Shown here one piece after another: positions 1 to 64,000 of a stretch of 64,000 nucleotides of DNA (its first letter is position 1; every line of letters begins with the position of its first letter). The translations under genes were made by a program, and so were the position numbers. The stretch comes from a virus. The notes under the pieces were generated by a model. It had not been told where the DNA came from. It made no database searches and worked only from the letters and a program-made list of their open reading frames with translations. The stretch is from IMG/VR virus record IMGVR_UViG_3300027852_000003, positions 1-64,000 of that record; one strand, given 5' to 3'.

Positions 1-105
1 CGGCACTTCTTGACCTTGAACATTTTTGGGGGCAATCCGCCCAAGAATTTTTATTCCTCGCTTTTCATACTGTTCCCAGTTTGTCCACTTATGTATAAAA
101 CACAT
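1..105 (-). CDS. Small Cys-x-His-Lys-Trp zinc-ribbon-type protein, 5' part only (runs off the left edge)
   Basis: Minus-strand ATG at 105. The first 35 codons (MCFIHKWTNWEQYEKRGIKILGRIAPKNVQGQEVP) are nucleotide-identical to the 59-aa ORF 14301..14480. Confidence 0.45.
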   Translation of the reverse strand, partial: MCFIHKWTNWEQYEKRGIKILGRIAPKNVQGQEVP

Positions 106-116
106 AATACCCCCCT
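1..116. repeat. 116-bp perfect direct repeat, copy A (copy B at 14376..14491)
   Basis: Read base by base, 1..116 is identical to 14376..14491 and identity stops at 117/14492. Copy A touches the window edge and may extend leftwards. Confidence 0.95.
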
Positions 117-176
117 ATCATCTGTTGGAAAATCCAGATATTGCTTTTTTTAAATTATTTCTTTTGTCCGTCGCAA

Positions 177-192
177 TAACGCCAAAATCAGC
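177..192. repeat. 16-nt intergenic motif TAACGCCAAAATCAGC, copy 1 of 3
   Basis: The same 16-mer occurs at 1441..1456 and 43899..43914. All three copies are intergenic. Confidence 0.85.
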
Positions 193-201
193 AGTAATTT
201 G

Positions 202-402
202 TTATGTTTTATTTACATCAACCCCGCAATACGGGCAAAAAAAGGGGGCACCAGAATCAGGAACTTGTGATACTAAATAATAGTCTCCCGAATTGCTATA
301 TGTCTCCTCGATAAAATTAACACTAAATGCCATTTCACATTTGGGGCAAGTGATAACTGACACCTTTTGTTCAATACTTACCTTACGGTTAATCGCTTTC
401 AT
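202..402 (-). CDS. Hypothetical zinc-ribbon protein (66 aa)
   Basis: ORF track entry with CPKC...CPYC cysteine pairs. It overlaps the upstream gene stop by 4 nt. Confidence 0.6.
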   Translation of the reverse strand: MKAINRKVSIEQKVSVITCPKCEMAFSVNFIEETYSNSGDYYLVSQVPDSGAPFFCPYCGVDVNKT

Positions 403-725
403 AAATCACCTCTTGAACGGTTAAGTTCACCAGCCGCCGTTTTTTGGCGGTCTGAGTGAAACGATTGATTAGGCATATTGCCTTCTAAAAATTTCATCCT
501 TAATGTGGGGTAGTAGGTCCCTATTTTATCGTCCTTGACTACCCAATCTCCGACCCTAATAATAGCAGTTTCACCGTGAACCGTGGTTACATTTAATATC
601 GGCAAGCCATCTTCAAAACCAGCGTTGTAATTTCCTGTAAGAGAATTAAACACTCTGTCTTTGTTCTCCTGCGTGAATTGAACAGCCTCAACTTGCTTTG
701 GTAAACTTTGGTATATTTGAAACAT
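399..725 (-). CDS. Hypothetical conserved-looking phage protein (108 aa)
   Basis: ATG at 725 is preceded by AGGAGA at 8 nt. The track ORF was trimmed because its upstream part overlaps the methyltransferase gene. Confidence 0.6.
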   Translation of the reverse strand: MFQIYQSLPKQVEAVQFTQENKDRVFNSLTGNYNAGFEDGLPILNVTTVHGETAIIRVGDWVVKDDKIGTYYPTLRMKFLEGNMPNQSFHSDRQKTAAGELNRSRGDL

Positions 726-756
726 TATACAATCTCCTACTTTATAACGTATTAGC

Positions 757-1416
757 TCATTGCCCAAAAACATCATTCCCAACAGAGCAAAAAGGTTTAT
801 GCTTTTCGCCAATCTCTACACCGCATACATGGCAGCGTTTTTTGTCTGGGGAAAGTGGCTTGCTATCTTTCTTCTCAAGTTTCAACTCTTCAGGGTCTAA
901 AATTTTTTTCCTAAAATATATCGCAACCCTTGGCACATGATATGTTCGTCTGCCGATAAATACCCGTTTAACCACTTCATACTTTTTTGGGTTCGGGTTT
1001 GGCATCATATATTTGTGGTAAATAATTAATAACCCTCCTGGCTTCAATACCATGTCGCATTGTTCTGTCCATTGTTTATAGTTTATTTTGCCTGTCCCGT
1101 ATAGCTCTTTGCTTTCCTCGTTTGAATATGGAGGGTCTGCAAGGATTATATCAAACAAATTCTTGTTCCAATGTTTGGCGAAGGTATGTGCATCTGCAAG
1201 ATGGTCTGGCTTAACTTCTGGATTAATATCAACCCTAAATCCTTGCTTATTCATTCCACAAAATAAGTTTAATATTTCAACACTTGAACTTTTTAACAAT
1301 TTTAAAGCTAAGTTAAGCAACCAATCCTCGGCATATAATGGCATCCCACCCTTGTAGTGGTCAGGCTTCGGCCTCGGCAATACCCATGCGATGTTTTTCT
1401 CTTGTGTCGGTGTCAT
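757..1416 (-). CDS. SAM-dependent DNA methyltransferase (N6-adenine/N4-cytosine type, DPPY motif)
   Basis: FDIILADPPYSNEE catalytic motif and LNLFCGMNK SAM-binding-like motif. ATG at 1416 follows AAGGAGA. Confidence 0.8.
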   Translation of the reverse strand: MTPTQEKNIAWVLPRPKPDHYKGGMPLYAEDWLLNLALKLLKSSSVEILNLFCGMNKQGFRVDINPEVKPDHLADAHTFAKHWNKNLFDIILADPPYSNEESKELYGTGKINYKQWTEQCDMVLKPGGLLIIYHKYMMPNPNPKKYEVVKRVFIGRRTYHVPRVAIYFRKKILDPEELKLEKKDSKPLSPDKKRCHVCGVEIGEKHKPFCSVGNDVFGQ

Positions 1417-1452
1417 TGCTTGAAATCTCCTTAAAAAAGATAACGCCAAAAT

Positions 1453-1490
1453 CAGCGGCGCAGTCCCTTTGCGTCCGCTGCATTTTTTTT
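1453..1490. terminator. GC hairpin with flanking T/A runs (bidirectional terminator-like), overlapping motif copy 2
   Basis: CAGCGGCGCA-GTCCCTT-TGCGTCCGCTG stem-loop. It is followed by CATTTTTTTT on plus and by ATTTTGG on minus, and lies between two minus-strand genes. Confidence 0.5.
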
Positions 1491-1491
1491 G

Positions 1492-2661
1492 TTAGGCGAC
1501 TAACTTACTCAACCAATAAGCATATAAAAAATCAACTCCCGTATATTCCAGTTTTTCAGAACATTTTAAATCTGAATTTCTGAACTCTCTTTCAAAACTG
1601 CTACTCTTCCAGTATACAGTGCTGACCGGCCGCTCCCTGATCGACACTACATACGCCCTCTTTTTTTCTTCCTTGATGTCTATGTAATATTTTTTATCAT
1701 CCGGGAAATTGTTGAGCGTTCTCATCCCTTTTTCTATGGCTTCTTTTCTGTCCTTTCCCTCTAAAAAGTGAGCGGCAAGAAAACAGATCGGCGGCACTCC
1801 ATCGCTTCCCACAGAATCCCACAGAAAGCCAGCCCCTTTTACGGCTCGCTTATGGATATGGGCGTTTTTCAACTTGGCTGACACTATCAATAAGGTGAAC
1901 AGGTTAGTATTCAGGTAAAATACATTGCTAGCTTTCTTGAACCTGCCTAACCCTACCAAGGGCCAGGTAATTAGCCAGTCATACAGATGCAAGCGGAATT
2001 TCCAAAAAGTCCTTTTATATCTACCCGGGTCTATTAATTCGCCGAACATGAACCACGCATATTTCAACGTGCTGTAGAACGAGGCGGGAACAGGCCCCAG
2101 CCAAACCCGCAAACTTCCGTGGGTAGTTTCCTCCCCGTCAAAATCATGAATATCGTAATCATCCCGCTTTATCCTGTCCAGCATGGGGATAACAATTCTC
2201 CTTATCTGTTCCCTGAAGTCCGGGAAAAACATCCATGCTAAAGCCATGCCATGGAAAGCATAAGTATATTGATCCGGGCTTACATCAGCAGCAAGACGAT
2301 AATCAGAATATTCACCAGTGCCTTGAAAATGTTTTCTATCCAGGTTTTCGCCGGGATAAGGGCCGGCACTTTTATGAATGCAGCGAGATAGAAGAGGCAA
2401 GCCGAATATCTTATGCTGTAGCTCAAAAAAGTTCAGCATTCTTTCACAGTTTGCCTTTGCCCCAGTTTTTTTAGTTATGTGATATCTCAAGGCTTCCGCT
2501 GCAAGGAATAGGCCTGTCCAGGCAGTTTGATCAGCTTGTCGATTATACCAGGGAGTTGTGCCGATTCTCTCCCGGTAATTCAAAAAGCCTTCCCTGCCGA
2601 AATGGTACTTTTCAATGTTTTGCAAGTAGTATCTTGCTTTTTCTTTTAATCGCATTTTCAA
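1492..2661 (-). CDS. Hypothetical 389-aa protein, aromatic-rich, possibly an alpha/alpha-toroid enzyme fold
   Basis: Long uninterrupted ORF. No motif was recognised with confidence, so the fold suggestion is an impression only. Confidence 0.85.
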   Translation of the reverse strand: MKMRLKEKARYYLQNIEKYHFGREGFLNYRERIGTTPWYNRQADQTAWTGLFLAAEALRYHITKKTGAKANCERMLNFFELQHKIFGLPLLSRCIHKSAGPYPGENLDRKHFQGTGEYSDYRLAADVSPDQYTYAFHGMALAWMFFPDFREQIRRIVIPMLDRIKRDDYDIHDFDGEETTHGSLRVWLGPVPASFYSTLKYAWFMFGELIDPGRYKRTFWKFRLHLYDWLITWPLVGLGRFKKASNVFYLNTNLFTLLIVSAKLKNAHIHKRAVKGAGFLWDSVGSDGVPPICFLAAHFLEGKDRKEAIEKGMRTLNNFPDDKKYYIDIKEEKKRAYVVSIRERPVSTVYWKSSSFEREFRNSDLKCSEKLEYTGVDFLYAYWLSKLVA

Positions 2662-2670
2662 CCACCTCCT

Positions 2671-2928
2671 TTAAATAATAAAACCAAACTTATCCACTTT
2701 TGGCAGACGTAATTGCAGATTAGGTGTTTCTGTTTGTATATCGCTTGTGGAAGACAATGGCTCGTTTACAACGGTTGGGGCGCATCCCAAAGAGATAGGA
2801 AGAACAACCTTTTCCTCTGGAAAAGCATCATTAAGAATCTTTTTTAGCTCATAGGCTTCTTCTAAACTTAAATTAATTTTATTCTTTCCAATTTCGAGTT
2901 CAACTTTTGATATTTTAATTTGTCCCAT
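2671..2928 (-). CDS. Hypothetical protein (85 aa) starting MGQIKIS
   Basis: ORF track entry. The SD plus first codons are shared with 3207..3392 (a 36-bp repeat). Confidence 0.6.
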   Translation of the reverse strand: MGQIKISKVELEIGKNKINLSLEEAYELKKILNDAFPEEKVVLPISLGCAPTVVNEPLSSTSDIQTETPNLQLRLPKVDKFGFII

Positions 2929-3160
2929 TGTTGCCTCCTTTATCCTCTTGGTTATGTTTCAAATATTCAGCAAACTCACATCCATCATTATGACTTCCCG
3001 GATTATAAAAAAGGCTATTGGTCCCCGTTTTAGTTGTCGCTCCACAAACATGGCAATAATATTTTCCCGGAGGAAATACACCCACAATCGGGGCATAATC
3101 AAATTTTTTTGGCAATGGCTTGGAGTGGGCAAGCCCACAGATACACTTTTCGCTCTGCAT
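2915..3160 (-). CDS. Hypothetical Cys-rich protein (81 aa)
   Basis: ATG at 3160 is preceded by AGGAGGTG. Contains the CICG...CHVCG motifs. Confidence 0.55.
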   Translation of the reverse strand: MQSEKCICGLAHSKPLPKKFDYAPIVGVFPPGKYYCHVCGATTKTGTNSLFYNPGSHNDGCEFAEYLKHNQEDKGGNNGTN

Positions 3161-3206
3161 TTTATTCCACCTCCTATCCCAAAGTATTTTGTATCTTCTT
3201 GGGGCT

Positions 3207-3392
3207 TCATTTTCCCTCCCACTGCTGTTCTCCGGCAAAATACAATCGTTCTTGTTCGGCATCTATAAGGATTTGACTGGCTACTTGTAATGCCTCAGCC
3301 CGGGGTACAACACGACCAATAATCTTTTTATATACAGAAATGGTTATAACAGCATCCCGGCGTCTTTTCCCTGATATTTTAATTTGTCCCAT
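3207..3392 (-). CDS. Hypothetical protein (61 aa) starting MGQIKIS
   Basis: ORF track entry. The 5' end is duplicated from 2671..2928, and the C-terminal ...AGEQQWEGK matches the junction repeat at 4358..4436. Confidence 0.55.
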   Translation of the reverse strand: MGQIKISGKRRRDAVITISVYKKIIGRVVPRAEALQVASQILIDAEQERLYFAGEQQWEGK

Positions 3393-3403
3393 TGTCGCCT
3401 CCT

Positions 3404-3742
3404 TTATTTTTGCTCATTAGGTAAACTGTGTTTCCATGGGAAAAAATCCGTTGTCGCACTCAGATTGATCCAACCTTGGCCGACTGGTTCGACCTCCTTT
3501 AACTTTCCATCCTTAATAGCATCCATAAATCTGCCGCTATCGGCTACCCAAGAAGCATCCGATAGTTCGAGGAAACTTCCCATTATTTTTTCAACTCTTC
3601 CCACCAAATGATACGTAACAGTTCTGAAGAAAAAATTTTTCCCTACCATGTTTCCTAATTGGTCAACGATGTAATCTTCTCCCGGCAAAAGCTGACTTTT
3701 AATTTTTTCATACGTTTCCTCACTGACATTTATTGTCTTCAT
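3404..3742 (-). CDS. Hypothetical protein (112 aa)
   Basis: ORF track entry with GAGAGGAG upstream of the ATG. Confidence 0.7.
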   Translation of the reverse strand: MKTINVSEETYEKIKSQLLPGEDYIVDQLGNMVGKNFFFRTVTYHLVGRVEKIMGSFLELSDASWVADSGRFMDAIKDGKLKEVEPVGQGWINLSATTDFFPWKHSLPNEQK

Positions 3743-3779
3743 GGCTATACTCCTCTCATTTAATGTTAAAGTAAAACAT

Positions 3780-3962
3780 CTATGACGCTGCTCCTGTCCT
3801 TGATCTTGACCCTGCTCCTGTCCTTGATCTTGACCATGACCTTGATCTTGGACTTGATCCTGTCTTTGACATTGATATTGACCCTACTCTTGACCCTACT
3901 CTTGACCATGACCATGACCATGCTCCTGTCCTTGACCCTACCTTTAAGCAACCTATATTCAT
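3780..3962 (-). CDS. Arg/Ser/Gly/Trp-rich low-complexity basic peptide (60 aa)
   Basis: This is the only one of three overlapping frames with a canonical AAGGAGG-8nt-ATG start (ATG at 3962). Confidence 0.4.
   Translation of the reverse strand: MNIGCLKVGSRTGAWSWSWSRVGSRVGSISMSKTGSSPRSRSWSRSRTGAGSRSRTGAAS
3785..3945. repeat. Hexanucleotide-periodic tract (CTTGAY-like units)
   Basis: On plus, every second codon is TTG/CTG/CTA/ATG. All three overlapping ORFs at 3766..3967 derive from it. Confidence 0.9.
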
Positions 3963-4002
3963 ATTAATTTACCTCCTTTCTTTTTTTTTGCTTTCTTGCC
4001 AT

Positions 4003-4257
4003 TCATGCTGTCTCCTTTTGTTCCTGGTTTTTCTCCATTGCCTTTGATGCAATTAGTCGATAAGCCCACTCTATAATGTTGCTCCTTGATTGTGTGAATA
4101 GTAAATAGATAGGCTCTATCATACTCTTTTCAAGGCCAACTTTCTTAACTGCCTCAGCAGCCGTTTCACGAAGCACTGTATCGTAAAATGCTTCAATATT
4201 GGCTGTTTTCATGTTTTTAGAAGTTTCTATCATCGCCAACGCTAACTTAACATCCAT
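4003..4257 (-). CDS. Hypothetical protein (84 aa)
   Basis: ATG at 4257 follows GAAGGGGGGAAG. Confidence 0.6.
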   Translation of the reverse strand: MDVKLALAMIETSKNMKTANIEAFYDTVLRETAAEAVKKVGLEKSMIEPIYLLFTQSRSNIIEWAYRLIASKAMEKNQEQKETA

Positions 4258-4355
4258 CTTCTTCCCCCCTTCTTTTAGAAAAACCGCTTTATATTTTTTA
4301 CGATACAATCTTTCAACAGATTTTTATCGCAAGGAGAAATGGGCTCGTTTTATTT

Positions 4356-4619
4356 TCACCTCCTATTCCAAGTATCTTGTCTCTTCTTTGGGCTTCTTTT
4401 TCCCTCCCCCTGCTGTTCGCCGGCAGGATATAACCGTGCAATAGTCCGGTATGCTTTTTGCACAGCATTGACAGGAGAATCCCCTTCAAATTGAACCCTG
4501 CAAGTGCCAAGTCCTTCATTTGCGCATATCCACAAACGAGGGAATACCGCCGTTATGGTGAACTCTCCCCATCTTTCATACAGCCTTATGCTCATTGTGT
4601 TTATGTCTGGGTATTCCAT
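4356..4619 (-). CDS. Hypothetical protein (87 aa)
   Basis: ORF track entry. The C-terminal part ...AGEQQGEGK lies within the junction repeat. Confidence 0.55.
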   Translation of the reverse strand: MEYPDINTMSIRLYERWGEFTITAVFPRLWICANEGLGTCRVQFEGDSPVNAVQKAYRTIARLYPAGEQQGEGKRSPKKRQDTWNRR

Positions 4620-4633
4620 GATAATCCCCTCAA

Positions 4634-4825
4634 CTAATAATCTACTCTAATTTCAGTTACTTGTACAATCTTGGCAATCACAACTTTGGCTAACTTTTCG
4701 CCCTCTACAGTTTCATGATCCTCGATAGTCCCAGCAGCCTCCACCTGCGCTTCTTCTATCGTCTCGAAATATTCTACTGACGGATAGTAAGGATTGTCAA
4801 TAGTTACAATAAATTCATCTGGCAT
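4634..4825 (-). CDS. Small acidic protein (63 aa)
   Basis: ORF track entry, rich in Glu/Asp, with AAGGAGGTGATT upstream of the ATG. Confidence 0.6.
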   Translation of the reverse strand: MPDEFIVTIDNPYYPSVEYFETIEEAQVEAAGTIEDHETVEGEKLAKVVIAKIVQVTEIRVDY

Positions 4826-4853
4826 TTTTAATCACCTCCTTGGGAGTTACTAT

Positions 4854-5324
4854 CTATTTTTTAAGTCCTTGGTCATATAAATATTCTGCAAGAATATGTT
4901 CAATCTCGTATTGAAGCCAAGCTTCAAGTTCAAAAGGCCGCAATTCTTCACCATTTAAAATCCTTTCATGGTACTGTTGTATATGCGGGAGCAACCGATG
5001 TTTAAAATTAATATCTCCCATTACATATTTTCGCCCACCAGTGTAATATACATCATGGTTTGCATTCCATATAATTTCCGTTGGCATCAAGGCTATGGAG
5101 GCACCACAAAAGCATTCCAATTTAGGAACCATATAGATTTTTTCGTCTGGATCTACTGAATTGCTTTCCCCTACAACGGTCATTTTGGCATCTTCAATAT
5201 CTAATTCTGCACCACATTTGGGACACTCCATCCCACGGTTAAAAGAGGCATGTAAGGAACATAAAGCACAATCATCTTCTCCGGGCGCAAAATTAAACTT
5301 TGACATAAACTCTTTAACTTTCAT
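4854..5324 (-). CDS. Hypothetical zinc-ribbon protein (156 aa)
   Basis: ATG at 5324 follows GGAGGTG. Contains CALC...CPKC pairs. Confidence 0.7.
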   Translation of the reverse strand: MKVKEFMSKFNFAPGEDDCALCSLHASFNRGMECPKCGAELDIEDAKMTVVGESNSVDPDEKIYMVPKLECFCGASIALMPTEIIWNANHDVYYTGGRKYVMGDINFKHRLLPHIQQYHERILNGEELRPFELEAWLQYEIEHILAEYLYDQGLKK

Positions 5325-5341
5325 TTTAAACACCTCCTTTG

Positions 5342-5956
5342 TTATTTATTTACAAAATCTCCCAACTCTCTTACCTCAAAATTAATTACTCTTTTCCGGG
5401 TTAGCAGAGAATCGCAGGTTAAAAATCTTTCCGGCGTGAAAGTCTTCGCAAATAATTTCCCTGGGATCACCTCCTGAACAAAAATATCGTATTTATCCCT
5501 CAACCATTTACGTTTCACCTCAAATTCTCTATGGTTCCTTCCCCTAAACCCTCCCTTAACGTCAACACAGGAAACATCTCTATTCGTCCAAAATGGAACT
5601 GCTGTCAATTTTTTGCCGGAAGTAATATTATCAAAAAAAGTCCCCCGTGTTTTCTCCTCCCAGAGCCAGTGAAAATCATAAGTGTAAGAGCATCCCCGCA
5701 GCAATGACCCCTCCATAGTTTTCACTTTCTTTTTAAGTTGCTTTTCCCATTGGTAATGTTCAGGCTCCCTTAATACATAAGTTTTGGGCTGGTATTCAAC
5801 CTTGCTGACCAGCCCTGCCCTTTCCAGCTCTGATAGATACCATAAAAAATAAACCTCTTCTTTTGAATCGTAGGTGATATCCTGATATTGGTATTTATTT
5901 TTCCGGCCTTGCTTGATTTGTATTATTTTGTCCACTTTTGCGCTCCTTGTCGCCAA
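5342..5956 (-). CDS. PD-(D/E)xK nuclease-like protein (DUF1064-like pattern)
   Basis: Shows DSKEE..YL..LE.AG..S.VEYQP, YTYDF, VDVKG and EVKRKW. This pattern recalls phage DUF1064 endonucleases; the family name is from memory. Confidence 0.6.
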   Translation of the reverse strand: MATRSAKVDKIIQIKQGRKNKYQYQDITYDSKEEVYFLWYLSELERAGLVSKVEYQPKTYVLREPEHYQWEKQLKKKVKTMEGSLLRGCSYTYDFHWLWEEKTRGTFFDNITSGKKLTAVPFWTNRDVSCVDVKGGFRGRNHREFEVKRKWLRDKYDIFVQEVIPGKLFAKTFTPERFLTCDSLLTRKRVINFEVRELGDFVNK

Positions 5957-5965
5957 TGGTTATTC

Positions 5966-6268
5966 CTACCACTCAAAAATAACCTCAACGTTTTCATACC
6001 CAGACTTAGCTAATTCTTCGGCTATATATTCTATAGCTGTTGAATTATCTGAACTTGTTCCTCCAACATAAACTCGATACCCTGTTTCTCCGCAAGAATC
6101 TATATAATATGCAGCTTGCACACACTGAAAATCAGCCCAATTAATGGCCGCATTTTTAAATTTTGTTCTATCTTTATTTGCCATGTCGCAGATACGGATT
6201 GTTCTTTTTTTTAATTCTTTGAGATTATAGTTCATTTTCGCCCCTATGTTCATAAAACTCTTTTTCAT
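5966..6268 (-). CDS. Hypothetical protein (100 aa)
   Basis: ORF track entry with an ATGA overlap with the upstream gene. Confidence 0.65.
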   Translation of the reverse strand: MKKSFMNIGAKMNYNLKELKKRTIRICDMANKDRTKFKNAAINWADFQCVQAAYYIDSCGETGYRVYVGGTSSDNSTAIEYIAEELAKSGYENVEVIFEW

Positions 6269-6543
6269 TCTTTCTCATGTACTTTTATTTCTTGGATTTT
6301 TTGGATTGAACAACAAGGAATAGTCATTCTTCCCATAACTTGATCCTCATGGAGACTTTGAGCTATTGTTTTATATTGGTCTGTTTCATTTATTAAAAAA
6401 CCGACAGACGAGCATATACAAGGCAGTAAAGGCTCTATATCCTCTATGTATTCCCATTCAGAGGTGGTTCCTCTACTATCAAGCCATTCAATTAAGACCA
6501 ATTTACGGTAGAGCTTATGTTGACATTTCCCTGGCATTTTCAA
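6265..6543 (-). CDS. Hypothetical protein (92 aa)
   Basis: ORF track entry with AAAGGAGGTGATTG upstream of the ATG. Confidence 0.65.
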   Translation of the reverse strand: MKMPGKCQHKLYRKLVLIEWLDSRGTTSEWEYIEDIEPLLPCICSSVGFLINETDQYKTIAQSLHEDQVMGRMTIPCCSIQKIQEIKVHEKE

Positions 6544-6566
6544 TCACCTCCTTTAAGACATTTTGA

Positions 6567-6695
6567 CTATGTGCCACTGTACCCGATTTTAAGGGTTATA
6601 GTGCCCACCTTTACTTTGTCGATTTTACCATCTACCGGCACCACCCGGTTGGGTAAAGGCCGTGTCTCCCCTGTACAGTGGGGTTGTTGGTGCAT
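6567..6695 (-). CDS. Possible 42-aa ORF in a GC-rich gap
   Basis: ATG at 6695 follows the purine-rich GAAGAAGAAAG. The alternative is that the gap is structured RNA. Confidence 0.25.
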   Translation of the reverse strand: MHQQPHCTGETRPLPNRVVPVDGKIDKVKVGTITLKIGYSGT

Positions 6696-6729
6696 CTTTC
6701 TTCTTCTGGCACATGGCACCTATTGTTTG

Positions 6730-7029
6730 TTACTTTAACCTCCACCCCTCTTTTTCTACCATGCCCAAAATTGTTTCCATTGAAGAATACTTCAATGTAT
6801 AGATTTTTTCGGCATAATAGTAATCCAATCGTGATAATTTTCTCTTCAACCACACGAAACTCCCGACACAAGAATACAGCTTAACTCCTTCAGCAGGATG
6901 GTATATGATCCAGTAATAATCATCAGGAAATTGATCCGTCCAACCTAAAAGTCGCACTACTTCAAAAAGAGCATCAAAAGCAAGCTCGTTTCTATGCTTA
7001 TTAACTTTTTTTTTGGATAAGTTTTGCAT
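6730..7029 (-). CDS. Hypothetical protein (99 aa)
   Basis: ORF track entry. No clear SD. Confidence 0.55.
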   Translation of the reverse strand: MQNLSKKKVNKHRNELAFDALFEVVRLLGWTDQFPDDYYWIIYHPAEGVKLYSCVGSFVWLKRKLSRLDYYYAEKIYTLKYSSMETILGMVEKEGWRLK

Positions 7030-7156
7030 TGTCCATTTTCAGCAATTTATGAAAGCGGGAGGCGATAATACGCTTAGGGCGTTCTATGTATTTCCACGAC
7101 CAATGTTCCAGGCAAGTCTCCTTTTTGTTGTAATAATTTTTATTTCCATAGTTTTG

Positions 7157-7342
7157 TTATTTGTCCCCCTCCTCTGCCAGTATTTTTCTTGCTCTGTCCA
7201 AAATTTTTACTCCTTCCGCATCGGACATTCCTTGTAATCCTCTTGATTCTGCATATTCAAGCGGCGACATATCAAAAAATGCATCCATAACATCCTTTAA
7301 TGTATCCCGATACTTGTTTTTTGGAATCTCATCAAAAGGCAT
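7157..7342 (-). CDS. Hypothetical protein (61 aa)
   Basis: ORF track entry. Confidence 0.55.
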   Translation of the reverse strand: MPFDEIPKNKYRDTLKDVMDAFFDMSPLEYAESRGLQGMSDAEGVKILDRARKILAEEGDK

Positions 7343-7396
7343 ATATTTTCTCCTCTTTTGTAATGTTTTTGTTCATTTTTTAGTTTCCTTTTTTTA

Positions 7397-7609
7397 TTAA
7401 ACTTTCCAAAATTGCCACCATCTTTTTTGTAATTTTCTAACTTCTAATAAATTTGTTTGATAATTGCAAACAGCATGGACATTAGCAGGAATAATTGGAA
7501 TACCATGTCTGACTTTATCACTTTCAATATCAAGAAGTTCTATTTGTTCTTGTGTATACCCATATTTGTTTCTTAATTCGTTACACTCTTTTTTAGTTGC
7601 TTCATACAT
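7397..7609 (-). CDS. Hypothetical protein (70 aa)
   Basis: ATG at 7609 lies downstream of AGGAGG. The track's TTG start sits inside the SD. Confidence 0.55.
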   Translation of the reverse strand: MYEATKKECNELRNKYGYTQEQIELLDIESDKVRHGIPIIPANVHAVCNYQTNLLEVRKLQKRWWQFWKV

Positions 7610-7689
7610 CCTTTTTCTATGACCTCCTACTTCCAATATTCAAAAATTTATTATGTGTCTCCAGGTTTAGTCCGGCTTTAACCATTTTT

Positions 7690-7800
7690 TCGCTAAGGAA
7701 GGATTTGAACCTTCGATCAACTCCTATCTCATACTGTTGGGGCATGACTCCCTATCCTTTGAGAAACAGAGTTTGCCTTACCAAACTTGGCTACTATGCG
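7690..7800 (-). ncRNA. tRNA-like element with an oversized (about 45-nt) anticodon loop region (pseudo-tRNA, interrupted tRNA or tRNA mimic)
   Basis: On the minus strand: T arm GAAGG-TTCAAAT-CCTTC, D arm GCC-AAGTTTGGTAA-GGC, and anticodon-stem candidates ACTCT/GGAGT enclosing 45 nt. The acceptor CGCATAG/CTTAGCG has two central mismatches. The element is flanked by the 12-bp inverted repeat 7651..7662/7801..7812. Confidence 0.4.
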
Positions 7801-7821
7801 GGAGACACATAATTCTTTTAA

Positions 7822-7980
7822 TCAAAGTAATTTATAAGCTCTTTTTTTACTGTATACACAAATATTCCACCATAGCCATGCGTATGCTCTTGGACTATAT
7901 GTCAGAGTAATTCTCTTTGGTCTCCAATGTCTTAATATCATTTTTAATGTTCTGTGTGGTTTTGCCAACACTATCTTCAT
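7822..7980 (-). CDS. Possible basic Trp-rich peptide (52 aa)
   Basis: ATGA overlap with the stop of 7977..8183. Below the track's size cutoff. Confidence 0.35.
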   Translation of the reverse strand: MKIVLAKPHRTLKMILRHWRPKRITLTYSPRAYAWLWWNICVYSKKRAYKLL

Positions 7981-8183
7981 TGTGTTCCTCCCTTTTTATA
8001 AAATAGATATATATCCAAAAACTCCGATCTATAGGCTATCCTTTCAGCCCAAAAAGTCCTCCATTGTTCAGCCAAAAGACAATCGCTATCCTCTGGATGA
8101 ATCTTTGCATACTTGCAATACTCGCAGCCAAGCATGATCTCTGGCATGAGTAAAAATTTGTCTGAGGGCTTTGGTGTGAGCAT
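7977..8183 (-). CDS. Hypothetical protein (68 aa)
   Basis: ORF track entry. Confidence 0.55.
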   Translation of the reverse strand: MLTPKPSDKFLLMPEIMLGCEYCKYAKIHPEDSDCLLAEQWRTFWAERIAYRSEFLDIYLFYKKGGTQ

Positions 8184-8194
8184 TGGTTTTCCTT

Positions 8195-8395
8195 TTATGC
8201 TAATAATTCTTGTTTTAGCTTAAAAGTATTAATAAAGTCCAGATATTCTTCTGCGTGTTTCCACGTGTCAAACATAGCTACCATATTTGAATCTTTCGTC
8301 CCAACAATATGCCAGCTTTTATCTTCCAGATATCCATCATTTGGGTCTCCACTGCCTAAGTAATATAACTTTATATTTGAAGATTCTTTCTTCAT
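8195..8395 (-). CDS. Hypothetical protein (66 aa)
   Basis: ATG at 8395 (MKKESSNIKLYY...). The upstream part of the track ORF overlaps a better small gene. Confidence 0.55.
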   Translation of the reverse strand: MKKESSNIKLYYLGSGDPNDGYLEDKSWHIVGTKDSNMVAMFDTWKHAEEYLDFINTFKLKQELLA

Positions 8396-8420
8396 GGTAT
8401 TTTCTTTTTTTTCCTTTCGT

Positions 8421-8567
8421 TTACTTAGATGCCAGAGCAAAAAACAGTAATACTATTGCTGCGGAAGCATACGGACGAGCCCCTGCGGAGCAGCCCTCAA
8501 TCAAAGATGTTATAACTGCCAGACTAGACATAAGATATGCTCCTATAAAAAGGATAGTTTTATTCAT
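8421..8567 (-). CDS. Small hydrophobic membrane peptide (48 aa)
   Basis: ATAGGAGATAAAA precedes the ATG at 8567. Sequence: MNKTILFIGAYLMSSLAVITSLIEGCSAGARPYASAAIVLLFFALASK. Confidence 0.45.
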   Translation of the reverse strand: MNKTILFIGAYLMSSLAVITSLIEGCSAGARPYASAAIVLLFFALASK

Positions 8568-8588
8568 TTTTATCTCCTATTGTTTCGT

Positions 8589-8774
8589 TTACGCAATCTT
8601 CACTCTATCATTTTCATGCCATCTGTAAGGTTTTGACGGCGAATAAAAACCGGCATCCCATTCATCTTCGGTAGGGTTGTCTACCGTACCAAAAACCCCG
8701 CATCTGCTGCATTTGAGCATTAAGCAGGTGTCTGCCAATGCTGTTGAAAAAACCATCCATTTATGATCACACAT
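8589..8774 (-). CDS. Small CxHKW zinc-ribbon protein (61 aa)
   Basis: MCDHKW...CSRCG. Same N-terminal signature as 14301..14480 and 14091..14282. Confidence 0.6.
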   Translation of the reverse strand: MCDHKWMVFSTALADTCLMLKCSRCGVFGTVDNPTEDEWDAGFYSPSKPYRWHENDRVKIA

Positions 8775-8826
8775 TTTTCACCTCCTATTCTTTCTCCCTG
8801 AAATATTTGGAAAATATATTGCATAT

Positions 8827-9444
8827 TTATTTTACTCCCATTAATATGCCGTCTCCTCCATCAAATTTAAAATATAGTTGGTAGGAGGCAGGGAAGACAG
8901 ATATTAAAACTCCAGGCAATTTAGACAACTTTCTCAAATAACCAAGCTGAAACTTGCACCCCTTAATGGAAATATTTTCTTGAAAGTTGGCAATTGTCGC
9001 CCCAGTCCCATTACATTCAGTACAGGCTAATTCCTCGCCAGGGATATAGCCCGTCGAATCACATTCTTCGCATTCCCACTCATATTCATGTTTGGCCGTA
9101 TCATGATAAATACGTCCATTACCATCACACTCTGGGCACGTTGTTCTTTCCCCCCGGCCTTTACAACTATCACAAATGCCGTTTGCCTCTTCTGGTAATT
9201 CAGGGAGGGACACAAATTTCCCCTTTTGTTTAAACTGCAATTTTGCCACATCAGGAAATGTGGCAGGAAAAATATCAATAGTTTTGCCAACTTCCATTAT
9301 GACCGGCAACCTAACAATCACCTTGCCATCAGAAACATAAGTGTATTTGCCGTCACATAATGGTTTATCCAAGTTCTTTCTGTTGCCGCAAAAATCAGCT
9401 AATATCGACTCATAAAAACGATCATTTTTTGTTATTTCTGCCAT
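8827..9444 (-). CDS. Protein with a DnaJ-type cysteine-rich zinc-finger domain (4 x CxxCxGxG)
   Basis: Contains CDSCKGRG, CPECDGNG, CEECDSTG and CTECNGTG. Confidence 0.8.
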   Translation of the reverse strand: MAEITKNDRFYESILADFCGNRKNLDKPLCDGKYTYVSDGKVIVRLPVIMEVGKTIDIFPATFPDVAKLQFKQKGKFVSLPELPEEANGICDSCKGRGERTTCPECDGNGRIYHDTAKHEYEWECEECDSTGYIPGEELACTECNGTGATIANFQENISIKGCKFQLGYLRKLSKLPGVLISVFPASYQLYFKFDGGDGILMGVK

Positions 9445-9465
9445 GATAATTTTACCTCCAAGAAA

Positions 9466-9984
9466 TTATAAAGATTTATCTCTGAAATATTTAGAAAATA
9501 TATCCAACGCATCGGCAATGGCGGTGGAAAAAGAAGCAGGGGGCTCAGGTGTATTGAATGTTATGCTATTTTGATCAGATGTGTTGACTGTCATGTTATC
9601 TTTAAAGACCATGGATATATCTTCTTGCTCCGCCTCAGGCTCTACCTTTTTCTTTCTTGAATATCTCTTTATCCCCCAACGCAACCGGAATTTTTTGGCT
9701 GTATTTTTTTTAATACCAATGCTGTCGGCAAAAGTCTGGGTAACTTCTGTTAACGGTATTCCTGGGGATTTGGATATCAAGTAGCATAGCTTCCACAGGC
9801 GGGTTTCAAACGGTGTCCTGTCGTGCTTCCATAATTCATTTTCAAGATATTTCTGGATAGTGTCTAAGGGGATAGGGCTTATTTTGCCAATTAAATATAT
9901 GGCATATTTCTCAGAACCTGCAATTTCCTTCCGTCTTTTTTCCAACAATTCTCCGCCTTTCGCTTCACTTAATGGTGTTCTCAT
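9466..9984 (-). CDS. Hypothetical protein (172 aa)
   Basis: ORF track entry with AAGGAGGAGAACC upstream of the ATG. Confidence 0.75.
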   Translation of the reverse strand: MRTPLSEAKGGELLEKRRKEIAGSEKYAIYLIGKISPIPLDTIQKYLENELWKHDRTPFETRLWKLCYLISKSPGIPLTEVTQTFADSIGIKKNTAKKFRLRWGIKRYSRKKKVEPEAEQEDISMVFKDNMTVNTSDQNSITFNTPEPPASFSTAIADALDIFSKYFRDKSL

Positions 9985-10011
9985 GGTTCTCCTCCTTTAA
10001 GAAATATGTTT

Positions 10012-10245
10012 TCATGGCATTTCTTCTACGTTTGTGTCTTCTACGTTTGTGTCGCATATTTCATCCTCTTTTTCAGGGAAACAAAATTTTTTAAAAGTTT
10101 GCAACCTATCCATCATGCTTTCATACGTAACTTGCTCAATGTAATTTTCATGAAACAAAAACTCAAAGAAATGAAAAATAGCCAACCAATCCATATATTT
10201 TGTTTCTTCAACAATATGTTTTTTGCATTCGCTACATTTAAGCAT
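10012..10245 (-). CDS. Hypothetical protein (77 aa) with an in-frame 15-bp tandem duplication
   Basis: ORF track entry. 10024..10038 equals 10039..10053, encoding DTNVE twice. Confidence 0.55.
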   Translation of the reverse strand: MLKCSECKKHIVEETKYMDWLAIFHFFEFLFHENYIEQVTYESMMDRLQTFKKFCFPEKEDEICDTNVEDTNVEEMP

Positions 10246-10270
10246 TGTTTTTGCCTCCTATGAGCAATAT

Positions 10271-10537
10271 TTATTTATATTTTTCTGCCAACTTGTGTAA
10301 AGTATTCAACTCGGGATCAATTTCGTGCACTTGGCTTGTTAGTATTCTCCGGTCAGTATTTACCTCACGTATTTTCATTGTAATCGCATCCAAGGGAGAA
10401 GTGGCACAATCTTCTTTACGGAAGTTTAGCTTGCAATCAAACGCTAAATCTCTACCTTTTTTTGCGATATACATTTTATCTGTTTCTGTTACTTCTAATT
10501 CGTGTACTTTGTTTCCATGCACTGTGTATATTTTCAT
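10271..10537 (-). CDS. Hypothetical protein (88 aa)
   Basis: ATG at 10537 follows GGAGGAG, with an ATGA overlap with the upstream stop. Confidence 0.65.
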   Translation of the reverse strand: MKIYTVHGNKVHELEVTETDKMYIAKKGRDLAFDCKLNFRKEDCATSPLDAITMKIREVNTDRRILTSQVHEIDPELNTLHKLAEKYK

Positions 10538-10893
10538 GGTCTCCTCCATATAGCCTCAGTATCTCTTTCTAAAATAGTTTGTCGTAGATACATGGCCGAA
10601 TCCAATGCCTCCTGGTAAGCATCTATCAGCGCATCTCGCCCGTTTTCTGTTTCAAGTAAAGCACCGAACTTCTTTTTCCCCTCCTTGGCACGGGCCTTTA
10701 AATCCTTAATGACATAATGGAGCACGACCTTTTTTCCCGGTCTCGGTTGCGGTTCATCCTCCGACTGCCTATATCGATTATAATGCCCATGCTCAGGACA
10801 AAAATGCACTCCCAGCTCTGTCCATTCATGACAATTACATTTACTATTTTTGGAACCTTTTGGCCTGCCCTTTTTTTTCTTATTTGGTGCCAT
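10534..10893 (-). CDS. Basic protein with an N-terminal AT-hook-like motif (119 aa)
   Basis: Contains KKKKGRPKGSKN followed by CNCHEW..CPEHGH. Confidence 0.7.
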   Translation of the reverse strand: MAPNKKKKGRPKGSKNSKCNCHEWTELGVHFCPEHGHYNRYRQSEDEPQPRPGKKVVLHYVIKDLKARAKEGKKKFGALLETENGRDALIDAYQEALDSAMYLRQTILERDTEAIWRRP

Positions 10894-10960
10894 TGCTGCT
10901 CCTTAATTTTTACAATATAGCGCAGGAAGCTATGCAGGCCACTATTGGCCTTCCAGTACG

Positions 10961-11179
10961 TTACCGTCTGGACTTCCTGCGCTGTTTCGTTTTATTACAA
11001 AAGGATTTTTCATCTTCACTTGACAATATAACTATCTTGCCCGCATAATGTCCAACAAAACGGATGCCATTAATTCTAAATGTTTCAGTAGCATTTCTTC
11101 CTTTTTCATCCCATAAACAAAATTCAACATCATAGCCTATGTGTTCTAATAAAAGTTTTGCAAGCTCTTCAGTCTTCAT
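10961..11179 (-). CDS. Hypothetical protein (72 aa)
   Basis: ORF track entry. Confidence 0.6.
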   Translation of the reverse strand: MKTEELAKLLLEHIGYDVEFCLWDEKGRNATETFRINGIRFVGHYAGKIVILSSEDEKSFCNKTKQRRKSRR

Positions 11180-11348
11180 TTTTTTTTCTTCCGGTAATTA
11201 AAACATGTCAACTTTTGTGTTCTTGGCTTTTGGCTTTGTTCCTTATCTTTATTTTGCCATTTAGCGAACGTTAAGGGGTCAAATTTGGACGATCTACCTG
11301 TCGGCTATACTCTGCCCTTGACCTCCAAATTAAATGCCTTAAATCGGT

Positions 11349-11714
11349 TTAAATCTCTTTTTCCAACAACGCCCAAAAGTCGGTCGGTTTTCCGAGTTTT
11401 TTCCAGCAAACATTAAACACCTCTGAATTAATGGGGCCTTTTTCATTTTTGGGATCATCGTCTTCGTATGCTACAATCGATACTTTCAAACCAAGCACCC
11501 TTGAATATTTAATAATTTCGATAAGAGTAATGTTTCCGGGGTTATTAAGTACCTGGGCAGCCCGTTTTTTAGTAATACCCAATTTTTCGGCAAATTCATC
11601 TCCTGAAATTGGCATTGATCCCATTTTGTATTCTAATTGAGTAATGAAATCAGAAGCGATTCTGAAAAGATAATCTTTGTTGCTACGCTCTGTCCAATGA
11701 GGTTTCATTAGCAT
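11349..11714 (-). CDS. XRE-family helix-turn-helix transcriptional regulator
   Basis: ISGDEFAEKLGITKKRAAQVLNNPGNITLIEIIKYSRVLG is a typical HTH_3 pattern. Confidence 0.75.
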   Translation of the reverse strand: MLMKPHWTERSNKDYLFRIASDFITQLEYKMGSMPISGDEFAEKLGITKKRAAQVLNNPGNITLIEIIKYSRVLGLKVSIVAYEDDDPKNEKGPINSEVFNVCWKKLGKPTDFWALLEKEI

Positions 11715-11889
11715 TCCCTTCTTTTTCTGAAAACCTAATTTGCATATCCTCTATGCCTCCGCAAATCATACCTTTATAGGCTTTGATAGCCTGCAACCCA
11801 AGCTTAACCACCTCCTGCTGTAAGTTTTGGCAGAAACAGCAATGATATGTGCTGTTTTTTATGTATTCGTATAGTTCATTTTCGGTCAT
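11683..11889 (-). CDS. Hypothetical protein (68 aa)
   Basis: ATG at 11889 follows AAGGAG. It overlaps the HTH gene start. Confidence 0.5.
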   Translation of the reverse strand: MTENELYEYIKNSTYHCCFCQNLQQEVVKLGLQAIKAYKGMICGGIEDMQIRFSEKEGNANETSLDRA

Positions 11890-11951
11890 AAAGGGACTCC
11901 TTGTTGCAGAAATCATCCGTTTTTATCGGTTGCACTTGTTTGGCTATGGGC

Positions 11952-12167
11952 TTATGTTTCACTCCCCGATAGGATGTCTTGTGCCACCAAAACAGGGCAG
12001 TTGACCTCATGCTTAAAATCATTCTCATCAAAACCATATCCTTTTAGTTCGGCATTGCAATATTCACAAAAAAAGGATGGGGGAAAATCTCCGTCTATAT
12101 ATTTAAGGGGACCAGCGATAACCGCCCTTGCCAATGTTAAAACATCTTCTTTCGAAAAATTACACAT
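11952..12167 (-). CDS. Hypothetical protein (71 aa)
   Basis: ORF track entry with GAGGAGGAAAGCA upstream of the ATG. Confidence 0.6.
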   Translation of the reverse strand: MCNFSKEDVLTLARAVIAGPLKYIDGDFPPSFFCEYCNAELKGYGFDENDFKHEVNCPVLVAQDILSGSET

Positions 12168-12194
12168 TGCTTTCCTCCTCTTCTTTAGATTCCC

Positions 12195-12359
12195 TTACCC
12201 TTTTACTCCAGTTGCTTTATTCTTCTTGCGATCTGGCATGTCCTCCAAAATTGTCTTTAACGATGACATTCCTTTTATCTTTTTGTTTTTTTGGCGCATT
12301 TTTCTTTTTGCCAAAAGACGTTCCTGCGCTTTCAATAATTCAAATTCAGAAAAATCCAT
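12195..12359 (-). CDS. Possible basic coiled-coil peptide (54 aa)
   Basis: ACAGGAGAGATT precedes the ATG at 12359. Below the track's cutoff. Its 3' end lies in a junction repeat. Confidence 0.4.
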   Translation of the reverse strand: MDFSEFELLKAQERLLAKRKMRQKNKKIKGMSSLKTILEDMPDRKKNKATGVKG

Positions 12360-12374
12360 AATCTCTCCTGTCGG

Positions 12375-12899
12375 TTATCTTAAATTCAGAGATTTTCTAA
12401 TTAGCTTTTGGTGAGAAGATACATCTTTCTCTTCCTCAGTTTCTCCTAATGCAATTGCTCCCTCAATCCTGGAAGTCTTGCTCAAAAAAGAATAATATAG
12501 CGGTTCTTCGGTCAATGGTGCCTTTCGGTAAGCGTAGAATATAGCCTTTCCGACTTTCGTTACGAGGGGGCCAGCCGAAGCTTTCCGACAATGGGCGCAG
12601 GGATTAGCATATTTTACTTTACCTATGGTAAACTCAACAAAACCATTGTCGCAATGTTTGCAGTCATTTTTTTTATCCTCCGTAGAGTTTTGCGATACTG
12701 AAAAATAAGTGTTTCTCAACTCATCGGGCGTAGGGAAAAGCTTTGCACATCCAAGTATGTTTGATACGGCCAGGCTAAACCTTCCGAACTCGAAAGTTTT
12801 GACGAAATCATAATAAATTTCCGCTTGACCTGCATTAAACTTTTTTCCCCAACGCTTGCATAATTTTCCAAAGCAGATATCAAATTCGTTTTCAGTCAT
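12375..12899 (-). CDS. Hypothetical Cys-rich protein (174 aa), replication-module neighbour
   Basis: ORF track entry with CKHCDNG...CAHC. Confidence 0.75.
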   Translation of the reverse strand: MTENEFDICFGKLCKRWGKKFNAGQAEIYYDFVKTFEFGRFSLAVSNILGCAKLFPTPDELRNTYFSVSQNSTEDKKNDCKHCDNGFVEFTIGKVKYANPCAHCRKASAGPLVTKVGKAIFYAYRKAPLTEEPLYYSFLSKTSRIEGAIALGETEEEKDVSSHQKLIRKSLNLR

Positions 12900-12912
12900 G
12901 GTTTCTCCTGGG

Positions 12913-13182
12913 TTACATCACCGACCCGAAAGTGTGACCAATGAAGTCACCGCCGTATAATTGGAAAGTGCCAAGAAATTGCATATAGTCAACATCTTTT
13001 ACAGGATGGCCAGTACCGTAAATCTTGATTTTATGCGGGATTGCTTCATGGTTAGTTTCAACAAGTGCCCACAAGCAAGGTTCACCATGCTGAACTTGTA
13101 CGCTTAGCAACACCGCCCCCTTTGGCAATAAGACTATTTGGTCATCTTTTACTTCGAGCGGATACTTAAAAATCTTTTGCAT
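12913..13182 (-). CDS. Small conserved phage protein (89 aa)
   Basis: The pattern KYPLEV...LLPKGAVLLSVQVQHGEPCLWALV...YGTGHP recalls a widespread phage family. The family was not verified. Confidence 0.7.
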   Translation of the reverse strand: MQKIFKYPLEVKDDQIVLLPKGAVLLSVQVQHGEPCLWALVETNHEAIPHKIKIYGTGHPVKDVDYMQFLGTFQLYGGDFIGHTFGSVM

Positions 13183-13894
13183 TTTCTGCCTCCTCCTTTT
13201 TAGATTCTCTCACCCTTCTACTCCAATTGCTTTCTTGATCTTCTGGTACTTCATCCTCCCAGCAACCCTTATTTAACCAGGTGGCCGGCTTCTTCCACTG
13301 AGGGATAAACTCATCAGGATCGGCTCTTGCCCTCCAGGTTAGCTGGTTTTCAATAGCAGCAAGAAGGATTTCCAGAGAAGGAAGTTTTTTTCTTTTCATC
13401 AAAGTTTTCCATCTTGCAATAGCTTCATCTATTTCAACACGCTTTGGGTATATTTCCCAGAATTTGTTAAAATCATCTTGAGAAAAACATATATCTTTTT
13501 TCTTATCATTCTTATTTTCTGCCTGTCTGTTGCCTATTTGAAAATCTAAAAGTCCCATAAAGCCTTTATTTAAGCGGTATACGGCAGCATTTTTGCTACC
13601 TGTTTTGCTACCTACTTTTGATAAGAAATTTAATTTTACTAAGTGGTTTATTACCCGATACAGTTTCCCGTGTTGAGAATCTCCCAACCCAAAAGATCTC
13701 GTTTCCGTTTGGGAAAGAAAAAATTCGCACTCATCTAATCCGGTTAATTTATTGTTCTTCCTGCTTGCTCTTGCTTGCGCAGCCATGAGAACTTTCCAAT
13801 ACAAGCCGTCTGCTTGTTGTAAAAACCGGAACGCTTCATTATACTCATCAGTTGTTATCTTGGAAAACCAGGAGAGCGGGTTAGCCTTTTGCAT
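13166..13894 (-). CDS. Replication initiation / replisome-organizer-like protein
   Basis: N-terminal winged-helix-like region plus the C-terminal FNKFWEIYPKR...IPQWKKPATWLNKGCWEDE signature, which is common in phage replication proteins. This is recognition from memory. Confidence 0.7.
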   Translation of the reverse strand: MQKANPLSWFSKITTDEYNEAFRFLQQADGLYWKVLMAAQARASRKNNKLTGLDECEFFLSQTETRSFGLGDSQHGKLYRVINHLVKLNFLSKVGSKTGSKNAAVYRLNKGFMGLLDFQIGNRQAENKNDKKKDICFSQDDFNKFWEIYPKRVEIDEAIARWKTLMKRKKLPSLEILLAAIENQLTWRARADPDEFIPQWKKPATWLNKGCWEDEVPEDQESNWSRRVRESKKEEAENAKDF

Positions 13895-14051
13895 TTTTAT
13901 AATCTTCGACTTCTTTTTTATCCAAAAAATTACCCTTCCCGATAGGATAAAGTTTAAGGACTTTTCTATCCGTTAGCCTATAAACTGTAGGAGGACTAAC
14001 CTCTAATATTTTGGCGGCTTGGTAGTGCGAAATTAACTCTTTCTTTTCCAT
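13881..14051 (-). CDS. Excisionase/MerR-type HTH DNA-binding protein (56 aa)
   Basis: LISHYQAAKILEVSPPTVYRLTDRKVLKLYPIG. ATG at 14051 follows AAAGGAA. Below the track's cutoff. Confidence 0.55.
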   Translation of the reverse strand: MEKKELISHYQAAKILEVSPPTVYRLTDRKVLKLYPIGKGNFLDKKEVEDYKNAKG

Positions 14052-14090
14052 TAAATTTCCTTTCTGTTAAATAAATATAATTATAACAGC

Positions 14091-14282
14091 TTAAAATATA
14101 ATGTCAAGAATTTTTTTCTTTTTAGTTTGAACAGGCACATACTCAAAATAAAGAGTATGGCATCTTTGGCAAGCCTCAATTACCGCAATCGTATTTCCTG
14201 GTCTGTCCCTAATTTCCATTAAATTCTCGCTAAAGGGAAATTTTGCAGGCTTATGCCCTAAAATTTTACATAATAAACTCAT
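14091..14282 (-). CDS. Small zinc-ribbon protein (LCKILGHKP...CQRC)
   Basis: ATG at 14282 follows GGAGGAA. The track's TTG start sits inside the SD. Confidence 0.55.
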   Translation of the reverse strand: MSLLCKILGHKPAKFPFSENLMEIRDRPGNTIAVIEACQRCHTLYFEYVPVQTKKKKILDIIF

Positions 14283-14300
14283 AAATTCCTCCAAATGTTG

Positions 14301-14480
14301 TTATAATTTTCTGACTATTACGTCTTGTACCTTATTACATTTTAAACAAGTTCTAGTTTGCCGCACCTCTATATACGGCACTTCTTGACCTTGAACATTT
14401 TTGGGGGCAATCCGCCCAAGAATTTTTATTCCTCGCTTTTCATACTGTTCCCAGTTTGTCCACTTATGTATAAAACACAT
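14301..14480 (-). CDS. Small CxHKW zinc-ribbon protein (59 aa)
   Basis: MCFIHKW...CLKCNK. Below the track's cutoff. The 5' 105 nt plus 11 nt of leader are duplicated at 1..116. Confidence 0.5.
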   Translation of the reverse strand: MCFIHKWTNWEQYEKRGIKILGRIAPKNVQGQEVPYIEVRQTRTCLKCNKVQDVIVRKL

Positions 14481-14491
14481 AATACCCCCCT
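14376..14491. repeat. 116-bp perfect direct repeat, copy B
   Basis: Identical to 1..116. Confidence 0.95.
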
Positions 14492-14502
14492 TTAATTAAA
14501 CC

Positions 14503-15228
14503 TTAATCGTCAAAACTTATCTTTAACTGCTGTGTTTCCCGCTCTATACGCTCTGCCGCTATCTCGCAGTATTTTTCTGAAGTCTCACAAGCTAGCCATT
14601 TACGGTTTAATTTTTCACAGGCTACTCCGGTTGTGCCTGAACCAAAATACGGATCAAGAACTAAATCCTCTTCATTAGTTGACGACATTACAACCATCTC
14701 AGAAAGCTTTACGGGGAATGGTGCTGGATGATTTGCTCTTTTATCTCTACCTGGGACAACAGGTACGCGCCATACTTCACCAAATTTAACATATTTTTTT
14801 ATCGGTCGCCATTTATCCTTACAAATTATAAATATTCTTTCTGTAGATGGCGCAAAAAAAGAACCTGCGAAATTAAACATACCCACCCTATTCCATATTA
14901 TTTCTTGCCGTATTGGAAAAGGGATAAGTCGTTTTCGATCGTCTAAAACGCCGTTTAATATTCTTGGTTTGTGGTTATAAAAAATTGCTCCATCTTGTTT
15001 CAACAAATTATACATTAATTTAAAAACAGCATGTTGAGTATTTGTATATTCTTGGTCTGGGATGTCGTCTTGATATTCGTCATATGGTCTACCCAAATTA
15101 TAGGGCGGAGAAGTCCACACCAAATCCACAGGCTCAAGTTCTGGCATAATCTCAGTACAATCCCCATGGTAAAGTTTTCCTAATTTCGTTTCAAAGTATG
15201 GCTTCAATTCACTCCCCTTAATCATCAA
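14503..15228 (-). CDS. DNA methyltransferase, N4/N6 family (SPPY motif, beta-class order)
   Basis: DLVWTSPPYNLG catalytic motif lies N-terminal and LDPYFGSGTTGVA SAM motif C-terminal. Confidence 0.9.
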   Translation of the reverse strand: MMIKGSELKPYFETKLGKLYHGDCTEIMPELEPVDLVWTSPPYNLGRPYDEYQDDIPDQEYTNTQHAVFKLMYNLLKQDGAIFYNHKPRILNGVLDDRKRLIPFPIRQEIIWNRVGMFNFAGSFFAPSTERIFIICKDKWRPIKKYVKFGEVWRVPVVPGRDKRANHPAPFPVKLSEMVVMSSTNEEDLVLDPYFGSGTTGVACEKLNRKWLACETSEKYCEIAAERIERETQQLKISFDD

Positions 15229-15376
15229 AATCTATCTCCCCATAATGATGCTCTCCCCAGGTATGTCTAAGATCATGCAGCCTGTACACTTTGGGTGCAA
15301 CAGAGCAACCCAAAATAAAATAGGAGGCGATAAAAAGACTAAGAAAAAACAAGGTTATTTTTAGATATGGGTTCAT
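15218..15376 (-). CDS. Small lipoprotein (52 aa)
   Basis: AAGGAGAATAAA precedes the ATG at 15376. Signal peptide MNPYLKITLFFLSLFIASYFILGC carries an L-x-G-C lipobox. Confidence 0.55.
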   Translation of the reverse strand: MNPYLKITLFFLSLFIASYFILGCSVAPKVYRLHDLRHTWGEHHYGEIDFDD

Positions 15377-15377
15377 T

Positions 15378-15626
15378 TTATTCTCCTTGTAATTGGCAAG
15401 CATCTTCTATCCAATATGTCTTACCTTTTTCGATAAAACATCCTGATTGGAGATATTCTATCGCTTCTTTTTTTGTAAATCGTGCGGCCTGCTCTCTTAA
15501 AAAAACCCTATACATGTCACTATTTTCGCCTATATACATTTGTGTTTCTTCTTCTTTTATAACGTAACCCTTGTAAATATCCCCAAATTGTATTTTATCT
15601 GAATCGTTTTTTGTTGTGGTGTCCAT
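15378..15626 (-). CDS. Hypothetical protein (82 aa)
   Basis: ORF track entry. Confidence 0.6.
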   Translation of the reverse strand: MDTTTKNDSDKIQFGDIYKGYVIKEEETQMYIGENSDMYRVFLREQAARFTKKEAIEYLQSGCFIEKGKTYWIEDACQLQGE

Positions 15627-15674
15627 TTTGTCTCCTTTTTTAGTATTTCCATCTATCTAATTTGAAAATCGCTG

Positions 15675-15700
15675 GCACCGCTTTTTTGCCCGGTGCTTTT
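15675..15700. terminator. Hairpin GCACCG-N10-CGGTGC with a T run
   Basis: 15675..15680 pairs with 15691..15696. It is followed by TTTTATT on plus and CAGCGATTTTC on minus, and lies just downstream of the DUF551-like gene. Confidence 0.35.
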
Positions 15701-15709
15701 ATTGATTTG

Positions 15710-15877
15710 TTATAAGGACGGTGGTTCTGGCAGTGGCATCCAATGGGTAACGTCCTTATAAGCTTCCTCGAAATCCGCTCTTATATAATAGTAATATATA
15801 TCTATTTCTGACCCATTCCATAGCAAAACACCATCTGACTTGCTTGGTAATTCGTCTTTTACGTCAATCCATTTCAT
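15710..15877 (-). CDS. DUF551-like phage protein (55 aa)
   Basis: MKWIDVKDELP...VTHWMPLPEPP matches the DUF551 pattern from memory. AAAGGAGGTAGTT lies upstream of the ATG. Confidence 0.6.
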   Translation of the reverse strand: MKWIDVKDELPSKSDGVLLWNGSEIDIYYYYIRADFEEAYKDVTHWMPLPEPPSL

Positions 15878-15895
15878 AACTACCTCCTTTGATTT

Positions 15896-16040
15896 TATTG
15901 ATTATACGCCCCTTGCTTTGCCATGGACTCTATCTTTCCCTCGACTAATTAGCGTGGCCTTTGCTAAACGAAGGCGGCTTAAATTGACTCCGAGTCGTCC
16001 CTAAGCTGGGCTGCCATGCAGCAAGTAACAAGGGGCGCAA
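15896..16040 (-). ncRNA. Candidate structured RNA in a 179-nt gene-free gap
   Basis: CGCCCCTTG (15897..15905) pairs with CAAGGGGCG (16031..16039), plus CTT/AAG and CATGG/CCATG extensions and an internal GCCTT/AAGGC hairpin. There is no ORF longer than 12 codons. Confidence 0.25.
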
Positions 16041-16056
16041 AACGATTTTAATCTCC

Positions 16057-16338
16057 TCAAAGTTTAGAAGTATCAATCCCCGTAAATTCAAAGATAAGCT
16101 CTCTTATTTTGTTCCCAAGTTTTTCGGCAGAAGCGGCTTTTTTCTCAGTAGCCTCACCTTCCATTTTTTCCCACATTTTCCAAAGCAGAGAGTTCATAAA
16201 TATTTTAAGGCAAGCCCTGAAATGATCGTGGGTATACGAATATGGAGCAGCAATCTCTTCATCAACTCTATAGTCCTGCTCCCACAATCCGTTTTCTATT
16301 TCAATTAATGCGTCCCCGTAGGGTGTTTCTTTTGTCAT
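16057..16338 (-). CDS. Hypothetical protein (93 aa)
   Basis: ATG at 16338 (MTKETPYGD...). Confidence 0.6.
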   Translation of the reverse strand: MTKETPYGDALIEIENGLWEQDYRVDEEIAAPYSYTHDHFRACLKIFMNSLLWKMWEKMEGEATEKKAASAEKLGNKIRELIFEFTGIDTSKL

Positions 16339-16392
16339 TTTTGCATGCCTCAACTTTCTTTTTTGTCCAAAAATAATAATGCCAAACTCAAT

Positions 16393-16575
16393 TTACCAAC
16401 CCTTTTTCCCTTGCCAAAGTTCATCCATTCTTCCTAAAAAAGCCAAATTCCATCTCTTAACCCAGTCTTCATGTGATTGCGGAGGCTTGTTGGTTTTTCC
16501 TTCCTTTTTATTTGCATATTTTTCTGCGGATGGGATCAACTTATTCCTGGCAATTTTATATTTGCGGTCTGTCAT
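16393..16575 (-). CDS. Hypothetical basic protein (60 aa)
   Basis: ORF track entry. Confidence 0.5.
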   Translation of the reverse strand: MTDRKYKIARNKLIPSAEKYANKKEGKTNKPPQSHEDWVKRWNLAFLGRMDELWQGKKGW

Positions 16576-16658
16576 TTTTAAATCTCCCTTTAATGCTTTA
16601 ATGATTCCTCATTATTTACCGGACAGGTTAATATCTCTTGGCAAGAGTGCCTTGTCTG

Positions 16659-16895
16659 TTAGTCCACAATATCAATATACTGGGGGACATCTAAATGACC
16701 ATCTCTCCAATGTTCGTGACAAGCTTTAACTGTCCATAGATGATCTCCACATGGGCAAGCAATAACCCTCCACGCTCCTTCTGAAATAGGCCAATTTGAA
16801 GCAGGCGGACTTGGAGGACGAAAACAACCGATAAATATATGTTTAGCCGGGTCTATTGCATCGTTTTGTACTTTTTTTCCATTAAGATAAACCAT
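16659..16895 (-). CDS. Hypothetical protein (78 aa)
   Basis: ORF track entry with ACAGGAGGTAAAGC upstream of the ATG. Confidence 0.6.
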   Translation of the reverse strand: MVYLNGKKVQNDAIDPAKHIFIGCFRPPSPPASNWPISEGAWRVIACPCGDHLWTVKACHEHWRDGHLDVPQYIDIVD

Positions 16896-16962
16896 GCTTT
16901 ACCTCCTGTGGTATAATAATTTAGTTCAGCGGGTCAGTTTTTTGCCTCTACCGAAATATTAA

Positions 16963-17397
16963 TTAAAGGCTATATTTCCCCGCATCTACTTCCCATTTAT
17001 GTTTTGATCTTTTCTTCCACAGAACAAAAGCTTGTTTTTTGTGTTTCTCAAAATCACATCTAAGACATTTGTTCACCTCTATGAAATGATCTACAACTTT
17101 CTCATAATCTAACTTACCTTTAGCTGCCAAAATGCCAGCTAAGCCTATATGCTTAACATGATGGCATAAAGTACAAAGAGAGATAAAGCCTACCAATTTT
17201 TGCTTGTAGTTGTGGTCATCATATTTCCATATCTCATGGCAATGAAACTGGTGGCTATTTTTTTTGCAGATCCCACATTTATGCTCATATTTAGCATAAG
17301 TTTCTTTTCTTACTTTATCCCACTCAGTCTTTGACATCAGACTTCGCAAGTTATTGTACCAAGATGTACTTGGGACTAATTCAATGGCAAGTTTCAT
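16963..17397 (-). CDS. HNH/zinc-finger nuclease-like protein
   Basis: Spacing of CGICKK...HCHEIWKY...LCTLCHHVKH is typical of HNH-type domains. Confidence 0.6.
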   Translation of the reverse strand: MKLAIELVPSTSWYNNLRSLMSKTEWDKVRKETYAKYEHKCGICKKNSHQFHCHEIWKYDDHNYKQKLVGFISLCTLCHHVKHIGLAGILAAKGKLDYEKVVDHFIEVNKCLRCDFEKHKKQAFVLWKKRSKHKWEVDAGKYSL

Positions 17398-17418
17398 AAT
17401 ATTTCCCCTTACTTAAAG

Positions 17419-17892
17419 TTATCTCAATTCAAACTGGGATCTCTTTTTTTCTACGATTGGTTGTTCTCCTTTTAAAACTTCTTTGTGAATTCTAAGAACA
17501 TCACGAACGGTGCTACACATCCCGCCTATTTGAGATTCTATTTTATATTGCTTTAACTCTTCACTGTCGTTGTCCTCTATGTAGCAAGAGGAATATGGCC
17601 TATATTGGCAATCCTCAACTAATTTTTTTGCTGTGGCATATACCTGAGGATCTACTCCATTATCAAAACGGGAACATTTCAGGCATCCACTCCAAAAAGT
17701 AGGATCACCTGAATTGTCTACTGTTTCGAGTGGTTCTAATGCCCCACCACACTGTGAGCAAACCCCGCTTATACTGTCCTGGCATTGTTGCTTCGTAATT
17801 TTATATTCCACATTACCCCCTTTGGAGTCTATCGCCCAAACACAGCCCGTAATTTTCACTGCATCTAATAAGGTTCTGTTTTTCTTCCTCAT
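17419..17892 (-). CDS. Hypothetical Cys-rich protein (157 aa)
   Basis: ORF track entry with CSQCGG...CLKC. Confidence 0.75.
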   Translation of the reverse strand: MRKKNRTLLDAVKITGCVWAIDSKGGNVEYKITKQQCQDSISGVCSQCGGALEPLETVDNSGDPTFWSGCLKCSRFDNGVDPQVYATAKKLVEDCQYRPYSSCYIEDNDSEELKQYKIESQIGGMCSTVRDVLRIHKEVLKGEQPIVEKKRSQFELR

Positions 17893-18419
17893 GCTTTATC
17901 CCTCTAAAGTCGTTGTGATATCTGGCAAGTACCATCCTGTCCCCTTCCTTTTTGAGTCCTAAAGTATCTTCGATGTAACATTTCTATTTTCATTGTTTTC
18001 CTTTCTGGTGGGTAATTGTTATGCCCTCTGTGTTTCAGTCCAGGCGGTTTGTGCCAGGCACGTTCGTAGGGGAAAAGTGGTACTCATTTACGTTGCCGAT
18101 TGGTTACGGCGGCCCCACCGGGCATCCTATCCTCACATTGCCAGCTTTGCTATTTTCTGTTCGCTACACGTATCAAAAGATCGTGGCCAAAATACCCTAT
18201 GGGCTATGGCAACTACTCGTTACTAAGTTTCACATTCTGGATGCGCGTCCTGTTTTCCTCCCGCTTTCGTTTTATGTGTCACAAAGGGCATAACCATAGT
18301 TCCCTCCTACTCAATTTTGTGTTAAATGGTGCGGGTTCTGTTTTTTGCCCCTGGAAACCCGCAAAACAGGGGAGGAGAAAATCCGGTTTATTATCGCCAA
18401 CCGGCAGGCGGTTTCAATT
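17893..18419 (-). ncRNA. Candidate large structured non-coding RNA (GC-rich island); strand inferred
   Basis: There is no credible minus-strand ORF. GC is elevated. Interleaved stems lie at 18331-18337/18356-18362 and 18348-18353/18367-18372. A 15-bp helix joins 18018-18032 and 18280-18294, and its single mismatch is G-U only on the minus strand. Confidence 0.35.
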
Positions 18420-18608
18420 CTAAAAGTCTTGCAACATTCTCTTCCATGTCTGGTATAATTCAAAAACCGGATATTTGCGCCTTGCCTTTGCTAAAAACTC
18501 CCTTCTTTCCTTCTCCGCTTTGTAAATTGTGGCTATTCCGTAACGTGCCCACAAGTCCTCTTCGGTTATCGGCTCTGCGAAGAGATTACGGAGTTTAACG
18601 AGATTCAT
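18420..18608 (-). CDS. Hypothetical protein (62 aa)
   Basis: ATG at 18608 follows TTGGAGGTAAATCG. Confidence 0.6.
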   Translation of the reverse strand: MNLVKLRNLFAEPITEEDLWARYGIATIYKAEKERREFLAKARRKYPVFELYQTWKRMLQDF

Positions 18609-18631
18609 CGATTTACCTCCAAGAATAAAAA

Positions 18632-18904
18632 TCAAAAAAGCTTCAACTGTTTATCAATAATTTGTGCTTTCCGGATTATTTTGGGAGTGGATAAAGTCGT
18701 GCTTCCGGTAATTTCAAAATGGAGAATACCTTCTTTGCCGCTTAGAGTACATTTTATGGCAAAAGCTGCCTTTTCTTTGGTTTCTTCAACATTCAAAGTG
18801 ATTTTTTCCACCAAGTCATCAACCATGTCTCCTATATCATTCAAAATTTGATCTTTCGCTCTGATTTCAATTACTTCGTTTATTCGTGCATCTGCTATGT
18901 TCAT
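18632..18904 (-). CDS. Hypothetical protein (90 aa)
   Basis: ORF track entry with AAGGAGGGGATC upstream of the ATG. Confidence 0.65.
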   Translation of the reverse strand: MNIADARINEVIEIRAKDQILNDIGDMVDDLVEKITLNVEETKEKAAFAIKCTLSGKEGILHFEITGSTTLSTPKIIRKAQIIDKQLKLF

Positions 18905-18915
18905 GATCCCCTCCT

Positions 18916-19950
18916 TTAAATTAATGACGTGCCAGGTTCAATCCCTAACTTCTCTTTTTTCACCTCAATGGCTTCTTCAATACGTCCTCCGCTTTCAGGA
19001 TCAACAGCCATTATTTCCTCAATTTTTTCCTTGTTGTTCCTGATCCAGTTATTGAGATGTTTTTCACTCTTGATATCCGTTTTAATATGGGCAACAAAAT
19101 TATCGGCTATCATTTTTGCTCTACCTATTTCTTCCGAGAGTGCTGATTCAGATTTCGGGGATGCCTGTGCTGTCTTTGTTTGCGCTGCTCTGTCTTCATC
19201 TTCCCAAGCCGGACAGCCTTCTCTATCTTCGCATTCATTGTTGCAGAAACTTTTTAAAACCTGGTCGTTTTTTCGCTCAGGACAGAGGACAAAAGACTCG
19301 GTAGTTGCAGGTTTTTCTTTTTCCAAGATAAACCGTTTTTGTTTTTTGAGTTTTTCCTTTAACACTTCTTTTTTTGCATCGGTTTTTTGCTCGGTTTCAG
19401 CGTTCATAACTACAGGGTCGATACTTAATTCTCCGACAGAGGGAATTTCTTCTTGTGAATACAAGCCGCCCAAATCTTCTGGCAATGCTTCTCTTAACGC
19501 CTGGACTAATGCCACTTTTTTTAACATAGTTCTCGGTTTTTCAGCCCACATACGGTTAGGCGTTCCATCTCTTTTTACCCCTACATATTCTTCATAATCA
19601 ACTTCGCACTTGATGGGCACTTGATATCCTTTCATATATACTTTTGCCCATGCTATTTGCCCATCTTCCGAGACGCCGGTTTCATGCCCCTGATATTTTG
19701 GATTTCGGTAGGCTCGTTTCAAAAAAGTTTCTTTCCCTGTAACTATCGTTGCTTTTTCCGCCCCATATTTGATTAAGTAAACTTCCCTTAAAAACGGATT
19801 CAATTTCTGGTACTTGCAGAGAGCAAGGAACATCATTATTTCCTGTTCTGTGATATTACCCGCCCCGCTTACCAAATATTTTTTTACAATATTTGGGGAT
19901 AGTGTGATTTCTCCGTATCCTGTTTCATATTTTACAATTTGCTCATTCAT
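18916..19950 (-). CDS. recT: RecT-family single-strand annealing recombinase
   Basis: Contains LALCKYQKLNPFLREVYLIKYG, TGKETFLKRA, RMWAEKPRTMLKKVALVQALREA. It is adjacent to a YqaJ-type exonuclease. Confidence 0.85.
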   Translation of the reverse strand: MNEQIVKYETGYGEITLSPNIVKKYLVSGAGNITEQEIMMFLALCKYQKLNPFLREVYLIKYGAEKATIVTGKETFLKRAYRNPKYQGHETGVSEDGQIAWAKVYMKGYQVPIKCEVDYEEYVGVKRDGTPNRMWAEKPRTMLKKVALVQALREALPEDLGGLYSQEEIPSVGELSIDPVVMNAETEQKTDAKKEVLKEKLKKQKRFILEKEKPATTESFVLCPERKNDQVLKSFCNNECEDREGCPAWEDEDRAAQTKTAQASPKSESALSEEIGRAKMIADNFVAHIKTDIKSEKHLNNWIRNNKEKIEEIMAVDPESGGRIEEAIEVKKEKLGIEPGTSLI

Positions 19951-20872
19951 TTATTCCTCCTTTCAAAATATATGGCCTAAATGCCTTAAATGGCTTTCCT
20001 TTTTTTTCATATTGGCTTAAAGCAATTTCCGGGTGTTCAGAGCTAAGTTTTTTCTTGTCAAAAATTATCCTCCCGGCCTGCTCCTGATAGTACCCCCGGA
20101 AATTAAATCCTTCTATAACCCCCGCTCCTTCAGATTCCATCATGCCTGTAAGCTTTTCTTTCGCCGTTTTTTCAAGCTCTTCCCATTCCTGCCTAATCGC
20201 CTTAGCTTCGGTGAAATCTGTTATTGCCTCTTCCCACTCCGGGCTTGTTACCTGCACCAACTCCCCGCCAATGGCAGGCAAATCAATGGCCGATTCTTCT
20301 TCCGGGGGCGGCGTTCCGGCTTTCACCATTTCCCAAAATTTTGTGTCCTTTTCAATAATGAAATCAATTAATTCATCATCTCGCTCAACATCAAAATGAA
20401 TTAAATCCCATTGTTCGGCATTGAACACTCCAAAGGCTCCCCATTTGCAGCCAGTAACGGCAAGGTAATGCTGCAACTGGATTTGGTAATAATCCTGCAA
20501 TCCTTCCCTTTTGCATTTTCCAAAAACTTGGAGGCCTGGACATTTGATTTCGAGAATACCCGCCCCTTTTTCCAAATCCATAATTTTTCGATCAACATTT
20601 CCAAGAAAAAAGTCAAGTTGAGGATGTTTAAATAATTTTGTTTCTATAATCGTCTCCCTCCCTGTCTCCGCTTGATACATATTAGCCACAAGAGGCTCAA
20701 GCATCGCCCCTCTTTTCATTGCTGGGGTTTCTGTTTCTTCCACTACTAATCCCCGTTTTTCCAGATATAAATCATGAATATTTTTAAACGGGCTAACTCC
20801 CAAGATAACAGGGCTATCGCTCCCCCCGATACCCTTTCGCCGTTCCTGCAACTGCTCAAGTGTTAATGACAT
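19943..20872 (-). CDS. YqaJ/lambda-Exo-like recombination exonuclease
   Basis: Contains RRKGIGGSDSPVILGVSPFK, MKRGAMLEP, ILEIKCPG. ATG at 20872 follows AAGGAGGG. Confidence 0.85.
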   Translation of the reverse strand: MSLTLEQLQERRKGIGGSDSPVILGVSPFKNIHDLYLEKRGLVVEETETPAMKRGAMLEPLVANMYQAETGRETIIETKLFKHPQLDFFLGNVDRKIMDLEKGAGILEIKCPGLQVFGKCKREGLQDYYQIQLQHYLAVTGCKWGAFGVFNAEQWDLIHFDVERDDELIDFIIEKDTKFWEMVKAGTPPPEEESAIDLPAIGGELVQVTSPEWEEAITDFTEAKAIRQEWEELEKTAKEKLTGMMESEGAGVIEGFNFRGYYQEQAGRIIFDKKKLSSEHPEIALSQYEKKGKPFKAFRPYILKGGINE

Positions 20873-21083
20873 CTTTCTTTCCCTCCTTAAGTTTTCTTTC
20901 GCAAAATGCAATGGCATTGTCTATCGCCGTTTCTAAATCTTCGTGTTGTTGACTCCCCTTCTCCCAACGTAGAAAACTCTCTTCTAAGTAAGAGCCTACT
21001 TCCCAAAGGTTATATTTTATAATCGTTAGCGAGTCGCCGCACAATTCATTAAGATATAACATTTTCTCTTTAAGGCTTTTCAT
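20856..21083 (-). CDS. Hypothetical protein (75 aa)
   Basis: ORF track entry. Confidence 0.55.
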   Translation of the reverse strand: MKSLKEKMLYLNELCGDSLTIIKYNLWEVGSYLEESFLRWEKGSQQHEDLETAIDNAIAFCERKLKEGKKDVINT

Positions 21084-21097
21084 TTCTTTTTTCCTTG

Positions 21098-21370
21098 TTA
21101 AAGTTCAAGCCTATCCAGTATTGACTGGAGACGGGTTAAACTTGCAAGTGTTTCTTCATTTACGGCGTGCATGGAACCAGCTAACAGAACCCTTTCTTTC
21201 ATTGGCTTTTCTTCTTTATCTTCCAAGCCATCCCTCATCATTAGCACCCCCGACAATCGGCCTTCCAATGCTGTTACAAGTTCTTCCAATCGAATGCTAT
21301 TTGTCTTACTATCTTCCATCTCTGCCGCAACTTGGGTTGTTTTTTCTTTTACAGGGCACATATTATCCAT
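21098..21370 (-). CDS. Hypothetical acidic protein (90 aa)
   Basis: ORF track entry. Confidence 0.6.
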   Translation of the reverse strand: MDNMCPVKEKTTQVAAEMEDSKTNSIRLEELVTALEGRLSGVLMMRDGLEDKEEKPMKERVLLAGSMHAVNEETLASLTRLQSILDRLEL

Positions 21371-21394
21371 TTTGTTCTCCTTTTTAAAGTTTTC

Positions 21395-21733
21395 CTATTT
21401 TTCCGTCACTTCCATTTTTATCGGTCTTTCTCCTGCTAATGCCGCCTTAACAGCATCTTGGGGGCTATCATAGCACCGACCTTGCTGGCTTTTCATTCTG
21501 GGATCATAAATCATCGGCCCCCACAATCCCCTGCGAATTTCTATGTGTCTAATCCCTGCTTTCCTTAATTCCTGTGTCGCTCTTGCTAATCTTGCCTCTT
21601 CTCCTTCCTCCTCCGTAGTTGATAAGAACATTATCCCAACCCCTATCAGTATGCCCATTACTAACCAGGTAATTCTTTTAGGCCAGAGTTGGGAACTTTT
21701 CCAGCATTTTTCATTGCTATTTTTATTAATCAT
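21395..21733 (-). CDS. Membrane-anchored hypothetical protein (112 aa)
   Basis: ORF track entry with one hydrophobic helix (ITWLVMGILIGVGIMFL). Confidence 0.65.
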   Translation of the reverse strand: MINKNSNEKCWKSSQLWPKRITWLVMGILIGVGIMFLSTTEEEGEEARLARATQELRKAGIRHIEIRRGLWGPMIYDPRMKSQQGRCYDSPQDAVKAALAGERPIKMEVTEK

Positions 21734-21740
21734 CTTCCTG

Positions 21741-22022
21741 CTATGCTCCTTTTTTTATTATATTACTTTCTTGGCAACAAAGCTCATGAGCAAAAAAGGA
21801 CTCCACGGGTTTCCAAAATTCCAACATCATTTTGTTATACGAAATGGTGTTAAAGTCATCATATCGCCATCGATAATCTAACCCACAAGCGATGTCTTGT
21901 TGTGACAAATTCGAGATTATATTAAGTATCCGCATACTTTCATTGAACACTTTGTTATTTCTCCATAGCATCCACAAAGAAAAAAGCGCTAGCCCTCCTG
22001 ACAAAATAATTAAAATCATCAT
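21741..22022 (-). CDS. N-terminally anchored membrane protein, paralog of 28256..28534
   Basis: The shared motif GLDY.WR...F...S.N.M..EFW.PV.S.F follows one TM helix. Confidence 0.65.
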   Translation of the reverse strand: MMILIILSGGLALFSLWMLWRNNKVFNESMRILNIISNLSQQDIACGLDYRWRYDDFNTISYNKMMLEFWKPVESFFAHELCCQESNIIKKGA

Positions 22023-22429
22023 TTTTTTATCTCCTCTTTAAAGGTTTTTAAAAAAGCTAACTCTTGCTTTGCATAATTAAAAATATCTTCCCTGGGCCGC
22101 CTTACCTCGATGTAGCAAGTGCAATAATTTTCATAAGGCGTTGCCCGGCAGTTCGTCTTGCCTGTTTTGCCGAAAATCATACATTTTTGGCAATCATTTT
22201 TATGAAAGCGGCATAGCCCACAGGTCTTGTTTCTGCCATCATACAGCCTTTTAAACATTTCATAACTTTTCTGATTTTCATAATAATGCAGCATAAAATC
22301 CCATTTTTCGATAGAGAGGTTTAAGCCTTCTTCTGCTGAAGTAGGATCAGCGAAAAGGCTTACCAAACTGTAATAACCATGCAAAATTCGGACAAGCCCT
22401 CTGTTTTCTTGTATCTTGAAATTATCCAT
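22019..22429 (-). CDS. Hypothetical Cys-rich protein (136 aa)
   Basis: ORF track entry with CGLCRF..CQKC. Confidence 0.7.
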   Translation of the reverse strand: MDNFKIQENRGLVRILHGYYSLVSLFADPTSAEEGLNLSIEKWDFMLHYYENQKSYEMFKRLYDGRNKTCGLCRFHKNDCQKCMIFGKTGKTNCRATPYENYCTCYIEVRRPREDIFNYAKQELAFLKTFKEEIKK

Positions 22430-22440
22430 TTTTTTCTCCT

Positions 22441-23250
22441 TTACCCCGTTTTATATATTTTTTTCAATCCGAAAAACATTTCTAACTGTGCCCTGATGAT
22501 CCAATGCCATCCATCCCAACTGCATATCTTTTTCTTTTCTTCCATTGTAGGAAGATTTTTGTATGTCTTCCAACAAAGTTTTTCGTTTAAAATATCTTCT
22601 TTCCATTTCTGAATCGGGGGCATTTCCGCCCAGAATTTTCTTTCAAAGGGCAAGGTGCGCGTCTGAAGCGATTTTCCTGCAATATCATAATTAAAAGAAA
22701 AAATATACTCGCCGCTTATAATTGATCCCAGACTTATAATCGCCCCTTTGCTTATAATACACTCACCGCTTTTGATCGACCCTTGGCCTTCAATTCTTCC
22801 CTTACTCTCAATCACCCCGCCGCTTAGAATTGACCCTTTACTTATAATTGCCCCGTCGCATTCAACCGATCCCCCGCTTATAACCGACCCCCCGCATTCA
22901 ATTGATCCCCCGCTTTTGATCCACTCGCCGCTTATAATTGACCCTTTACTTATAATCAATCTTTTACTCTCAATCCACTCGCCGCTTTCAATTGATCCTT
23001 GGCTTTCAATCACCCCGCCGCTCTTAATTGTTCCCTTACTTTCAATTGATTCTTTGCTGATAATCGACCCTTGACTTTCGATCCACCCAGCCCGGAAAGA
23101 CTTTTCCATTGTTGCGGTTCCCAAGAAAGTAAAATCGCTCCTATCAGACAAAACGGGGCACAAAAACTTTACATCATCGCCAAAAATGACCTCGGCTTTA
23201 TCTTCATCATAATATTTTTTTATTTCTTCTTGGTCTTTGATAACTATCAA
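22441..23250 (-). CDS. Hexapeptide-repeat beta-helix protein (21 uninterrupted hexads)
   Basis: ESQGSI ISKESI ESKGTI KSGGVI ... ISGEYI, with strict 6-aa period and an aliphatic residue at the last position of each hexad. Confidence 0.85.
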   Translation of the reverse strand: MIVIKDQEEIKKYYDEDKAEVIFGDDVKFLCPVLSDRSDFTFLGTATMEKSFRAGWIESQGSIISKESIESKGTIKSGGVIESQGSIESGEWIESKRLIISKGSIISGEWIKSGGSIECGGSVISGGSVECDGAIISKGSILSGGVIESKGRIEGQGSIKSGECIISKGAIISLGSIISGEYIFSFNYDIAGKSLQTRTLPFERKFWAEMPPIQKWKEDILNEKLCWKTYKNLPTMEEKKKICSWDGWHWIIRAQLEMFFGLKKIYKTG

Positions 23251-23267
23251 TTTTTTCTCCTTGGTTT

Positions 23268-23450
23268 TTAAAAATTATTAACTAAAACTTCATTTTCATA
23301 CTCTTTTTTTCTTTTCGATTCTCTTGCTCCCCCTAAAAAAACAATTTCTTCAAATTTGTCCCTTATTAACCATCTTAGTTCTACCCCGTCCCAATTGCCA
23401 GGGTATTCCCTAACTTTTTTTAATAATTCTTGTTTCACGTTTTCTATCAA
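23268..23450 (-). CDS. Hypothetical protein (60 aa)
   Basis: ORF track entry. Confidence 0.55.
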   Translation of the reverse strand: MIENVKQELLKKVREYPGNWDGVELRWLIRDKFEEIVFLGGARESKRKKEYENEVLVNNF

Positions 23451-23507
23451 TCCTGTAATAAAAGTTTTTTGCTCTGTAGTAGTAATTTTTCCCCTCCTTT
23501 TTGAAAA

Positions 23508-23810
23508 TTATATTGCATTAGCTATACATTCTCTTTTTAGCCCCTCTTTTACATTCCAGTCAATAGGATAATTATTTTCCCTTTCGTACATGTGGATGTC
23601 TTTTTTCGTATATTTTTTAGGGAGCCAGCCAGCTTTTAACATTATTTCCAGGGCCGTTTGTCTGTAGTGATCCCCGTATCCATAAGTCTTGGGGTGAGTT
23701 ATGATTTCCCCACTTTTGGTTTTTGTAACTTTGACGCTGTGGTATGTGTTCCCGTTCACCTTATCGAACCATTTTATGGCATAACATGTAAATTTTATTT
23801 TTTGCTCCAT
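23508..23810 (-). CDS. Hypothetical conserved-looking phage protein (100 aa)
   Basis: ATG at 23810 follows AAGGAGAAAAAA. Contains the motif WFDKVNGNTYHSV...YGYGDHY. Confidence 0.65.
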   Translation of the reverse strand: MEQKIKFTCYAIKWFDKVNGNTYHSVKVTKTKSGEIITHPKTYGYGDHYRQTALEIMLKAGWLPKKYTKKDIHMYERENNYPIDWNVKEGLKRECIANAI

Positions 23811-23820
23811 TTTTTTCTCC

Positions 23821-23970
23821 TTAGTTAGTTTTAGACTGGAAAGTTTCTCCACAATCACGGCACTTAAGCCAGTAAATACTTTCTGCTTCTGCTGTTGCTA
23901 TTGGCCGCCATAACACTGTTTTTTCTTCCATCTGGCCGCCACAATTAGGGCAAGTTGAGCCTTTTACCAT
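23821..23970 (-). CDS. Small zinc-ribbon protein (49 aa)
   Basis: GAGGAGGGGGAGGAAG precedes the ATG at 23970. Contains CPNC...CRDC. Below the track's cutoff. Confidence 0.5.
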   Translation of the reverse strand: MVKGSTCPNCGGQMEEKTVLWRPIATAEAESIYWLKCRDCGETFQSKTN

Positions 23971-23988
23971 CTTCCTCCCCCTCCTCTT

Positions 23989-24549
23989 CTATGCTTCACG
24001 CATATTTTTGCGTAAATTTTTTAATTTTTCCAATCCGTGCAATGCTGTTCTTTTTTCGCACAAAAGACTTTTTCTACATCCGCCCAATATCCATCTATTC
24101 TTAGCACTCAATTTTTTCCCAGCCATTTGAGGCAGAGAACAAAAAGCAACCGGCGGCAGACAACCTAAAAGCATATAAGCTTCGCAAATTTCCCAGCTCA
24201 AATTCATACCCCCACCGGTAAGAGCCAAGCCGTATTTCTCGGCTTCTAAAAAATAAACAAGACAAAGAGGCAAATCTTTTATTTTTTTCGCAGCCTCTTC
24301 GGGGTCATCAGTTTCAAAAGGATAGTAATAGTTCATCATCGGGCCTTCGCAATTTACATATCCTTCGCACTCTGTATTTTCAATATGGCGATGTTGTTCT
24401 TCTCCCCCCTGTGACATCACTGCTTTCCCGCACTCTGAACATATCCCAGCTTCATAATACTCCCATGTTTCCCCATATCCTTCCGACCAATCAAAATCTT
24501 GGCTTTTCTCGTCGATAAATTGGCAATTAAGATCATTTAACTTTTTCAT
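23989..24549 (-). CDS. Hypothetical protein (186 aa)
   Basis: ORF track entry with the motif LALTGGGMNLSWEICEAYMLLG. Confidence 0.75.
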   Translation of the reverse strand: MKKLNDLNCQFIDEKSQDFDWSEGYGETWEYYEAGICSECGKAVMSQGGEEQHRHIENTECEGYVNCEGPMMNYYYPFETDDPEEAAKKIKDLPLCLVYFLEAEKYGLALTGGGMNLSWEICEAYMLLGCLPPVAFCSLPQMAGKKLSAKNRWILGGCRKSLLCEKRTALHGLEKLKNLRKNMREA

Positions 24550-24585
24550 TTTCTTTTCTCCTTAGTTAAAATTGTGTTTTTTAAT

Positions 24586-24765
24586 TTATACTCCCCAAGC
24601 TTGATCTTCTGCTTCAAAAAGTTCTTGCTCGCAGTCAGGACAAACAAGAACTTCCCCTTCTTCTATTACCACTCCTTCCCCACAATGCGGGCACGTGTCA
24701 GGAATTTTTATCGTGCCTTTGATGATTTCTTGCCATGCTTTTAATAAATTGATTTTTTGCTCCAT
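24586..24765 (-). CDS. Small zinc-ribbon protein (59 aa)
   Basis: AAGGAGGAGAAAATT precedes the ATG at 24765. Contains CPHCG...CPDC. Below the track's cutoff. Confidence 0.55.
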   Translation of the reverse strand: MEQKINLLKAWQEIIKGTIKIPDTCPHCGEGVVIEEGEVLVCPDCEQELFEAEDQAWGV

Positions 24766-24788
24766 AATTTTCTCCTCCTTTAATTTTT

Positions 24789-24809
24789 AGCCGGGCACCA
24801 TGCCCGGCT
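24789..24809. terminator. Perfect 9-bp hairpin AGCCGGGCA-CCA-TGCCCGGCT (T run only on the plus side)
   Basis: Seen directly. A degenerate copy lies at 25029..25049. Confidence 0.4.
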
Positions 24810-24810
24810 T

Positions 24811-25008
24811 TTATTCAATAATATGCCCTACTCTCCGGTAGGGCATGCATCTTTCGAGGATTGCTTCATCTTCCAGAGCATCAATTTTATTCAGGGGAAA
24901 CGCTCTTTCAACATCCTCCTTTAAAAAATATTTATACCCCCTAAATTGCCCTGGGCAAACAGAGGCAACTTTTATTCTTATGTTCTTCTTTTTTTTTGTA
25001 ATTTCCAT
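24811..25008 (-). CDS. Hypothetical protein (65 aa), first clear gene of the leftward operon
   Basis: ORF track entry with AAGGAGGGAAAAA upstream of the ATG. Confidence 0.55.
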   Translation of the reverse strand: MEITKKKKNIRIKVASVCPGQFRGYKYFLKEDVERAFPLNKIDALEDEAILERCMPYRRVGHIIE

Positions 25009-25172
25009 TTTTTCCCTCCTTGTTGTTTAGCCGGACGTCATGCCCGACTTTCACCTGATAATATATGCTAATTTTGTGCCAAACTGCCATTTTTACCATA
25101 AAATGTATTATATTATTTTGTGCATCTACATATGGTATAGTTTTTTTTATCACCTAATATTTTTTTGACCAA

Positions 25173-25357
25173 AGTGGGACACTATTGTTGCCAAAATGTC
25201 CCACTGTCTATATGTGGACACAAAAATGTCCCACTTTTTAAAATTCTGAAATATTATGTAAACCAAGGCTTGAAGGTGTGCTATTTCGGGGGCGTTACAA
25301 GAAAGGTTATTTTTGAGTAAATGGGACACTTTTGTTACCCGTGTCTATATGTGGGAT
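25173..25357. promoter_or_regulatory. Operator cluster: six GTGGGACA/TGTCCCAC half-sites plus two GTCTATATGTGG boxes
   Basis: AGTGGGACA at 25173-25181 faces TGTCCCACT at 25197-25205. TGTCCCACT recurs at 25227-25235 and ATGGGACAC lies at 25321-25329. GTCTATATGTGGACA is at 25206-25220 and GTGTCTATATGTGGGAT at 25341-25357. Confidence 0.55.
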
Positions 25358-25384
25358 CTTGTTTTGCAGCGGCAATAAAATTGC

Positions 25385-25412
25385 TTGACATTGACATAAT
25401 TAATACTATATT
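25385..25412 (+). promoter_or_regulatory. Sigma70-like rightward promoter
   Basis: TTGACA (25385-25390), a 16-nt spacer, then TATATT (25407-25412), about 50 nt upstream of the first plus-strand gene. Confidence 0.55.
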
Positions 25413-25465
25413 ATATACAGTAGTCAAGACACTTGTCAAACTATTTTTTATTAAAAAGGGTGAAA

Positions 25466-25648
25466 ATGATACTAAAAAAATACATTAGTTTCCAGGGAGC
25501 TGCGGGGCTGATCGGCTGCGGAAGGACACATATCTATTATATTGCAGCGATGGCTAAGTTGCAAGTTTTTGAGGTGCCGCCGTTTAAGTTTTTGTTGCGC
25601 TCTGAAGTTAAAAAACTGTCCAAAAGGAGGAGAAAAGCTAATGGATAA
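25466..25648 (+). CDS. Excisionase/MerR-type HTH DNA-binding protein (60 aa)
   Basis: ATG at 25466. ISFQGAAGLIGCGRTHIYYIAAMAKLQVFEV resembles HTH_17-type domains. Confidence 0.6.
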   Translation: MILKKYISFQGAAGLIGCGRTHIYYIAAMAKLQVFEVPPFKFLLRSEVKKLSKRRRKANG

Positions 25649-25934
25649 AGAATTATTGTGTGGATATTGTGGGATAAGGCCGCTAAATAACCGCAAGGAC
25701 GCTAAAACCTGCGGGAACCCAGAATGTTTAAGGCAAAATGATAATTACATTAAAAGGAAAAAGCGGCAAATAAGAAAAGGCAGGCACAAAAAAGATAAAC
25801 TTGGGTTTGCAGAAAAAGAAGAAAGGTTGTGTCTGAAGTGCGATCAAAGCTTTGTCTCTGAGGGTAACCGGATATGTCCGAAGTGCACCGAAAGCAATCG
25901 GGCAATTTCGGCGGATATGGTTTATATCGGATAG
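25641..25934 (+). CDS. Basic zinc-finger protein (97 aa)
   Basis: AGGAGGAG precedes the ATG at 25641. Contains CGYCG..CGNPEC and CLKC..CPKC pairs. Confidence 0.65.
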   Translation: MDKELLCGYCGIRPLNNRKDAKTCGNPECLRQNDNYIKRKKRQIRKGRHKKDKLGFAEKEERLCLKCDQSFVSEGNRICPKCTESNRAISADMVYIG

Positions 25935-25943
25935 GTAGCAGAA

Positions 25944-26140
25944 CAGGTAACTAAATTGGCACAAAAAACTAAGTTAAAACAAATAGTTACAAAAAGGAAA
26001 AACAAAAAACAGGTAGCAGAATAGGTAACAGGCAGGTAACTAAATTGGCACAAAAAACTAAGTTAAAACAAATAGTTACAAAAAGGAAAAACAAAAAACA
26101 GGTAGCAGAATAGGTAACAGGCAGGTAACTAAATTGGCAC
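25944..26140. repeat. Tandem direct repeat, 89-bp unit x 2.2
   Basis: Units start at 25944, 26033 and 26122. The first two are identical by eye and the third matches for 19 nt. Confidence 0.95.
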
Positions 26141-26206
26141 TGCAACTTTTTAAAATCATTGTATTTTTTAAAACCGGAAAAGTGGAAATAGGTAACAGGA
26201 ATGTAT

Positions 26207-26246
26207 GAGGAAAAAGAAAGAGAAAGCAGAAAGAAAAAGAAAGAGA
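26207..26246 (+). repeat. Polypurine tract 1 (40 nt with one C)
   Basis: GAGGAAAAAGAAAGAGAAAGcAGAAAGAAAAAGAAAGAGA. Confidence 0.9.
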
Positions 26247-26344
26247 TTCCTATGCTAAACAGGTAGAATTAGCATTAAGTGCCAGAAGTTGTTACAAGTT
26301 TTCCCATTTTAAGGCACAATAAAGCAGCAAAAAAGCGGGTTTTT

Positions 26345-26547
26345 AACTACTTGCTTTCATTGAACTATTTAAAACCAAAAAAACTGCATAGGTAACAGAA
26401 ATGGTTATTCAACTATTTGTTTTCATTCAACTATTTAAATTCAAAAAAATGGAAATAGGTAACAGGCAGGTAACAGAAATGGATATCTAACTACTTGCTT
26501 TTGTTGAACTATTTAAAACCGTATTTTCGGAAATAGGTAGAAAATAA
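26345..26547. repeat. Three degenerate ~60-78-bp repeats (AACTAYTTG...GAACTATTTAAA...ATAGGTAACAG)
   Basis: Units start near 26345, 26404 and 26482. Each ends in an ATAGGTA(A/G) iteron. Confidence 0.8.
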
Positions 26548-26557
26548 GATAAGAAAT

Positions 26558-26593
26558 AAAAGAAAAAGAAAGAAGAAAGAGAAAAGAAAAAAG
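26558..26593 (+). repeat. Polypurine tract 2 (36 nt pure A/G)
   Basis: AAAAGAAAAAGAAAGAAGAAAGAGAAAAGAAAAAAG. Confidence 0.9.
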
Positions 26594-26723
26594 CGTAAAG
26601 TATAAAGAGACTTTAATAAAGAGTAAAAAAAGGGAGTACTCAGTGTAGAGGAAAAAACACTCAGTACTGAAGGAAAAGCTTTTATCGTTTTCATTGTAAA
26701 TAAAAAAAAGGGAGGGGGTAATT

Positions 26724-26984
26724 ATGGGATATTTATCGAGAGAGATGGCAGGAGGGGCATTATATGAGTGGGTTGGTATCTTTTTTGTTTTTACCTTGGT
26801 TGCAGGTATAATCTTGGCCGGGGTGATGTTTTGGGCAGGGGAGAAAAAAAAGGTAAGGGAGTATAACAACAACAGAATAAGCAGGTACAACAAGATAATG
26901 GATGATTCCAGGGCAGAGACGGCAAGCATTACAGTTCCTGCCAATATTGATCTCAAGTTTCTTCATCTTGACCCTAAGCAGTAA
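26724..26984 (+). CDS. Small membrane protein (86 aa, one TM helix)
   Basis: GGGAGGGGGTAATT lies upstream of the ATG. Hydrophobic segment: WVGIFFVFTLVAGIILAGVMFW. Confidence 0.65.
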   Translation: MGYLSREMAGGALYEWVGIFFVFTLVAGIILAGVMFWAGEKKKVREYNNNRISRYNKIMDDSRAETASITVPANIDLKFLHLDPKQ

Positions 26985-27305
26985 CAGGAAAGGGAAAGGA
27001 TTGAGTAGAGGGTATAGAGGAGGGAAAAAGAGAAAAGTAATCCTTCTTCTTGATAATAATCTTCTCTTGATTATAAGAATACCCCGATTTAAGCCATTAT
27101 TTTTAGCTTACCTATATGAAGGTATGGGTTCGAGGGAGATCGTCGATTCTTGCCCTATCCTCGTTCGCTTATGATAGCTTTACGGGTAGAAAATAACCCC
27201 CCTTTTTCACTTGGAGAAAGGCAGAAACCGGAAAAAGGCGAGATTTGTGAGGACAAAAAAAGGTGGATTGCGAAAAGTTTAAAGATATCAGGGGGTTGTG
27301 GATAG

Positions 27306-27364
27306 GTGTCTAATTTTCGACATATGTAGTGTCTAATTTTCGACATATGTTGCAAAAATGCAAC
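27306..27364. promoter_or_regulatory. 23-bp tandem duplication plus palindrome upstream of the late gene run
   Basis: GTGTCTAATTTTCGACATATGT(A/T) occurs at 27306-27328 and 27329-27351. It overlaps GTTGCAAAAATGCAAC at 27349-27364. Confidence 0.5.
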
Positions 27365-27403
27365 ACAAGGAAAAAACTGTTGATAATAAAGGAGGTAAGT
27401 AAA

Positions 27404-27637
27404 ATGCTACTACCGATTTGTGACGTTTGTAACAAACCTGTAGATCGGATCGAAAGCCACGAAGACGCCGAGACCAGGGAAATTCGGTATAAGGTTTATT
27501 GCCATGGCGAGGTGGAAGAAGTCATAATAACTTGGCGGACAAAAACTGAGGAACTTGCCATTATTCTAGGAGGCCGGGCGTTTAAGACAGACAATAAGCA
27601 GCTTGGACAGGTTAGAAAGGAGGTAAGCAAACCATGA
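27404..27637 (+). CDS. Hypothetical zinc-binding protein (77 aa)
   Basis: AAAGGAGGTAAGTAAA precedes the ATG at 27404. Contains CDVCNK...CHG. Confidence 0.65.
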   Translation: MLLPICDVCNKPVDRIESHEDAETREIRYKVYCHGEVEEVIITWRTKTEELAIILGGRAFKTDNKQLGQVRKEVSKP

Positions 27638-27864
27638 AAATATTACTCGATTTTAACGGCTGGACAAAAGAGGGAGACTTTATTGTGCTTTCTGATTCTA
27701 TACCTGATTATGTTAGTGTGGCATTACTCCCGCCCCTTTCGTTATTTGCAAGAGGAGGCAAGCAAGAGGTAGCAGAAGACGGCTTGACTATGTTTGCGTT
27801 CCGGCATCATGGGGAGTATTCAGGAGATTTGCCTATTTTTCGATATGATGGCACAGAAACTTAA
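27634..27864 (+). CDS. Hypothetical protein (76 aa)
   Basis: ORF track entry with an ATGA overlap. Confidence 0.65.
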   Translation: MKILLDFNGWTKEGDFIVLSDSIPDYVSVALLPPLSLFARGGKQEVAEDGLTMFAFRHHGEYSGDLPIFRYDGTET

Positions 27865-27941
27865 AGCATTACTTTAGCTTTTGGCTGTAACTACTCGGAA
27901 TCATTGAACTTTGTTTAACATGGAAGGAGGAGGACTGCAAT

Positions 27942-28229
27942 ATGACAATACCAGACGAGATAAAAGTAGGAGCGCACACGATCAAGATTGAGCAGGCCAA
28001 GTCAAAAGAGATTGACGGGGCGGGCGAATTTCGTCCTTATTATGATATAGTTCGGCTGAGGATTGATTCAGAATGCTCCGAGAGTTCAACTGCTGAGTGT
28101 TTTCTTCATGAGATTATTGAGGTGATAAAGAGTAAATATGGCTTAGAAATAGATCACACTCACTTAACGGTGTTGTCAGAGGTATTATTTCAGGTAATCA
28201 GAGATAATCGGTTGGCTTTTATGGTATGA
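27942..28229 (+). CDS. Hypothetical protein (95 aa)
   Basis: ORF track entry with GGAAGGAGGAGGAC upstream. Confidence 0.7.
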   Translation: MTIPDEIKVGAHTIKIEQAKSKEIDGAGEFRPYYDIVRLRIDSECSESSTAECFLHEIIEVIKSKYGLEIDHTHLTVLSEVLFQVIRDNRLAFMV

Positions 28230-28255
28230 TGACTGCAAATTAAGGGGGCAAACTA

Positions 28256-28534
28256 ATGATAACTATAATTGTAATTTTGGCGGTGGCAACAAACCTGCTC
28301 TTTATTGCAACAAGGCGTGGCCTTCGAGTGCGCTCTGAGCGTCGGCGGGTGCTTAAGGTAATCTCTGTTTTGGTGCAAGAGGACTACAGGCTTGGCTTAG
28401 ATTATCTTTGGCGAGAGAGAGAGTTTGATGCAGTATCGAGTAATAGAATGCTTTGCGAGTTCTGGAGGCCGGTTAAGTCATACTTTAGGGGGGCACGGTG
28501 CTGTCGCAGTGCGGATGATAGGGGGATTGAATGA
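28256..28534 (+). CDS. N-terminally anchored membrane protein, paralog of 21741..22022
   Basis: GLDYLWREREFDAVSSNRMLCEFWRPVKSYF compares with GLDYRWRYDDFNTISYNKMMLEFWKPVESFF. Confidence 0.7.
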   Translation: MITIIVILAVATNLLFIATRRGLRVRSERRRVLKVISVLVQEDYRLGLDYLWREREFDAVSSNRMLCEFWRPVKSYFRGARCCRSADDRGIE

Positions 28535-28809
28535 AACCAGACACTTGCACGTCTATAAACTGCAATAATTACGGATGTGATTACTGCCAGGAGTGCTCAC
28601 ACGCTTCTTTTTTTGGTAATGGGGTTGATGAGCGGGGGAAAAAATGGAGGTGGGTGTTTAAGCCTATAATCGGCCCCTTCTTTCTGCGGAAGGATGGAGA
28701 AGAAATGAAGAGGCAGCCGGTAGAAGGAGGACACGCATGGAAAACATTTAAAACGTGGCATAAAAAGCGGTATGGTAAAGACTGGCAGGATAAGTTGTTG
28801 AAGTACTGA
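28531..28809 (+). CDS. Hypothetical Cys-rich protein (92 aa)
   Basis: ORF track entry with an ATGA overlap. Confidence 0.65.
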   Translation: MKPDTCTSINCNNYGCDYCQECSHASFFGNGVDERGKKWRWVFKPIIGPFFLRKDGEEMKRQPVEGGHAWKTFKTWHKKRYGKDWQDKLLKY

Positions 28810-28986
28810 GGGAATGGGGGGGGGCTAGGTACCCATGGATTTGTCTGGATATAATGATATACCCTCTTCCAAATCCCCCCGTCAAATCCCAGAACCAATT
28901 TTCTAAGTACCTGTTTTCATTGCACTTTATTTCTAAAATTACGGGGCATCAAATTTTTTCAACTAAAAATATTTTAAGGAGGGATT

Positions 28987-29187
28987 ATGCGGGCAATAGT
29001 GCTTTTTTGCGGAAACATATTTTTTGGGTTTGTGGCAATAATATGCAGTCAAATCTTGTTCCGTCATGAATACCAAACTGGGACTGAGTTCATGGGTTTG
29101 CTTTACCATATTTTCGTTTTTGGGATACTGTTTGGTATTGCAATTGATGAAACAATCGAGAATTTGGCAAAGGGGGCTTGGCGGTAA
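28987..29187 (+). CDS. Small two-helix membrane protein (66 aa)
   Basis: TAAGGAGGGATT lies upstream of the ATG. Two hydrophobic segments. Confidence 0.6.
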   Translation: MRAIVLFCGNIFFGFVAIICSQILFRHEYQTGTEFMGLLYHIFVFGILFGIAIDETIENLAKGAWR

Positions 29188-29231
29188 AGTTTCTATGCTT
29201 TTTCAAACTAAAAATTAAGGGGGGGCAATAA

Positions 29232-29504
29232 ATGAATGAACCAACTGAAAAACAAAAAAGGTTTTTGTCTCTTGAATCAATCCTTCTTGTTTTAAATTCT
29301 GCAAAAAGAACCGGGGCAGAAAAAGACATCCCAGAGGGAAGCAGAGTCGTCACAATATCAGATACGCTTTGCAAAGAAATGATAAATACAATCGAATCGT
29401 ATGTTGATGAGGGGTTTGAATATTTAACACATAACAAAAAAGGTACGGGACGCCTAATCCTTCAACCTAAAAAGGAAAAGCCATGGAAACGGAAGCATTC
29501 GTAA
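29232..29504 (+). CDS. Hypothetical protein (90 aa) upstream of and overlapping the Fic gene
   Basis: ORF track entry. Contains SYVDEG, an S-x3-E-G match of uncertain significance. Confidence 0.65.
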   Translation: MNEPTEKQKRFLSLESILLVLNSAKRTGAEKDIPEGSRVVTISDTLCKEMINTIESYVDEGFEYLTHNKKGTGRLILQPKKEKPWKRKHS

Positions 29505-29926
29505 GAGAAAGTAACAAGATCGAGGGGATTTTTAGAGATCCTACGGCAGCAGAGATTAAAGAACATGATCGTTTCGTTAATTTGCATACTGTAACCCTGA
29601 GCGATTTAAAGCAATTTGTAGCTATTTATCAACCGGGGGCTGTTCTCCGTGATAAGTTTGGGTTAAATGTTCGTGTCGGCAATCATATTCCCCCAGGAGG
29701 CAGCCCGAATATGCCTGTGTTTGTGACAGCTTTACTCGATACAGCAGAGCTGAAAACTCCGTTTAAGCTGCACAATGAGTATGAAACACTGCATCCATTT
29801 ACTGATGGAAACGGGCGAAGCGGAAGGGCTTTGTGGGCATGGCGGATGGTAAAAACAGTAGGTGATTACAGCCCGGAGTTTTTGCATTCATATTATTATC
29901 AATCTCTTGCGGCATGGAGAGAGTAA
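29483..29926 (+). CDS. fic: Fic-domain protein (AMPylase-type active site)
   Basis: HPFTDGNGRSGR matches HxFx(D/E)GNGRxxR. N-terminal ESNKIEGIF matches the (S/T)xxxE(G/N) inhibitory-helix motif. Confidence 0.85.
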   Translation: METEAFVRESNKIEGIFRDPTAAEIKEHDRFVNLHTVTLSDLKQFVAIYQPGAVLRDKFGLNVRVGNHIPPGGSPNMPVFVTALLDTAELKTPFKLHNEYETLHPFTDGNGRSGRALWAWRMVKTVGDYSPEFLHSYYYQSLAAWRE

Positions 29927-29927
29927 T

Positions 29928-30137
29928 ATGGCAATGCAAAAAAACAGGATGCTACGAAAAAGAAAACAATTTGGGCGGTGTAATGTACAGGGGCATGGGA
30001 GTAATTGCTTTTGTGAAATATGTGACGAGATACAAGGCACAGCGTTTACCCGTGCTCAGGAAAAACGTGAAGTTAAGAAAGAAATTAATGATCAGATAGT
30101 GGAAATGGACATACAACTATCAAGCCCACCCGACTAA
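29928..30137 (+). CDS. Hypothetical basic protein (69 aa)
   Basis: ATG at 29928 lies just after the Fic stop. Confidence 0.6.
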   Translation: MAMQKNRMLRKRKQFGRCNVQGHGSNCFCEICDEIQGTAFTRAQEKREVKKEINDQIVEMDIQLSSPPD

Positions 30138-30181
30138 AAGTGGGTGATTTAGTTATTATCCATTAAAAAAAGGAGGTTAAT

Positions 30182-30316
30182 ATGAAACCAAATAATTTTA
30201 TAAGTTTGGGAATTATCGCCGTAGTTCTTGATTTATTGATTTATGCTGGTTTAATAGGTGGAGGTATTTATTTTTTCTGCTGGTGTTTGAAACATTTTGG
30301 AATAATGGGTGGATAA
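30182..30316 (+). CDS. Small hydrophobic peptide (44 aa)
   Basis: AAAGGAGGTTAAT lies upstream of the ATG. Below the track's cutoff. Confidence 0.45.
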   Translation: MKPNNFISLGIIAVVLDLLIYAGLIGGGIYFFCWCLKHFGIMGG

Positions 30317-30352
30317 CCAATAAACTTAAAAAAGGAAAAGGAGAAGGAAATT

Positions 30353-30529
30353 ATGGAAAAAGCAATAATTCAACCTTTTGAGTACAAAGATTTAGTTACA
30401 GGAAACAAGATAGAGATATCCGTGTCCCCGTATTTTACAAAATTAGCGATTAATAAACGGGAATATTATTTTGAAAAGGAAACTGGCAAATTTGACGGTA
30501 CAGCTATGCCTATGAAAGATCCGGAATAG
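30353..30529 (+). CDS. Hypothetical protein (58 aa)
   Basis: AAAAGGAGAAGGAAATT lies upstream of the ATG. Below the track's cutoff. Confidence 0.5.
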   Translation: MEKAIIQPFEYKDLVTGNKIEISVSPYFTKLAINKREYYFEKETGKFDGTAMPMKDPE

Positions 30530-30573
30530 TTTTTGCTGTATTACTGCGCCATTTTCAAAAAAAGGAGGTTGTT

Positions 30574-31155
30574 ATGTCTGTTACCAATACGCCAAAACAA
30601 ACGCTGGTTCCTTTTGTCAATGACGAGGATCTGGACGAGGACAAATCCCGGAAGCTTGCTGTTTCCTTTGTAACTGCCGGGCAATTACCTAATGAACACA
30701 TGGATTTGCGCCGCTATGTCGGGAAAGTTCGCAGGAACCTGAAAATAGAGGCCAAGGTCGGGGAGGATGATTTTACCAAGTTTCAAGGGGTTGCCCTTAT
30801 CCTTGACAGCCTTTCAAGCGCAATTATCGTTAAGGGATTGCTTGATAAGTGGATTATTGAGAATCTTGCCGAGGATGGGGATAAAAAGCGAAAACTTGTT
30901 GATGGGGATGGGAAGGTTTTATCTGTGGTTTCTGAAACATATCCGAAGTATCTTGATCTCGTGGTTCGTTTGTCCGAGAAGTTTTATGCTATGGCTGAGG
31001 AAAACATGAATGCAGCCGGGGGGAAGAGAAAAGGGAAGCGGAGTTTTTCGGAATATGGGAGGTTATTCTTGCAGATAGAAGAGGACAAGAGGAAGCTTTT
31101 GGAAGAGGAAGCAAAACTGAAGAATGTTACCCCTATTAGTTCTGAGGGTGAATAA
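30574..31155 (+). CDS. Putative terminase small subunit (by position)
   Basis: The 193-aa gene abuts the large terminase (stop TAA, then ATG). No motif recognised. Confidence 0.5.
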   Translation: MSVTNTPKQTLVPFVNDEDLDEDKSRKLAVSFVTAGQLPNEHMDLRRYVGKVRRNLKIEAKVGEDDFTKFQGVALILDSLSSAIIVKGLLDKWIIENLAEDGDKKRKLVDGDGKVLSVVSETYPKYLDLVVRLSEKFYAMAEENMNAAGGKRKGKRSFSEYGRLFLQIEEDKRKLLEEEAKLKNVTPISSEGE

Positions 31156-32811
31156 ATGCTTTCGCAAAAACAGATAGAGGTGTATCAGAAGGATATCGTC
31201 GCGTGGGTGAACGATTTGGTGTTTTTCCCTGTCCGCAGAAAGATAGAGAAGATTTTTCCATGGCACTCCCAGGAATGGATGTTGCGTGAAGCAACTGAAA
31301 TGATAGAAATTGACGGGGAGAAATGCCATAAATATACCGTTGCCTGCTTTGGTTTGCCCAAAAGGAACTCCAAGACTTTTCTCGCTGCGATATTGGGGGC
31401 ATGGAACTTTTCGATGTTTTATAATGTTGAAAGCGTTATTGCTTCAAACTCTAAGGAGCAGTCGGCTTCTACAGCCTTTGACAGCATTAAGAAAATAATC
31501 TTGAACTCACCTGAATTGTTTGAGATGGTCGGAGAACAGAATATTCTCGATAAAGAGATAAGAAATCTCGATACTCAGTCTAAGATTGTTGTGGTTTCAA
31601 GTGAGAAAGCTTCTTCCTGGGGATATCCTATTGATATTGCTGTTGTTGATGAGATTCATGCGGCTCCTGATGGGGAGGGGTTATATCAGGTTCTTGCTTC
31701 CCAGACGGGGGACAGGGATGGACAGATTATTTTGCCATCTCAGGTCTCTCCAAAGTCCAATATTTTTTATAAACTCTGGGAATTGGCTGGCTCTCCTGTT
31801 TATGAACATGATAAAGATTCCGGGAAATTGATTCAAATTGAAGGCGATACGCCTGTAGATGAACGGATATTTTTTGTTTATCTTGCGGATAAGGTTGAGA
31901 AGCCGAAAGAATATGTTAAATATAATATTTCTCCTTTAATTTCAAGGGCATGGCTCAGCAGCAGGGAGAAACAGCTTACCGGCCCTGATTATAATGCCTT
32001 TCATCGAAATATTTGGATTGGAGCAGGAGGGAAATTATTCAGCCAGGAGCATCTTGACGAAGGCTTTCTTGTAGGAAAAAGCTTGCGGGTTCCTGTCGGG
32101 AAAGAAGAAATAAAGCAGTTGGAGCATGATTTTAAAACAAAGTTTGTTATTGGTGCAGGGCTTGACAGGTCATTGCCTTACAGCAAAAAAGGGGACAGGA
32201 GTGTTTGGACTGTTACGGCGAAAGGATGGTTGACTGGGTTTGATTCTCCTCTTCCTTTTTATATTATTTTAAATCAGGTTGTTTTTCTGCCGGGGCTTGA
32301 TGGCGAATATACTATTAAAAAAACTATATCTGAAGATTTTAAGAGATATTCCATAGACAATACGATTTTTGAAGTTTACCAGGCTGCCGATTTATGCCAA
32401 TGGGCTGAGGGCATGGGCAGAAGAACAGAGCTTATCCATGCAACTGATAATCGTCAGATTCCAATGTTCACCGATTTATATCAGTTTCATAAGGGAAGGC
32501 TTGTTTTCCCTGGTGGGTTGATGGTTGACGTGGGAGACAGGGAAGGGAGAACTTTTTTGAGGAAAGAACTTGATGATTTCGAGCAAACGGTGAAGGGTGA
32601 TCTAAATTCCCTTCCCAAATTTGGGCATCCTGGTAAATATAACAAATTGCGCTCTGAACATACGGAAGTAAAGACAAAATATCATGACGACGCAGTATAT
32701 TCTCTTGGATGGTCGATATATGCAACCAGGGAAGAAAGAGTATATGAACATGTAAAAAGAAAAAAGAGAGATTATGGCCTTTTACCATTAAATAAATTTG
32801 CTGGAAGGTAA
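31156..32811 (+). CDS. terL: Terminase large subunit
   Basis: Walker A-like GLPKRNSKT, Walker B IDIAVVDEIH and a C-terminal nuclease-like HDDAVYSLGW. Size and position fit. Confidence 0.85.
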   Translation: MLSQKQIEVYQKDIVAWVNDLVFFPVRRKIEKIFPWHSQEWMLREATEMIEIDGEKCHKYTVACFGLPKRNSKTFLAAILGAWNFSMFYNVESVIASNSKEQSASTAFDSIKKIILNSPELFEMVGEQNILDKEIRNLDTQSKIVVVSSEKASSWGYPIDIAVVDEIHAAPDGEGLYQVLASQTGDRDGQIILPSQVSPKSNIFYKLWELAGSPVYEHDKDSGKLIQIEGDTPVDERIFFVYLADKVEKPKEYVKYNISPLISRAWLSSREKQLTGPDYNAFHRNIWIGAGGKLFSQEHLDEGFLVGKSLRVPVGKEEIKQLEHDFKTKFVIGAGLDRSLPYSKKGDRSVWTVTAKGWLTGFDSPLPFYIILNQVVFLPGLDGEYTIKKTISEDFKRYSIDNTIFEVYQAADLCQWAEGMGRRTELIHATDNRQIPMFTDLYQFHKGRLVFPGGLMVDVGDREGRTFLRKELDDFEQTVKGDLNSLPKFGHPGKYNKLRSEHTEVKTKYHDDAVYSLGWSIYATREERVYEHVKRKKRDYGLLPLNKFAGR

Positions 32812-32819
32812 GATAAGGC

Positions 32820-32893
32820 TTGACATTGTGTTTTGTTTGTGCAATTTAAAATTAAAGTGACAATTTACGGCATTTAATGACAAATTTTGTCAC
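32820..32893 (+). promoter_or_regulatory. Putative promoter/operator of the terminase-portal insert
   Basis: TTGACA lies at 32820-32825 with only a weak -10. Inverted repeat GTGACAA (32857-32863) / TTGTCAC (32887-32893). Confidence 0.3.
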
Positions 32894-32918
32894 TTTTGCT
32901 TTAACAAATGGAGGTGGT

Positions 32919-33266
32919 ATGCCGGGTAAAACGAATGGCAGCAATAATATGATACAGGGATGCGGCGAGTTTGGTTTCGCTTGTAATGATTTGGTAGCAT
33001 CCGAAACAGGCAAATTACAGTTAAGTATTAATATTTGCAAAAAGTTACTAAACAGTAAACCCAATGCAAAAATATTATCACACATAATTCACAGTGCTTC
33101 GTTATCTCTACCGGCCATCGCAGCCGAAAGAACATTGGCAAATAACTTGCGAGAACACCCGATGTTTGGAATTTGTTGTTCTGATGACAAATGGTCTAAG
33201 TCTTATCAAGAATGGAAAATAGTTTTAGATATTGCCATAAAACAAGTGTCGGAATTGGATTGCTAA
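32919..33266 (+). CDS. Hypothetical protein (115 aa), insert gene 1
   Basis: GGAGGTGGT precedes the ATG at 32919. Confidence 0.55.
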   Translation: MPGKTNGSNNMIQGCGEFGFACNDLVASETGKLQLSINICKKLLNSKPNAKILSHIIHSASLSLPAIAAERTLANNLREHPMFGICCSDDKWSKSYQEWKIVLDIAIKQVSELDC

Positions 33267-33297
33267 TATTAATTGATTATCTGTGGGGAGAACAATA

Positions 33298-34095
33298 ATG
33301 AGGCAAGAGCTTAAAGACCAACTTTATGGAGCTTTCGTTTCGCTTGGAGCTAAACCAGAATTTCTTAATATGGTAGGCTCTTTGAAAAATACCTCTGATG
33401 AAGATATTCTGTCTGATTTAAAAGCACTGAATAATTCTAAAACTGTGGGAATCAACCAGATTGTTGCAAACATGAACATAGAAAAATATGCAAAATCACG
33501 GCTCGGACTTTATGGAATAAAAACTAATTATATTGATTTATGTGGCATGGCTCCAATGCTTGAACTTCTTGAAGATCAGATAGACCGTGTTATTCTTACT
33601 ACTGAGCGAAAATGTTGGTTATTGAGGAAACATCCAAAGTTGTGGAAAATAAGTGGCTTCCGCATTTTTTGGTGCGTTTGGTGTGAAATTTCTTCGTTTG
33701 TTCGCAACGAAATTAGATATTTTCGGCAACATTATTGTAAAAGGCAAACCAGGTTGGATATTTTGAATAGTTTAGAAAAAGAGCTTTACGACGTAGCTAA
33801 TAAAATTGTCGGAGATCTTGGGCCAAGTACGAACAGTTCGATAGCGGCAAATTGTGAAAAATATGTTTCATTTGCCTTTAGAACCAAAGATTTAGCCGAA
33901 ATCAAAAACGTATGGAGCAAGTGGATTAATGCATATGTTGATTTTGCAAAATTAGTCAAGCCAGAAGGTGCTGATATTGATAATAACCCGCATCTTACTA
34001 TTTTTTGGCGGATGAGGCCAGAAATACGAGAGCATGAAAATGAAGTTATCGTTTATTCAAGGCTATTAATTTCAAGGTTCCAGGAACATAAATGA
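33298..34095 (+). CDS. Hypothetical protein (265 aa), insert gene 2
   Basis: GGGGAGAACAATA precedes the ATG at 33298. Contains RYFRQH (an R-x4-H match, a weak HEPN-like hint). Confidence 0.7.
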   Translation: MRQELKDQLYGAFVSLGAKPEFLNMVGSLKNTSDEDILSDLKALNNSKTVGINQIVANMNIEKYAKSRLGLYGIKTNYIDLCGMAPMLELLEDQIDRVILTTERKCWLLRKHPKLWKISGFRIFWCVWCEISSFVRNEIRYFRQHYCKRQTRLDILNSLEKELYDVANKIVGDLGPSTNSSIAANCEKYVSFAFRTKDLAEIKNVWSKWINAYVDFAKLVKPEGADIDNNPHLTIFWRMRPEIREHENEVIVYSRLLISRFQEHK

Positions 34096-35801
34096 AAAAA
34101 CCTTCCGCAAAAATTCTGGAAAGAGCAAAAAAACAGCTTCAGGAAAACTTTGAGGCTTCCAATGCCCTTGTGAAAAAAAAATCTCCTGCTTGGAAAAGCT
34201 ACAGAGATTTGTATCTTTCGCAGCAAGTCGAGAGAGATCATGAATGGGAATCCAATCTGGTAATGCCAAAGGGCGATCAGATTATAGAAACAATCGCTCC
34301 GAGAATAATGGCTGCGATTTTTTCTGTTGCAGACTGGATTACAATAAAAAATCCCGACATAGAACAGGCAGATCTTCTTGCGCTTCAAAAAGAATTTGCC
34401 CATATTCTCGATAGAAAATCAAATTTTTACTTAACCGCTGTAGAATTGTTCAAGGAAGCTTCTACTATAGGAACATCTTTCTGCAAGATATATCCAAAGG
34501 GGCAGTTTCCATTTACGGAGTTTGTGGCGGCCGAAAACTTTGGCCCTGATCCTTCCTGCAATAAGCCGGGAAGAATTGATGACATGCGATACTGCTATCA
34601 TTTGTCCCAGAAAAGCTTGTCTCAACTTTCCCGCTTAAAGGCTCCGTCTGTTGGTTCCGGCCCAGAGAATACAGGTTATTTTTATGAAGGGCTGGAAAAT
34701 GTATATTTTGATCTCGATAAATTGGGAAAAAATAAGGTTTTACAAAAAGATGCCTTTATAGTGAAAGAAAGCGACGGAGGCGAAACAAGCGCAGAAGCGA
34801 CAGGCTCGCCGGTATATGATTTGATCGAATATTGGGGAGAATTTGAAGTTAAAAGTGGAGTATGGGAAGAATATGTTATAACCGCAGTTCTTGGGGGAGA
34901 CAGGATAGAAAACATTATCAGATGTGAGCCTTCTACCAATTATTTTGAAGTGGAAGCAGAAGGGGAAAAAGAATATTACAAGCCTTTTGTTTCTTCTATT
35001 TATCAGATAGTTCCTGGTTCTTTTTATGGAAAAGGAGCTTTGCAGGCGGTAGAATCTCTTATCGTAGAGCAAAAAGAACATCATGATTTGTTTCTTGATC
35101 AGCACAAAAGATCGTTGACAAATATTGTTCAGGTATTGGAAAACTCTGGCTTAACAGAGGATGACTTAATCCGCAAGCCGGATTCCATCTGGTTCCTGAG
35201 GAATCATGATGATGTAAAAATTATTGATACCCCTGAAGTAAATTTTGGGGCATTCGGCAATATGCACAGTATTCTTGACAGAGAAATTGAAAAAACAAGC
35301 AGGGCTACCGCAGAAACAGTTGGCATAGGGCAGTCCAAAAGAGAAACCCTGGGAGAATTTACCGGGTTGATGGCTGCCGCTGAAAAAGTTTTTACTCTGT
35401 TTATTCAGCAGGCCGACAGATTGACTTTACGGCCTTTGGCAGAAAAAACTTTCAATATTCTTAAGCGTGGAAAGGAAGATGGGTTTTTCCAAAATATTGA
35501 GTTTAATTTTGCCGCTACAGCAGTAGAAACTGAATATTCAAAATACAGTAAGCAACAGCAGTTCCCTAATCTTTTGAGGGAAATAGGAGGTATTTTACAG
35601 AATGATCCGACATATCAGTTTGATATTATTAAAATTTTAAAAATGATGGACAGTTTGTATGATTTTAAGGAAACATCCGACTTTGTTAAGCAAAGAGAAG
35701 CGATGATCCCTATTGCTGCTTTGCCGGAGGAAATACGGCCTATTGCGGTTGAAATAATGCAGGAAATCAGCAAGCAGCAAGGCGAGGAGGTTCCAGCATG
35801 A
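34092..35801 (+). CDS. Portal protein (by size and position)
   Basis: 569 aa, downstream of terL and upstream of the scaffold and capsid genes. Confidence 0.7.
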   Translation: MKKPSAKILERAKKQLQENFEASNALVKKKSPAWKSYRDLYLSQQVERDHEWESNLVMPKGDQIIETIAPRIMAAIFSVADWITIKNPDIEQADLLALQKEFAHILDRKSNFYLTAVELFKEASTIGTSFCKIYPKGQFPFTEFVAAENFGPDPSCNKPGRIDDMRYCYHLSQKSLSQLSRLKAPSVGSGPENTGYFYEGLENVYFDLDKLGKNKVLQKDAFIVKESDGGETSAEATGSPVYDLIEYWGEFEVKSGVWEEYVITAVLGGDRIENIIRCEPSTNYFEVEAEGEKEYYKPFVSSIYQIVPGSFYGKGALQAVESLIVEQKEHHDLFLDQHKRSLTNIVQVLENSGLTEDDLIRKPDSIWFLRNHDDVKIIDTPEVNFGAFGNMHSILDREIEKTSRATAETVGIGQSKRETLGEFTGLMAAAEKVFTLFIQQADRLTLRPLAEKTFNILKRGKEDGFFQNIEFNFAATAVETEYSKYSKQQQFPNLLREIGGILQNDPTYQFDIIKILKMMDSLYDFKETSDFVKQREAMIPIAALPEEIRPIAVEIMQEISKQQGEEVPA

Positions 35802-36163
35802 AAGACATGAAGAACAAAAAGGGAGGGATAACGCAAAAACCGGCGACGACAAGGGTAGAAAAGCCGTTAACGGACTTGCAGAGAAAGATTGATAGAGAGG
35901 TAAGAAAAGAACGAGCGGCAAAACTGGAAGATTTCCTTTTTAATACTGAACTTGGAAAATTTTTCATAAAAACATTAGAGGTAAGAAAAGCTGAATTGTG
36001 TCTTCAGGGAATGACAGGCAAGAAAATTACAGATTGGGGAGACTATAGAGAGGGCAGAGGGAGAATTTTAGAAATTGACGATTTATACAATACTGTAATG
36101 GGCGACATTAGATGGTTGAGAAAACTTAGAAATCAGAAGGTACGTTGGAAAAAAGAAATTTAA
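35798..36163 (+). CDS. Hypothetical head-module protein (121 aa)
   Basis: ORF track entry with an ATGA overlap with the portal gene. Confidence 0.65.
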   Translation: MKDMKNKKGGITQKPATTRVEKPLTDLQRKIDREVRKERAAKLEDFLFNTELGKFFIKTLEVRKAELCLQGMTGKKITDWGDYREGRGRILEIDDLYNTVMGDIRWLRKLRNQKVRWKKEI

Positions 36164-36180
36164 TCTTTTAGGAGGTTGTA

Positions 36181-37062
36181 ATGACTGAAGAAAAAACGGG
36201 CGTTAAAATTGAAGATTCCGAGGGATCGCCGCTCTTGGATGAAAAGGACGTTAAAGTTGACGTGGAGACGTCTTCCACGGAAGGAGCAGAAAAGGGGGGT
36301 AATGAAACACCTGAAACAGTTCCGTATGAAGCTTTACAGGCAAAGGTATCAAAAATAGCAGAGTTGGAAGCCAAAATTGAAAACTTAACGCAGGAAGAAG
36401 CCCCGGCTCTGGACAACGGGACAGAAAAAGACTGGTTCGCCGATGAAGGGAATGGAAACGATACTACTCAGCAGAACCAGGCTCCTGTTCAGCAACCGGA
36501 TATAGAAGAAATTGAAGCAGAGCTGGCTGAGCAGATGATTTCGACTCCGTTGAAAGCTCTTACTCCATTCATCAAACAAATGATGATTGCTTACGACAAA
36601 GAAAAGCAAACGGCAAGAAGTCTGCCTGGCTATGACAATTTCCAGGATGAAATTTCCAAAGTCCCGGATAATATTGTTTACCAGGCGTTGTCAAACCCGG
36701 AACTTGTAAGGGCATTGTTAGCGAAGGAACGATATTCTGGGAAAAAGGAAAGAGCCATGGCAGCACAACAGGCGAAAGAGGCCGGTAAATTGCAAAATTC
36801 TTCTCAAGACGAAAATGCTTCTCTTCTGGAATTGAAAAATAAATATATCGAGGAAGGGAAACAGGCTGTTTTGGCTGAGATGAAAAAGAAGTCCGGGCAG
36901 ATAGCTGAAGGCTCGGCTGCTGCTTCTTCATCTGCTTCTGGGAATGTTGCTAATGTGCTTGACGAAAAAGGCAAGGCACTTATGGCAAAAATGGGAATAA
37001 CGAGCGATGACGCCTTGACGGAAGTTGTCAACAACCTAGATGCTTACTTGAAAGGAAATTAA
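36181..37062 (+). CDS. Scaffolding-like protein (acidic, Ala/Glu/Lys-rich, coiled-coil character)
   Basis: Assigned by composition and by its position before the capsid gene. Confidence 0.55.
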   Translation: MTEEKTGVKIEDSEGSPLLDEKDVKVDVETSSTEGAEKGGNETPETVPYEALQAKVSKIAELEAKIENLTQEEAPALDNGTEKDWFADEGNGNDTTQQNQAPVQQPDIEEIEAELAEQMISTPLKALTPFIKQMMIAYDKEKQTARSLPGYDNFQDEISKVPDNIVYQALSNPELVRALLAKERYSGKKERAMAAQQAKEAGKLQNSSQDENASLLELKNKYIEEGKQAVLAEMKKKSGQIAEGSAAASSSASGNVANVLDEKGKALMAKMGITSDDALTEVVNNLDAYLKGN

Positions 37063-37593
37063 ATGGAAAACACAAAACCAAGGGGTTTTAATGACCCGGC
37101 TGTCAGGGCAAAAGCAAGAGAAACAATAATGCAAAATAAGGAAAACAAAACCATGGAACCAAGTATTCCAAAAAAAGAAACCGATTCTCCAAAAATTGAA
37201 TTCGTTGCAGATCATTCACAGCAGCCAGACTTTTTTCATGTAGAGGGCAAAGCTGACAAGGCATATTATCATGCCCGAAGAGAACCCAGAAGGGTGGAAG
37301 AGTTAAAGAAAAAAGGATGGGTTGTCGTGGACAGAGATGCTGGGAAAGCTCTAATGGAAGGGACTCCTATTGATTCTACCACCGGCATTCCCGAAGCTAT
37401 CCTGATGGAAAAGCCACGTGATCAATATGATGCTGAACGTCGTGCCAAAATAGCTCAGAAAAACTCTCAATTTTTAAAAGCGCAGGCACAGCAAATAGAT
37501 GGAATGAAAAAATTGATGGGGGCAACTGGATTGGGCACGATCAAGGAAGTACTTGGTGATATGATTAAAAGAAATGAAGCAATAAGGAGGTAA
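37063..37593 (+). CDS. Hypothetical head-assembly protein (176 aa)
   Basis: ORF track entry. It starts at the preceding stop. Confidence 0.65.
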   Translation: MENTKPRGFNDPAVRAKARETIMQNKENKTMEPSIPKKETDSPKIEFVADHSQQPDFFHVEGKADKAYYHARREPRRVEELKKKGWVVVDRDAGKALMEGTPIDSTTGIPEAILMEKPRDQYDAERRAKIAQKNSQFLKAQAQQIDGMKKLMGATGLGTIKEVLGDMIKRNEAIRR

Positions 37594-37599
37594 AATACA

Positions 37600-38544
37600 A
37601 TGGCTGTTATTAGAGCTAATATTTCCAATTTAATGCAAGCAGGGCTTGACCAGATTTTGTTCTCTCCCTGGAAAAAAGCGGATCCTTTCGCGGTCATAAA
37701 TCAGGTTTTCAATGTGTCTTCTTTTGGGCATCAGTATGAAAGATTTATGACTATCGAAGGTGTTCCTCTTTTGTCACAAAAAAATGAAGGGGCAAATTAT
37801 TCTGCTGCGGAACCAGGGGAAGGGTATTACACCGATCTTGAGAGCATTGCATACGGTGTATATACGACTATCACCCATGAAGCGCAGGCAGACGAGAGGT
37901 ATAGTGTTATTTCTCGTTTCCCTAAAGTAATGAGAGAAGCCGCAGAAGCCACTGTTCAGTTTTATGCGTCTTCAGTTTTTACAGGAGGTTTTACTTCGCT
38001 TCCCACATGGCAAAGCGGGAACCGATCTGCAACCGAATATCTTTTCAGCACTTCCCATGCAATGAAAAATGGGAGTACTCAGTCAAATAAACCTTCTACC
38101 GATGCAGATTTAACCGCTACAAGTCTTTGGGCTGCGGTAAATGCTTTTTATACTTTCAAGAATGATGCAGGGTTGCCTTTGGCTATTTCGCCCAAAATTC
38201 TTTTAACCCCGCATCAGTTGCAGCAAAAAGCCACCGAGCTTTTAGACTCCGATAAATACCCGGAAAATGCTGAAAATGCGATTAATGCCCTTAGAAAAAG
38301 AACTGAGATTCAGTCGGTAATCTGGCCATATTGGTTGGGCAATGTTGATGAGGATGCATGGTATTTGCTGGCGGATAAATCGAGTATGGGAAAAGAATAT
38401 CCTCTCCAGTTTCAGTGGAGAGAAAAACCAAGAACAAAAATGACAGTAGAAGATCTGTCCGATAATCTTCTTTATTTCATTTATGAAAGATTTGCCTGCG
38501 GATGGCCTGATTATGTTGGTGCTTACGGTAGCGCAGGAGCATAA
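37600..38544 (+). CDS. Major capsid protein (HK97-fold type, by position, size and general pattern)
   Basis: 314 aa with AAGGAGGTAAAATACA upstream. It follows the scaffold-like genes. Confidence 0.75.
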   Translation: MAVIRANISNLMQAGLDQILFSPWKKADPFAVINQVFNVSSFGHQYERFMTIEGVPLLSQKNEGANYSAAEPGEGYYTDLESIAYGVYTTITHEAQADERYSVISRFPKVMREAAEATVQFYASSVFTGGFTSLPTWQSGNRSATEYLFSTSHAMKNGSTQSNKPSTDADLTATSLWAAVNAFYTFKNDAGLPLAISPKILLTPHQLQQKATELLDSDKYPENAENAINALRKRTEIQSVIWPYWLGNVDEDAWYLLADKSSMGKEYPLQFQWREKPRTKMTVEDLSDNLLYFIYERFACGWPDYVGAYGSAGA

Positions 38545-38566
38545 CAAAACAAGGAGGTAAAAAATT

Positions 38567-39043
38567 ATGGCAAACTTAGATAATCCATGTGGATTTGAGC
38601 CTTATAACCACGAAGGGAACAGTTCTGCCCCAATTCACTGGTATAAACATTCAGCAAGTGATGCTGCGAAAATTACCAAAGGCGATGCAGTGAGAAAAGA
38701 CTTGGCAAATGCGGGATATATAAAAGCAGCTTCGGCAACAGTAGGCTCCCTTTTGGGAATTGCCGGGACTGCTGCGGCTACTGCTACAGCTGTAGATATT
38801 CCGGTGTACGATTCTCCTGATACGATTTTTACAGGACAATGTTCCGGGGATTCTGCGCAAGCTCTTGTTAACAAGCAGTGCGACATTGAGGGAACATCCG
38901 GGATAATGGAGGTTAATGAAAATGCTACCACGGAAAAAGTTATTACTGTAACCGGGGTACATCCTGCGGATGAGCTTGGAACTAATGGCAGGGTGTTGTT
39001 CAAAATTACAAAGCACCAAAACGCAGGGGATCAAACTGCGTAA
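38567..39043 (+). CDS. Capsid decoration/cement-like protein (DUF2190-like pattern)
   Basis: ITKGDAV...GSLLGIAG...VYDSPDTIFTGQ. The pattern is recalled from DUF2190 proteins and lies directly after the capsid gene. Confidence 0.55.
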   Translation: MANLDNPCGFEPYNHEGNSSAPIHWYKHSASDAAKITKGDAVRKDLANAGYIKAASATVGSLLGIAGTAAATATAVDIPVYDSPDTIFTGQCSGDSAQALVNKQCDIEGTSGIMEVNENATTEKVITVTGVHPADELGTNGRVLFKITKHQNAGDQTA

Positions 39044-39113
39044 CCAGAAAAGCGGGTCAGTAACTAAAAATGAGCTTACAAGCTCGTTTATACCCCAAAG
39101 GAGGTAATTAGTT

Positions 39114-39710
39114 ATGGCAGTAACAAGATGGAGTTCACAATTACAACCAACTGATGCTACTGCAAAATATGCAGAATTGCGGATTCCCTGGCAGGCTATT
39201 CTTCAGTCCTACAGCACTAAAGATGCTGCCGGAGCTGGATCGATGCTGGGAACTGGCAATGCAAAAAGTGTCGTGGCTGAGGCAAATTCTTCCGGGCTAG
39301 GCGGGCTTGCTCCAGCCACCGGCGATGAATTAGATTTTTTGGTAAAACTTCCCAATGATTTCGATTCTACGGAAGCATCTTACCTGGATGTTTATTACCA
39401 AACTATAGCAAGTGCTACAAAAGGAAACGTGATAAATTGGCAATGCACCTACAACGCAGTCAACCCGAATGCTTCTACCGCTGCGATTGGAGATGCTACT
39501 AGCACATCTGGGATTACTAATCCTTCCGAAAGAACGCTGGCTACCGGGATAAGCGAAACTTTTTTATTCAAGGACACGGTAACTATTGCGGCATCTACTC
39601 TTACGGCAGGTTATGGGATTCATACCCAGTTAACTTGTGGCGGGGATCATGCCGAGGGTGAATTGATTATTCAGGAAGTGGTTTTGAGATACGTAAAGTT
39701 ATGGATGTAG
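39114..39710 (+). CDS. Hypothetical virion-module protein (198 aa)
   Basis: ORF track entry with AAAGGAGGTAATTAGTT upstream. Confidence 0.7.
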   Translation: MAVTRWSSQLQPTDATAKYAELRIPWQAILQSYSTKDAAGAGSMLGTGNAKSVVAEANSSGLGGLAPATGDELDFLVKLPNDFDSTEASYLDVYYQTIASATKGNVINWQCTYNAVNPNASTAAIGDATSTSGITNPSERTLATGISETFLFKDTVTIAASTLTAGYGIHTQLTCGGDHAEGELIIQEVVLRYVKLWM

Positions 39711-39771
39711 GAAGGGAAAAGGTGGCTTAAAAAAATCTATTTAAATTCAAAAAAAAGGAGAGGTTATTCCA

Positions 39772-39828
39772 AAAAGGGGATTTTCGATGTATAATAAAAA
39801 TATGTTGGGGATCCCCTTTTGTTTTTTT
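39772..39828 (+). terminator. Rho-independent terminator closing the capsid operon
   Basis: AAAAGGGGAT (39772-39781) pairs with ATCCCCTTTT (39811-39820); alternatively, the local palindrome GGGGATCCCC forms. The run TTTTGTTTTTTT spans 39817-39828, its first four T overlapping the 3' stem arm. Confidence 0.6.
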
Positions 39829-39892
39829 ATGTAATAATAAACTGAGAGGCGGTTGTTTAGACATCTACGATAACCTTCTTTTTGAGGATAAA

Positions 39893-40000
39893 ATGATAAA
39901 TTTGGTAGTTATTTTTTTATTTAGTGTTGCAGTTATTGGAATATTGACAGGAATAATATTTTCGGCACATCTATTTTATAGGATTATTAAGGGAACTTAA
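39893..40000 (+). CDS. Possible 35-aa hydrophobic peptide
   Basis: GAGGATAAA lies upstream of the ATG. Sequence: MINLVVIFLFSVAVIGILTGIIFSAHLFYRIIKGT. Confidence 0.3.
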   Translation: MINLVVIFLFSVAVIGILTGIIFSAHLFYRIIKGT

Positions 40001-40077
40001 CATTCTCACTTGAGTGGCGAGAGGAACGAACATCCGAATCGAAGCAGTTGTTAGTAATTTTTTACAGAAAGGATACT

Positions 40078-41040
40078 GTGAAAATAGTTATTTTTGATAG
40101 ATACAAGACTTTTGATTTTCATCACGGGCATATGGTTTCTCATCTTGGGAAAAAGCATGAAGTTCTTTACGTTGATAAACCAATCCCTCAAGATCAAATA
40201 AGAATTTTGATGCGAGGGAATGATCTGGCATGGTTTGAGTTTTGTGATGATATGTTCCGGGAAGCAATGCGGCATCCCAAGGAGTCAAAGGTAGTTTGTA
40301 GGCTTCATTCAATGGAATTATTTACTCCTGTTCCCTTGAACACTTACTGGTTGAATTGCGACAGGCTTTTACTTGTGAGCAAAGAAATAGAAATACTGAT
40401 GAAAAGAGTAAAAGAAAACTCAAAAATTCCGCTTTCTTCTATGGATATTTTGCCGAATGGTGTTGATTTCAATTTATTTAAGTGGAAGGGAAAACAGTAT
40501 GGCAATAAAATAGCCTGGATTGGCTGGATTAATCATAAAAAAAATCCACAAATGATTTTATATCTGGCAGACGCTCTGAAGAAAAAAGGCATGGATTATA
40601 CTTTCCATGCCATTGGTCGCTTTCAGGAACCCAGGTATGAGTTGTATTTATCTGATATGATAAAAAAGATGAACCTATCTGATACCGTGTTTTTTGAAGG
40701 CTGGGTAGATAACAAAAATCTTCCCGATTGGCTTGAAGATAAGTCCTATAATCTTTCTACTTCTCTTTTTGAATCTTTCGGCAATTCTATAATAGAAAGT
40801 ATGGGAAGCGGTTTAATCCCGTTAATTCACGATTTTTATGGATCAGGTGAAAGATTTGGCAAGGATTGTATTTTTACCGGGATAGATAGTTTTATTAATT
40901 TGCTGGAACATTTTGAGAAATTAAGCAATGAAGAAAAACAGCAGTTAAGCAAGAAAAAGAGAAAAATGGTTGGGCAATATGAAATCGGAAAACAGTTAAA
41001 AAAGTTGGACTTTATAATTGAATCGGTGATGGAAGAATGA
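40078..41040 (+). CDS. Glycosyltransferase, GT-B fold (GT4/GT1-like)
   Basis: ESFGNSIIESMGSGLIP is an E-x7-E motif. The start is uncertain (GTG 40078 or TTG 40048). Confidence 0.75.
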   Translation: MKIVIFDRYKTFDFHHGHMVSHLGKKHEVLYVDKPIPQDQIRILMRGNDLAWFEFCDDMFREAMRHPKESKVVCRLHSMELFTPVPLNTYWLNCDRLLLVSKEIEILMKRVKENSKIPLSSMDILPNGVDFNLFKWKGKQYGNKIAWIGWINHKKNPQMILYLADALKKKGMDYTFHAIGRFQEPRYELYLSDMIKKMNLSDTVFFEGWVDNKNLPDWLEDKSYNLSTSLFESFGNSIIESMGSGLIPLIHDFYGSGERFGKDCIFTGIDSFINLLEHFEKLSNEEKQQLSKKKRKMVGQYEIGKQLKKLDFIIESVMEE

Positions 41041-42848
41041 AAAATTTTTATATTATATCCCCTACTTATAATGCCTCTAAATATATAAATGCCTGTATTT
41101 TATCTGTCAAAGATCAGGACACTAAAGGGATAATGGCAAAGCATATTGTTGTTGATGATGCTTCGGCCGACAGAACATGGGAAAAGATACAGAGCCACGA
41201 TGGGAGTATAGAGGCATACAGGCTGGAAAATAATTCCGGTTCTCCTCTTTCTTCGTTCCTCTGTGGAATATCAAAAATAGAAAACTTGGGAGACGATGAT
41301 ATTATTGCCTGGCTTGATGGTGATGATTGGCTTTTAGGGACAAAGGCCTTACAAGAAATTGTAACCGCCTATAGAAAATCATCTGCGGATATGGTTTATA
41401 GCCAGCATATTACTTATCACGGGCAAAAGGATGGGATACCAAACGTAACAATGGGGATCTCCACACCACTAAGTGATCCGACTCTGGCTCGTTATGCAAA
41501 AGTCGCTTATTCTCACTTTAGAACATTCAGGGCTGGAATGTTAAAAAATGTGCCTCCAGATACTTTGTTTGACCCATCTACCGGCAAACATTGGCAGACT
41601 TGCGGGGATTCGGCTTTGTTTATCCCTATGCTGGAAACAGCCAAAAAGGTAAGTTTCGTAAATCGCCCCTTATATGTTTATAACCGTGAGACAGATGGAA
41701 GCGAAGATAAAAAACCTGAATATTTTTCCAAAATGAATACTGTAAGAGTAAGAGATAGGGATACTTGCTTGAATAATAAAATGGAGTGGCACAACAAAAC
41801 ATATCGGCTTCCACCTACAAGACGATTCAAGGCAGACGTTGGGCGTATATGCGACCTAAGTTGCGAATTTTGTTACTATTCTCATATGGAAAAAAAGGAT
41901 AGGTGGTTTCTAACCTGGGAAGAGATGGAAAAAGTTTTGAGAAATGGAGTAGCCAGGGGAAATCTTTTTTGCGACTTTAGCGGGGGAGAACCAACAATTA
42001 TCCCTGATTTTGCCAAATGGATTTTTGGAGCAAGAAAGTTGGGATTATACCCTTGCGTTATTACTCATGGACAAAAAATAGAACCTAAATTGGAAGAATA
42101 TTGGGACTCAGGGCTTGAAGATATTCTTTTTTCTATTCATGGCTCTGAAAATATTCATAATAAGGTAACAAACACAAAAAATGGTTTCGCAAAAGTAAAC
42201 AAAGCTATAGAAAAATGCAATAGCAATAATTTTAAATTTCGCACCAATACTGTTTTAACCAGTAATTTTGAAGATTTAATAGGATTGGCTAATTATTTTG
42301 CTGAGGTTAAGCCACTAATCAGCAATTTTATTAACTTTAATCCCTATGATGAATGGTCTTGTATGGACAAGCAGGATTTTCAGGGAAAAAATTCCCAAAT
42401 TGCTCCTTTTCTAAAAAAAGCAATCGATATTTTAACTGCTGCCGGGGTTATGGTCAACATTCGATATTTTCCTATGTGTCTGCTGAAAGGATATGAAAAA
42501 CATATTTGCAATATTCCTCAAGTGATGCACGATGGCTATGAATGGGATTACAGCATTTTGCCTAAAGAGTTTTCGCCATATCTTGAGTATTCCAAGTGGC
42601 TTTCCGACAGAATAAATACGTTTGCTCCAAAATGTTTGGAATGTTCAATCCGAACAATATGCGGCGGGCTAAATAGCGGATATTACAAAAATATAGGGGA
42701 CTTAGAGTTAGCCCCTTATTCGGATAATGAGTTAACCGACCCACTTTATTTCAGGGTTAATGTTCCCCCCAAACAATTAAATACCTATGTAGGGCATAAT
42801 TTTTGGTGGTGCAAGGAGAGATATGCAGGGTTACGAAACAAAACTTAA
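41037..42848 (+). CDS. Fusion protein: N-terminal GT2-type glycosyltransferase plus C-terminal radical-SAM/SPASM-like domain
   Basis: GT-A signatures SPTYNASKYI, VVDDASAD and LDGDDW. Radical-SAM motif CDLSCEFC (CxxxCxxC), SGGEPT, and C-terminal CLECSIRTICGG. Confidence 0.85.
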   Translation: MKNFYIISPTYNASKYINACILSVKDQDTKGIMAKHIVVDDASADRTWEKIQSHDGSIEAYRLENNSGSPLSSFLCGISKIENLGDDDIIAWLDGDDWLLGTKALQEIVTAYRKSSADMVYSQHITYHGQKDGIPNVTMGISTPLSDPTLARYAKVAYSHFRTFRAGMLKNVPPDTLFDPSTGKHWQTCGDSALFIPMLETAKKVSFVNRPLYVYNRETDGSEDKKPEYFSKMNTVRVRDRDTCLNNKMEWHNKTYRLPPTRRFKADVGRICDLSCEFCYYSHMEKKDRWFLTWEEMEKVLRNGVARGNLFCDFSGGEPTIIPDFAKWIFGARKLGLYPCVITHGQKIEPKLEEYWDSGLEDILFSIHGSENIHNKVTNTKNGFAKVNKAIEKCNSNNFKFRTNTVLTSNFEDLIGLANYFAEVKPLISNFINFNPYDEWSCMDKQDFQGKNSQIAPFLKKAIDILTAAGVMVNIRYFPMCLLKGYEKHICNIPQVMHDGYEWDYSILPKEFSPYLEYSKWLSDRINTFAPKCLECSIRTICGGLNSGYYKNIGDLELAPYSDNELTDPLYFRVNVPPKQLNTYVGHNFWWCKERYAGLRNKT

Positions 42849-43524
42849 GCTTCCAGCTAACTTGTCTTTGGAAAATATGAGTGATTTGCCTAAAATTTTT
42901 ATAGGAACTCCATGGAGCGTTCCTTATATCCCAGCAGCTTTCACTCTTTCTTTGCGGAATATGCTGGTTCCCTTACCCCATGTTTTCGATTTTGTTGCTG
43001 CAAGACACGTTGTCGATGCCAGAAACGCAATAGTCAAGTTAGCTATCGATAACAATTTTGATTTTGTTATGATGCTTGATGCTGATCAATCCTTCCCTTC
43101 TAATTTTTTCATAGAATTATGGAAAATCGTTCAGCAAGACCCGGAGAATAATATTGCTACAGGATGGGCAATAATTAAGACTGGGAAATATGCGGGCAAA
43201 ACAAGCGTTTGCAAATGGAAAAATGGAGATTTTTATGCAGAAGACCCCAAAAAAGTTAGCATACGTAAGAAACCTTTCCAGACCGATGGTTTCGGGACGT
43301 GTGGTTTCCTATGCAGTACCAAAATTTTTAAGCGACTCACATTTCCCTGGTTCACCGACATCAACATTATTTGTGAGGAAAACAGATTGGGACAATTTTA
43401 TGTTGCGACAGAGTTTGCAATGGGACAAGACCTTTGTTTCAGCATTAAAGCTAAAGAGGTTGGAGCAAGATTGATTTGCCATCCCAAAATGAAAATGCCG
43501 CATCAGGTGTTGCAAAATATATAA
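42823..43524 (+). CDS. GT-A fold glycosyltransferase-like protein
   Basis: FDFVMMLDADQSFP is a DxD motif. AAGGAGAGAT lies upstream of the ATG. Confidence 0.65.
   Translation: MQGYETKLKLPANLSLENMSDLPKIFIGTPWSVPYIPAAFTLSLRNMLVPLPHVFDFVAARHVVDARNAIVKLAIDNNFDFVMMLDADQSFPSNFFIELWKIVQQDPENNIATGWAIIKTGKYAGKTSVCKWKNGDFYAEDPKKVSIRKKPFQTDGFGTCGFLCSTKIFKRLTFPWFTDINIICEENRLGQFYVATEFAMGQDLCFSIKAKEVGARLICHPKMKMPHQVLQNI
43503..43520. repeat. 18-bp direct repeat TCAGGTGTTGCAAAATAT, copy 1 (copy 2 at 43880..43897)
   Basis: Exact match. Copy 1 is the 3' end of the glycosyltransferase gene. Confidence 0.9.
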
Positions 43525-43569
43525 CAAGTTATTATGCGGGTTTACAATTTTAAAAGAGGCATAAAAGGC

Positions 43570-43719
43570 ATGAAAACAAAAATTGACAAAAATCACTATC
43601 GGAACTTATGGCTTCAGTGTTTAGAAGTCATAAACAACATAGATAAAATAATCCAGGATTATAAAAATCCAAATAGACCGACAGAAGAAGAATGCAAGAA
43701 GCCTATTCATAAAATATAA
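43570..43719 (+). CDS. Possible small protein (49 aa) inside the repeat-flanked insert
   Basis: ATG at 43570 lies within track ORF 43534..43719. The SD is weak. Confidence 0.3.
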   Translation: MKTKIDKNHYRNLWLQCLEVINNIDKIIQDYKNPNRPTEEECKKPIHKI

Positions 43720-43851
43720 ACGTAAACCTGATGATTAAAATGATAAATTTTATAACCCAGACACGCTATCAAGCCTCGTTATTTACAACGTGGCTTGACG
43801 GGCTTTGTCTTTGGTAAGATTTTACCGTCACAGACTTAGGCATAGGCTTTT

Positions 43852-43879
43852 CCCCGTCTCTTACAAGACGGGGTTTACC
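43852..43879 (+). terminator. Hairpin CCCCGTCT-CTTACA-AGACGGGG followed by TTTACC
   Basis: 8-bp GC-rich stem at 43852-43859/43866-43873. Confidence 0.5.
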
Positions 43880-43968
43880 TCAGGTGTTGCAAAATATTTA
43901 ACGCCAAAATCAGCGGCATAATCTTTTCGTGCCAGTTGAATTTGGTATTAGGATGAGGAGTTTTGTAG

Positions 43969-44166
43969 GTGTACTACAATGATGTAACTGCACGATTTCT
44001 TATCGCTAATGGATGTGCTTCTATTGGGGATTATCAGGTTTTGTCGAGCTATTATGAAAACCGAGGATTTGTTTCGATTCCTCGGAAGTGGCAGAAACCA
44101 TATATAAAACAAAATGATGTGGGATCGAAACCTCAACTATTAATTGATTACCTGGAGGGAAAATAA
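43969..44166 (+). CDS. Hypothetical protein (65 aa), GTG start
   Basis: GAGGAG lies 8 nt upstream of the GTG at 43969. Confidence 0.45.
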   Translation: MYYNDVTARFLIANGCASIGDYQVLSSYYENRGFVSIPRKWQKPYIKQNDVGSKPQLLIDYLEGK

Positions 44167-44186
44167 CTTTTTTAAAAGGATAAACT

Positions 44187-44705
44187 TTGCCAAGTTCAAG
44201 ACCATTTTTTTTAGAATATTTTTGCGATGTTTTAGTAGCGAATAAACCAAAATCTATTCTGGATATTGGTTGCGGACATGGGAAATTCGGTTTCTTGGCC
44301 AGAGAATACACGGATGTGTGGAACGGAGATTATTGGAAAAGGAAGGTACAGATTGACGCTGTAGAAATTTTTCCCAAATATATAGGAAAATTACAAAAAG
44401 AAATTTATGACAATATTTACATAGATGATGCCCTAAAGGTTCTTCCAAAATTGGATAAATACGAAATGATTGTTTGTGCCGATGTTTTGGAGCATTTTTC
44501 TACTGACAGGGGCATTGTTTTGTTGGATTCCATCAAAGTAAAGTCTGATTTTGGAATGGTAATAACGCCTGTAAAAGTATCAAAACAGAAAGAAGAATAT
44601 GGGAACAAATACGAAACTCATTGTTCTCAGTGGAGCAGAGAAAGGCTGGAAAATTGGGGAATAGTGTATAGAAGTAATAATGCCTATCTTTTGGAGGTAA
44701 GGTGA
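44187..44705 (+). CDS. Class I SAM-dependent methyltransferase
   Basis: ILDIGCGHGKFG motif I and VCADVLEH motif. Apparent TTG start. Confidence 0.75.
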   Translation: MPSSRPFFLEYFCDVLVANKPKSILDIGCGHGKFGFLAREYTDVWNGDYWKRKVQIDAVEIFPKYIGKLQKEIYDNIYIDDALKVLPKLDKYEMIVCADVLEHFSTDRGIVLLDSIKVKSDFGMVITPVKVSKQKEEYGNKYETHCSQWSRERLENWGIVYRSNNAYLLEVR

Positions 44706-44899
44706 TCGAGGCTGATTATATAGTTGAAAAATTAGATAGCATGAAAGTTCCTAATTATCGCAAACGTAGGACTTGTTGGCGATGTGGACAAATTAATTGG
44801 TGCGAAAAAATGCGCAAGGCAGGGAGTAAGTGGTTCTGTGTTGATCCGCCTTGTTACAATCCTCCACAGAAAGGGAAACAAGGAGGAGATAGTGCTTAA
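44702..44899 (+). CDS. Cys-rich small protein (65 aa, 6 Cys), GTG start
   Basis: GGAGGTAAG lies upstream of the GTG. Contains CWRCGQINWC...FCVDPPC. Confidence 0.55.
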   Translation: MIEADYIVEKLDSMKVPNYRKRRTCWRCGQINWCEKMRKAGSKWFCVDPPCYNPPQKGKQGGDSA

Positions 44900-44920
44900 A
44901 ATTCAAAAAAGGAAGACAAG

Positions 44921-45403
44921 ATGGGTGGTCATTTTAAAGATGCAGAATTGTATTTAACTGGAAGTATACCAAAGATAAAGCTACAAGGAACAGAAGACGA
45001 CGCTAAAAATTTGTCTATCAGAGAAAATGCCGGGAGTATAGATATTTATAATGAAACGTCTGCGACGGTAGAAGCCTCTTTTACAACAACCGAACTATTG
45101 TTCCTTTCACGGTTTGTTACTGCTCCCAACACAGAAATATTGGCGGCCACAAAAACACTCGTGGTTACCGATTCGCTTATTCAATTTTTAGATCCGGGGG
45201 GCGCAGGCAGGCAAATAAACCTTCCCGCAGAAGCAAGTTCAGACCGCCTGATGTTTTTTTTGGTTAATGCCGCTGATGCTGATGAGGTTTTAACAGTTAA
45301 GGACGATGGTGGAACAACTATTCTTTTGATAGACCAGAATGAGATTGGTTTTACTATTTGTGATGGTACTTCCTGGAAGGGTGGAAGGATCATAAAGGGA
45401 TAA
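44921..45403 (+). CDS. Hypothetical virion protein (160 aa)
   Basis: ORF track entry, first gene after the cassette. Confidence 0.7.
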   Translation: MGGHFKDAELYLTGSIPKIKLQGTEDDAKNLSIRENAGSIDIYNETSATVEASFTTTELLFLSRFVTAPNTEILAATKTLVVTDSLIQFLDPGGAGRQINLPAEASSDRLMFFLVNAADADEVLTVKDDGGTTILLIDQNEIGFTICDGTSWKGGRIIKG

Positions 45404-45405
45404 CA

Positions 45406-46380
45406 ATGGACGATAGCCTTCGAGAAATAAGAGAAGAATGCCAAAGACGGCTAAGAGAGGTATCGGGGTCACCTGTCTTTTGGCCTATTGAAACTTTAAA
45501 CAAATATATTAATGATGGATACCTTGATATTACGAGAAGAACTGGTTGTTTATGGGATCGGGTTATCCTTAATCCAAGTGGATTGTCAAGTATGACAATG
45601 GACGCAGACAGGACAGTTGGTGACGGAGAGGTGATGACCATCCCCTTAACTTCTGGCGGCTCGTATGACATAAACGGATACACTCTATTATGGGAAGATG
45701 GGGGGCTTATCCAATGGTTTGAAGGAAATAATGATAGCAATAGAAAGTTTACTCTTCCAACGAATGTATTTGAAATCCCCAGGAAAAGAGTGGTTTATGA
45801 CGAAAGCAATCATCTTGAATTTAAAACTTTAGATTTAATGGACAAAGAAAACGAAAAATGGGAGAGCAACGATCCGGGGACTCCTCGATCATGGATGCAA
45901 AAAGATACTCGCTCTATTTATGTTGATCCTCCAGTTGCTGATGCGGGAGAAACCTATACTTGCGGTTCTGATGTCGGAAGAGCTGTGAGGATTGTTGATT
46001 CGGAGAATACTTATACTTTTTCTTCTGAAGTTGGCCGGATTGTAAGGATACAAGACGATAATGCGGAAGGCGATTGTTATTCTTTTACTTCTGAAACAGG
46101 AGTAGTTGTTAGGACGGCGACCCCTGTAGGCAATATATCAATCTGGTATAAAAAAGAACCTGACGAATTGATAGATGGCGGGGATTCACCTGAAATGCAC
46201 GAAATTTTTAAATACGTTCTCTACTCGTATGTTTTGTGGAAAGCGTTATCGTTAAAGGGAGAGGGCCAGAATTTAAAAATTGCTATGGTTCATTTGGAAG
46301 AATATGAACTGCAATTAGCAGATCTGATGGCAATAGGAAAAGGCATGGTAAGAGGGCATAGAACAAGATTGCAAAGTTAG
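45406..46380 (+). CDS. Neck/adaptor-like protein (324 aa), distant paralog of 46555..47208
   Basis: The N-terminal pattern ...LNKYINDGYLDITRRTGCLW compares with ...ALANEAQFRLNLLTECVW. The function is inferred from position. Confidence 0.6.
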   Translation: MDDSLREIREECQRRLREVSGSPVFWPIETLNKYINDGYLDITRRTGCLWDRVILNPSGLSSMTMDADRTVGDGEVMTIPLTSGGSYDINGYTLLWEDGGLIQWFEGNNDSNRKFTLPTNVFEIPRKRVVYDESNHLEFKTLDLMDKENEKWESNDPGTPRSWMQKDTRSIYVDPPVADAGETYTCGSDVGRAVRIVDSENTYTFSSEVGRIVRIQDDNAEGDCYSFTSETGVVVRTATPVGNISIWYKKEPDELIDGGDSPEMHEIFKYVLYSYVLWKALSLKGEGQNLKIAMVHLEEYELQLADLMAIGKGMVRGHRTRLQS

Positions 46381-46392
46381 GAGATATAAACG

Positions 46393-46551
46393 ATGCCACT
46401 GTTAACAAGCTCAGGAAAAAGAATTTTAAGCCAGATGAAAGGGGAATATGGGGAGGAAAAAGGAAAAAAAGTTTTTTATTCTTCCATCAACAAGAAGAAA
46501 AAAGGAGTTAAAAGGTGGCATAGGACTATAAAAAATAGAAGGGGAAAATAG
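46393..46551 (+). CDS. Small basic protein (52 aa)
   Basis: AGGAGATATAAACG lies upstream of the ATG. Below the track's cutoff. Confidence 0.4.
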   Translation: MPLLTSSGKRILSQMKGEYGEEKGKKVFYSSINKKKKGVKRWHRTIKNRRGK

Positions 46552-46554
46552 GCA

Positions 46555-47208
46555 GTGGCAAACAATTCTATTCTAACTTTGGCCGAAATTCAGGCAGATG
46601 TTTACTCTAATCTTGACGAAATATCTGACGAAACAGGGTTTTTTAGTGATGCCGAAATTACTGCTCTTGCCAATGAAGCTCAATTCAGGTTGAATCTTTT
46701 AACCGAATGTGTTTGGGCATTAGTAACCAGAAATGTATATAAAAATCAAACTTATCTTGAGCTTCCTGACGACACTCTGAGGATAAAAAGAGTTTTTTAT
46801 GAGGAATCAGACAACGAGAGGGTACTCGATTGGGAAACATGGGGTTTTTTGGATGACAATAATGAAGGATGGGAGGGCGATTCCTGGGGAGTCCCGGATT
46901 ATTTTTTTCTTTACGACGTAAACAAAAAGCTTTACATGGATAAACCTTTTCAGGCAGATACCACAATCCAGATTGATTATGTGCAAATTCCGGTAGAGCT
47001 TTCTCTCTCTACTGATGTTTCTGCTCTAGACAGTTCGCTGCATGATTGCATAGTATTATTTTGTATGTATAAATTAACGATGAAAGAGATGGACAGCAGC
47101 AAGATAGCCGAAGCAAAAGGTTATCTTAATGAATTTTATTCTAAAGCAACCGAGTTCAAGAAGCCAAGTTTGAAACGTAAAAGAGGAAGACAGAGCAGGT
47201 TGGGATAA
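46555..47208 (+). CDS. Neck/adaptor-like protein (217 aa), GTG start
   Basis: ORF track entry. Confidence 0.65.
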   Translation: MANNSILTLAEIQADVYSNLDEISDETGFFSDAEITALANEAQFRLNLLTECVWALVTRNVYKNQTYLELPDDTLRIKRVFYEESDNERVLDWETWGFLDDNNEGWEGDSWGVPDYFFLYDVNKKLYMDKPFQADTTIQIDYVQIPVELSLSTDVSALDSSLHDCIVLFCMYKLTMKEMDSSKIAEAKGYLNEFYSKATEFKKPSLKRKRGRQSRLG

Positions 47209-47215
47209 TTAAACT

Positions 47216-48328
47216 ATGGCAGACAAACAAGTAACAGTTGAACCAATAGGATACGAAGACTTAAGTTTTAAAACTTCCGGGGCGGCTGAAGCTACTTTTA
47301 GCCGGACTACTTCTACCGGAGGCTCGCAAACAATAAAGAAAATAGACGCTGCCCATTTTCAATTTCGCTCTATCGCAAAACAAGTAGAAGACTTGATAGA
47401 TGGTGGATACGATATTGAGATAAAGCCGAGCAAATACAGCAGTTCTATGGCAACAAATACATGGAGTAAGTTAGAAAAAACACAATCTGGCGATCCAACT
47501 TCTACAGGATACAGGTTATACCAACACCCGGAAATTTATGTAGAACCCACAAATGTTGTTGATCTTACCGTAAATCATTCCTACGAAGCCGGAACACCTA
47601 CATTTACCGCCGCTTACTACGCTAAAATTCATTCAGATATGGCTCATAGGCTTGAAAATAGAGCGATAGGGTTTTTGCACGATCTTCATGCTTCGGGACC
47701 AGCTTACGATAATGCGGCAATTCGGACTTTTGCCGTCATGGATTATGATGGAGGCGATGGCACGACAGATCAACATTCTGATATGGATGTAATAACCTAT
47801 GGGGTTTCTGTTTCGGGGAACACTCCGGGGATGAATTATTCTTTTGTGGAAGGGCAAATAAATGTTGAAAGTACTGCAACCGGCGGAGGTGGTTCTGCTG
47901 TTGGGCATCATAGAATCTTAGTTCATGATTCTGCCGGAGCCTGGAGTCATTACGGGTTGATAATGTGTGTGATGAAAGATGATCCCGCTGCGAATTATGA
48001 TGACTTTAGAGCGAAAGATGGGATTCTCTTGAGGGGTAAATGGGAAAATTTGGTAAAAGTAGAGCCATCAGACGGGGCAGCGAGCGGTGGATATTGTGGC
48101 TCTCCCAAATGTGATTTTTCAATTTGTGGAATAGATTTGTCTGGGGCTGATTTCACGGCAGGGATTCCGGGATTGCGTCTTGCGGCGGACATGAGCATTG
48201 ATTTGGATGGGGTTTCTGCTCCTAACTCAACAAAAATAGTTTACAATTCGGCAGACGACAGGATTGATTTTTATTTAAACGGAGTGATAGAGGGATATAT
48301 TGATACTAATGGTTTTGTCAGTACATAG
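47216..48328 (+). CDS. Receptor-binding/tail fiber protein 1
   Basis: The N-terminal ~40 aa are shared with the next gene (MA.KQVTVE.IG...TFSRTTS.GGSQTI.K). Confidence 0.7.
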   Translation: MADKQVTVEPIGYEDLSFKTSGAAEATFSRTTSTGGSQTIKKIDAAHFQFRSIAKQVEDLIDGGYDIEIKPSKYSSSMATNTWSKLEKTQSGDPTSTGYRLYQHPEIYVEPTNVVDLTVNHSYEAGTPTFTAAYYAKIHSDMAHRLENRAIGFLHDLHASGPAYDNAAIRTFAVMDYDGGDGTTDQHSDMDVITYGVSVSGNTPGMNYSFVEGQINVESTATGGGGSAVGHHRILVHDSAGAWSHYGLIMCVMKDDPAANYDDFRAKDGILLRGKWENLVKVEPSDGAASGGYCGSPKCDFSICGIDLSGADFTAGIPGLRLAADMSIDLDGVSAPNSTKIVYNSADDRIDFYLNGVIEGYIDTNGFVST

Positions 48329-48348
48329 ACAAAGAAAAGAAGGCAGAC

Positions 48349-50112
48349 ATGGCGATTAAACAAGTTACGGTAGAAAAGATAGGGCAGAATGATTTTGATT
48401 TTTATGATAATCCTGCCAGTAAAACATTCTCCAGAACTACCAGTATCGGAGGTTCTCAAACAATAAACAAATTTGGATATGTGGTGGATGTTTTATGGGC
48501 ATACGGGAATGGAACTGCTTATACTGACGCTGCCATATCTTCGGCACTTACAGCAGTAGGGTCTTCCAATAAATGTATTTTCCTTCTCTATCCCGGTACG
48601 TGGACAATATCAAATAATATAACGATTACCTCCAATATCGAACTCTTGGTTCCTGCCGGGGCAACCATTTCTGTTGATTCTGGGAAAACTTTTACTATCG
48701 GCGGTTCATTAAATGCCGGGATATATCCAATTTTCAGCGGGGCGGGAACGGTGGCTTTTTCTTCCGGGATTAATCTTGCGACATATCCTGAATGGTGGGA
48801 TAAAACCACTGTTGCTGAATCGATACAGGCTGCTGTAGATGTTTTATACGCTTGCGGAGGCGGGGATATAAAATTGACCCGTTTTGATTATGATCTTGGA
48901 CTGGTCGGAGTAAATGTAAAAGACAAAGTCTCTATAACGGCCAGTGAGGGAATTGATTTTCAGCGTACCTCTACCGCCGCTGGAGCCGCCAGAACGGTTG
49001 TAACTTACACAGGGACAGGGTATGCCTTTAATATTGGCGATGGTTCGTATGATTGCAGAGGAGCTGTAATCTCCGGGTTTGAAATATTTGGGGATAGCAC
49101 TGGAGCCGGGGGTATTCGTATAAGCAGCGATGCTGGTAGTAGTTGCAGTGGTAATTTAATCAAGGATATGGCAATAAATGGAATTGCCGGAACCGGGATT
49201 GATTTGGTAAATTATTGCTGGAGTAACAAAATAGAAAACCCGCACATCAAGCATTGCACTACAGCCATTGATTTGCAGGAGGCGGCGAACGACACAACCA
49301 TATATGCCCCAAGTATTCATACATGTACTACCGGCATCAGACTTGGAAAAGGATCGGGGACAGAGCAATATGGGATTAGAGTTATAGCTCCCGTGATAGA
49401 ACAATGCACCACTGGTATTTTGTCTAATGCTCCTACAAAAATATGGACGATGACAGCCCCTTACTTTGAGGACTGCACTTCCTCTTTAACGATAGCAGGT
49501 GGCGGAGTAATTAATTGCTTTGGAGGAAACTTTGACATCCCCAGTGCCGCACCTTACGGAATTTTAATTTCCGGTGGAGCCGTTGTCAATCTCCTCGGAA
49601 TAGTTTTTTCGAGTGCTAGCTCAAGTAACAATTGCATATCTATCACTGGCGCACCCGAAGTTGACGGCGTTATTTCAGCCGCAAATCTGTCCGGCAGGAA
49701 TTTGGTGAGTATCGCTGACGATACAAATTTAAGAAATTTAAGAATACGAGATGAGTATGCAAATGAGGTTACTGACTATACTACCAGGCATAACACTTAT
49801 TTCGCAGGGGCTTACGACGAGTCATGGAGAGGGTTTTACATAAAAGGAGACGATCACCCAAGAGTTGCCATGGGAAGTAATATGATAATGATGGGAGATG
49901 GAACAATAGCTCCCAACGCCCAGGTGTGGGCATCGTCCCATTTGTTTACTCTACAGGGTGATACGAGTGCTAAAATCGGAAGTGGGACATGGGATACAGG
50001 GCATATCCAATTAGGGGATTATCATATCTGGGTTGAAAGTGGCAAGTTGATGATTAAGAATGGCGCGCCCACTGGTGCCGGTCAAGGAACAGTGATAGGA
50101 ACACAAACCTAA
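48349..50112 (+). CDS. Tailspike with a pectate-lyase-like beta-helix (probable depolymerase)
   Basis: Shares the N-terminal anchor. YGNGTAYTDAAISSAL...LLYPGTWTISNNITITSNIELLVPAGATI and repeated G-x-I motifs are typical of right-handed beta-helix spikes. Confidence 0.7.
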   Translation: MAIKQVTVEKIGQNDFDFYDNPASKTFSRTTSIGGSQTINKFGYVVDVLWAYGNGTAYTDAAISSALTAVGSSNKCIFLLYPGTWTISNNITITSNIELLVPAGATISVDSGKTFTIGGSLNAGIYPIFSGAGTVAFSSGINLATYPEWWDKTTVAESIQAAVDVLYACGGGDIKLTRFDYDLGLVGVNVKDKVSITASEGIDFQRTSTAAGAARTVVTYTGTGYAFNIGDGSYDCRGAVISGFEIFGDSTGAGGIRISSDAGSSCSGNLIKDMAINGIAGTGIDLVNYCWSNKIENPHIKHCTTAIDLQEAANDTTIYAPSIHTCTTGIRLGKGSGTEQYGIRVIAPVIEQCTTGILSNAPTKIWTMTAPYFEDCTSSLTIAGGGVINCFGGNFDIPSAAPYGILISGGAVVNLLGIVFSSASSSNNCISITGAPEVDGVISAANLSGRNLVSIADDTNLRNLRIRDEYANEVTDYTTRHNTYFAGAYDESWRGFYIKGDDHPRVAMGSNMIMMGDGTIAPNAQVWASSHLFTLQGDTSAKIGSGTWDTGHIQLGDYHIWVESGKLMIKNGAPTGAGQGTVIGTQT

Positions 50113-50126
50113 AAAAGTTGGGAATA

Positions 50127-52214
50127 ATGCCAAAACATAAATACCACGAAATAGAATCATTCCAAGGCGGTTTAAATTTAAAAACAACGCCCAAATTGAT
50201 AAATTCTGATGAAGCTTTTGTTGTTGATGACGCTACTCTGGATGAATCGGGATCGATAAAAAGCCGGTCGGCAAACGAATTATATTTAACGAAAGCCAAT
50301 ATTCAGACTATTCTTAAATATGGGAATAATCTGCTTGCAACTGATGCCAGCAATCTTTACACTGTTACGGCGAAAGAAGCTTCTTCTGTATTGAAATCCG
50401 GGTTTGGCGGAGAATTCCAGGCAATAGAATACGGCGATTTTTTATATTTTCTTAATGGAACATATTTCTATAAATATAACGGTACGGATATAACCCAGGT
50501 AGGAATAGAAACGCCGATTCTATCAGGTGGTTCCATTACCGAAAAAGACAAAGAGGGGCTTGATTTTTGTACTGAGGCATGGACAATTCCGGCAGGCCCC
50601 ACTGGTTCGGGTGTAACATCGTCTTTTGACCAGACCGACTTTAAGGAAGGGAACGGATCGGTAAAAATAACTTCTCCCGTCAAATTGGGAGTTACCACTG
50701 TTCTTGCTCATAGCCCCGATTTTGCGGCTGTTGATCTTTCTTCCTGCACCGATGTTGGTTTTTGGATAAAAGTAAATACCGGAACTGCTGCGGGAGAGAT
50801 TCAATTATTGCTTGACGACACTACCGCTTGTGCTTCTCCTTTAGAAACAATAGACATCCCTGCGCTTCCGGTTGATTCATGGACGTATGTTATCGTTGAA
50901 TTAGCAAACCCGGCAAGCGATACGGCCATAATATGTGTTGGGCTTAAGCTTCCGACGGGGATATTGCGGCCTGGCGTTGCATGGATTGACAGTATAGTGG
51001 CAGGAGGCGGGCCGCTTTCCGGCAAATACTCTTACTATGTTTCCTATTATAGCGAATATGGGCAAGATTCCGCTCTCTCTGCCTCCTCCGTTGAAACAAC
51101 ATGGACGGTAAATTCTCAATTGGTGCTTGCCGGTATTCCTCTAAGCTCTGATTCACAGGTAGAAGGCAGGAAACTTTGGAGGACAGGCGGGACTCTCTCT
51201 ACCATAATGCTGGTGGCTACCATAGAGGACAATGTTACAACTACATATACCGACAAAATTAGGGACACAGACTTGACCACTGTTTGCACAACAGCAGACC
51301 ATGCTTCCCCGCAAGCGAATATTGGGAAATGGATAGAAGAGTGTGATGGACGTTTCTGGATGGCAGGGGATACCGACAACCCTAGAACTTTGTACGTTTC
51401 AAGGCCGGGGCTTTACAAAGAAGCATGGCCGGTTGATTATACAATAGGTTTTTCAGAGGATATTACCGGGATTAAAAATATTAATGAGAACTTAGTTGTC
51501 TTCACCAAAAAAAGAAATTGGAAAGTTGTTGGAGATACCCCGGATAATTTTGACAAACAGGATATGGCTTGGGACGGAACTTGTTATAGCCCCGAATCTG
51601 TGCGGTTTTTTAGAGGATATCTTGTTCTCAGAGGGCATGATGGAATTTACATAACAACGGGTAACGACGTTCCTGCCTTGCTCTCAGGAAGAATAGGCGA
51701 TTATTTTACTTTAGCCGACACCACTGCTCACGCAGAAGTTTCAGATAATAAATATTTTGTGTCGAATGATAGCAAAGTGATAGTTGCCGATTTGCTTTTT
51801 TTCCCGGAAAAAATATCTTTTGTCAGGCATGATTATAGCCCTAATTGTTTTTTTTATGACAAGGAAAGTTTAATTCTTTATGCTGGGGATATTACTGGAA
51901 TATACAAAATTGGAATTGGCTCCGATGAATCTTTTACCTGGCGTAAAAATCAAATAAAATTTGAATATGCTAATTTGTATTCTTATTTGCGTAAAATGTG
52001 GGTAAATGTAAATGGAACTTTATCCTTCAGCATTTACGCAGATGGTGCGAGTACCGCAAGCTATACCGGCACCACCACAACTTCTTCGATGACAAGGCAG
52101 GAATTTAGTTTTCCTGCCACATTAAAATGCAAAACTTTTGATTTGGAAATAACCTGTACAGGAGAAATTGAGCCACCTTTGACTTTTTTGTTCCTTCCGT
52201 GCATTTTACAATAA
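50127..52214 (+). CDS. Large tail structural protein (695 aa)
   Basis: ATG at 50127. Assigned by size and position in the tail module. Confidence 0.7.
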   Translation: MPKHKYHEIESFQGGLNLKTTPKLINSDEAFVVDDATLDESGSIKSRSANELYLTKANIQTILKYGNNLLATDASNLYTVTAKEASSVLKSGFGGEFQAIEYGDFLYFLNGTYFYKYNGTDITQVGIETPILSGGSITEKDKEGLDFCTEAWTIPAGPTGSGVTSSFDQTDFKEGNGSVKITSPVKLGVTTVLAHSPDFAAVDLSSCTDVGFWIKVNTGTAAGEIQLLLDDTTACASPLETIDIPALPVDSWTYVIVELANPASDTAIICVGLKLPTGILRPGVAWIDSIVAGGGPLSGKYSYYVSYYSEYGQDSALSASSVETTWTVNSQLVLAGIPLSSDSQVEGRKLWRTGGTLSTIMLVATIEDNVTTTYTDKIRDTDLTTVCTTADHASPQANIGKWIEECDGRFWMAGDTDNPRTLYVSRPGLYKEAWPVDYTIGFSEDITGIKNINENLVVFTKKRNWKVVGDTPDNFDKQDMAWDGTCYSPESVRFFRGYLVLRGHDGIYITTGNDVPALLSGRIGDYFTLADTTAHAEVSDNKYFVSNDSKVIVADLLFFPEKISFVRHDYSPNCFFYDKESLILYAGDITGIYKIGIGSDESFTWRKNQIKFEYANLYSYLRKMWVNVNGTLSFSIYADGASTASYTGTTTTSSMTRQEFSFPATLKCKTFDLEITCTGEIEPPLTFLFLPCILQ

Positions 52215-52223
52215 GGTTGCGAA

Positions 52224-53834
52224 ATGTTACGACCTTTAAAACTCACAACTGTTGATACTACAGGGGTAAACAGGCTTTTTGAAGATGTTTATCAGCATTT
52301 AGGAAAGATCGAAAATGCTGAGAATTTGGTTCGTTCTCTGAATGACTTAACCGGCCCGGTTTCTTTCACAGGCAGTGGCGGGGCTGAAGTCACGACTTCA
52401 GGGGCGACGGTTACTGTTAGCACTCCGGTTGCCGACTCTTTATGGGAGGATAAAACAACTTATATTTCGCCAGCCGGGAACAAAGATGTTTTGTTGAGAG
52501 GCGGGTCAAGCTTACAACTTTACGACGGGATGCTGGGAGACAAAATGATAGAACTGGATTCTGACGGTTCTAAACTATTGCAAATAGGGATGCTGGGATA
52601 TGATACTTTCAGTGATAAAATGCCGATTGAGATAAGAACTCTCAGGATGACCGATGGTACAGTGAAAGCAGTTATGAGGGCAGATGCTTATAATAGTTGG
52701 GCGGCTCAGCCATCGGGTACAGAGACATGGATATTCCAGGCCAATGGGCAAAGAACTGCCGGGGAAGGCGACTTTAATGCCTTTAACGCCAGTATAGGAA
52801 ATATTAGTACGGCGGGAACAGTATGCGGCCTCAATTCTTATTGTTATACTGCCTCAACCGGGAATCTAATAGGCATGGAAACAGGCGTAGTTCACGATGG
52901 TGTGGGAAGCGGGGGGCTTGTCTGCCAGAACTTAGCTATGAAGAAATTGAACGCTTTTGCTGCTTCTCAATATGGAGTAATAACGAGAATTTATAACAAT
53001 GGGGCTACTGAAAAAATAGACCGACTTTTTTCAATTGCCCAAGCCAGCGTATCAGGGAATGCTGTTACGTTTGCTGAAAAAATCATGGGAAAAGATCCCG
53101 GTCTCTGGACAGGTAATACTCCCAGGTTTGATTATGGGCTTGATTTCAGCGACTTTACTTTCAATACCGCTGCCATGAGAGTCCCTTCCGGTTCGCCGAT
53201 AGTGTTAGACGGAACCACTGGGACATATTATATAAAAGATACTGGGGCAAGCATAAATGGAAATGTTTATGCTACGGGGAGAGTTGGGATTGGAAGAACT
53301 AGTTTTTTGGCTAATGAAAGTTTAGTTGTTCAACATGCAACTGCGGGGCATGGCAGGGTTTATACAAACGAAACAGCCACTGGTGGGGTCAACATGCCGG
53401 GCTTTGGCATATACAATGAAGGGGTATTTAAGGGGGCCATTCTCTACAGTGAGGCTACTGATCTTGTTGAGGTTTGGACATCTTCTACCAACCAAAAGTT
53501 CCAGATAGACTTAACCAATAATTGTTTTTGTTTCAAAGCACAAGGCACGATCACGAAATTGTTCCCCTACCAAGCTGATGCCCTTGCAGATGATGGAACC
53601 GTTAATTTGCCGGATGCTACAAGTGGCATGGTATTTGCCTCGTGCAATGCTGAAGCCGGGATGTGGTTAGTACAAAATGATGGAGCATGTACTAAAATAA
53701 GCGGTTCCACCAATACGGCGGCCACAGATTCAGACACCGATTTATGTGTTTATGATGGAGGCGGGACTCAGGCAATAGTCAAAAATCGCCTAGGTGCAAC
53801 CGGCGAAATCAGGATAATCTATTTCTATAATTAA
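52224..53834 (+). CDS. Tail fiber/spike-like structural protein (536 aa)
   Basis: ORF track entry, Gly/Thr/Ser-rich. Confidence 0.7.
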   Translation: MLRPLKLTTVDTTGVNRLFEDVYQHLGKIENAENLVRSLNDLTGPVSFTGSGGAEVTTSGATVTVSTPVADSLWEDKTTYISPAGNKDVLLRGGSSLQLYDGMLGDKMIELDSDGSKLLQIGMLGYDTFSDKMPIEIRTLRMTDGTVKAVMRADAYNSWAAQPSGTETWIFQANGQRTAGEGDFNAFNASIGNISTAGTVCGLNSYCYTASTGNLIGMETGVVHDGVGSGGLVCQNLAMKKLNAFAASQYGVITRIYNNGATEKIDRLFSIAQASVSGNAVTFAEKIMGKDPGLWTGNTPRFDYGLDFSDFTFNTAAMRVPSGSPIVLDGTTGTYYIKDTGASINGNVYATGRVGIGRTSFLANESLVVQHATAGHGRVYTNETATGGVNMPGFGIYNEGVFKGAILYSEATDLVEVWTSSTNQKFQIDLTNNCFCFKAQGTITKLFPYQADALADDGTVNLPDATSGMVFASCNAEAGMWLVQNDGACTKISGSTNTAATDSDTDLCVYDGGGTQAIVKNRLGATGEIRIIYFYN

Positions 53835-53843
53835 GGGGGTCAA

Positions 53844-54158
53844 ATGAAAACCATTGTTTTGTGTTCCAAGAAAGTAAAACCACGTAAGAATGATAAAGAA
53901 ATTGTGCTGGAATCTACGTCATTTTTTAAATATGCTTTAGAGAATTACCCGGAAAATTTGAAAGGAATAGAAAAAATTTTGACCGTAGGCAGGATTATAG
54001 AAAAAATAAATTTGGCAGAAGGGTCACAAAGTTTAGAGTTGGAAGATGCTGAATTTGATATTTTGAAATTATCTTCTGACAAGGTTTCGTTTAACCCGAT
54101 CATGTTACATGCTCCAGAGATTTTGGAGGCTATTAAAAAAGCAGAAAAGGAGGGATAG
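53844..54158 (+). CDS. Hypothetical protein (104 aa)
   Basis: ORF track entry. Confidence 0.65.
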   Translation: MKTIVLCSKKVKPRKNDKEIVLESTSFFKYALENYPENLKGIEKILTVGRIIEKINLAEGSQSLELEDAEFDILKLSSDKVSFNPIMLHAPEILEAIKKAEKEG

Positions 54159-54159
54159 C

Positions 54160-54582
54160 ATGTCTTTTTGGTCTGGGAGTAAAAGTAAAACATATGCTCC
54201 TTATGAAAAGTTTTCGGATGAATATAAGGGTATTGTAGAGCCTTATTATGCCGATATCTTCAAACCTGAGTATTATGATTATTCGTTAGGCGACTTTTTA
54301 TCAGGAGCGCAATCTCAAAGGGCTAGAGGGCAAAGGGGTATGGAACAAAATCTTGCGCTAAGAGGGCTGTCTTACGGGTCAGGATTCGCAGGGTATGAAC
54401 GGTCGAAGCTTGACAGGTCGTATATCTCCAACATAGCAAAAGCCTACTTGCAAGCAAGGTCGACTGAAGAAGAAAGACAACGATTAGCCATGTCAGGGAT
54501 AACTGACATGTTTGCGGGGGCTAGTACTTCTCATGGGCCAGGGATTGGGTATTCCTTTATCGGCAAATTGCTTGGAAGTTAA
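54160..54582 (+). CDS. Virion-module protein, tandem paralog A (140 aa)
   Basis: AAAAGGAGGGATAGC precedes the ATG at 54160. MSFWSGSKSKTYAPY... parallels the next gene. Confidence 0.7.
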   Translation: MSFWSGSKSKTYAPYEKFSDEYKGIVEPYYADIFKPEYYDYSLGDFLSGAQSQRARGQRGMEQNLALRGLSYGSGFAGYERSKLDRSYISNIAKAYLQARSTEEERQRLAMSGITDMFAGASTSHGPGIGYSFIGKLLGS

Positions 54583-54655
54583 TTTATTTAACGGGAGGGA
54601 GAAAGCTTCCCTCAAAACTCATTGTTTTTGATGGGTTTTGTAAAACAGGTATAGT

Positions 54656-55225
54656 ATGAGTATTTGGTCTGGAAGCAAAAGTAAAACATATGCCCCTTAT
54701 CAAAAAATGCCTGATGAGTATAAAGGTAAGGTAGATCCTTATTATGCAAAAATTTTCAGTCCCGGATATTATGATTATTTGCTGGGCGATGTTTTGGCCG
54801 GAACGCAAACTCAAAGGGCTGGCGTTCAAAGAGAGATGGAACAAAATTTGGAACTAAGAGGATTGTCCCGTAATCCAAGATTCGCAGGGTATGAACGTTC
54901 AAAACTTGATAGATCATACCTTTCCAACATAATAAATGCCCGCTTAAAAGCAAAGGCAATGGAAGAAGAAAGACGGCGATTAGCTTTGTCAGGGATAACC
55001 GGCATGTTTTCCAGCTCTGGGCTTTCTCGTGGGGCAGGGCTTGGGCATGGAATAATTGGTGGAATCGGGGGGCTATTAGGTAAGGCAATATCAGCATATT
55101 TAAGCAAAGGCAAAAAAACTCCGGGGGGTAGTGGCTCTATCAGTGGTTCTACCGGTAGTTCTACCAGCGGCTATAGCAGTGGTTCTAGCGGTGGCTATAG
55201 TGGTGGTGGCGAAATTCGTACTTAA
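54656..55225 (+). CDS. Virion-module protein, tandem paralog B with a Gly/Ser-rich tail (189 aa)
   Basis: MSIWSGSKSKTYAPY... with the C-terminal GGSGSISGSTGSSTSGYSSGSSGGYSGGG. Confidence 0.7.
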   Translation: MSIWSGSKSKTYAPYQKMPDEYKGKVDPYYAKIFSPGYYDYLLGDVLAGTQTQRAGVQREMEQNLELRGLSRNPRFAGYERSKLDRSYLSNIINARLKAKAMEEERRRLALSGITGMFSSSGLSRGAGLGHGIIGGIGGLLGKAISAYLSKGKKTPGGSGSISGSTGSSTSGYSSGSSGGYSGGGEIRT

Positions 55226-55241
55226 AAGTAGGAGCATTAAA

Positions 55242-56579
55242 ATGCCGACAACAGAAGAATATCAATTACGGCAGTTATTACAGCAGCAAGCTCAAAGACC
55301 TAGCGGTGTAGGGAGTGACCTGATGTCAACATTGGGTTACGCTCTTGGAGGCGGGTTTAAACAAGAAGCTGCTCGCCGAAGCAAAATAGATGAATTGTTC
55401 CAGGTTATGCGGGAGAAAGAGCTTCAAAGAAAAGCTCAGGAAATAGAGCAGGAACAATATGAGCGAGGCATGGAGAAAGCCGCCTACCAGGAAAGATATT
55501 TACAAAATATTGGAGGGGCTGTAAATAATTTTAAAGAATATGGGGAAATGATAGGCGGGACTGGTGCATATACTTCTCCCCAAGATACGGCAATTCCCAA
55601 CATTGTTTTACCTACATCGCAGGGGGGGTTTGAAGAAATTCCCAGGCAACCGAAATATGTTCCTTTTTCATATCCTACCCAGAGGGAAAAAGCAAGCAGA
55701 GAAATACAGACCGCAGGGGATACCGCGAGAGCGGAAGAGACTGCAAAAGCAGATGCCAAAAGAGTAGAGGAAAAAAGAGCAGAAGCGGAAGGGCTTGCCA
55801 GGCTTACGGAAGCCGTAGAATCGAAAAATCCGATAACGCTGAATAAAGAAGAACTTGCTTTATATAAATATGTCCAGGAGCAAAAAGATAAAAAGAAAAT
55901 GCTGTCAACTATCCGGGATATTCTTGCTACCGGGGCAGACCCAAAAGACAAGAAACAAAGGGCTGAATTGTTTACCTTTGCGATAGAACATGAAATAAAA
56001 GACCCGGTAAAGTTAATAAAGACGTTATATGGCGGTGATTATGGCGACAAAAAAGTAAGCAAACTAACCCTTCTGAAAACTGCTCAAAGTTTGGCGAAGG
56101 ATTTCGGAGTTTCTCTTGCGGAAGGCAGATTACATGCAAGGCATTATATTTCCGGCGAACCCTTGCCGGAAGGAACCCCGCCGTTGAAAAAAAGAAAACC
56201 TGTGAAAGAAAAATTTACCTCTTACCAACAACATCAAATGAAAAAAAATGTTGAAGCGATTATCCGTGATGTTGGCATTGGGGGGGGCTTAAGCGAAGAA
56301 GAAATCGAAAACCTGAACTCAAAATTAAGGCCATATGGATTAAAAGCCAAAATGGAAGAACTAACAGGAGGAGGGCAATTTATTGATCCTTTTGCCACGC
56401 ATAAATTTCTTGGGGTAGAATCAGCAGGGGCAGAAGACGAATCTTATGCCGAGCCGTCGGCTTCAAGCTCTGGAGAAAGTTTGCGCCAACAAGCTATCGA
56501 TATATTAAAAAGAAATGATTTGGCGGTAGATGAAAAACAAATTGCAGCAGTAATGAAAAAAATAAAGGAGAAGCAATGA
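55242..56579 (+). CDS. Lys/Glu-rich coiled-coil-type internal virion-like protein (445 aa)
   Basis: AGGAGC precedes the ATG at 55242. The track's upstream extension overlaps the previous gene. Confidence 0.7.
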   Translation: MPTTEEYQLRQLLQQQAQRPSGVGSDLMSTLGYALGGGFKQEAARRSKIDELFQVMREKELQRKAQEIEQEQYERGMEKAAYQERYLQNIGGAVNNFKEYGEMIGGTGAYTSPQDTAIPNIVLPTSQGGFEEIPRQPKYVPFSYPTQREKASREIQTAGDTARAEETAKADAKRVEEKRAEAEGLARLTEAVESKNPITLNKEELALYKYVQEQKDKKKMLSTIRDILATGADPKDKKQRAELFTFAIEHEIKDPVKLIKTLYGGDYGDKKVSKLTLLKTAQSLAKDFGVSLAEGRLHARHYISGEPLPEGTPPLKKRKPVKEKFTSYQQHQMKKNVEAIIRDVGIGGGLSEEEIENLNSKLRPYGLKAKMEELTGGGQFIDPFATHKFLGVESAGAEDESYAEPSASSSGESLRQQAIDILKRNDLAVDEKQIAAVMKKIKEKQ

Positions 56580-59500
56580 TGCCGGTTTTAGACGAAGCAA
56601 CCGGTATTGATTTATCCGGTCTTGAACCAGCAGCACCTTTAAAAGATAAGGAAACTGGCATTGACTTGTCAGGGCTTGAGCCTAAAACTCCTGATTTAAC
56701 TTTTGGTAGAGCTGCCGGGAGAATAGGAGCAGAAACAAAAAGAATAGCTTCTAGCGCTTTGGGTTCTATTCTGGGAGGAGTAGAAGCCCAAGAGTCTTTA
56801 AGAGAAAAACGTGCTATTGAAACATTATACGAAGATATGGGGAGAATGCCTCCCGGAACCGCAGAAATAGGACAACAATATGATGAGCCAATAATCCCAC
56901 CCCTTGAACCCCGTCCGGGAGCGACCGGGCAACAATATGACGTTAAGCGACTGTTAAAAAGAGCAATAGAATCAAAAGCGTTACAAGTTTCAGAAAAATA
57001 CGAAAAAAGTTCCGGGTGGTTCGAGGATGTTATCGGCCAAGTCCCGCAATTTGGGGCAATGCTTGGGGCTAGTATCCTTAACCCTGCTTTGGGAATGGGC
57101 TTTATCGGTTCTCAAATTATGGGAGGGCAATATTTATCCTTGAGAGAACAAGGGGTGAAACCGGAACGTGCGCTTGTTTATTCTTTGGTAAATGCGGTGG
57201 TTCAGGGTGGGCTGGAAGGAATAGGAATTTCCAAGATAATGAAGGCTTGGAAACCACAAAAAAGTTTGATTCAAAGAATTAGAAGAATAGTAGAGGCAGG
57301 TGGAACGGAATGGTTGACAGAAACAGTGCAAGCTGTTCCCGAAGCGTTTACAAATCTTTTTGCCTTAAACCCTGACAAAAAAATGCTTACAAATCTTGGC
57401 GATTTTTTAAACGAATTGCCTGAAGCCTTAAAGTCTGGGGCTTATGAAGGAACTGTTGTTTTGCCTCTTGCTTTATTGGGAGCAGGAGCAGGCCAAGCAC
57501 GAACAGCAAGAACACAAACAAACCGAAGGGAAATAAGAAAAGCAGAGATTCTCATCGATAGAGAACTTAAAAAAGCAAGGGCGCAAAAAGAGAAAGTGAG
57601 GCAAGAAGAGCTTAGCAACCAACAGGTTTTACTAAAAGCTGCGAGAATAAAACTTGGCGCAACCCTTAAAAAAGTTGAGGCAGAAAAAAAACCAGAAGAA
57701 AGAAGAGCTGAAAAAGAAGCAAGGGTTAAAAAAGCTAACCTTGAACACGAAGAGAAGATCCGGCGAAAGAGAGCAGAATGGCAGAAAGCCAAGGTAGCGG
57801 AGAAGAAGAAACCCCCGCAGGAAACCCCCAAATCGGCCGAATTAGCCCCTAAAACAGAAAAGAAGATAGAAGCACCCTTAAAAGAAAAGAAGGTTGCTGA
57901 AGCCAAAGAAAAACGTCCTGTTATCCCTGAATTTAAATCAACCAATGAAGCTCTTGAATTTGGGAAGAAAGCTACACCAGAACAGATGGAAGAGTTGGCA
58001 CGGCTCAAAAAAGAAAGCAATGAGCGTTTTGCTGAGATGAAGAGCAAGAAAGCCAAGTCTACTGACGATTTGCAGGCAATGTCTAATGAAGCGACAAAAG
58101 GACAACTTTATCGGGAAGCTATAGAGTGGAAAGAAGTAGAGAAGCAGGGGGAGGTGGTTAAGAAGGCTGTTGTTGAAGAGAAGAAAGCCGTTCCTTTGCC
58201 GAAAATAGAAGAAGCGAAAGATTTAGGCAAGAAACCATCGGAAGAAAAGATTGTTACTGTAGAAAAAACAGGCGTAAGGGCAAATCTCAACCCTGACCCC
58301 AGAGTAAGATTTTCAAGCGAAGAAGCTTTATACCATGAAGATGCTCCCAAGGGGACAGTTGCCCAGTTTTTAACAAAAGAAAAAATAGAAAGTAAACATT
58401 GGGGCAAAACAGAGCAGGATGGGCTTACAAATGGTCATTGGATAATTCGCAAAGACTTTATTCCCCAAAATTTAAAAAAGAGAAGCGAAAAACACCCGTC
58501 ATCTTCAGTTCGCTATGACGAGTTCGGTGTCTCCCCGGAAAAAGAAATAGGGGAAGCAAGTACTTATTCTTTTGGGATAAAAACAAAAAAAAATGATTAT
58601 TCCATTTTTAAAACCAAAAGCGGCATTATTGATGCGTTCGATAGCGAACAGATTGGATATTTAACCAAAAATATTCCTGACTTTAGCTTAGGGCTGATAG
58701 AAAAAAGTCATTTCGCAATAATTATGTCTGGCAACAAAAAAGCCGGGCTTATTGCTTCAATAGAACATGGCTTAAATTTGGAAGGGCTGAAAGACAAAAC
58801 CGACAAAGTTGGGGTTAAAGAAAAAGTTGCTAAAGAAAAATTCCCGGAAGCCGTAGCAGAAAAAGGTAAACCTGCCGCAAAACCTTCCCGCCCTTACAAA
58901 AAAGGCGACACAATAACCTATCAAGGCAAGCAATTCAAGGTTCTGAAAGTTGATCCCGGCAAGGATATTCTCAAGCTCAAGGGAAAATATACCACCTTTC
59001 AGACTTCTATTAAAAAAGCGGTTGAAAAAGGCTATGAGATAAAAGAAAAAAAAGCAGAGCCACAGCTTGCGTTAGAATCAACAATTTTGCCCAAGAAGAA
59101 AGCTGTTGCCAGAACCCCGGTTGCGGATATAAACAAAGCCATTAACCCTATCACCAACAAATGGAAAAAAGTTGCTGGCATAACCCCTCACGTCAAAGTT
59201 GCGCAAGATATTAGTGAGCTTCCCTTGCGGTATCAGGACAAAATTGGCAGGCAGGTGAAAGAAGGCAAAAGGGTTAAAGGTTTTTATGATTCAAAAGAAA
59301 ATACTGTTTTTCTTCTTGGCAATAATCTCAAAAGCGTTGATGAAGCTCTTCAGACTTTGGCGCATGAAACCTTTAACCATGCCGGACTTGAAAAAATAGT
59401 AGGCAAAAAGTTTTATGACCAGGTATGGAAATCATTTATAGCGAAAGATAAGGCGATATTTGGCTCAGGGAAAGATGTTTCGGCCACTAATCTCTATAAA

Positions 59501-62080
59501 ATAGCCAAAGATTACGATTACGATTTAAATACCGCAGAAGGGCGCAGGAATGCCGTAAAAGAAAAATTAGGGCGTATGGCTGAGATAAACGATAAAACGC
59601 CCCTGATGAGGCGTGTGCTTCGTTCTATCCAGGTCTGGCTACGTAAGATGGGATTCAACTTTAAAGTTACTGATGAAGAACTGATGGGTTGGTTGGCAAA
59701 AGGGAAAAGGGCTGTTGAGACGGGAAAGATCAAAAAAGCTGGAGAAAAAGTTGGGGTAGAATATGCTATTGCGGGAGAAAAAGGAGAGAAAGCACCAAAG
59801 CCATTATCAAAAAAAGAGAAAAAAGAACTAAACCATTTAAAAACACTTGCCCATCGGCTTGCCCCTGGCAAAAAAGACCTTGATGCTGCAAAAATTGAAG
59901 CTTTGGGCAAAATAAAAAGCATGGCTTCTATGGATGTAAAAGAGGCTCGTGCAGTTGTTGATGCTTTAAAAAAGAAAGGCCGGGAAGTCCAGACAATTTA
60001 TGAAGAAGTTATTGAAGGTATAAGCAAAAGAGAAGAACGGAAGGAAACAAAAAAAGCTATAAAAGACTGGGAAGAGGCGGGAGAAGCTATCGCCGGAAAA
60101 GATATTAAGGAAATTTATAAACTTGCAGAATCGAAAAATTTAACTAAGGCTGATGTCGACGCTATTGTTAGAACAAGCACGAAAGAAGCAACTGGGATAG
60201 AAGAATTAAATAAAGACGAAGCAGATATTCTAAAACTTCTCATTATGGATAGAGAGAAAGTAATCCTGCATGGTGTTGAAAGTTTCAGAGAAATTGACAA
60301 AAGTGCCGCTATTTCAAAAAAAACAAAAGAAAAACTGGAAAGAGCTATTAGAATTTATGATGTTGACGACCTTGATTTGGTAGACTATGCCTTGCAGTAT
60401 CAGAAAGGAAAACATTTAGTAGAATCGGAAGCCAAGGATATTGTTGAATATATTAAAATAGTTAATGAAATGCGGCCAGAAGAAAAGGTACTTTTTCCTT
60501 ATTTTACTCCGGTCAAAAGGATTCTTGGAGAAAAATTTGTGGCTCCTTTCAGGCATATGTCCTTAAAAGTCCAGGAATCTTCTCATCCCTTGTATGAAAA
60601 ATCTAAAAAAATATTTAAGGGTTTGGGCAGTGCCAGCAGAAGAAGAATAACAGAATTTAGAGAAGGAAGACTGGCAGGAGAAAAATTGAGCAACGAGGAA
60701 AAACGTGCCAGCAATGAGATGTCAAAGATATATGATTCCCTTTGGGAAGTTTTTGAGATGGAAGCTTATATTGAGAAATATAATCCCCGGAGGCCATCTT
60801 TTAAAAATAAAACTCAACTTGTAAATTGGGTTTTTTCTCCCCAAGGAACGGTAAATTTTGATTTTTGGGCTGAGAAAGTAAGAACAGGACAACTTTCTAA
60901 AACAGAAAAAGATTCTTTGCGATTATTGCAAAGCTATATAACTGTTGGGTATAGGCATAAATATGGGGAAGAAGCGATTGAAAAAATACAGCCGCTCTTG
61001 GACTCGTTCAATGAGCAAAAAAAGACTTTTGCCCAAAGCTGGATAAACACAGTTATCAAAAAACATCCGACAAAAGATGAGAAGGTTGGAGATTTAGCAA
61101 TTTCGAGATTGATGAGGGGGATTGAAGCTGCTAACGAAAAAACGGTTCAGAAAATATTCAAAAAGGCAGAAATTAGTGTTTCCCAAAATCCAAGGCTTTA
61201 TCGTACTTTTGTCCATGAACTGCAAAGTGCAAACTATTCTTCTTTCATGGGGTTAAGGCCTAAGCTTGGGATAAGAAATTCATTCCAGCAATGGCTTATC
61301 GTTAATGAATACGGGTTGTCCTCTTATCTTAAGGGCAGAACTGCGGGACGGATGAATCAGGAAGTTAAAATAGCGATGGAGTTGTCTGATTTAGTGCAAA
61401 TTAGAAAAAAACAATACCAGGTTTGGGAAGAAAAACTTTCGGGGATAACCGATATAGGGGACAAGGCCAGGGATGCTATGATGGTGTTTTACCGTGCTGC
61501 CGATATAGACAATGTTAAAACTGCTTTTGCTACCGGGTATATGGCTGCAAAAAAAAGAAATCCGAATGCTTCAGATAAAGACTTAATAAGGGCAGGGGAA
61601 AAAGCCGTTGCAAACACACAATGGGGATATGGGATAGATTTGCCTGTTTTTTTTAAATCGCCTACAGGAAAATTAATGGGACAATATAGCTCTTGGGCAA
61701 TGTGGTATTTTGACCATATGCACAGAACAATAAAAGAAAGAAAGGGAGGAAAGGCAGCGAGAACCGCTGCCCAGTTTGCGATATTGGCTTTTGTAGCCCA
61801 GAAGTTTGATTACGATTACCTGAAAACTGTTTTGCTTGGCGTTATCCCTACCGGAATTGGAGTTATTCCTTCCAAAATTATCGGTCTTGCCAAGTTTTTG
61901 CAAGCCGTAGGCGTTGGGGACAAAAGGAATATAAGAAGACACGGGAAAGAAGCTTTATCTTCCCTTCTTCTTTTTGCACCGGGATATTTAGCTCACAAAG
62001 ATGTACAAAAAGCTATGGATGAGGGGATAGAGCATTTGTTTTTCTATAAAAAAAACCGGAAAAGAAAAGAAGTATATTAA
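56576..62080 (+). CDS. Giant 1834-aa protein (internal virion/ejection or polyvalent-type protein)
   Basis: Single uninterrupted ORF with an ATGA overlap. N-terminal duplicated TGIDLSGLEP, a long Lys/Glu-rich segment and an LAHETFNHAG motif. Confidence 0.9.
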   Translation: MMPVLDEATGIDLSGLEPAAPLKDKETGIDLSGLEPKTPDLTFGRAAGRIGAETKRIASSALGSILGGVEAQESLREKRAIETLYEDMGRMPPGTAEIGQQYDEPIIPPLEPRPGATGQQYDVKRLLKRAIESKALQVSEKYEKSSGWFEDVIGQVPQFGAMLGASILNPALGMGFIGSQIMGGQYLSLREQGVKPERALVYSLVNAVVQGGLEGIGISKIMKAWKPQKSLIQRIRRIVEAGGTEWLTETVQAVPEAFTNLFALNPDKKMLTNLGDFLNELPEALKSGAYEGTVVLPLALLGAGAGQARTARTQTNRREIRKAEILIDRELKKARAQKEKVRQEELSNQQVLLKAARIKLGATLKKVEAEKKPEERRAEKEARVKKANLEHEEKIRRKRAEWQKAKVAEKKKPPQETPKSAELAPKTEKKIEAPLKEKKVAEAKEKRPVIPEFKSTNEALEFGKKATPEQMEELARLKKESNERFAEMKSKKAKSTDDLQAMSNEATKGQLYREAIEWKEVEKQGEVVKKAVVEEKKAVPLPKIEEAKDLGKKPSEEKIVTVEKTGVRANLNPDPRVRFSSEEALYHEDAPKGTVAQFLTKEKIESKHWGKTEQDGLTNGHWIIRKDFIPQNLKKRSEKHPSSSVRYDEFGVSPEKEIGEASTYSFGIKTKKNDYSIFKTKSGIIDAFDSEQIGYLTKNIPDFSLGLIEKSHFAIIMSGNKKAGLIASIEHGLNLEGLKDKTDKVGVKEKVAKEKFPEAVAEKGKPAAKPSRPYKKGDTITYQGKQFKVLKVDPGKDILKLKGKYTTFQTSIKKAVEKGYEIKEKKAEPQLALESTILPKKKAVARTPVADINKAINPITNKWKKVAGITPHVKVAQDISELPLRYQDKIGRQVKEGKRVKGFYDSKENTVFLLGNNLKSVDEALQTLAHETFNHAGLEKIVGKKFYDQVWKSFIAKDKAIFGSGKDVSATNLYKIAKDYDYDLNTAEGRRNAVKEKLGRMAEINDKTPLMRRVLRSIQVWLRKMGFNFKVTDEELMGWLAKGKRAVETGKIKKAGEKVGVEYAIAGEKGEKAPKPLSKKEKKELNHLKTLAHRLAPGKKDLDAAKIEALGKIKSMASMDVKEARAVVDALKKKGREVQTIYEEVIEGISKREERKETKKAIKDWEEAGEAIAGKDIKEIYKLAESKNLTKADVDAIVRTSTKEATGIEELNKDEADILKLLIMDREKVILHGVESFREIDKSAAISKKTKEKLERAIRIYDVDDLDLVDYALQYQKGKHLVESEAKDIVEYIKIVNEMRPEEKVLFPYFTPVKRILGEKFVAPFRHMSLKVQESSHPLYEKSKKIFKGLGSASRRRITEFREGRLAGEKLSNEEKRASNEMSKIYDSLWEVFEMEAYIEKYNPRRPSFKNKTQLVNWVFSPQGTVNFDFWAEKVRTGQLSKTEKDSLRLLQSYITVGYRHKYGEEAIEKIQPLLDSFNEQKKTFAQSWINTVIKKHPTKDEKVGDLAISRLMRGIEAANEKTVQKIFKKAEISVSQNPRLYRTFVHELQSANYSSFMGLRPKLGIRNSFQQWLIVNEYGLSSYLKGRTAGRMNQEVKIAMELSDLVQIRKKQYQVWEEKLSGITDIGDKARDAMMVFYRAADIDNVKTAFATGYMAAKKRNPNASDKDLIRAGEKAVANTQWGYGIDLPVFFKSPTGKLMGQYSSWAMWYFDHMHRTIKERKGGKAARTAAQFAILAFVAQKFDYDYLKTVLLGVIPTGIGVIPSKIIGLAKFLQAVGVGDKRNIRRHGKEALSSLLLFAPGYLAHKDVQKAMDEGIEHLFFYKKNRKRKEVY

Positions 62081-62098
62081 AAAAGGAGGTAAAAAATT

Positions 62099-62419
62099 AT
62101 GGCCGAGATGATTTTATCTGAATATGATATCGGGGATTTTGAAACAATAACAGTAGCGGATACCGCCATTGGGTTTACGGCGGCGAAATTAAAACCTACT
62201 ACCGGAGACTTTGAGGGGATGAAAGCAGTAGAAGCCTTTTTTACTGTTGAAACTGCTCAAGCCCGTTTTCGATGCGATGGAACCGACCCTACTTCAACTG
62301 TAGGGCATTTATTGTCAAGCGGGGATAACGTAACAATAATTGGCAAAAATAATGTGGATAAATTTAAAGCCATCAGGGTTAGCGCTAGCGCTACAATCCA
62401 AGTAAGTTACCGATATTAA
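62099..62419 (+). CDS. Hypothetical protein (106 aa)
   Basis: ORF track entry with AAAGGAGGTAAAAAATT upstream. Confidence 0.7.
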   Translation: MAEMILSEYDIGDFETITVADTAIGFTAAKLKPTTGDFEGMKAVEAFFTVETAQARFRCDGTDPTSTVGHLLSSGDNVTIIGKNNVDKFKAIRVSASATIQVSYRY

Positions 62420-62431
62420 AGGGAAAAAACA

Positions 62432-63259
62432 ATGATTAATAGAGGAATGATAAATACGGGAATGATAGAAAGAAGAAACTTGATCGGCCTCTTAAAAACC
62501 GGCCTGACAACCAGCTACCACGCTGGCGATGATGGCGATTTGGAAAAGGGGTTAGCCAGAGATTTTGAGTTAATGATTGCTGGACAATATTCAGGAACAA
62601 CTAATATTGTAATCAATGGCAAAACTTGTGCTTTGGATAATAAGTGCACCAAAGATAATGTCAACAATCTAATGTGGTCTATGGTTCCTCAAAGTGATAT
62701 CGGGCCTGCTGCTGATGGAAAATTATTCTGGGATCAATACACAATCACAGGCGAAACTTGCACCTTTGATGCCGCAGGAAAAACGATCACTGCCGATGCG
62801 GGAACGCCTTTTAGTACAGGTGCTCTTTGCGCAGGGCGTATCTTCCCTGTTGTAGGTTCGGTCAGCAATCCGGGGCCTTTCACAGTAACAAATATCACCA
62901 CTTCTGTTATTACCGTATCGGAAACGGTTGTGAATGAAAACAGTGTAAGCATTGATATTGCGACAACAGATGATCTAATTTGGAATTTCAGGGATCAGGC
63001 AAACGCCAATGAACTTGGGGGGCATGATGATTGGTACCCGCCAAATATGGTAGAACTGTTTTCTATTTTGGCTTGGGATCATTACGAGCCTTGTATTGAT
63101 GAAACACTTTTTCCTTCGACACCTTCTGATTATTCATGGACATCAACCCATGGTAAATTTGCTAGTCTGGCTATGATAGTTGGCTTTGATAGAGGAACAA
63201 CGTCTTATCTCACAAAAACTACATCAAAAGTATTTTGCCGCCTCGTTCGAGATTTATAA
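62432..63259 (+). CDS. DUF1566 (Lcl C-terminal-like) domain protein
   Basis: The C-terminal GGHDDWYPPNMVELFSIL...YSWTSTH...VFCRLVRD fits the DUF1566 pattern from memory. Confidence 0.65.
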   Translation: MINRGMINTGMIERRNLIGLLKTGLTTSYHAGDDGDLEKGLARDFELMIAGQYSGTTNIVINGKTCALDNKCTKDNVNNLMWSMVPQSDIGPAADGKLFWDQYTITGETCTFDAAGKTITADAGTPFSTGALCAGRIFPVVGSVSNPGPFTVTNITTSVITVSETVVNENSVSIDIATTDDLIWNFRDQANANELGGHDDWYPPNMVELFSILAWDHYEPCIDETLFPSTPSDYSWTSTHGKFASLAMIVGFDRGTTSYLTKTTSKVFCRLVRDL

Positions 63260-63271
63260 AAAGGAAAAATT

Positions 63272-63613
63272 ATGGATTTGCAACAAGCAACCTTAAAAGA
63301 TATTGTCAGAGATCGTTCTGATTTAGTGGAAGCGATTGAAGATGGAGAGCATTTACCACAATCAATTATTCAAGTAAGGCAGAATGCAAAAGGCTACGGA
63401 TACGATTCATGGAAAGAAAAGATGATGGATATTAATAATGTGATAGTTTCCAGCAAAGTAGAGAAATACGCTTACACGAAAGACGGAATATTGGATACTA
63501 TCACCCGGAAAAATTATAGTGGAGATGAAGACATATTGAACAAAGAGGAAGTGGTTAAGTATGAACCTGGGAAGAAGCCGGTTGTGACAGAAATGAAGGC
63601 AATGGGAAAATAA
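63272..63613 (+). CDS. Hypothetical protein (113 aa)
   Basis: ORF track entry. Confidence 0.65.
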   Translation: MDLQQATLKDIVRDRSDLVEAIEDGEHLPQSIIQVRQNAKGYGYDSWKEKMMDINNVIVSSKVEKYAYTKDGILDTITRKNYSGDEDILNKEEVVKYEPGKKPVVTEMKAMGK

Positions 63614-63641
63614 ACTTTCAAACTTGAGAGAGAGGTAACGC

Positions 63642-63794
63642 ATGAAAAAACCAAATGCACCAAAAGCAGGAACACCGGCAGGATATAAAGCGGGATTAGG
63701 TGGACGAAAGATTCGTTCAAAAGGACAAGGACGTGGACTTGGGAGGGGGAGAGGAGCTGGGCCGATAGGTAAGCCTTCCACAAAAAAGAAGTAA
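63642..63794 (+). CDS. Small Arg/Gly-rich basic peptide (50 aa)
   Basis: GAGAGAGGTAACGC lies upstream of the ATG. Contains KGQGRGLGRGRGAGPIG. Below the track's cutoff. Confidence 0.4.
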   Translation: MKKPNAPKAGTPAGYKAGLGGRKIRSKGQGRGLGRGRGAGPIGKPSTKKK

Positions 63795-63804
63795 GGAGGT
63801 TAAA

Positions 63805-64000
63805 ATGTGGTGGAAAGTATATCGAGAGTTCTTTAGGACAAAAAACGTTGTTGGGTATGGTTTGGGCAAAAAAGAAGTTAATGGTCGCAAAACAGATGAT
63901 CCAGCTCTGGTATTTACTGTTAGCAAGAAAATCCCCCAAAAATTATTGAGCAAGAAGGACATCATCCCTCAAGAAGTTAATGGATACAAAACAGATGTGA
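63805..64000 (+). CDS. Hypothetical protein, 5' part only (runs off the right edge)
   Basis: GTAAGGAGGTTAAA precedes the ATG at 63805. The frame is open to the window end. Confidence 0.5.
   Translation, partial: MWWKVYREFFRTKNVVGYGLGKKEVNGRKTDDPALVFTVSKKIPQKLLSKKDIIPQEVNGYKTDV

What the first reader, a model, noticed from the sequence alone, without database searches (positions are those of the whole stretch)
41037..42848. Single-polypeptide fusion of a GT2 glycosyltransferase with a radical-SAM/SPASM-like domain
Residues about 1-230 carry GT-A/GT2 hallmarks (YIISPTYNASKYI, VVDDASADRT, WLDGDDW). Residues about 270-600 carry the radical-SAM cluster motif CDLSCEFCYY (CxxxCxxC) and the SAM-binding FSGGEPTIIP. 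They also carry a C-terminal CLECSIRTICGG (Cx2Cx5CxG) typical of SPASM/twitch auxiliary Fe-S domains. Coupling sugar transfer and radical chemistry in one chain implies a concerted two-step modification of one substrate. I do not recognise a characterised enzyme with this architecture.
Basis: partly seen in the sequence, partly recalled or inferred. Interest (0 to 1): 0.75.

Follow-up and report, generated by a model that had tools for sequence, protein, structure and literature searches.

The report
Phage glycosyltransferase fused to radical-SAM enzyme
An uncultured phage encodes, right after its capsid gene, one protein that joins a sugar-transferring enzyme to an uncharacterised radical-SAM enzyme, probably to build and chemically tailor a glycan on the virus particle.

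Summary
ORF 41037-42848 (+) encodes 603 aa with all six quoted motifs. Pfam finds GT2 at residues 6-170 and Radical_SAM at 268-415. It is not a frameshift artefact: identical protein in two independent assemblies, and colinear full-length homologues at 33-84% identity.

AlphaFold gives a confident two-domain model (pLDDT 93, pTM 0.90): a GT-A fold like TarS/TarP plus a radical-SAM partial barrel. The radical-SAM module has seven invariant cysteines, enough for the SAM cluster and one auxiliary cluster. That is twitch-like, not canonical SPASM.

The module defines a large uncharacterised family. About half the members collected here are multidomain. They are fused to GT-A domains in both orders, or encoded next to one.

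The window is a phage. The gene lies in a GT4 / GT2-rSAM / GT-A-like / methyltransferase cassette directly after the major capsid gene. Cassettes with this rSAM sit after the capsid gene in at least two, probably three, phage lineages. One bacterial homologue lies in a flagellar locus.

Best reading: a bifunctional glycan-building and tailoring enzyme of a virion-glycosylation cassette. The radical chemistry and the acceptor are inferred, not shown. I rate it a new variant of a known kind, interest about 0.65.

The parts
41037..42848 (+). Bifunctional GT2-radical SAM ORF, 603 aa
   Evidence: Single ORF. Pfam GT2 plus Radical_SAM. Identical protein in two assemblies and colinear homologues. AF2 pLDDT 93.3, pTM 0.90.
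41037..41741 (+). GT2 (GT-A fold) domain, residues 1-235
   Evidence: PF00535 E 3e-17. PDB sequence hit to TarS over residues 4-221. Foldseek hits to TarS, TarP, K4CP and RmlT. Domain limits from hmmsearch.
41316..41327 (+). DXD metal/nucleotide-sugar motif, D94-G-D96-D97
   Evidence: D94, D96 and D97 invariant in 10 full-length homologues. Aligns with the TarS DSDD.
41607..41609 (+). Asp191, candidate catalytic base of the GT domain
   Evidence: Invariant G190-D191. D191 aligns with TarS D178 in the phmmer alignment. The catalytic-base role of D178 is recalled from the TarS literature, not read here.
41742..41810 (+). Inter-domain linker, residues 236-258
   Evidence: Lower pLDDT around residues 221-250. 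Conserved PxxRRFK entry into the rSAM domain, with P260 and R263 invariant.
41811..42776 (+). Radical-SAM module, residues 259-580: partial barrel plus C-terminal cluster domain
   Evidence: PF04055 E 8e-20. Family profile limits. AF2 of the domain alone pLDDT 94.6. Foldseek to BlsE, GDGT-MAS, SuiB and viperin.
41850..41873 (+). CX3CX2C radical-SAM cluster motif (C272, C276, C279)
   Evidence: Invariant in 72 family members.
41982..41990 (+). GGE SAM-binding motif (G316 G317 E318)
   Evidence: Invariant in 72 family members.
42477..42479 (+). Cys481, fourth candidate ligand of the auxiliary cluster
   Evidence: Invariant. Lies in the conserved RYFPxC motif.
42633..42662 (+). CX2CX5C (C533, C536, C542), auxiliary-cluster motif
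   Evidence: Invariant. Aligned to the SPASM CX2CX5C of SuiB by profile search.
40078..41040 (+). GT4 (GT-B fold) glycosyltransferase. 320 aa from the GTG start used by the source gene call; the longest ORF starts at 40048.
   Evidence: PF00534 E 1e-13. Conserved directly upstream of the fusion in L001, L003 and L095. Stop overlaps the fusion's ATG.
42823..43524 (+). 233-aa probable GT-A-like protein (phrog_1574; DAD motif)
   Evidence: Weak GT2 hits in Pfam. Rhamnosyltransferase subfamily hit, E 2e-5. phrog_1574. Conserved in L001, L003 and L095.
44187..44705 (+). 172-aa class I SAM-dependent methyltransferase
   Evidence: PF13489 E 2.7e-8. A methyltransferase accompanies the cassette in L001, L003, L006, L014 and L098.
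37600..38544 (+). Major capsid protein (Phage_capsid_4 / Mu gpT-like); candidate acceptor
   Evidence: PHROG head-protein hits. PF25209 on the same protein.
38567..39043 (+). 158-aa protein of unknown function between the MCP gene and the cassette; candidate head accessory protein or acceptor
   Evidence: Conserved position: 140-158 aa genes in L001, L003 and L095. No family hit.
39114..39710 (+). 198-aa Ser/Thr/Ala/Gly-rich protein (S+T 20%); candidate head accessory protein or acceptor
   Evidence: Homologues next to the MCP gene in L003 (E 5e-17) and L095 (E 2e-13). Composition.
39773..39819 (+). Terminator-like hairpin with T-run in the 337-nt gap before the cassette
   Evidence: scan_promoters_terminators: 20-pair stem followed by TGTTTTTTT.

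Best explanation
Context. The window is the genome of an uncultured tailed phage with an SU10-like portal and adaptor. ORF 41037-42848 is a soluble cytoplasmic bifunctional enzyme. It belongs to a four-gene glycosylation cassette: GT4, GT2-rSAM, a GT-A-like 233-aa protein, and a methyltransferase. The cassette sits in the late, structural operon directly after the major capsid gene and two small conserved genes.

Proposed mechanism.
(1) The N-terminal GT-A/GT2 domain binds an NDP-sugar through its DXD-bound metal. It transfers the sugar with inversion, using Asp191 as base. The motifs are shown; the activity is inferred.
(2) The C-terminal domain reductively cleaves SAM at the C272/C276/C279 [4Fe-4S] cluster. 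The resulting 5'-deoxyadenosyl radical abstracts a hydrogen from a carbon of the same sugar. That sugar could be the NDP-sugar donor before transfer, or the residue just installed. The closest solved relative, BlsE, acts in the second way, on the sugar of the product of a glycosyltransferase.
(3) A single auxiliary [4Fe-4S] cluster is held by four Cys: C481, C533, C536 and C542. It serves as the electron conduit that resolves the substrate radical. The outcome would be oxidation to a keto sugar, epimerisation, decarboxylation or deoxygenation. The chemistry is inferred only.
(4) GT4, the GT-A-like protein and the methyltransferase extend and O-methylate the glycan.

Most likely acceptor. A virion protein: the capsid protein, or the 158-aa or 198-aa proteins encoded between it and the cassette. 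This would give a glycan coat, as described for mycobacteriophages.

My sub-probabilities. Real fusion 0.98. Both domains catalytically competent 0.85. The rSAM works on the sugar handled by a GT-A partner 0.7. The acceptor is a virion protein 0.5.
For: Fusion and motifs.

Fold: AF2 pLDDT 93.3 and pTM 0.90 for the whole chain, 94.6 for the rSAM half. The GT half matches TarS, TarP and K4CP. The rSAM half matches BlsE best, then GDGT-MAS, SuiB and viperin. A family profile against PDB sequences ranks the sugar-modifying BlsE first (E 1e-29) and aligns the CX2CX5C with the SuiB SPASM motif.

Functional coupling with GT-A:
- The ~315-aa rSAM module occurs alone and in the architectures rSAM-GT2, rSAM-GT2-TPR(-rSAM), GT2-rSAM, GT2_5-rSAM, MTase-GT2-rSAM and TPR-GT2-rSAM.
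- 107 of 226 collected members are longer than 450 aa.
- Of 66 multidomain members, 32 hit PF00535, further ones hit other GT2-like families, and 11 hit TPR families.
- Stand-alone members lie next to a GT-A gene in L009, L014, L096 and L098.

Phage structural context:
- Terminase, portal, MCP and adaptor are identified in the window.
- The order MCP / small / small / GT4 / GT2-rSAM is kept in relatives whose fusion protein is only 45-47% identical to the window's (L003, L095).
- In HK97-capsid phages the order is protease / MCP / GT / MTase / rSAM-SPASM / rSAM (L013), and the same cassette is followed by the tail tube gene (L014).
- L098 has MCP, then Caps_synth / MTase / rSAM / GT2.

Bacterial homologues look like cytoplasmic protein glycosylation:
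- P0016 (rSAM-GT2) follows flgK-flgL-fliW-csrA and an NDP-sugar epimerase/dehydratase, and precedes GT9 and TPR-GT2 genes.
- P0046 sits in MTase-GT4-MTase-[GT2_5-rSAM]-GT4-GT2 beside a 2545-aa NHL-repeat protein.
- No Pfam family typical of Wzx, Wzy, ABC exporters or GtrA is listed for any called gene in these loci.

No cassette protein has a TM-like segment: maximum Kyte-Doolittle 19-residue score 1.55.

Precedent for phage virion glycosylation of capsid and tail tube: Freeman et al. 2023, as cited in PMC11256854 and PMC12619734.
Against: - No experiment and no virion proteomics exist. The acceptor is inferred from gene position only.
- The head-tail junction is also a common insertion site for cargo ('moron') genes.
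- A terminator-like hairpin separates the cassette from the capsid genes.
- The mycobacteriophage Maravista, whose close relatives are the precedent, carries its GT genes near the 3' end of the genome, not in the structural module. Position is therefore not a hallmark.
- The closest GT structures, TarS and TarP, glycosylate wall teichoic acid, not protein.
- PHROG labels the GT half 'GtrB-like O-antigen conversion', weakly (E 2e-6).
- The rSAM half resembles peptide-modifying SuiB, SkfB and PqqE almost as closely as sugar- or nucleotide-modifying BlsE, viperin and MoaA. Sugar versus protein as its substrate is not settled.
- TM-scores of 0.59 or less mean no known chemistry can be transferred by homology.
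- I had no coordinates, so I could not check the cluster geometry or whether the two active sites face each other.
Confidence: 0.5

Rival explanations
1. Host-surface glycan modification. The cassette alters a host envelope polymer (teichoic acid, LPS/O-antigen, capsule or S-layer glycan) during infection or lysogeny. The purpose would be to block superinfection or change serotype, as prophage TarP and the Gtr systems do.
For: The best structural and sequence matches of the GT half are the wall-teichoic-acid glycosyltransferases TarS and TarP. There are weak PHROG hits to 'GtrB-like O-antigen conversion'. Some bacterial family members sit in generic GT4/GT2 clusters that could make polysaccharide (L096, L099, L009). 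The cassette is bounded by non-coding gaps and a terminator-like hairpin, like a moron.
Against: No cassette protein has a TM segment. No Pfam family typical of a flippase, GtrA/GtrC, Wzx/Wzy or an ABC exporter is listed near any homologue inspected. The cassette lies in the late structural operon in at least two, probably three, phage lineages. No integrase or repressor was seen among the ORFs scanned, though the scan was not exhaustive.
Confidence: 0.22
2. Protein-directed radical chemistry. The GT domain glycosylates a virion or other protein. The rSAM domain acts on the protein itself, for example by side-chain oxidation, a thioether or C-C crosslink, or epimerisation. It would behave as a SPASM/twitch RiPP-type maturase rather than acting on the sugar.
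For: SuiB, SkfB, PqqE, CteB and anSME are among the nearest solved relatives. The C-terminal CX2CX5C aligns with the SuiB SPASM motif. TPR domains, which bind proteins, are fused to 11 of 66 multidomain family members.
Against: Neither Pfam nor the AF2 model shows an extra peptide-recognition (RRE/PqqD-like) domain in the chain. No small precursor-like gene is conserved next to it. The constant partner across very different contexts is a GT-A domain or gene, in either order. That pattern is expected if the shared ligand is the sugar. The top profile hit is the sugar enzyme BlsE.
Confidence: 0.12
3. DNA hypermodification. The GTs glycosylate a modified base (5hmC, 5hmU or 5-hydroxycytosine) in phage DNA, and the rSAM tailors the DNA-linked sugar to evade restriction.
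For: Phage GT-A and GT-B enzymes that build glycans on 5hmC are documented, and TarP is named there as the PDB structural homologue of the phage GT-A enzymes (bioRxiv 10.1101/2023.12.21.572611; PMC13326640). Cultured Campylobacter phages that carry a stand-alone family member have hypermodified DNA, although of the 7-deazaguanine type.
Against: No thymidylate-synthase-like hydroxymethylase, TET/5mYOX or C5-methyltransferase was found among the window ORFs scanned; only an N6/N4 methylase. Neither DNA-glycosylation paper mentions a radical-SAM partner. Bacterial homologues lie in flagellar or surface-protein loci. The cassette sits among structural genes, not replication genes.
Confidence: 0.07
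4. Assembly or annotation artefact. Two adjacent genes (GT2 and rSAM) were joined by a sequencing frameshift or a lost stop codon.
For: In several other loci the two activities are separate adjacent genes (L009, L014, L096, L098).
Against: The same 603-aa protein occurs in independent JGI and ENA assemblies. Nine colinear full-length homologues exist at 33-84% identity with a conserved linker. Further fused architectures exist in both orders. AF2 packs the two domains with pTM 0.90.
Confidence: 0.01

Closest known systems
BlsE, cytosylglucuronate decarboxylase of blasticidin S biosynthesis (PDB 7VOB/7VOC; TIGR04466)
   Same: It is the best hit of the rSAM family profile among solved structures (E 1e-29 over the SAM-binding core) and the top Foldseek hit. 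From general knowledge: it is a radical-SAM enzyme that abstracts H from a sugar carbon of the product of a glycosyltransferase (BlsD). That is the same logical order as GT then rSAM.
   Different: Only the N-terminal ~160 residues align by sequence. Identity is 14% in the structural alignment, and TM is 0.56-0.59. The TIGR04466 score is 32 bits against a cut-off of 400. BlsE is not fused to a GT and acts on a free nucleoside, not a glycan. The window protein's C-terminal four-Cys domain is not matched.
SPASM/twitch radical-SAM enzymes (SuiB, SkfB, PqqE, anSME, BtrN)
   Same: They have a CX3CX2C core followed by a C-terminal Cys-rich auxiliary Fe-S domain. The CX2CX5C aligns with the SuiB SPASM motif. 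Foldseek probability is 1.0 to SuiB, SkfB and anSME.
   Different: Pfam SPASM PF13186 is not detected. Only four invariant extra Cys are present instead of seven, so one cluster at most. There is no RRE/peptide-binding domain. The obligate partner is a glycosyltransferase rather than a precursor peptide.
TarS / TarP wall-teichoic-acid GlcNAc transferases (GT2, GT-A fold; TarP is prophage-encoded)
   Same: They are the best sequence and structure matches of residues 1-235. The DXD motif is shared, and the window's Asp191 aligns with TarS D178. They are soluble GT-A enzymes acting in the cytoplasm.
   Different: Identity is 15-19%. TarS and TarP carry C-terminal trimerisation or carbohydrate-binding domains, not a radical-SAM domain. 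Their acceptor is poly-ribitol phosphate. No teichoic-acid context is seen here.
Mycobacteriophage virion glycosylation (Che8 and relatives; Freeman et al. 2023, cited in PMC11256854 and PMC12619734)
   Same: Phage-encoded glycosyltransferases that decorate capsid and tail-tube subunits with glycans. The cassette here is likewise a set of phage GTs, in the structural module.
   Different: As far as the papers available here show, those systems have no radical-SAM component. In the related phage Maravista the GT genes lie near the 3' end of the genome. The present phage is unrelated (SU10-like). Glycosylation here is only inferred.
Stand-alone radical-SAM proteins of Campylobacter phages CP220/CPt10 (phrog_27238)
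   Same: True family members: 30% identity over 325 residues, all seven Cys conserved, E 1e-52 to the family profile. They come from cultured phages.
   Different: They are not fused to a GT and no GT is adjacent. An NDP-sugar epimerase and sugar deacetylases lie about 3 kb away. Their function is unknown (PMC2853527).

Membership tests
Radical SAM superfamily (PF04055) | CX3CX2C motif providing three Cys to the SAM-binding [4Fe-4S] cluster | tested here: met
   C272, C276 and C279 are present and invariant in 72 homologues. PF04055 scores 72 bits against a cut-off of 29.5.
Radical SAM superfamily (PF04055) | GGE SAM-binding motif and partial (beta/alpha)6 TIM-barrel fold | tested here: met
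   G316 G317 E318 are invariant. The AF2 model has alternating strand/helix elements with pLDDT 94.6. It superposes on GDGT-MAS, SuiB and a viperin-like enzyme over 220-232 columns at 3.4-3.5 A rmsd.
Radical SAM superfamily (PF04055) | Reductive cleavage of SAM to 5'-deoxyadenosyl radical | not testable with these tools
   Needs anaerobic reconstitution and a 5'-dA assay.
SPASM subfamily (PF13186 / TIGR04085) | Seven-Cys CX9-15GX4C...CX2CX5CX3C...C motif binding two auxiliary [4Fe-4S] clusters | tested here: not met
   No PF13186 hit at E <= 0.1. Only C481, C533, C536 and C542 are invariant. C491 is common but is Val in most of the phage clade. The position of the CX3C fourth Cys is not Cys.
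Twitch-type radical SAM enzymes (BtrN-like, one auxiliary cluster) | Abbreviated C-terminal domain with one auxiliary [4Fe-4S] cluster ligated by three or four Cys | tested here: inconclusive
   Four invariant Cys are available, and the CX2CX5C aligns with the SPASM motif of SuiB. I could not inspect model coordinates to check that the four thiols converge. BtrN itself is a weak hit (E 1e-5, core only).
Glycosyltransferase family 2 (GT-A fold, inverting; PF00535) | Pfam model above gathering score, and GT-A fold | tested here: met
   63.5 bits against a cut-off of 23.3. Foldseek probability 1.0 to TarS, TarP, K4CP, RmlT and a Leptospira GT (target-normalised TM up to 0.84).
Glycosyltransferase family 2 (GT-A fold, inverting; PF00535) | DXD metal-binding motif and catalytic-base Asp | tested here: met
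   D94-G-D96-D97 and G190-D191 are invariant in 10 full-length homologues. They align with DSDD and with D178 of TarS. That D178 is the TarS catalytic base is recalled, not read here.
GtrB-like bactoprenol glucosyltransferase (O-antigen conversion) | GT2 domain followed by C-terminal transmembrane helices; works with the GtrA flippase and GtrC | tested here: not met
   Only weak PHROG hits over residues 1-127 (E 2e-6). No TM-like segment: maximum KD19 1.55. No Pfam family suggesting GtrA or GtrC is listed for any neighbour.
BlsE / cytosylglucuronate decarboxylase (TIGR04466) | Equivalog model score at or above the 400-bit cut-off | tested here: not met
   32.1 bits. The structural alignment is 14% identical.
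Heme-pathway radical SAMs AhbC/AhbD/NirJ (labels often given to viral radical-SAM 'AMGs') | Equivalog model scores at or above 500-650 bits | tested here: not met
   32-43 bits.
Phage virion-glycosylation systems | Glycan covalently attached to capsid or tail proteins, dependent on phage-encoded GTs | not testable with these tools
   Only positional evidence: the cassette follows the MCP gene in at least two, probably three, phage lineages. Needs intact-mass or glycoproteomic analysis of virions.

The most novel reading that the evidence does not exclude
The ~315-aa radical-SAM module is the founding member of a large, unstudied class of glycan-tailoring radical enzymes that work obligatorily with GT-A glycosyltransferases. 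In phages of anaerobes it would install a chemically unprecedented sugar on capsid proteins. Examples could be a radical-derived keto, deoxy, branched or cross-linked residue, or a sugar-protein C-C or C-S link. The result would be a virion glycan coat made by oxygen-sensitive chemistry. Bacteria would use the same device on flagellin and giant surface proteins.
Probability: 0.3. Interest if true: 0.85.

Novelty: new variant of a known kind. Interest (0 to 1): 0.65.

Why it matters
Enzymology. If the reading is right, it links two large enzyme superfamilies in one catalytic unit. It also defines a sizeable, unnamed radical-SAM family: 796 clusters at 50% identity with E <= 1e-30 to the fusion profile. 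Its conserved partnership with GT-A domains gives a direct handle on its substrate, which must be a sugar. Radical tailoring of protein-linked or polymer-linked glycans is almost unexplored.

Phage biology. It would extend virion glycosylation from actinobacteriophages to unrelated phages of anaerobic habitats. It would add radical chemistry to the repertoire, with consequences for phage stability, adsorption and immune or defence recognition.

Annotation. It warns that viral radical-SAM genes labelled as heme-pathway (ahbD-like) auxiliary metabolic genes may in fact be glycan enzymes.

Tractability. Cultured Campylobacter phages (CP220, CPt10) carry a stand-alone member, so the family can be studied experimentally.

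Tried and rejected
- Frameshift artefact. Rejected: identical protein in two assemblies, colinear homologues, conserved linker.
- Canonical SPASM. Rejected: no PF13186 hit and only four invariant extra Cys.
- Assignment to a named rSAM family (MoaA, PqqE, viperin, BlsE, AhbC/D, NirJ, anSME, HxsC). All NCBIfam scores are 5- to 20-fold below their cut-offs.
- GtrB-type O-antigen conversion. Rejected for lack of TM helices and partners.
- DNA-glycosylation pathway. I scanned 30 early- and late-region ORFs for hydroxymethylase, TET or C5-MTase and found none. The scan did not cover every small ORF.
- Identity of the 158-aa and 198-aa proteins. No Pfam, PHROG or PDB sequence hit.
- IMG/VR search for the fusion. 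It found only three rSAM-family loci and hundreds of stand-alone phage GT2 homologues at 26-34% identity, but no fused copy. hmmsearch of those loci found only three with a weak rSAM-profile hit (E about 1e-10) 2-6 kb from the GT2 homologue.
- BFVD. No viral model has both domains.
- Literature. Ten full-text searches were run. None returned a paper on a GT-radical SAM fusion or on this rSAM family. Freeman et al. 2023 is not held in the library and is cited second-hand.
- Nearest isolate phage. Portal tblastn gives only 23-24% identity, to cyanophages. There are no tRNAs. The host remains unknown.
Cluster geometry and the inter-domain active-site distance could not be measured.

Full report
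1. THE OBSERVATION

The ORF is as described: window 41037..42848 on the + strand, ATG start, 603 codons. All six quoted motifs are present, at residues 5-17, 38-47, 92-98, 272-281, 314-323 and 533-544.

Pfam places Glycos_transf_2 on residues 6-170 (63.5 bits, cut-off 23.3, E 3e-17). It places Radical_SAM on residues 268-415 (72 bits, cut-off 29.5, E 8e-20).

The start codon overlaps the stop of the upstream gene (ATGA). The downstream gene overlaps the 3' end by 26 nt.

- The identical protein is called on independent JGI and ENA assemblies.
- There is an 84% homologue. Eight more colinear full-length homologues lie at 33-47% identity.
- The inter-domain linker is conserved, with P260 and R263 invariant.

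2. ANATOMY OF THE PROTEIN

Overall model. AlphaFold2 with a 72-sequence alignment gives a confident two-domain model: mean pLDDT 93.3, pTM 0.90. The rSAM half alone gives pLDDT 94.6.

GT half.
- It is a GT-A fold. The nearest solved structures are TarS, TarP, the K4 chondroitin polymerase and RmlT.
- D40/D41, the DXD (D94-G-D96-D97) and G190-D191 are invariant among full-length homologues.
- In the phmmer alignment, D191 pairs with TarS D178 and the DXD pairs with the TarS DSDD. I recall D178 as the TarS catalytic base; no TarS paper was read here.
- The motifs of an active, metal-dependent, inverting GT2 are therefore intact.

rSAM half.
- C272/C276/C279 and G316-G317-E318 are invariant in 72 family members.
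- The model superposes on the cores of GDGT-MAS, SuiB and a viperin-like enzyme over about 220-230 columns at 3.4-3.5 A rmsd.
- No solved structure exceeds a query-normalised TM of 0.59 or 24% identity.
- Every NCBIfam equivalog (MoaA, PqqE, viperin, BlsE, AhbC/D, NirJ, anSME, HxsC and others) scores 5- to 20-fold below its cut-off.
- A profile of the module searched against PDB sequences ranks BlsE, the cytosylglucuronate decarboxylase, first (E 1e-29, core only). SuiB is second (E 3e-24). The SuiB alignment runs through to the C-terminal CX2CX5C, which lands on the SPASM motif of SuiB.

Auxiliary cluster.
- Outside the SAM-cluster triad, exactly four cysteines are invariant: C481 (in RYFPxC), C533, C536 and C542.
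- C491 is frequent, but it is Val in most of the phage clade. C442 is not conserved.
- Pfam SPASM is not detected.
- The C-terminal domain can therefore hold one fully Cys-ligated auxiliary [4Fe-4S] cluster. It is twitch-like or a truncated SPASM, not canonical SPASM.
- I could not check the geometry, because model coordinates are not exposed to scripts.

3. THE rSAM MODULE IS A FAMILY WHOSE CONSTANT PARTNER IS A GT-A ENZYME

Family size. A profile of ten full-length fusions found 796 clusters (50%-identity representatives) at E <= 1e-30 among 1.84 billion proteins.

Architectures. Using domain HMMs built from the alignment, the module (~315 aa) occurs in these forms:
- alone (330-390 aa);
- N-terminal to other domains: rSAM-GT2, rSAM-GT2-TPR, and even rSAM-GT2-TPR-rSAM;
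- C-terminal to other domains: GT2-rSAM, GT2_5-rSAM, MTase-GT2-rSAM, TPR-GT2-rSAM.

Counts. 107 of 226 collected members exceed 450 aa. Among 66 multidomain members, 32 match PF00535, further ones match Glyco_tranf_2_3, 2_2 or 2_5, and 11 carry TPR repeats.

Independent fusions. The GT domains involved are not mutually close. My GT-domain HMM does not detect the GT2 of P0016, for example. Both domain orders occur. The fusion has therefore arisen repeatedly.

Adjacency. Where the module is a separate gene, a GT-A gene is its immediate neighbour:
- L009/L010: GT2-like, then rSAM.
- L014: rSAM, then a nucleotide-diphospho-sugar transferase.
- L096: rSAM, then GT2.
- L098: rSAM, then GT2.

This is classical Rosetta-stone evidence that the rSAM and a GT-A act on the same thing. 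The simplest shared ligand is the sugar.

4. GENOMIC CONTEXT: A PHAGE, AND A CAPSID-PROXIMAL GLYCOSYLATION CASSETTE

The window is a phage genome. Late genes on the + strand:
- large terminase, 31156-32811;
- portal, 34092-35801;
- major capsid protein, 37600-38544 (Phage_capsid_4 / Mu gpT-like);
- SU10-type adaptor, 46555-47208;
- internal virion protein, 50118-52214.

Early genes on the - strand include RecT/YqaJ, an HNH endonuclease and an N6/N4 DNA methylase.

The fusion sits in a run of genes:
- GT4, 40078-41040;
- GT2-rSAM;
- a 233-aa GT-A-like protein, 42823-43524;
- a methyltransferase, 44187-44705.

This run follows the capsid gene and two small genes: 158 aa, and 198 aa with 20% Ser+Thr.

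The order MCP / small / small / GT4 / GT2-rSAM (with the GT-A-like gene downstream) is kept in phages whose fusion protein is 45-47% identical to the window's. L003 and L095 both have an SU10-type portal.

The rSAM family reappears in the same position in phages with a different, HK97-type capsid:
- L013: prohead protease / MCP / GT-like / methyltransferase / rSAM-SPASM / rSAM.
- L014: the same cassette, followed by the tail tube gene.
- L098: MCP, then four small genes, then Caps_synth-type GT / methyltransferase / rSAM / GT2, seen on six contigs.

Bacterial relatives point to cytoplasmic protein glycosylation rather than exported polysaccharide:
- P0016 (rSAM-GT2, 43% identical in the rSAM half) follows flgK-flgL-fliW-csrA and an NDP-sugar epimerase/dehydratase. 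It precedes GT9 and TPR-GT2-TPR genes.
- P0046 sits in MTase-GT4-MTase-[GT2_5-rSAM]-GT4-GT2 beside a 2545-aa NHL-repeat protein.
- P0022 precedes TPR and TPR-GT2 genes.
- No Pfam family typical of Wzx, Wzy, an ABC exporter or GtrA is listed for any called gene in these loci.

None of the window's cassette proteins has a TM-like segment.

5. MOST LIKELY FUNCTION

Shown:
- a real bifunctional chain with intact catalytic motifs for both activities;
- membership of an rSAM family tied to GT-A enzymes;
- location in a conserved phage cassette next to the capsid gene.

Inferred:
- The GT2 domain transfers a sugar from an NDP-sugar.
- The rSAM domain abstracts a hydrogen from that same sugar. It does so either on the nucleotide sugar before transfer, or on the installed residue.
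- The Cys4 auxiliary cluster acts as the electron conduit. This would fit oxidation to a keto sugar, epimerisation, decarboxylation or deoxygenation.
- GT4, the GT-A-like protein and the methyltransferase complete the glycan.
- The acceptor is a virion protein: the MCP, p158 or p198.

Bearing of the nearest relatives:
- BlsE acts on the sugar of the product of a glycosyltransferase. That fits the 'tailor after transfer' order.
- Nucleotide-binding relatives (viperin, MoaA) are also among the nearest structures. That keeps the 'make the donor' order open.

Virion glycosylation has a precedent in mycobacteriophages, where glycans sit on capsid and tail-tube subunits (Freeman et al. 2023, cited in PMC11256854 and PMC12619734).

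6. RIVALS

(i) Host-envelope modification, TarP- or Gtr-like.
- For: TarS/TarP similarity and a weak PHROG label, and the moron-like boundaries of the cassette.
- Against: no TM proteins, no flippase or exporter family listed, and the recurrent structural-module position.

(ii) Protein-directed radical chemistry.
- For: SuiB, SkfB and PqqE similarity, and TPR fusions.
- Against: no RRE domain detected, and the constant GT-A partnership.

(iii) DNA hypermodification.
- For: phage GT-A and GT-B enzymes do glycosylate 5hmC (bioRxiv 10.1101/2023.12.21.572611).
- Against: I found no hydroxymethylase, TET or C5-MTase in the ORFs scanned. That literature mentions no rSAM.

(iv) Artefact. Effectively excluded.

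7. COMPARISON WITH WHAT IS KNOWN, AND NOVELTY

Each ingredient is known in kind: GT2 enzymes, sugar-tailoring radical-SAM enzymes (BlsE, and from general knowledge DesII, BtrN and AviX12), and phage virion glycosylation.

What I could not find described anywhere:
- this rSAM family;
- its fusion or obligate pairing with GT-A enzymes;
- any radical-SAM component in a phage glycosylation cassette.

The negative evidence:
- no NCBIfam equivalog;
- no close PDB relative;
- no two-domain match among BFVD viral models, with query-normalised TM at most 0.35;
- no fused copy among the 80 loci kept from the IMG/VR scan;
- no relevant paper from ten full-text searches.

The architecture is not rare in metagenomes. 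So it is 'uncharacterised', not 'unique'.

I rate it a new variant of a known kind, with interest 0.65. The fusion itself is solid. It gives a clear experimental hypothesis for a large orphan rSAM family and for phage glycobiology. The chemistry and the acceptor remain inferences.

8. CAVEATS

- The acceptor assignment rests on gene position.
- Contexts were sampled for about a dozen loci, not the whole family.
- The window ORF scan for DNA-modification genes was not exhaustive.
- The host is unknown. The portal is at most 24% identical to any isolate phage, and there are no tRNAs.

Noticed in passing
window 1-64000: The whole window is an uncultured phage genome with two divergent arms. Minus-strand early genes run from 399 to 24549 and plus-strand late genes from 29483 to 64000. 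GC skew changes sign at about 24.5-26 kb. There are no tRNA genes, and the portal is only 23-24% identical to any isolate phage (cyanophages).
   Followed up: partly
window 39711-40047 and 43720-43968: Two non-coding gaps bracket most of the glycosylation cassette. The first holds a strong terminator-like hairpin with a T-run (39773-39819). The second holds the hairpin CCCCGTCTCTTACAAGACGGGG. This suggests separate transcriptional control or a moron-like insertion.
   Followed up: partly
window 56576-62080, and 48349-50112, 52224-53834, 55131-56579: A 1834-aa ORF and three ORFs of 482-587 aa in the tail region have no Pfam or PHROG hit at all.
   Followed up: no
window 38567-39043 and 39114-39710: Two small proteins between the capsid gene and the cassette. 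The 198-aa protein has sequence homologues in the same position in relatives whose fusion protein is 45-47% identical; for the 158-aa protein only the position and size are kept there. Neither has a detectable family or PDB relative. The 198-aa protein is 20% Ser+Thr. They are possible decoration proteins or glycan acceptors.
   Followed up: partly
window 14503-15228 (-), 16963-17397 (-), 18916-20917 (-), 8827-9444 (-): The early region encodes an N6/N4 DNA methylase, an HNH endonuclease, a RecT/YqaJ recombination pair and a DnaJ-type zinc-finger protein. No DNA polymerase, integrase or pyrimidine hydroxymethylase was seen among the ORFs scanned.
   Followed up: partly
P0013, P0014, P0121 (metagenomic proteins); P0007: Some bacterial relatives carry two copies of the rSAM module in one chain, flanking GT2 and TPR domains (rSAM-GT2-TPR-rSAM, about 1040 aa). 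P0007 is a triple fusion, methyltransferase-GT2-rSAM (1026 aa).
   Followed up: partly
L004 10001-11656 (JGI sample 3300002182): A bacterium from a JGI sample numbered next to the phage's (3300002180) encodes an rSAM-GT2 protein. It lies immediately after flgK-flgL-fliW-csrA and an NDP-sugar epimerase, at the spot where I recall the flagellin gene follows csrA in Bacillus-type operons. Its rSAM half is 43% identical to the phage's. This could be the host or donor lineage, and the locus could be a flagellin glycosylation island.
   Followed up: partly
L008 4932-5948 (Campylobacter phage CPt10, NC_027996.1 140159-141175): Cultured Campylobacter phages (CP220, CPt10 and relatives) carry a stand-alone member of this rSAM family, 30% identical with all seven Cys conserved. 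These phages encode 11-12 radical-SAM proteins of unknown function (PMC2853527). A nucleotide-sugar epimerase and two sugar deacetylases lie about 3 kb downstream.
   Followed up: partly
L003 4055-4330; L095 5086-5346: Relatives of this phage encode a Cpn10/GroES-like co-chaperonin between the portal and scaffold/capsid genes. The corresponding window gene (35798-36163) was not scanned against any family library.
   Followed up: no
general (annotation practice): This family gives weak hits to AhbC, AhbD and NirJ heme-pathway models, far below their cut-offs. Viral radical-SAM genes reported as ahbD-like auxiliary metabolic genes (for example in PMC13452462) may include mis-labelled glycan-tailoring enzymes of this kind.
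   Followed up: no
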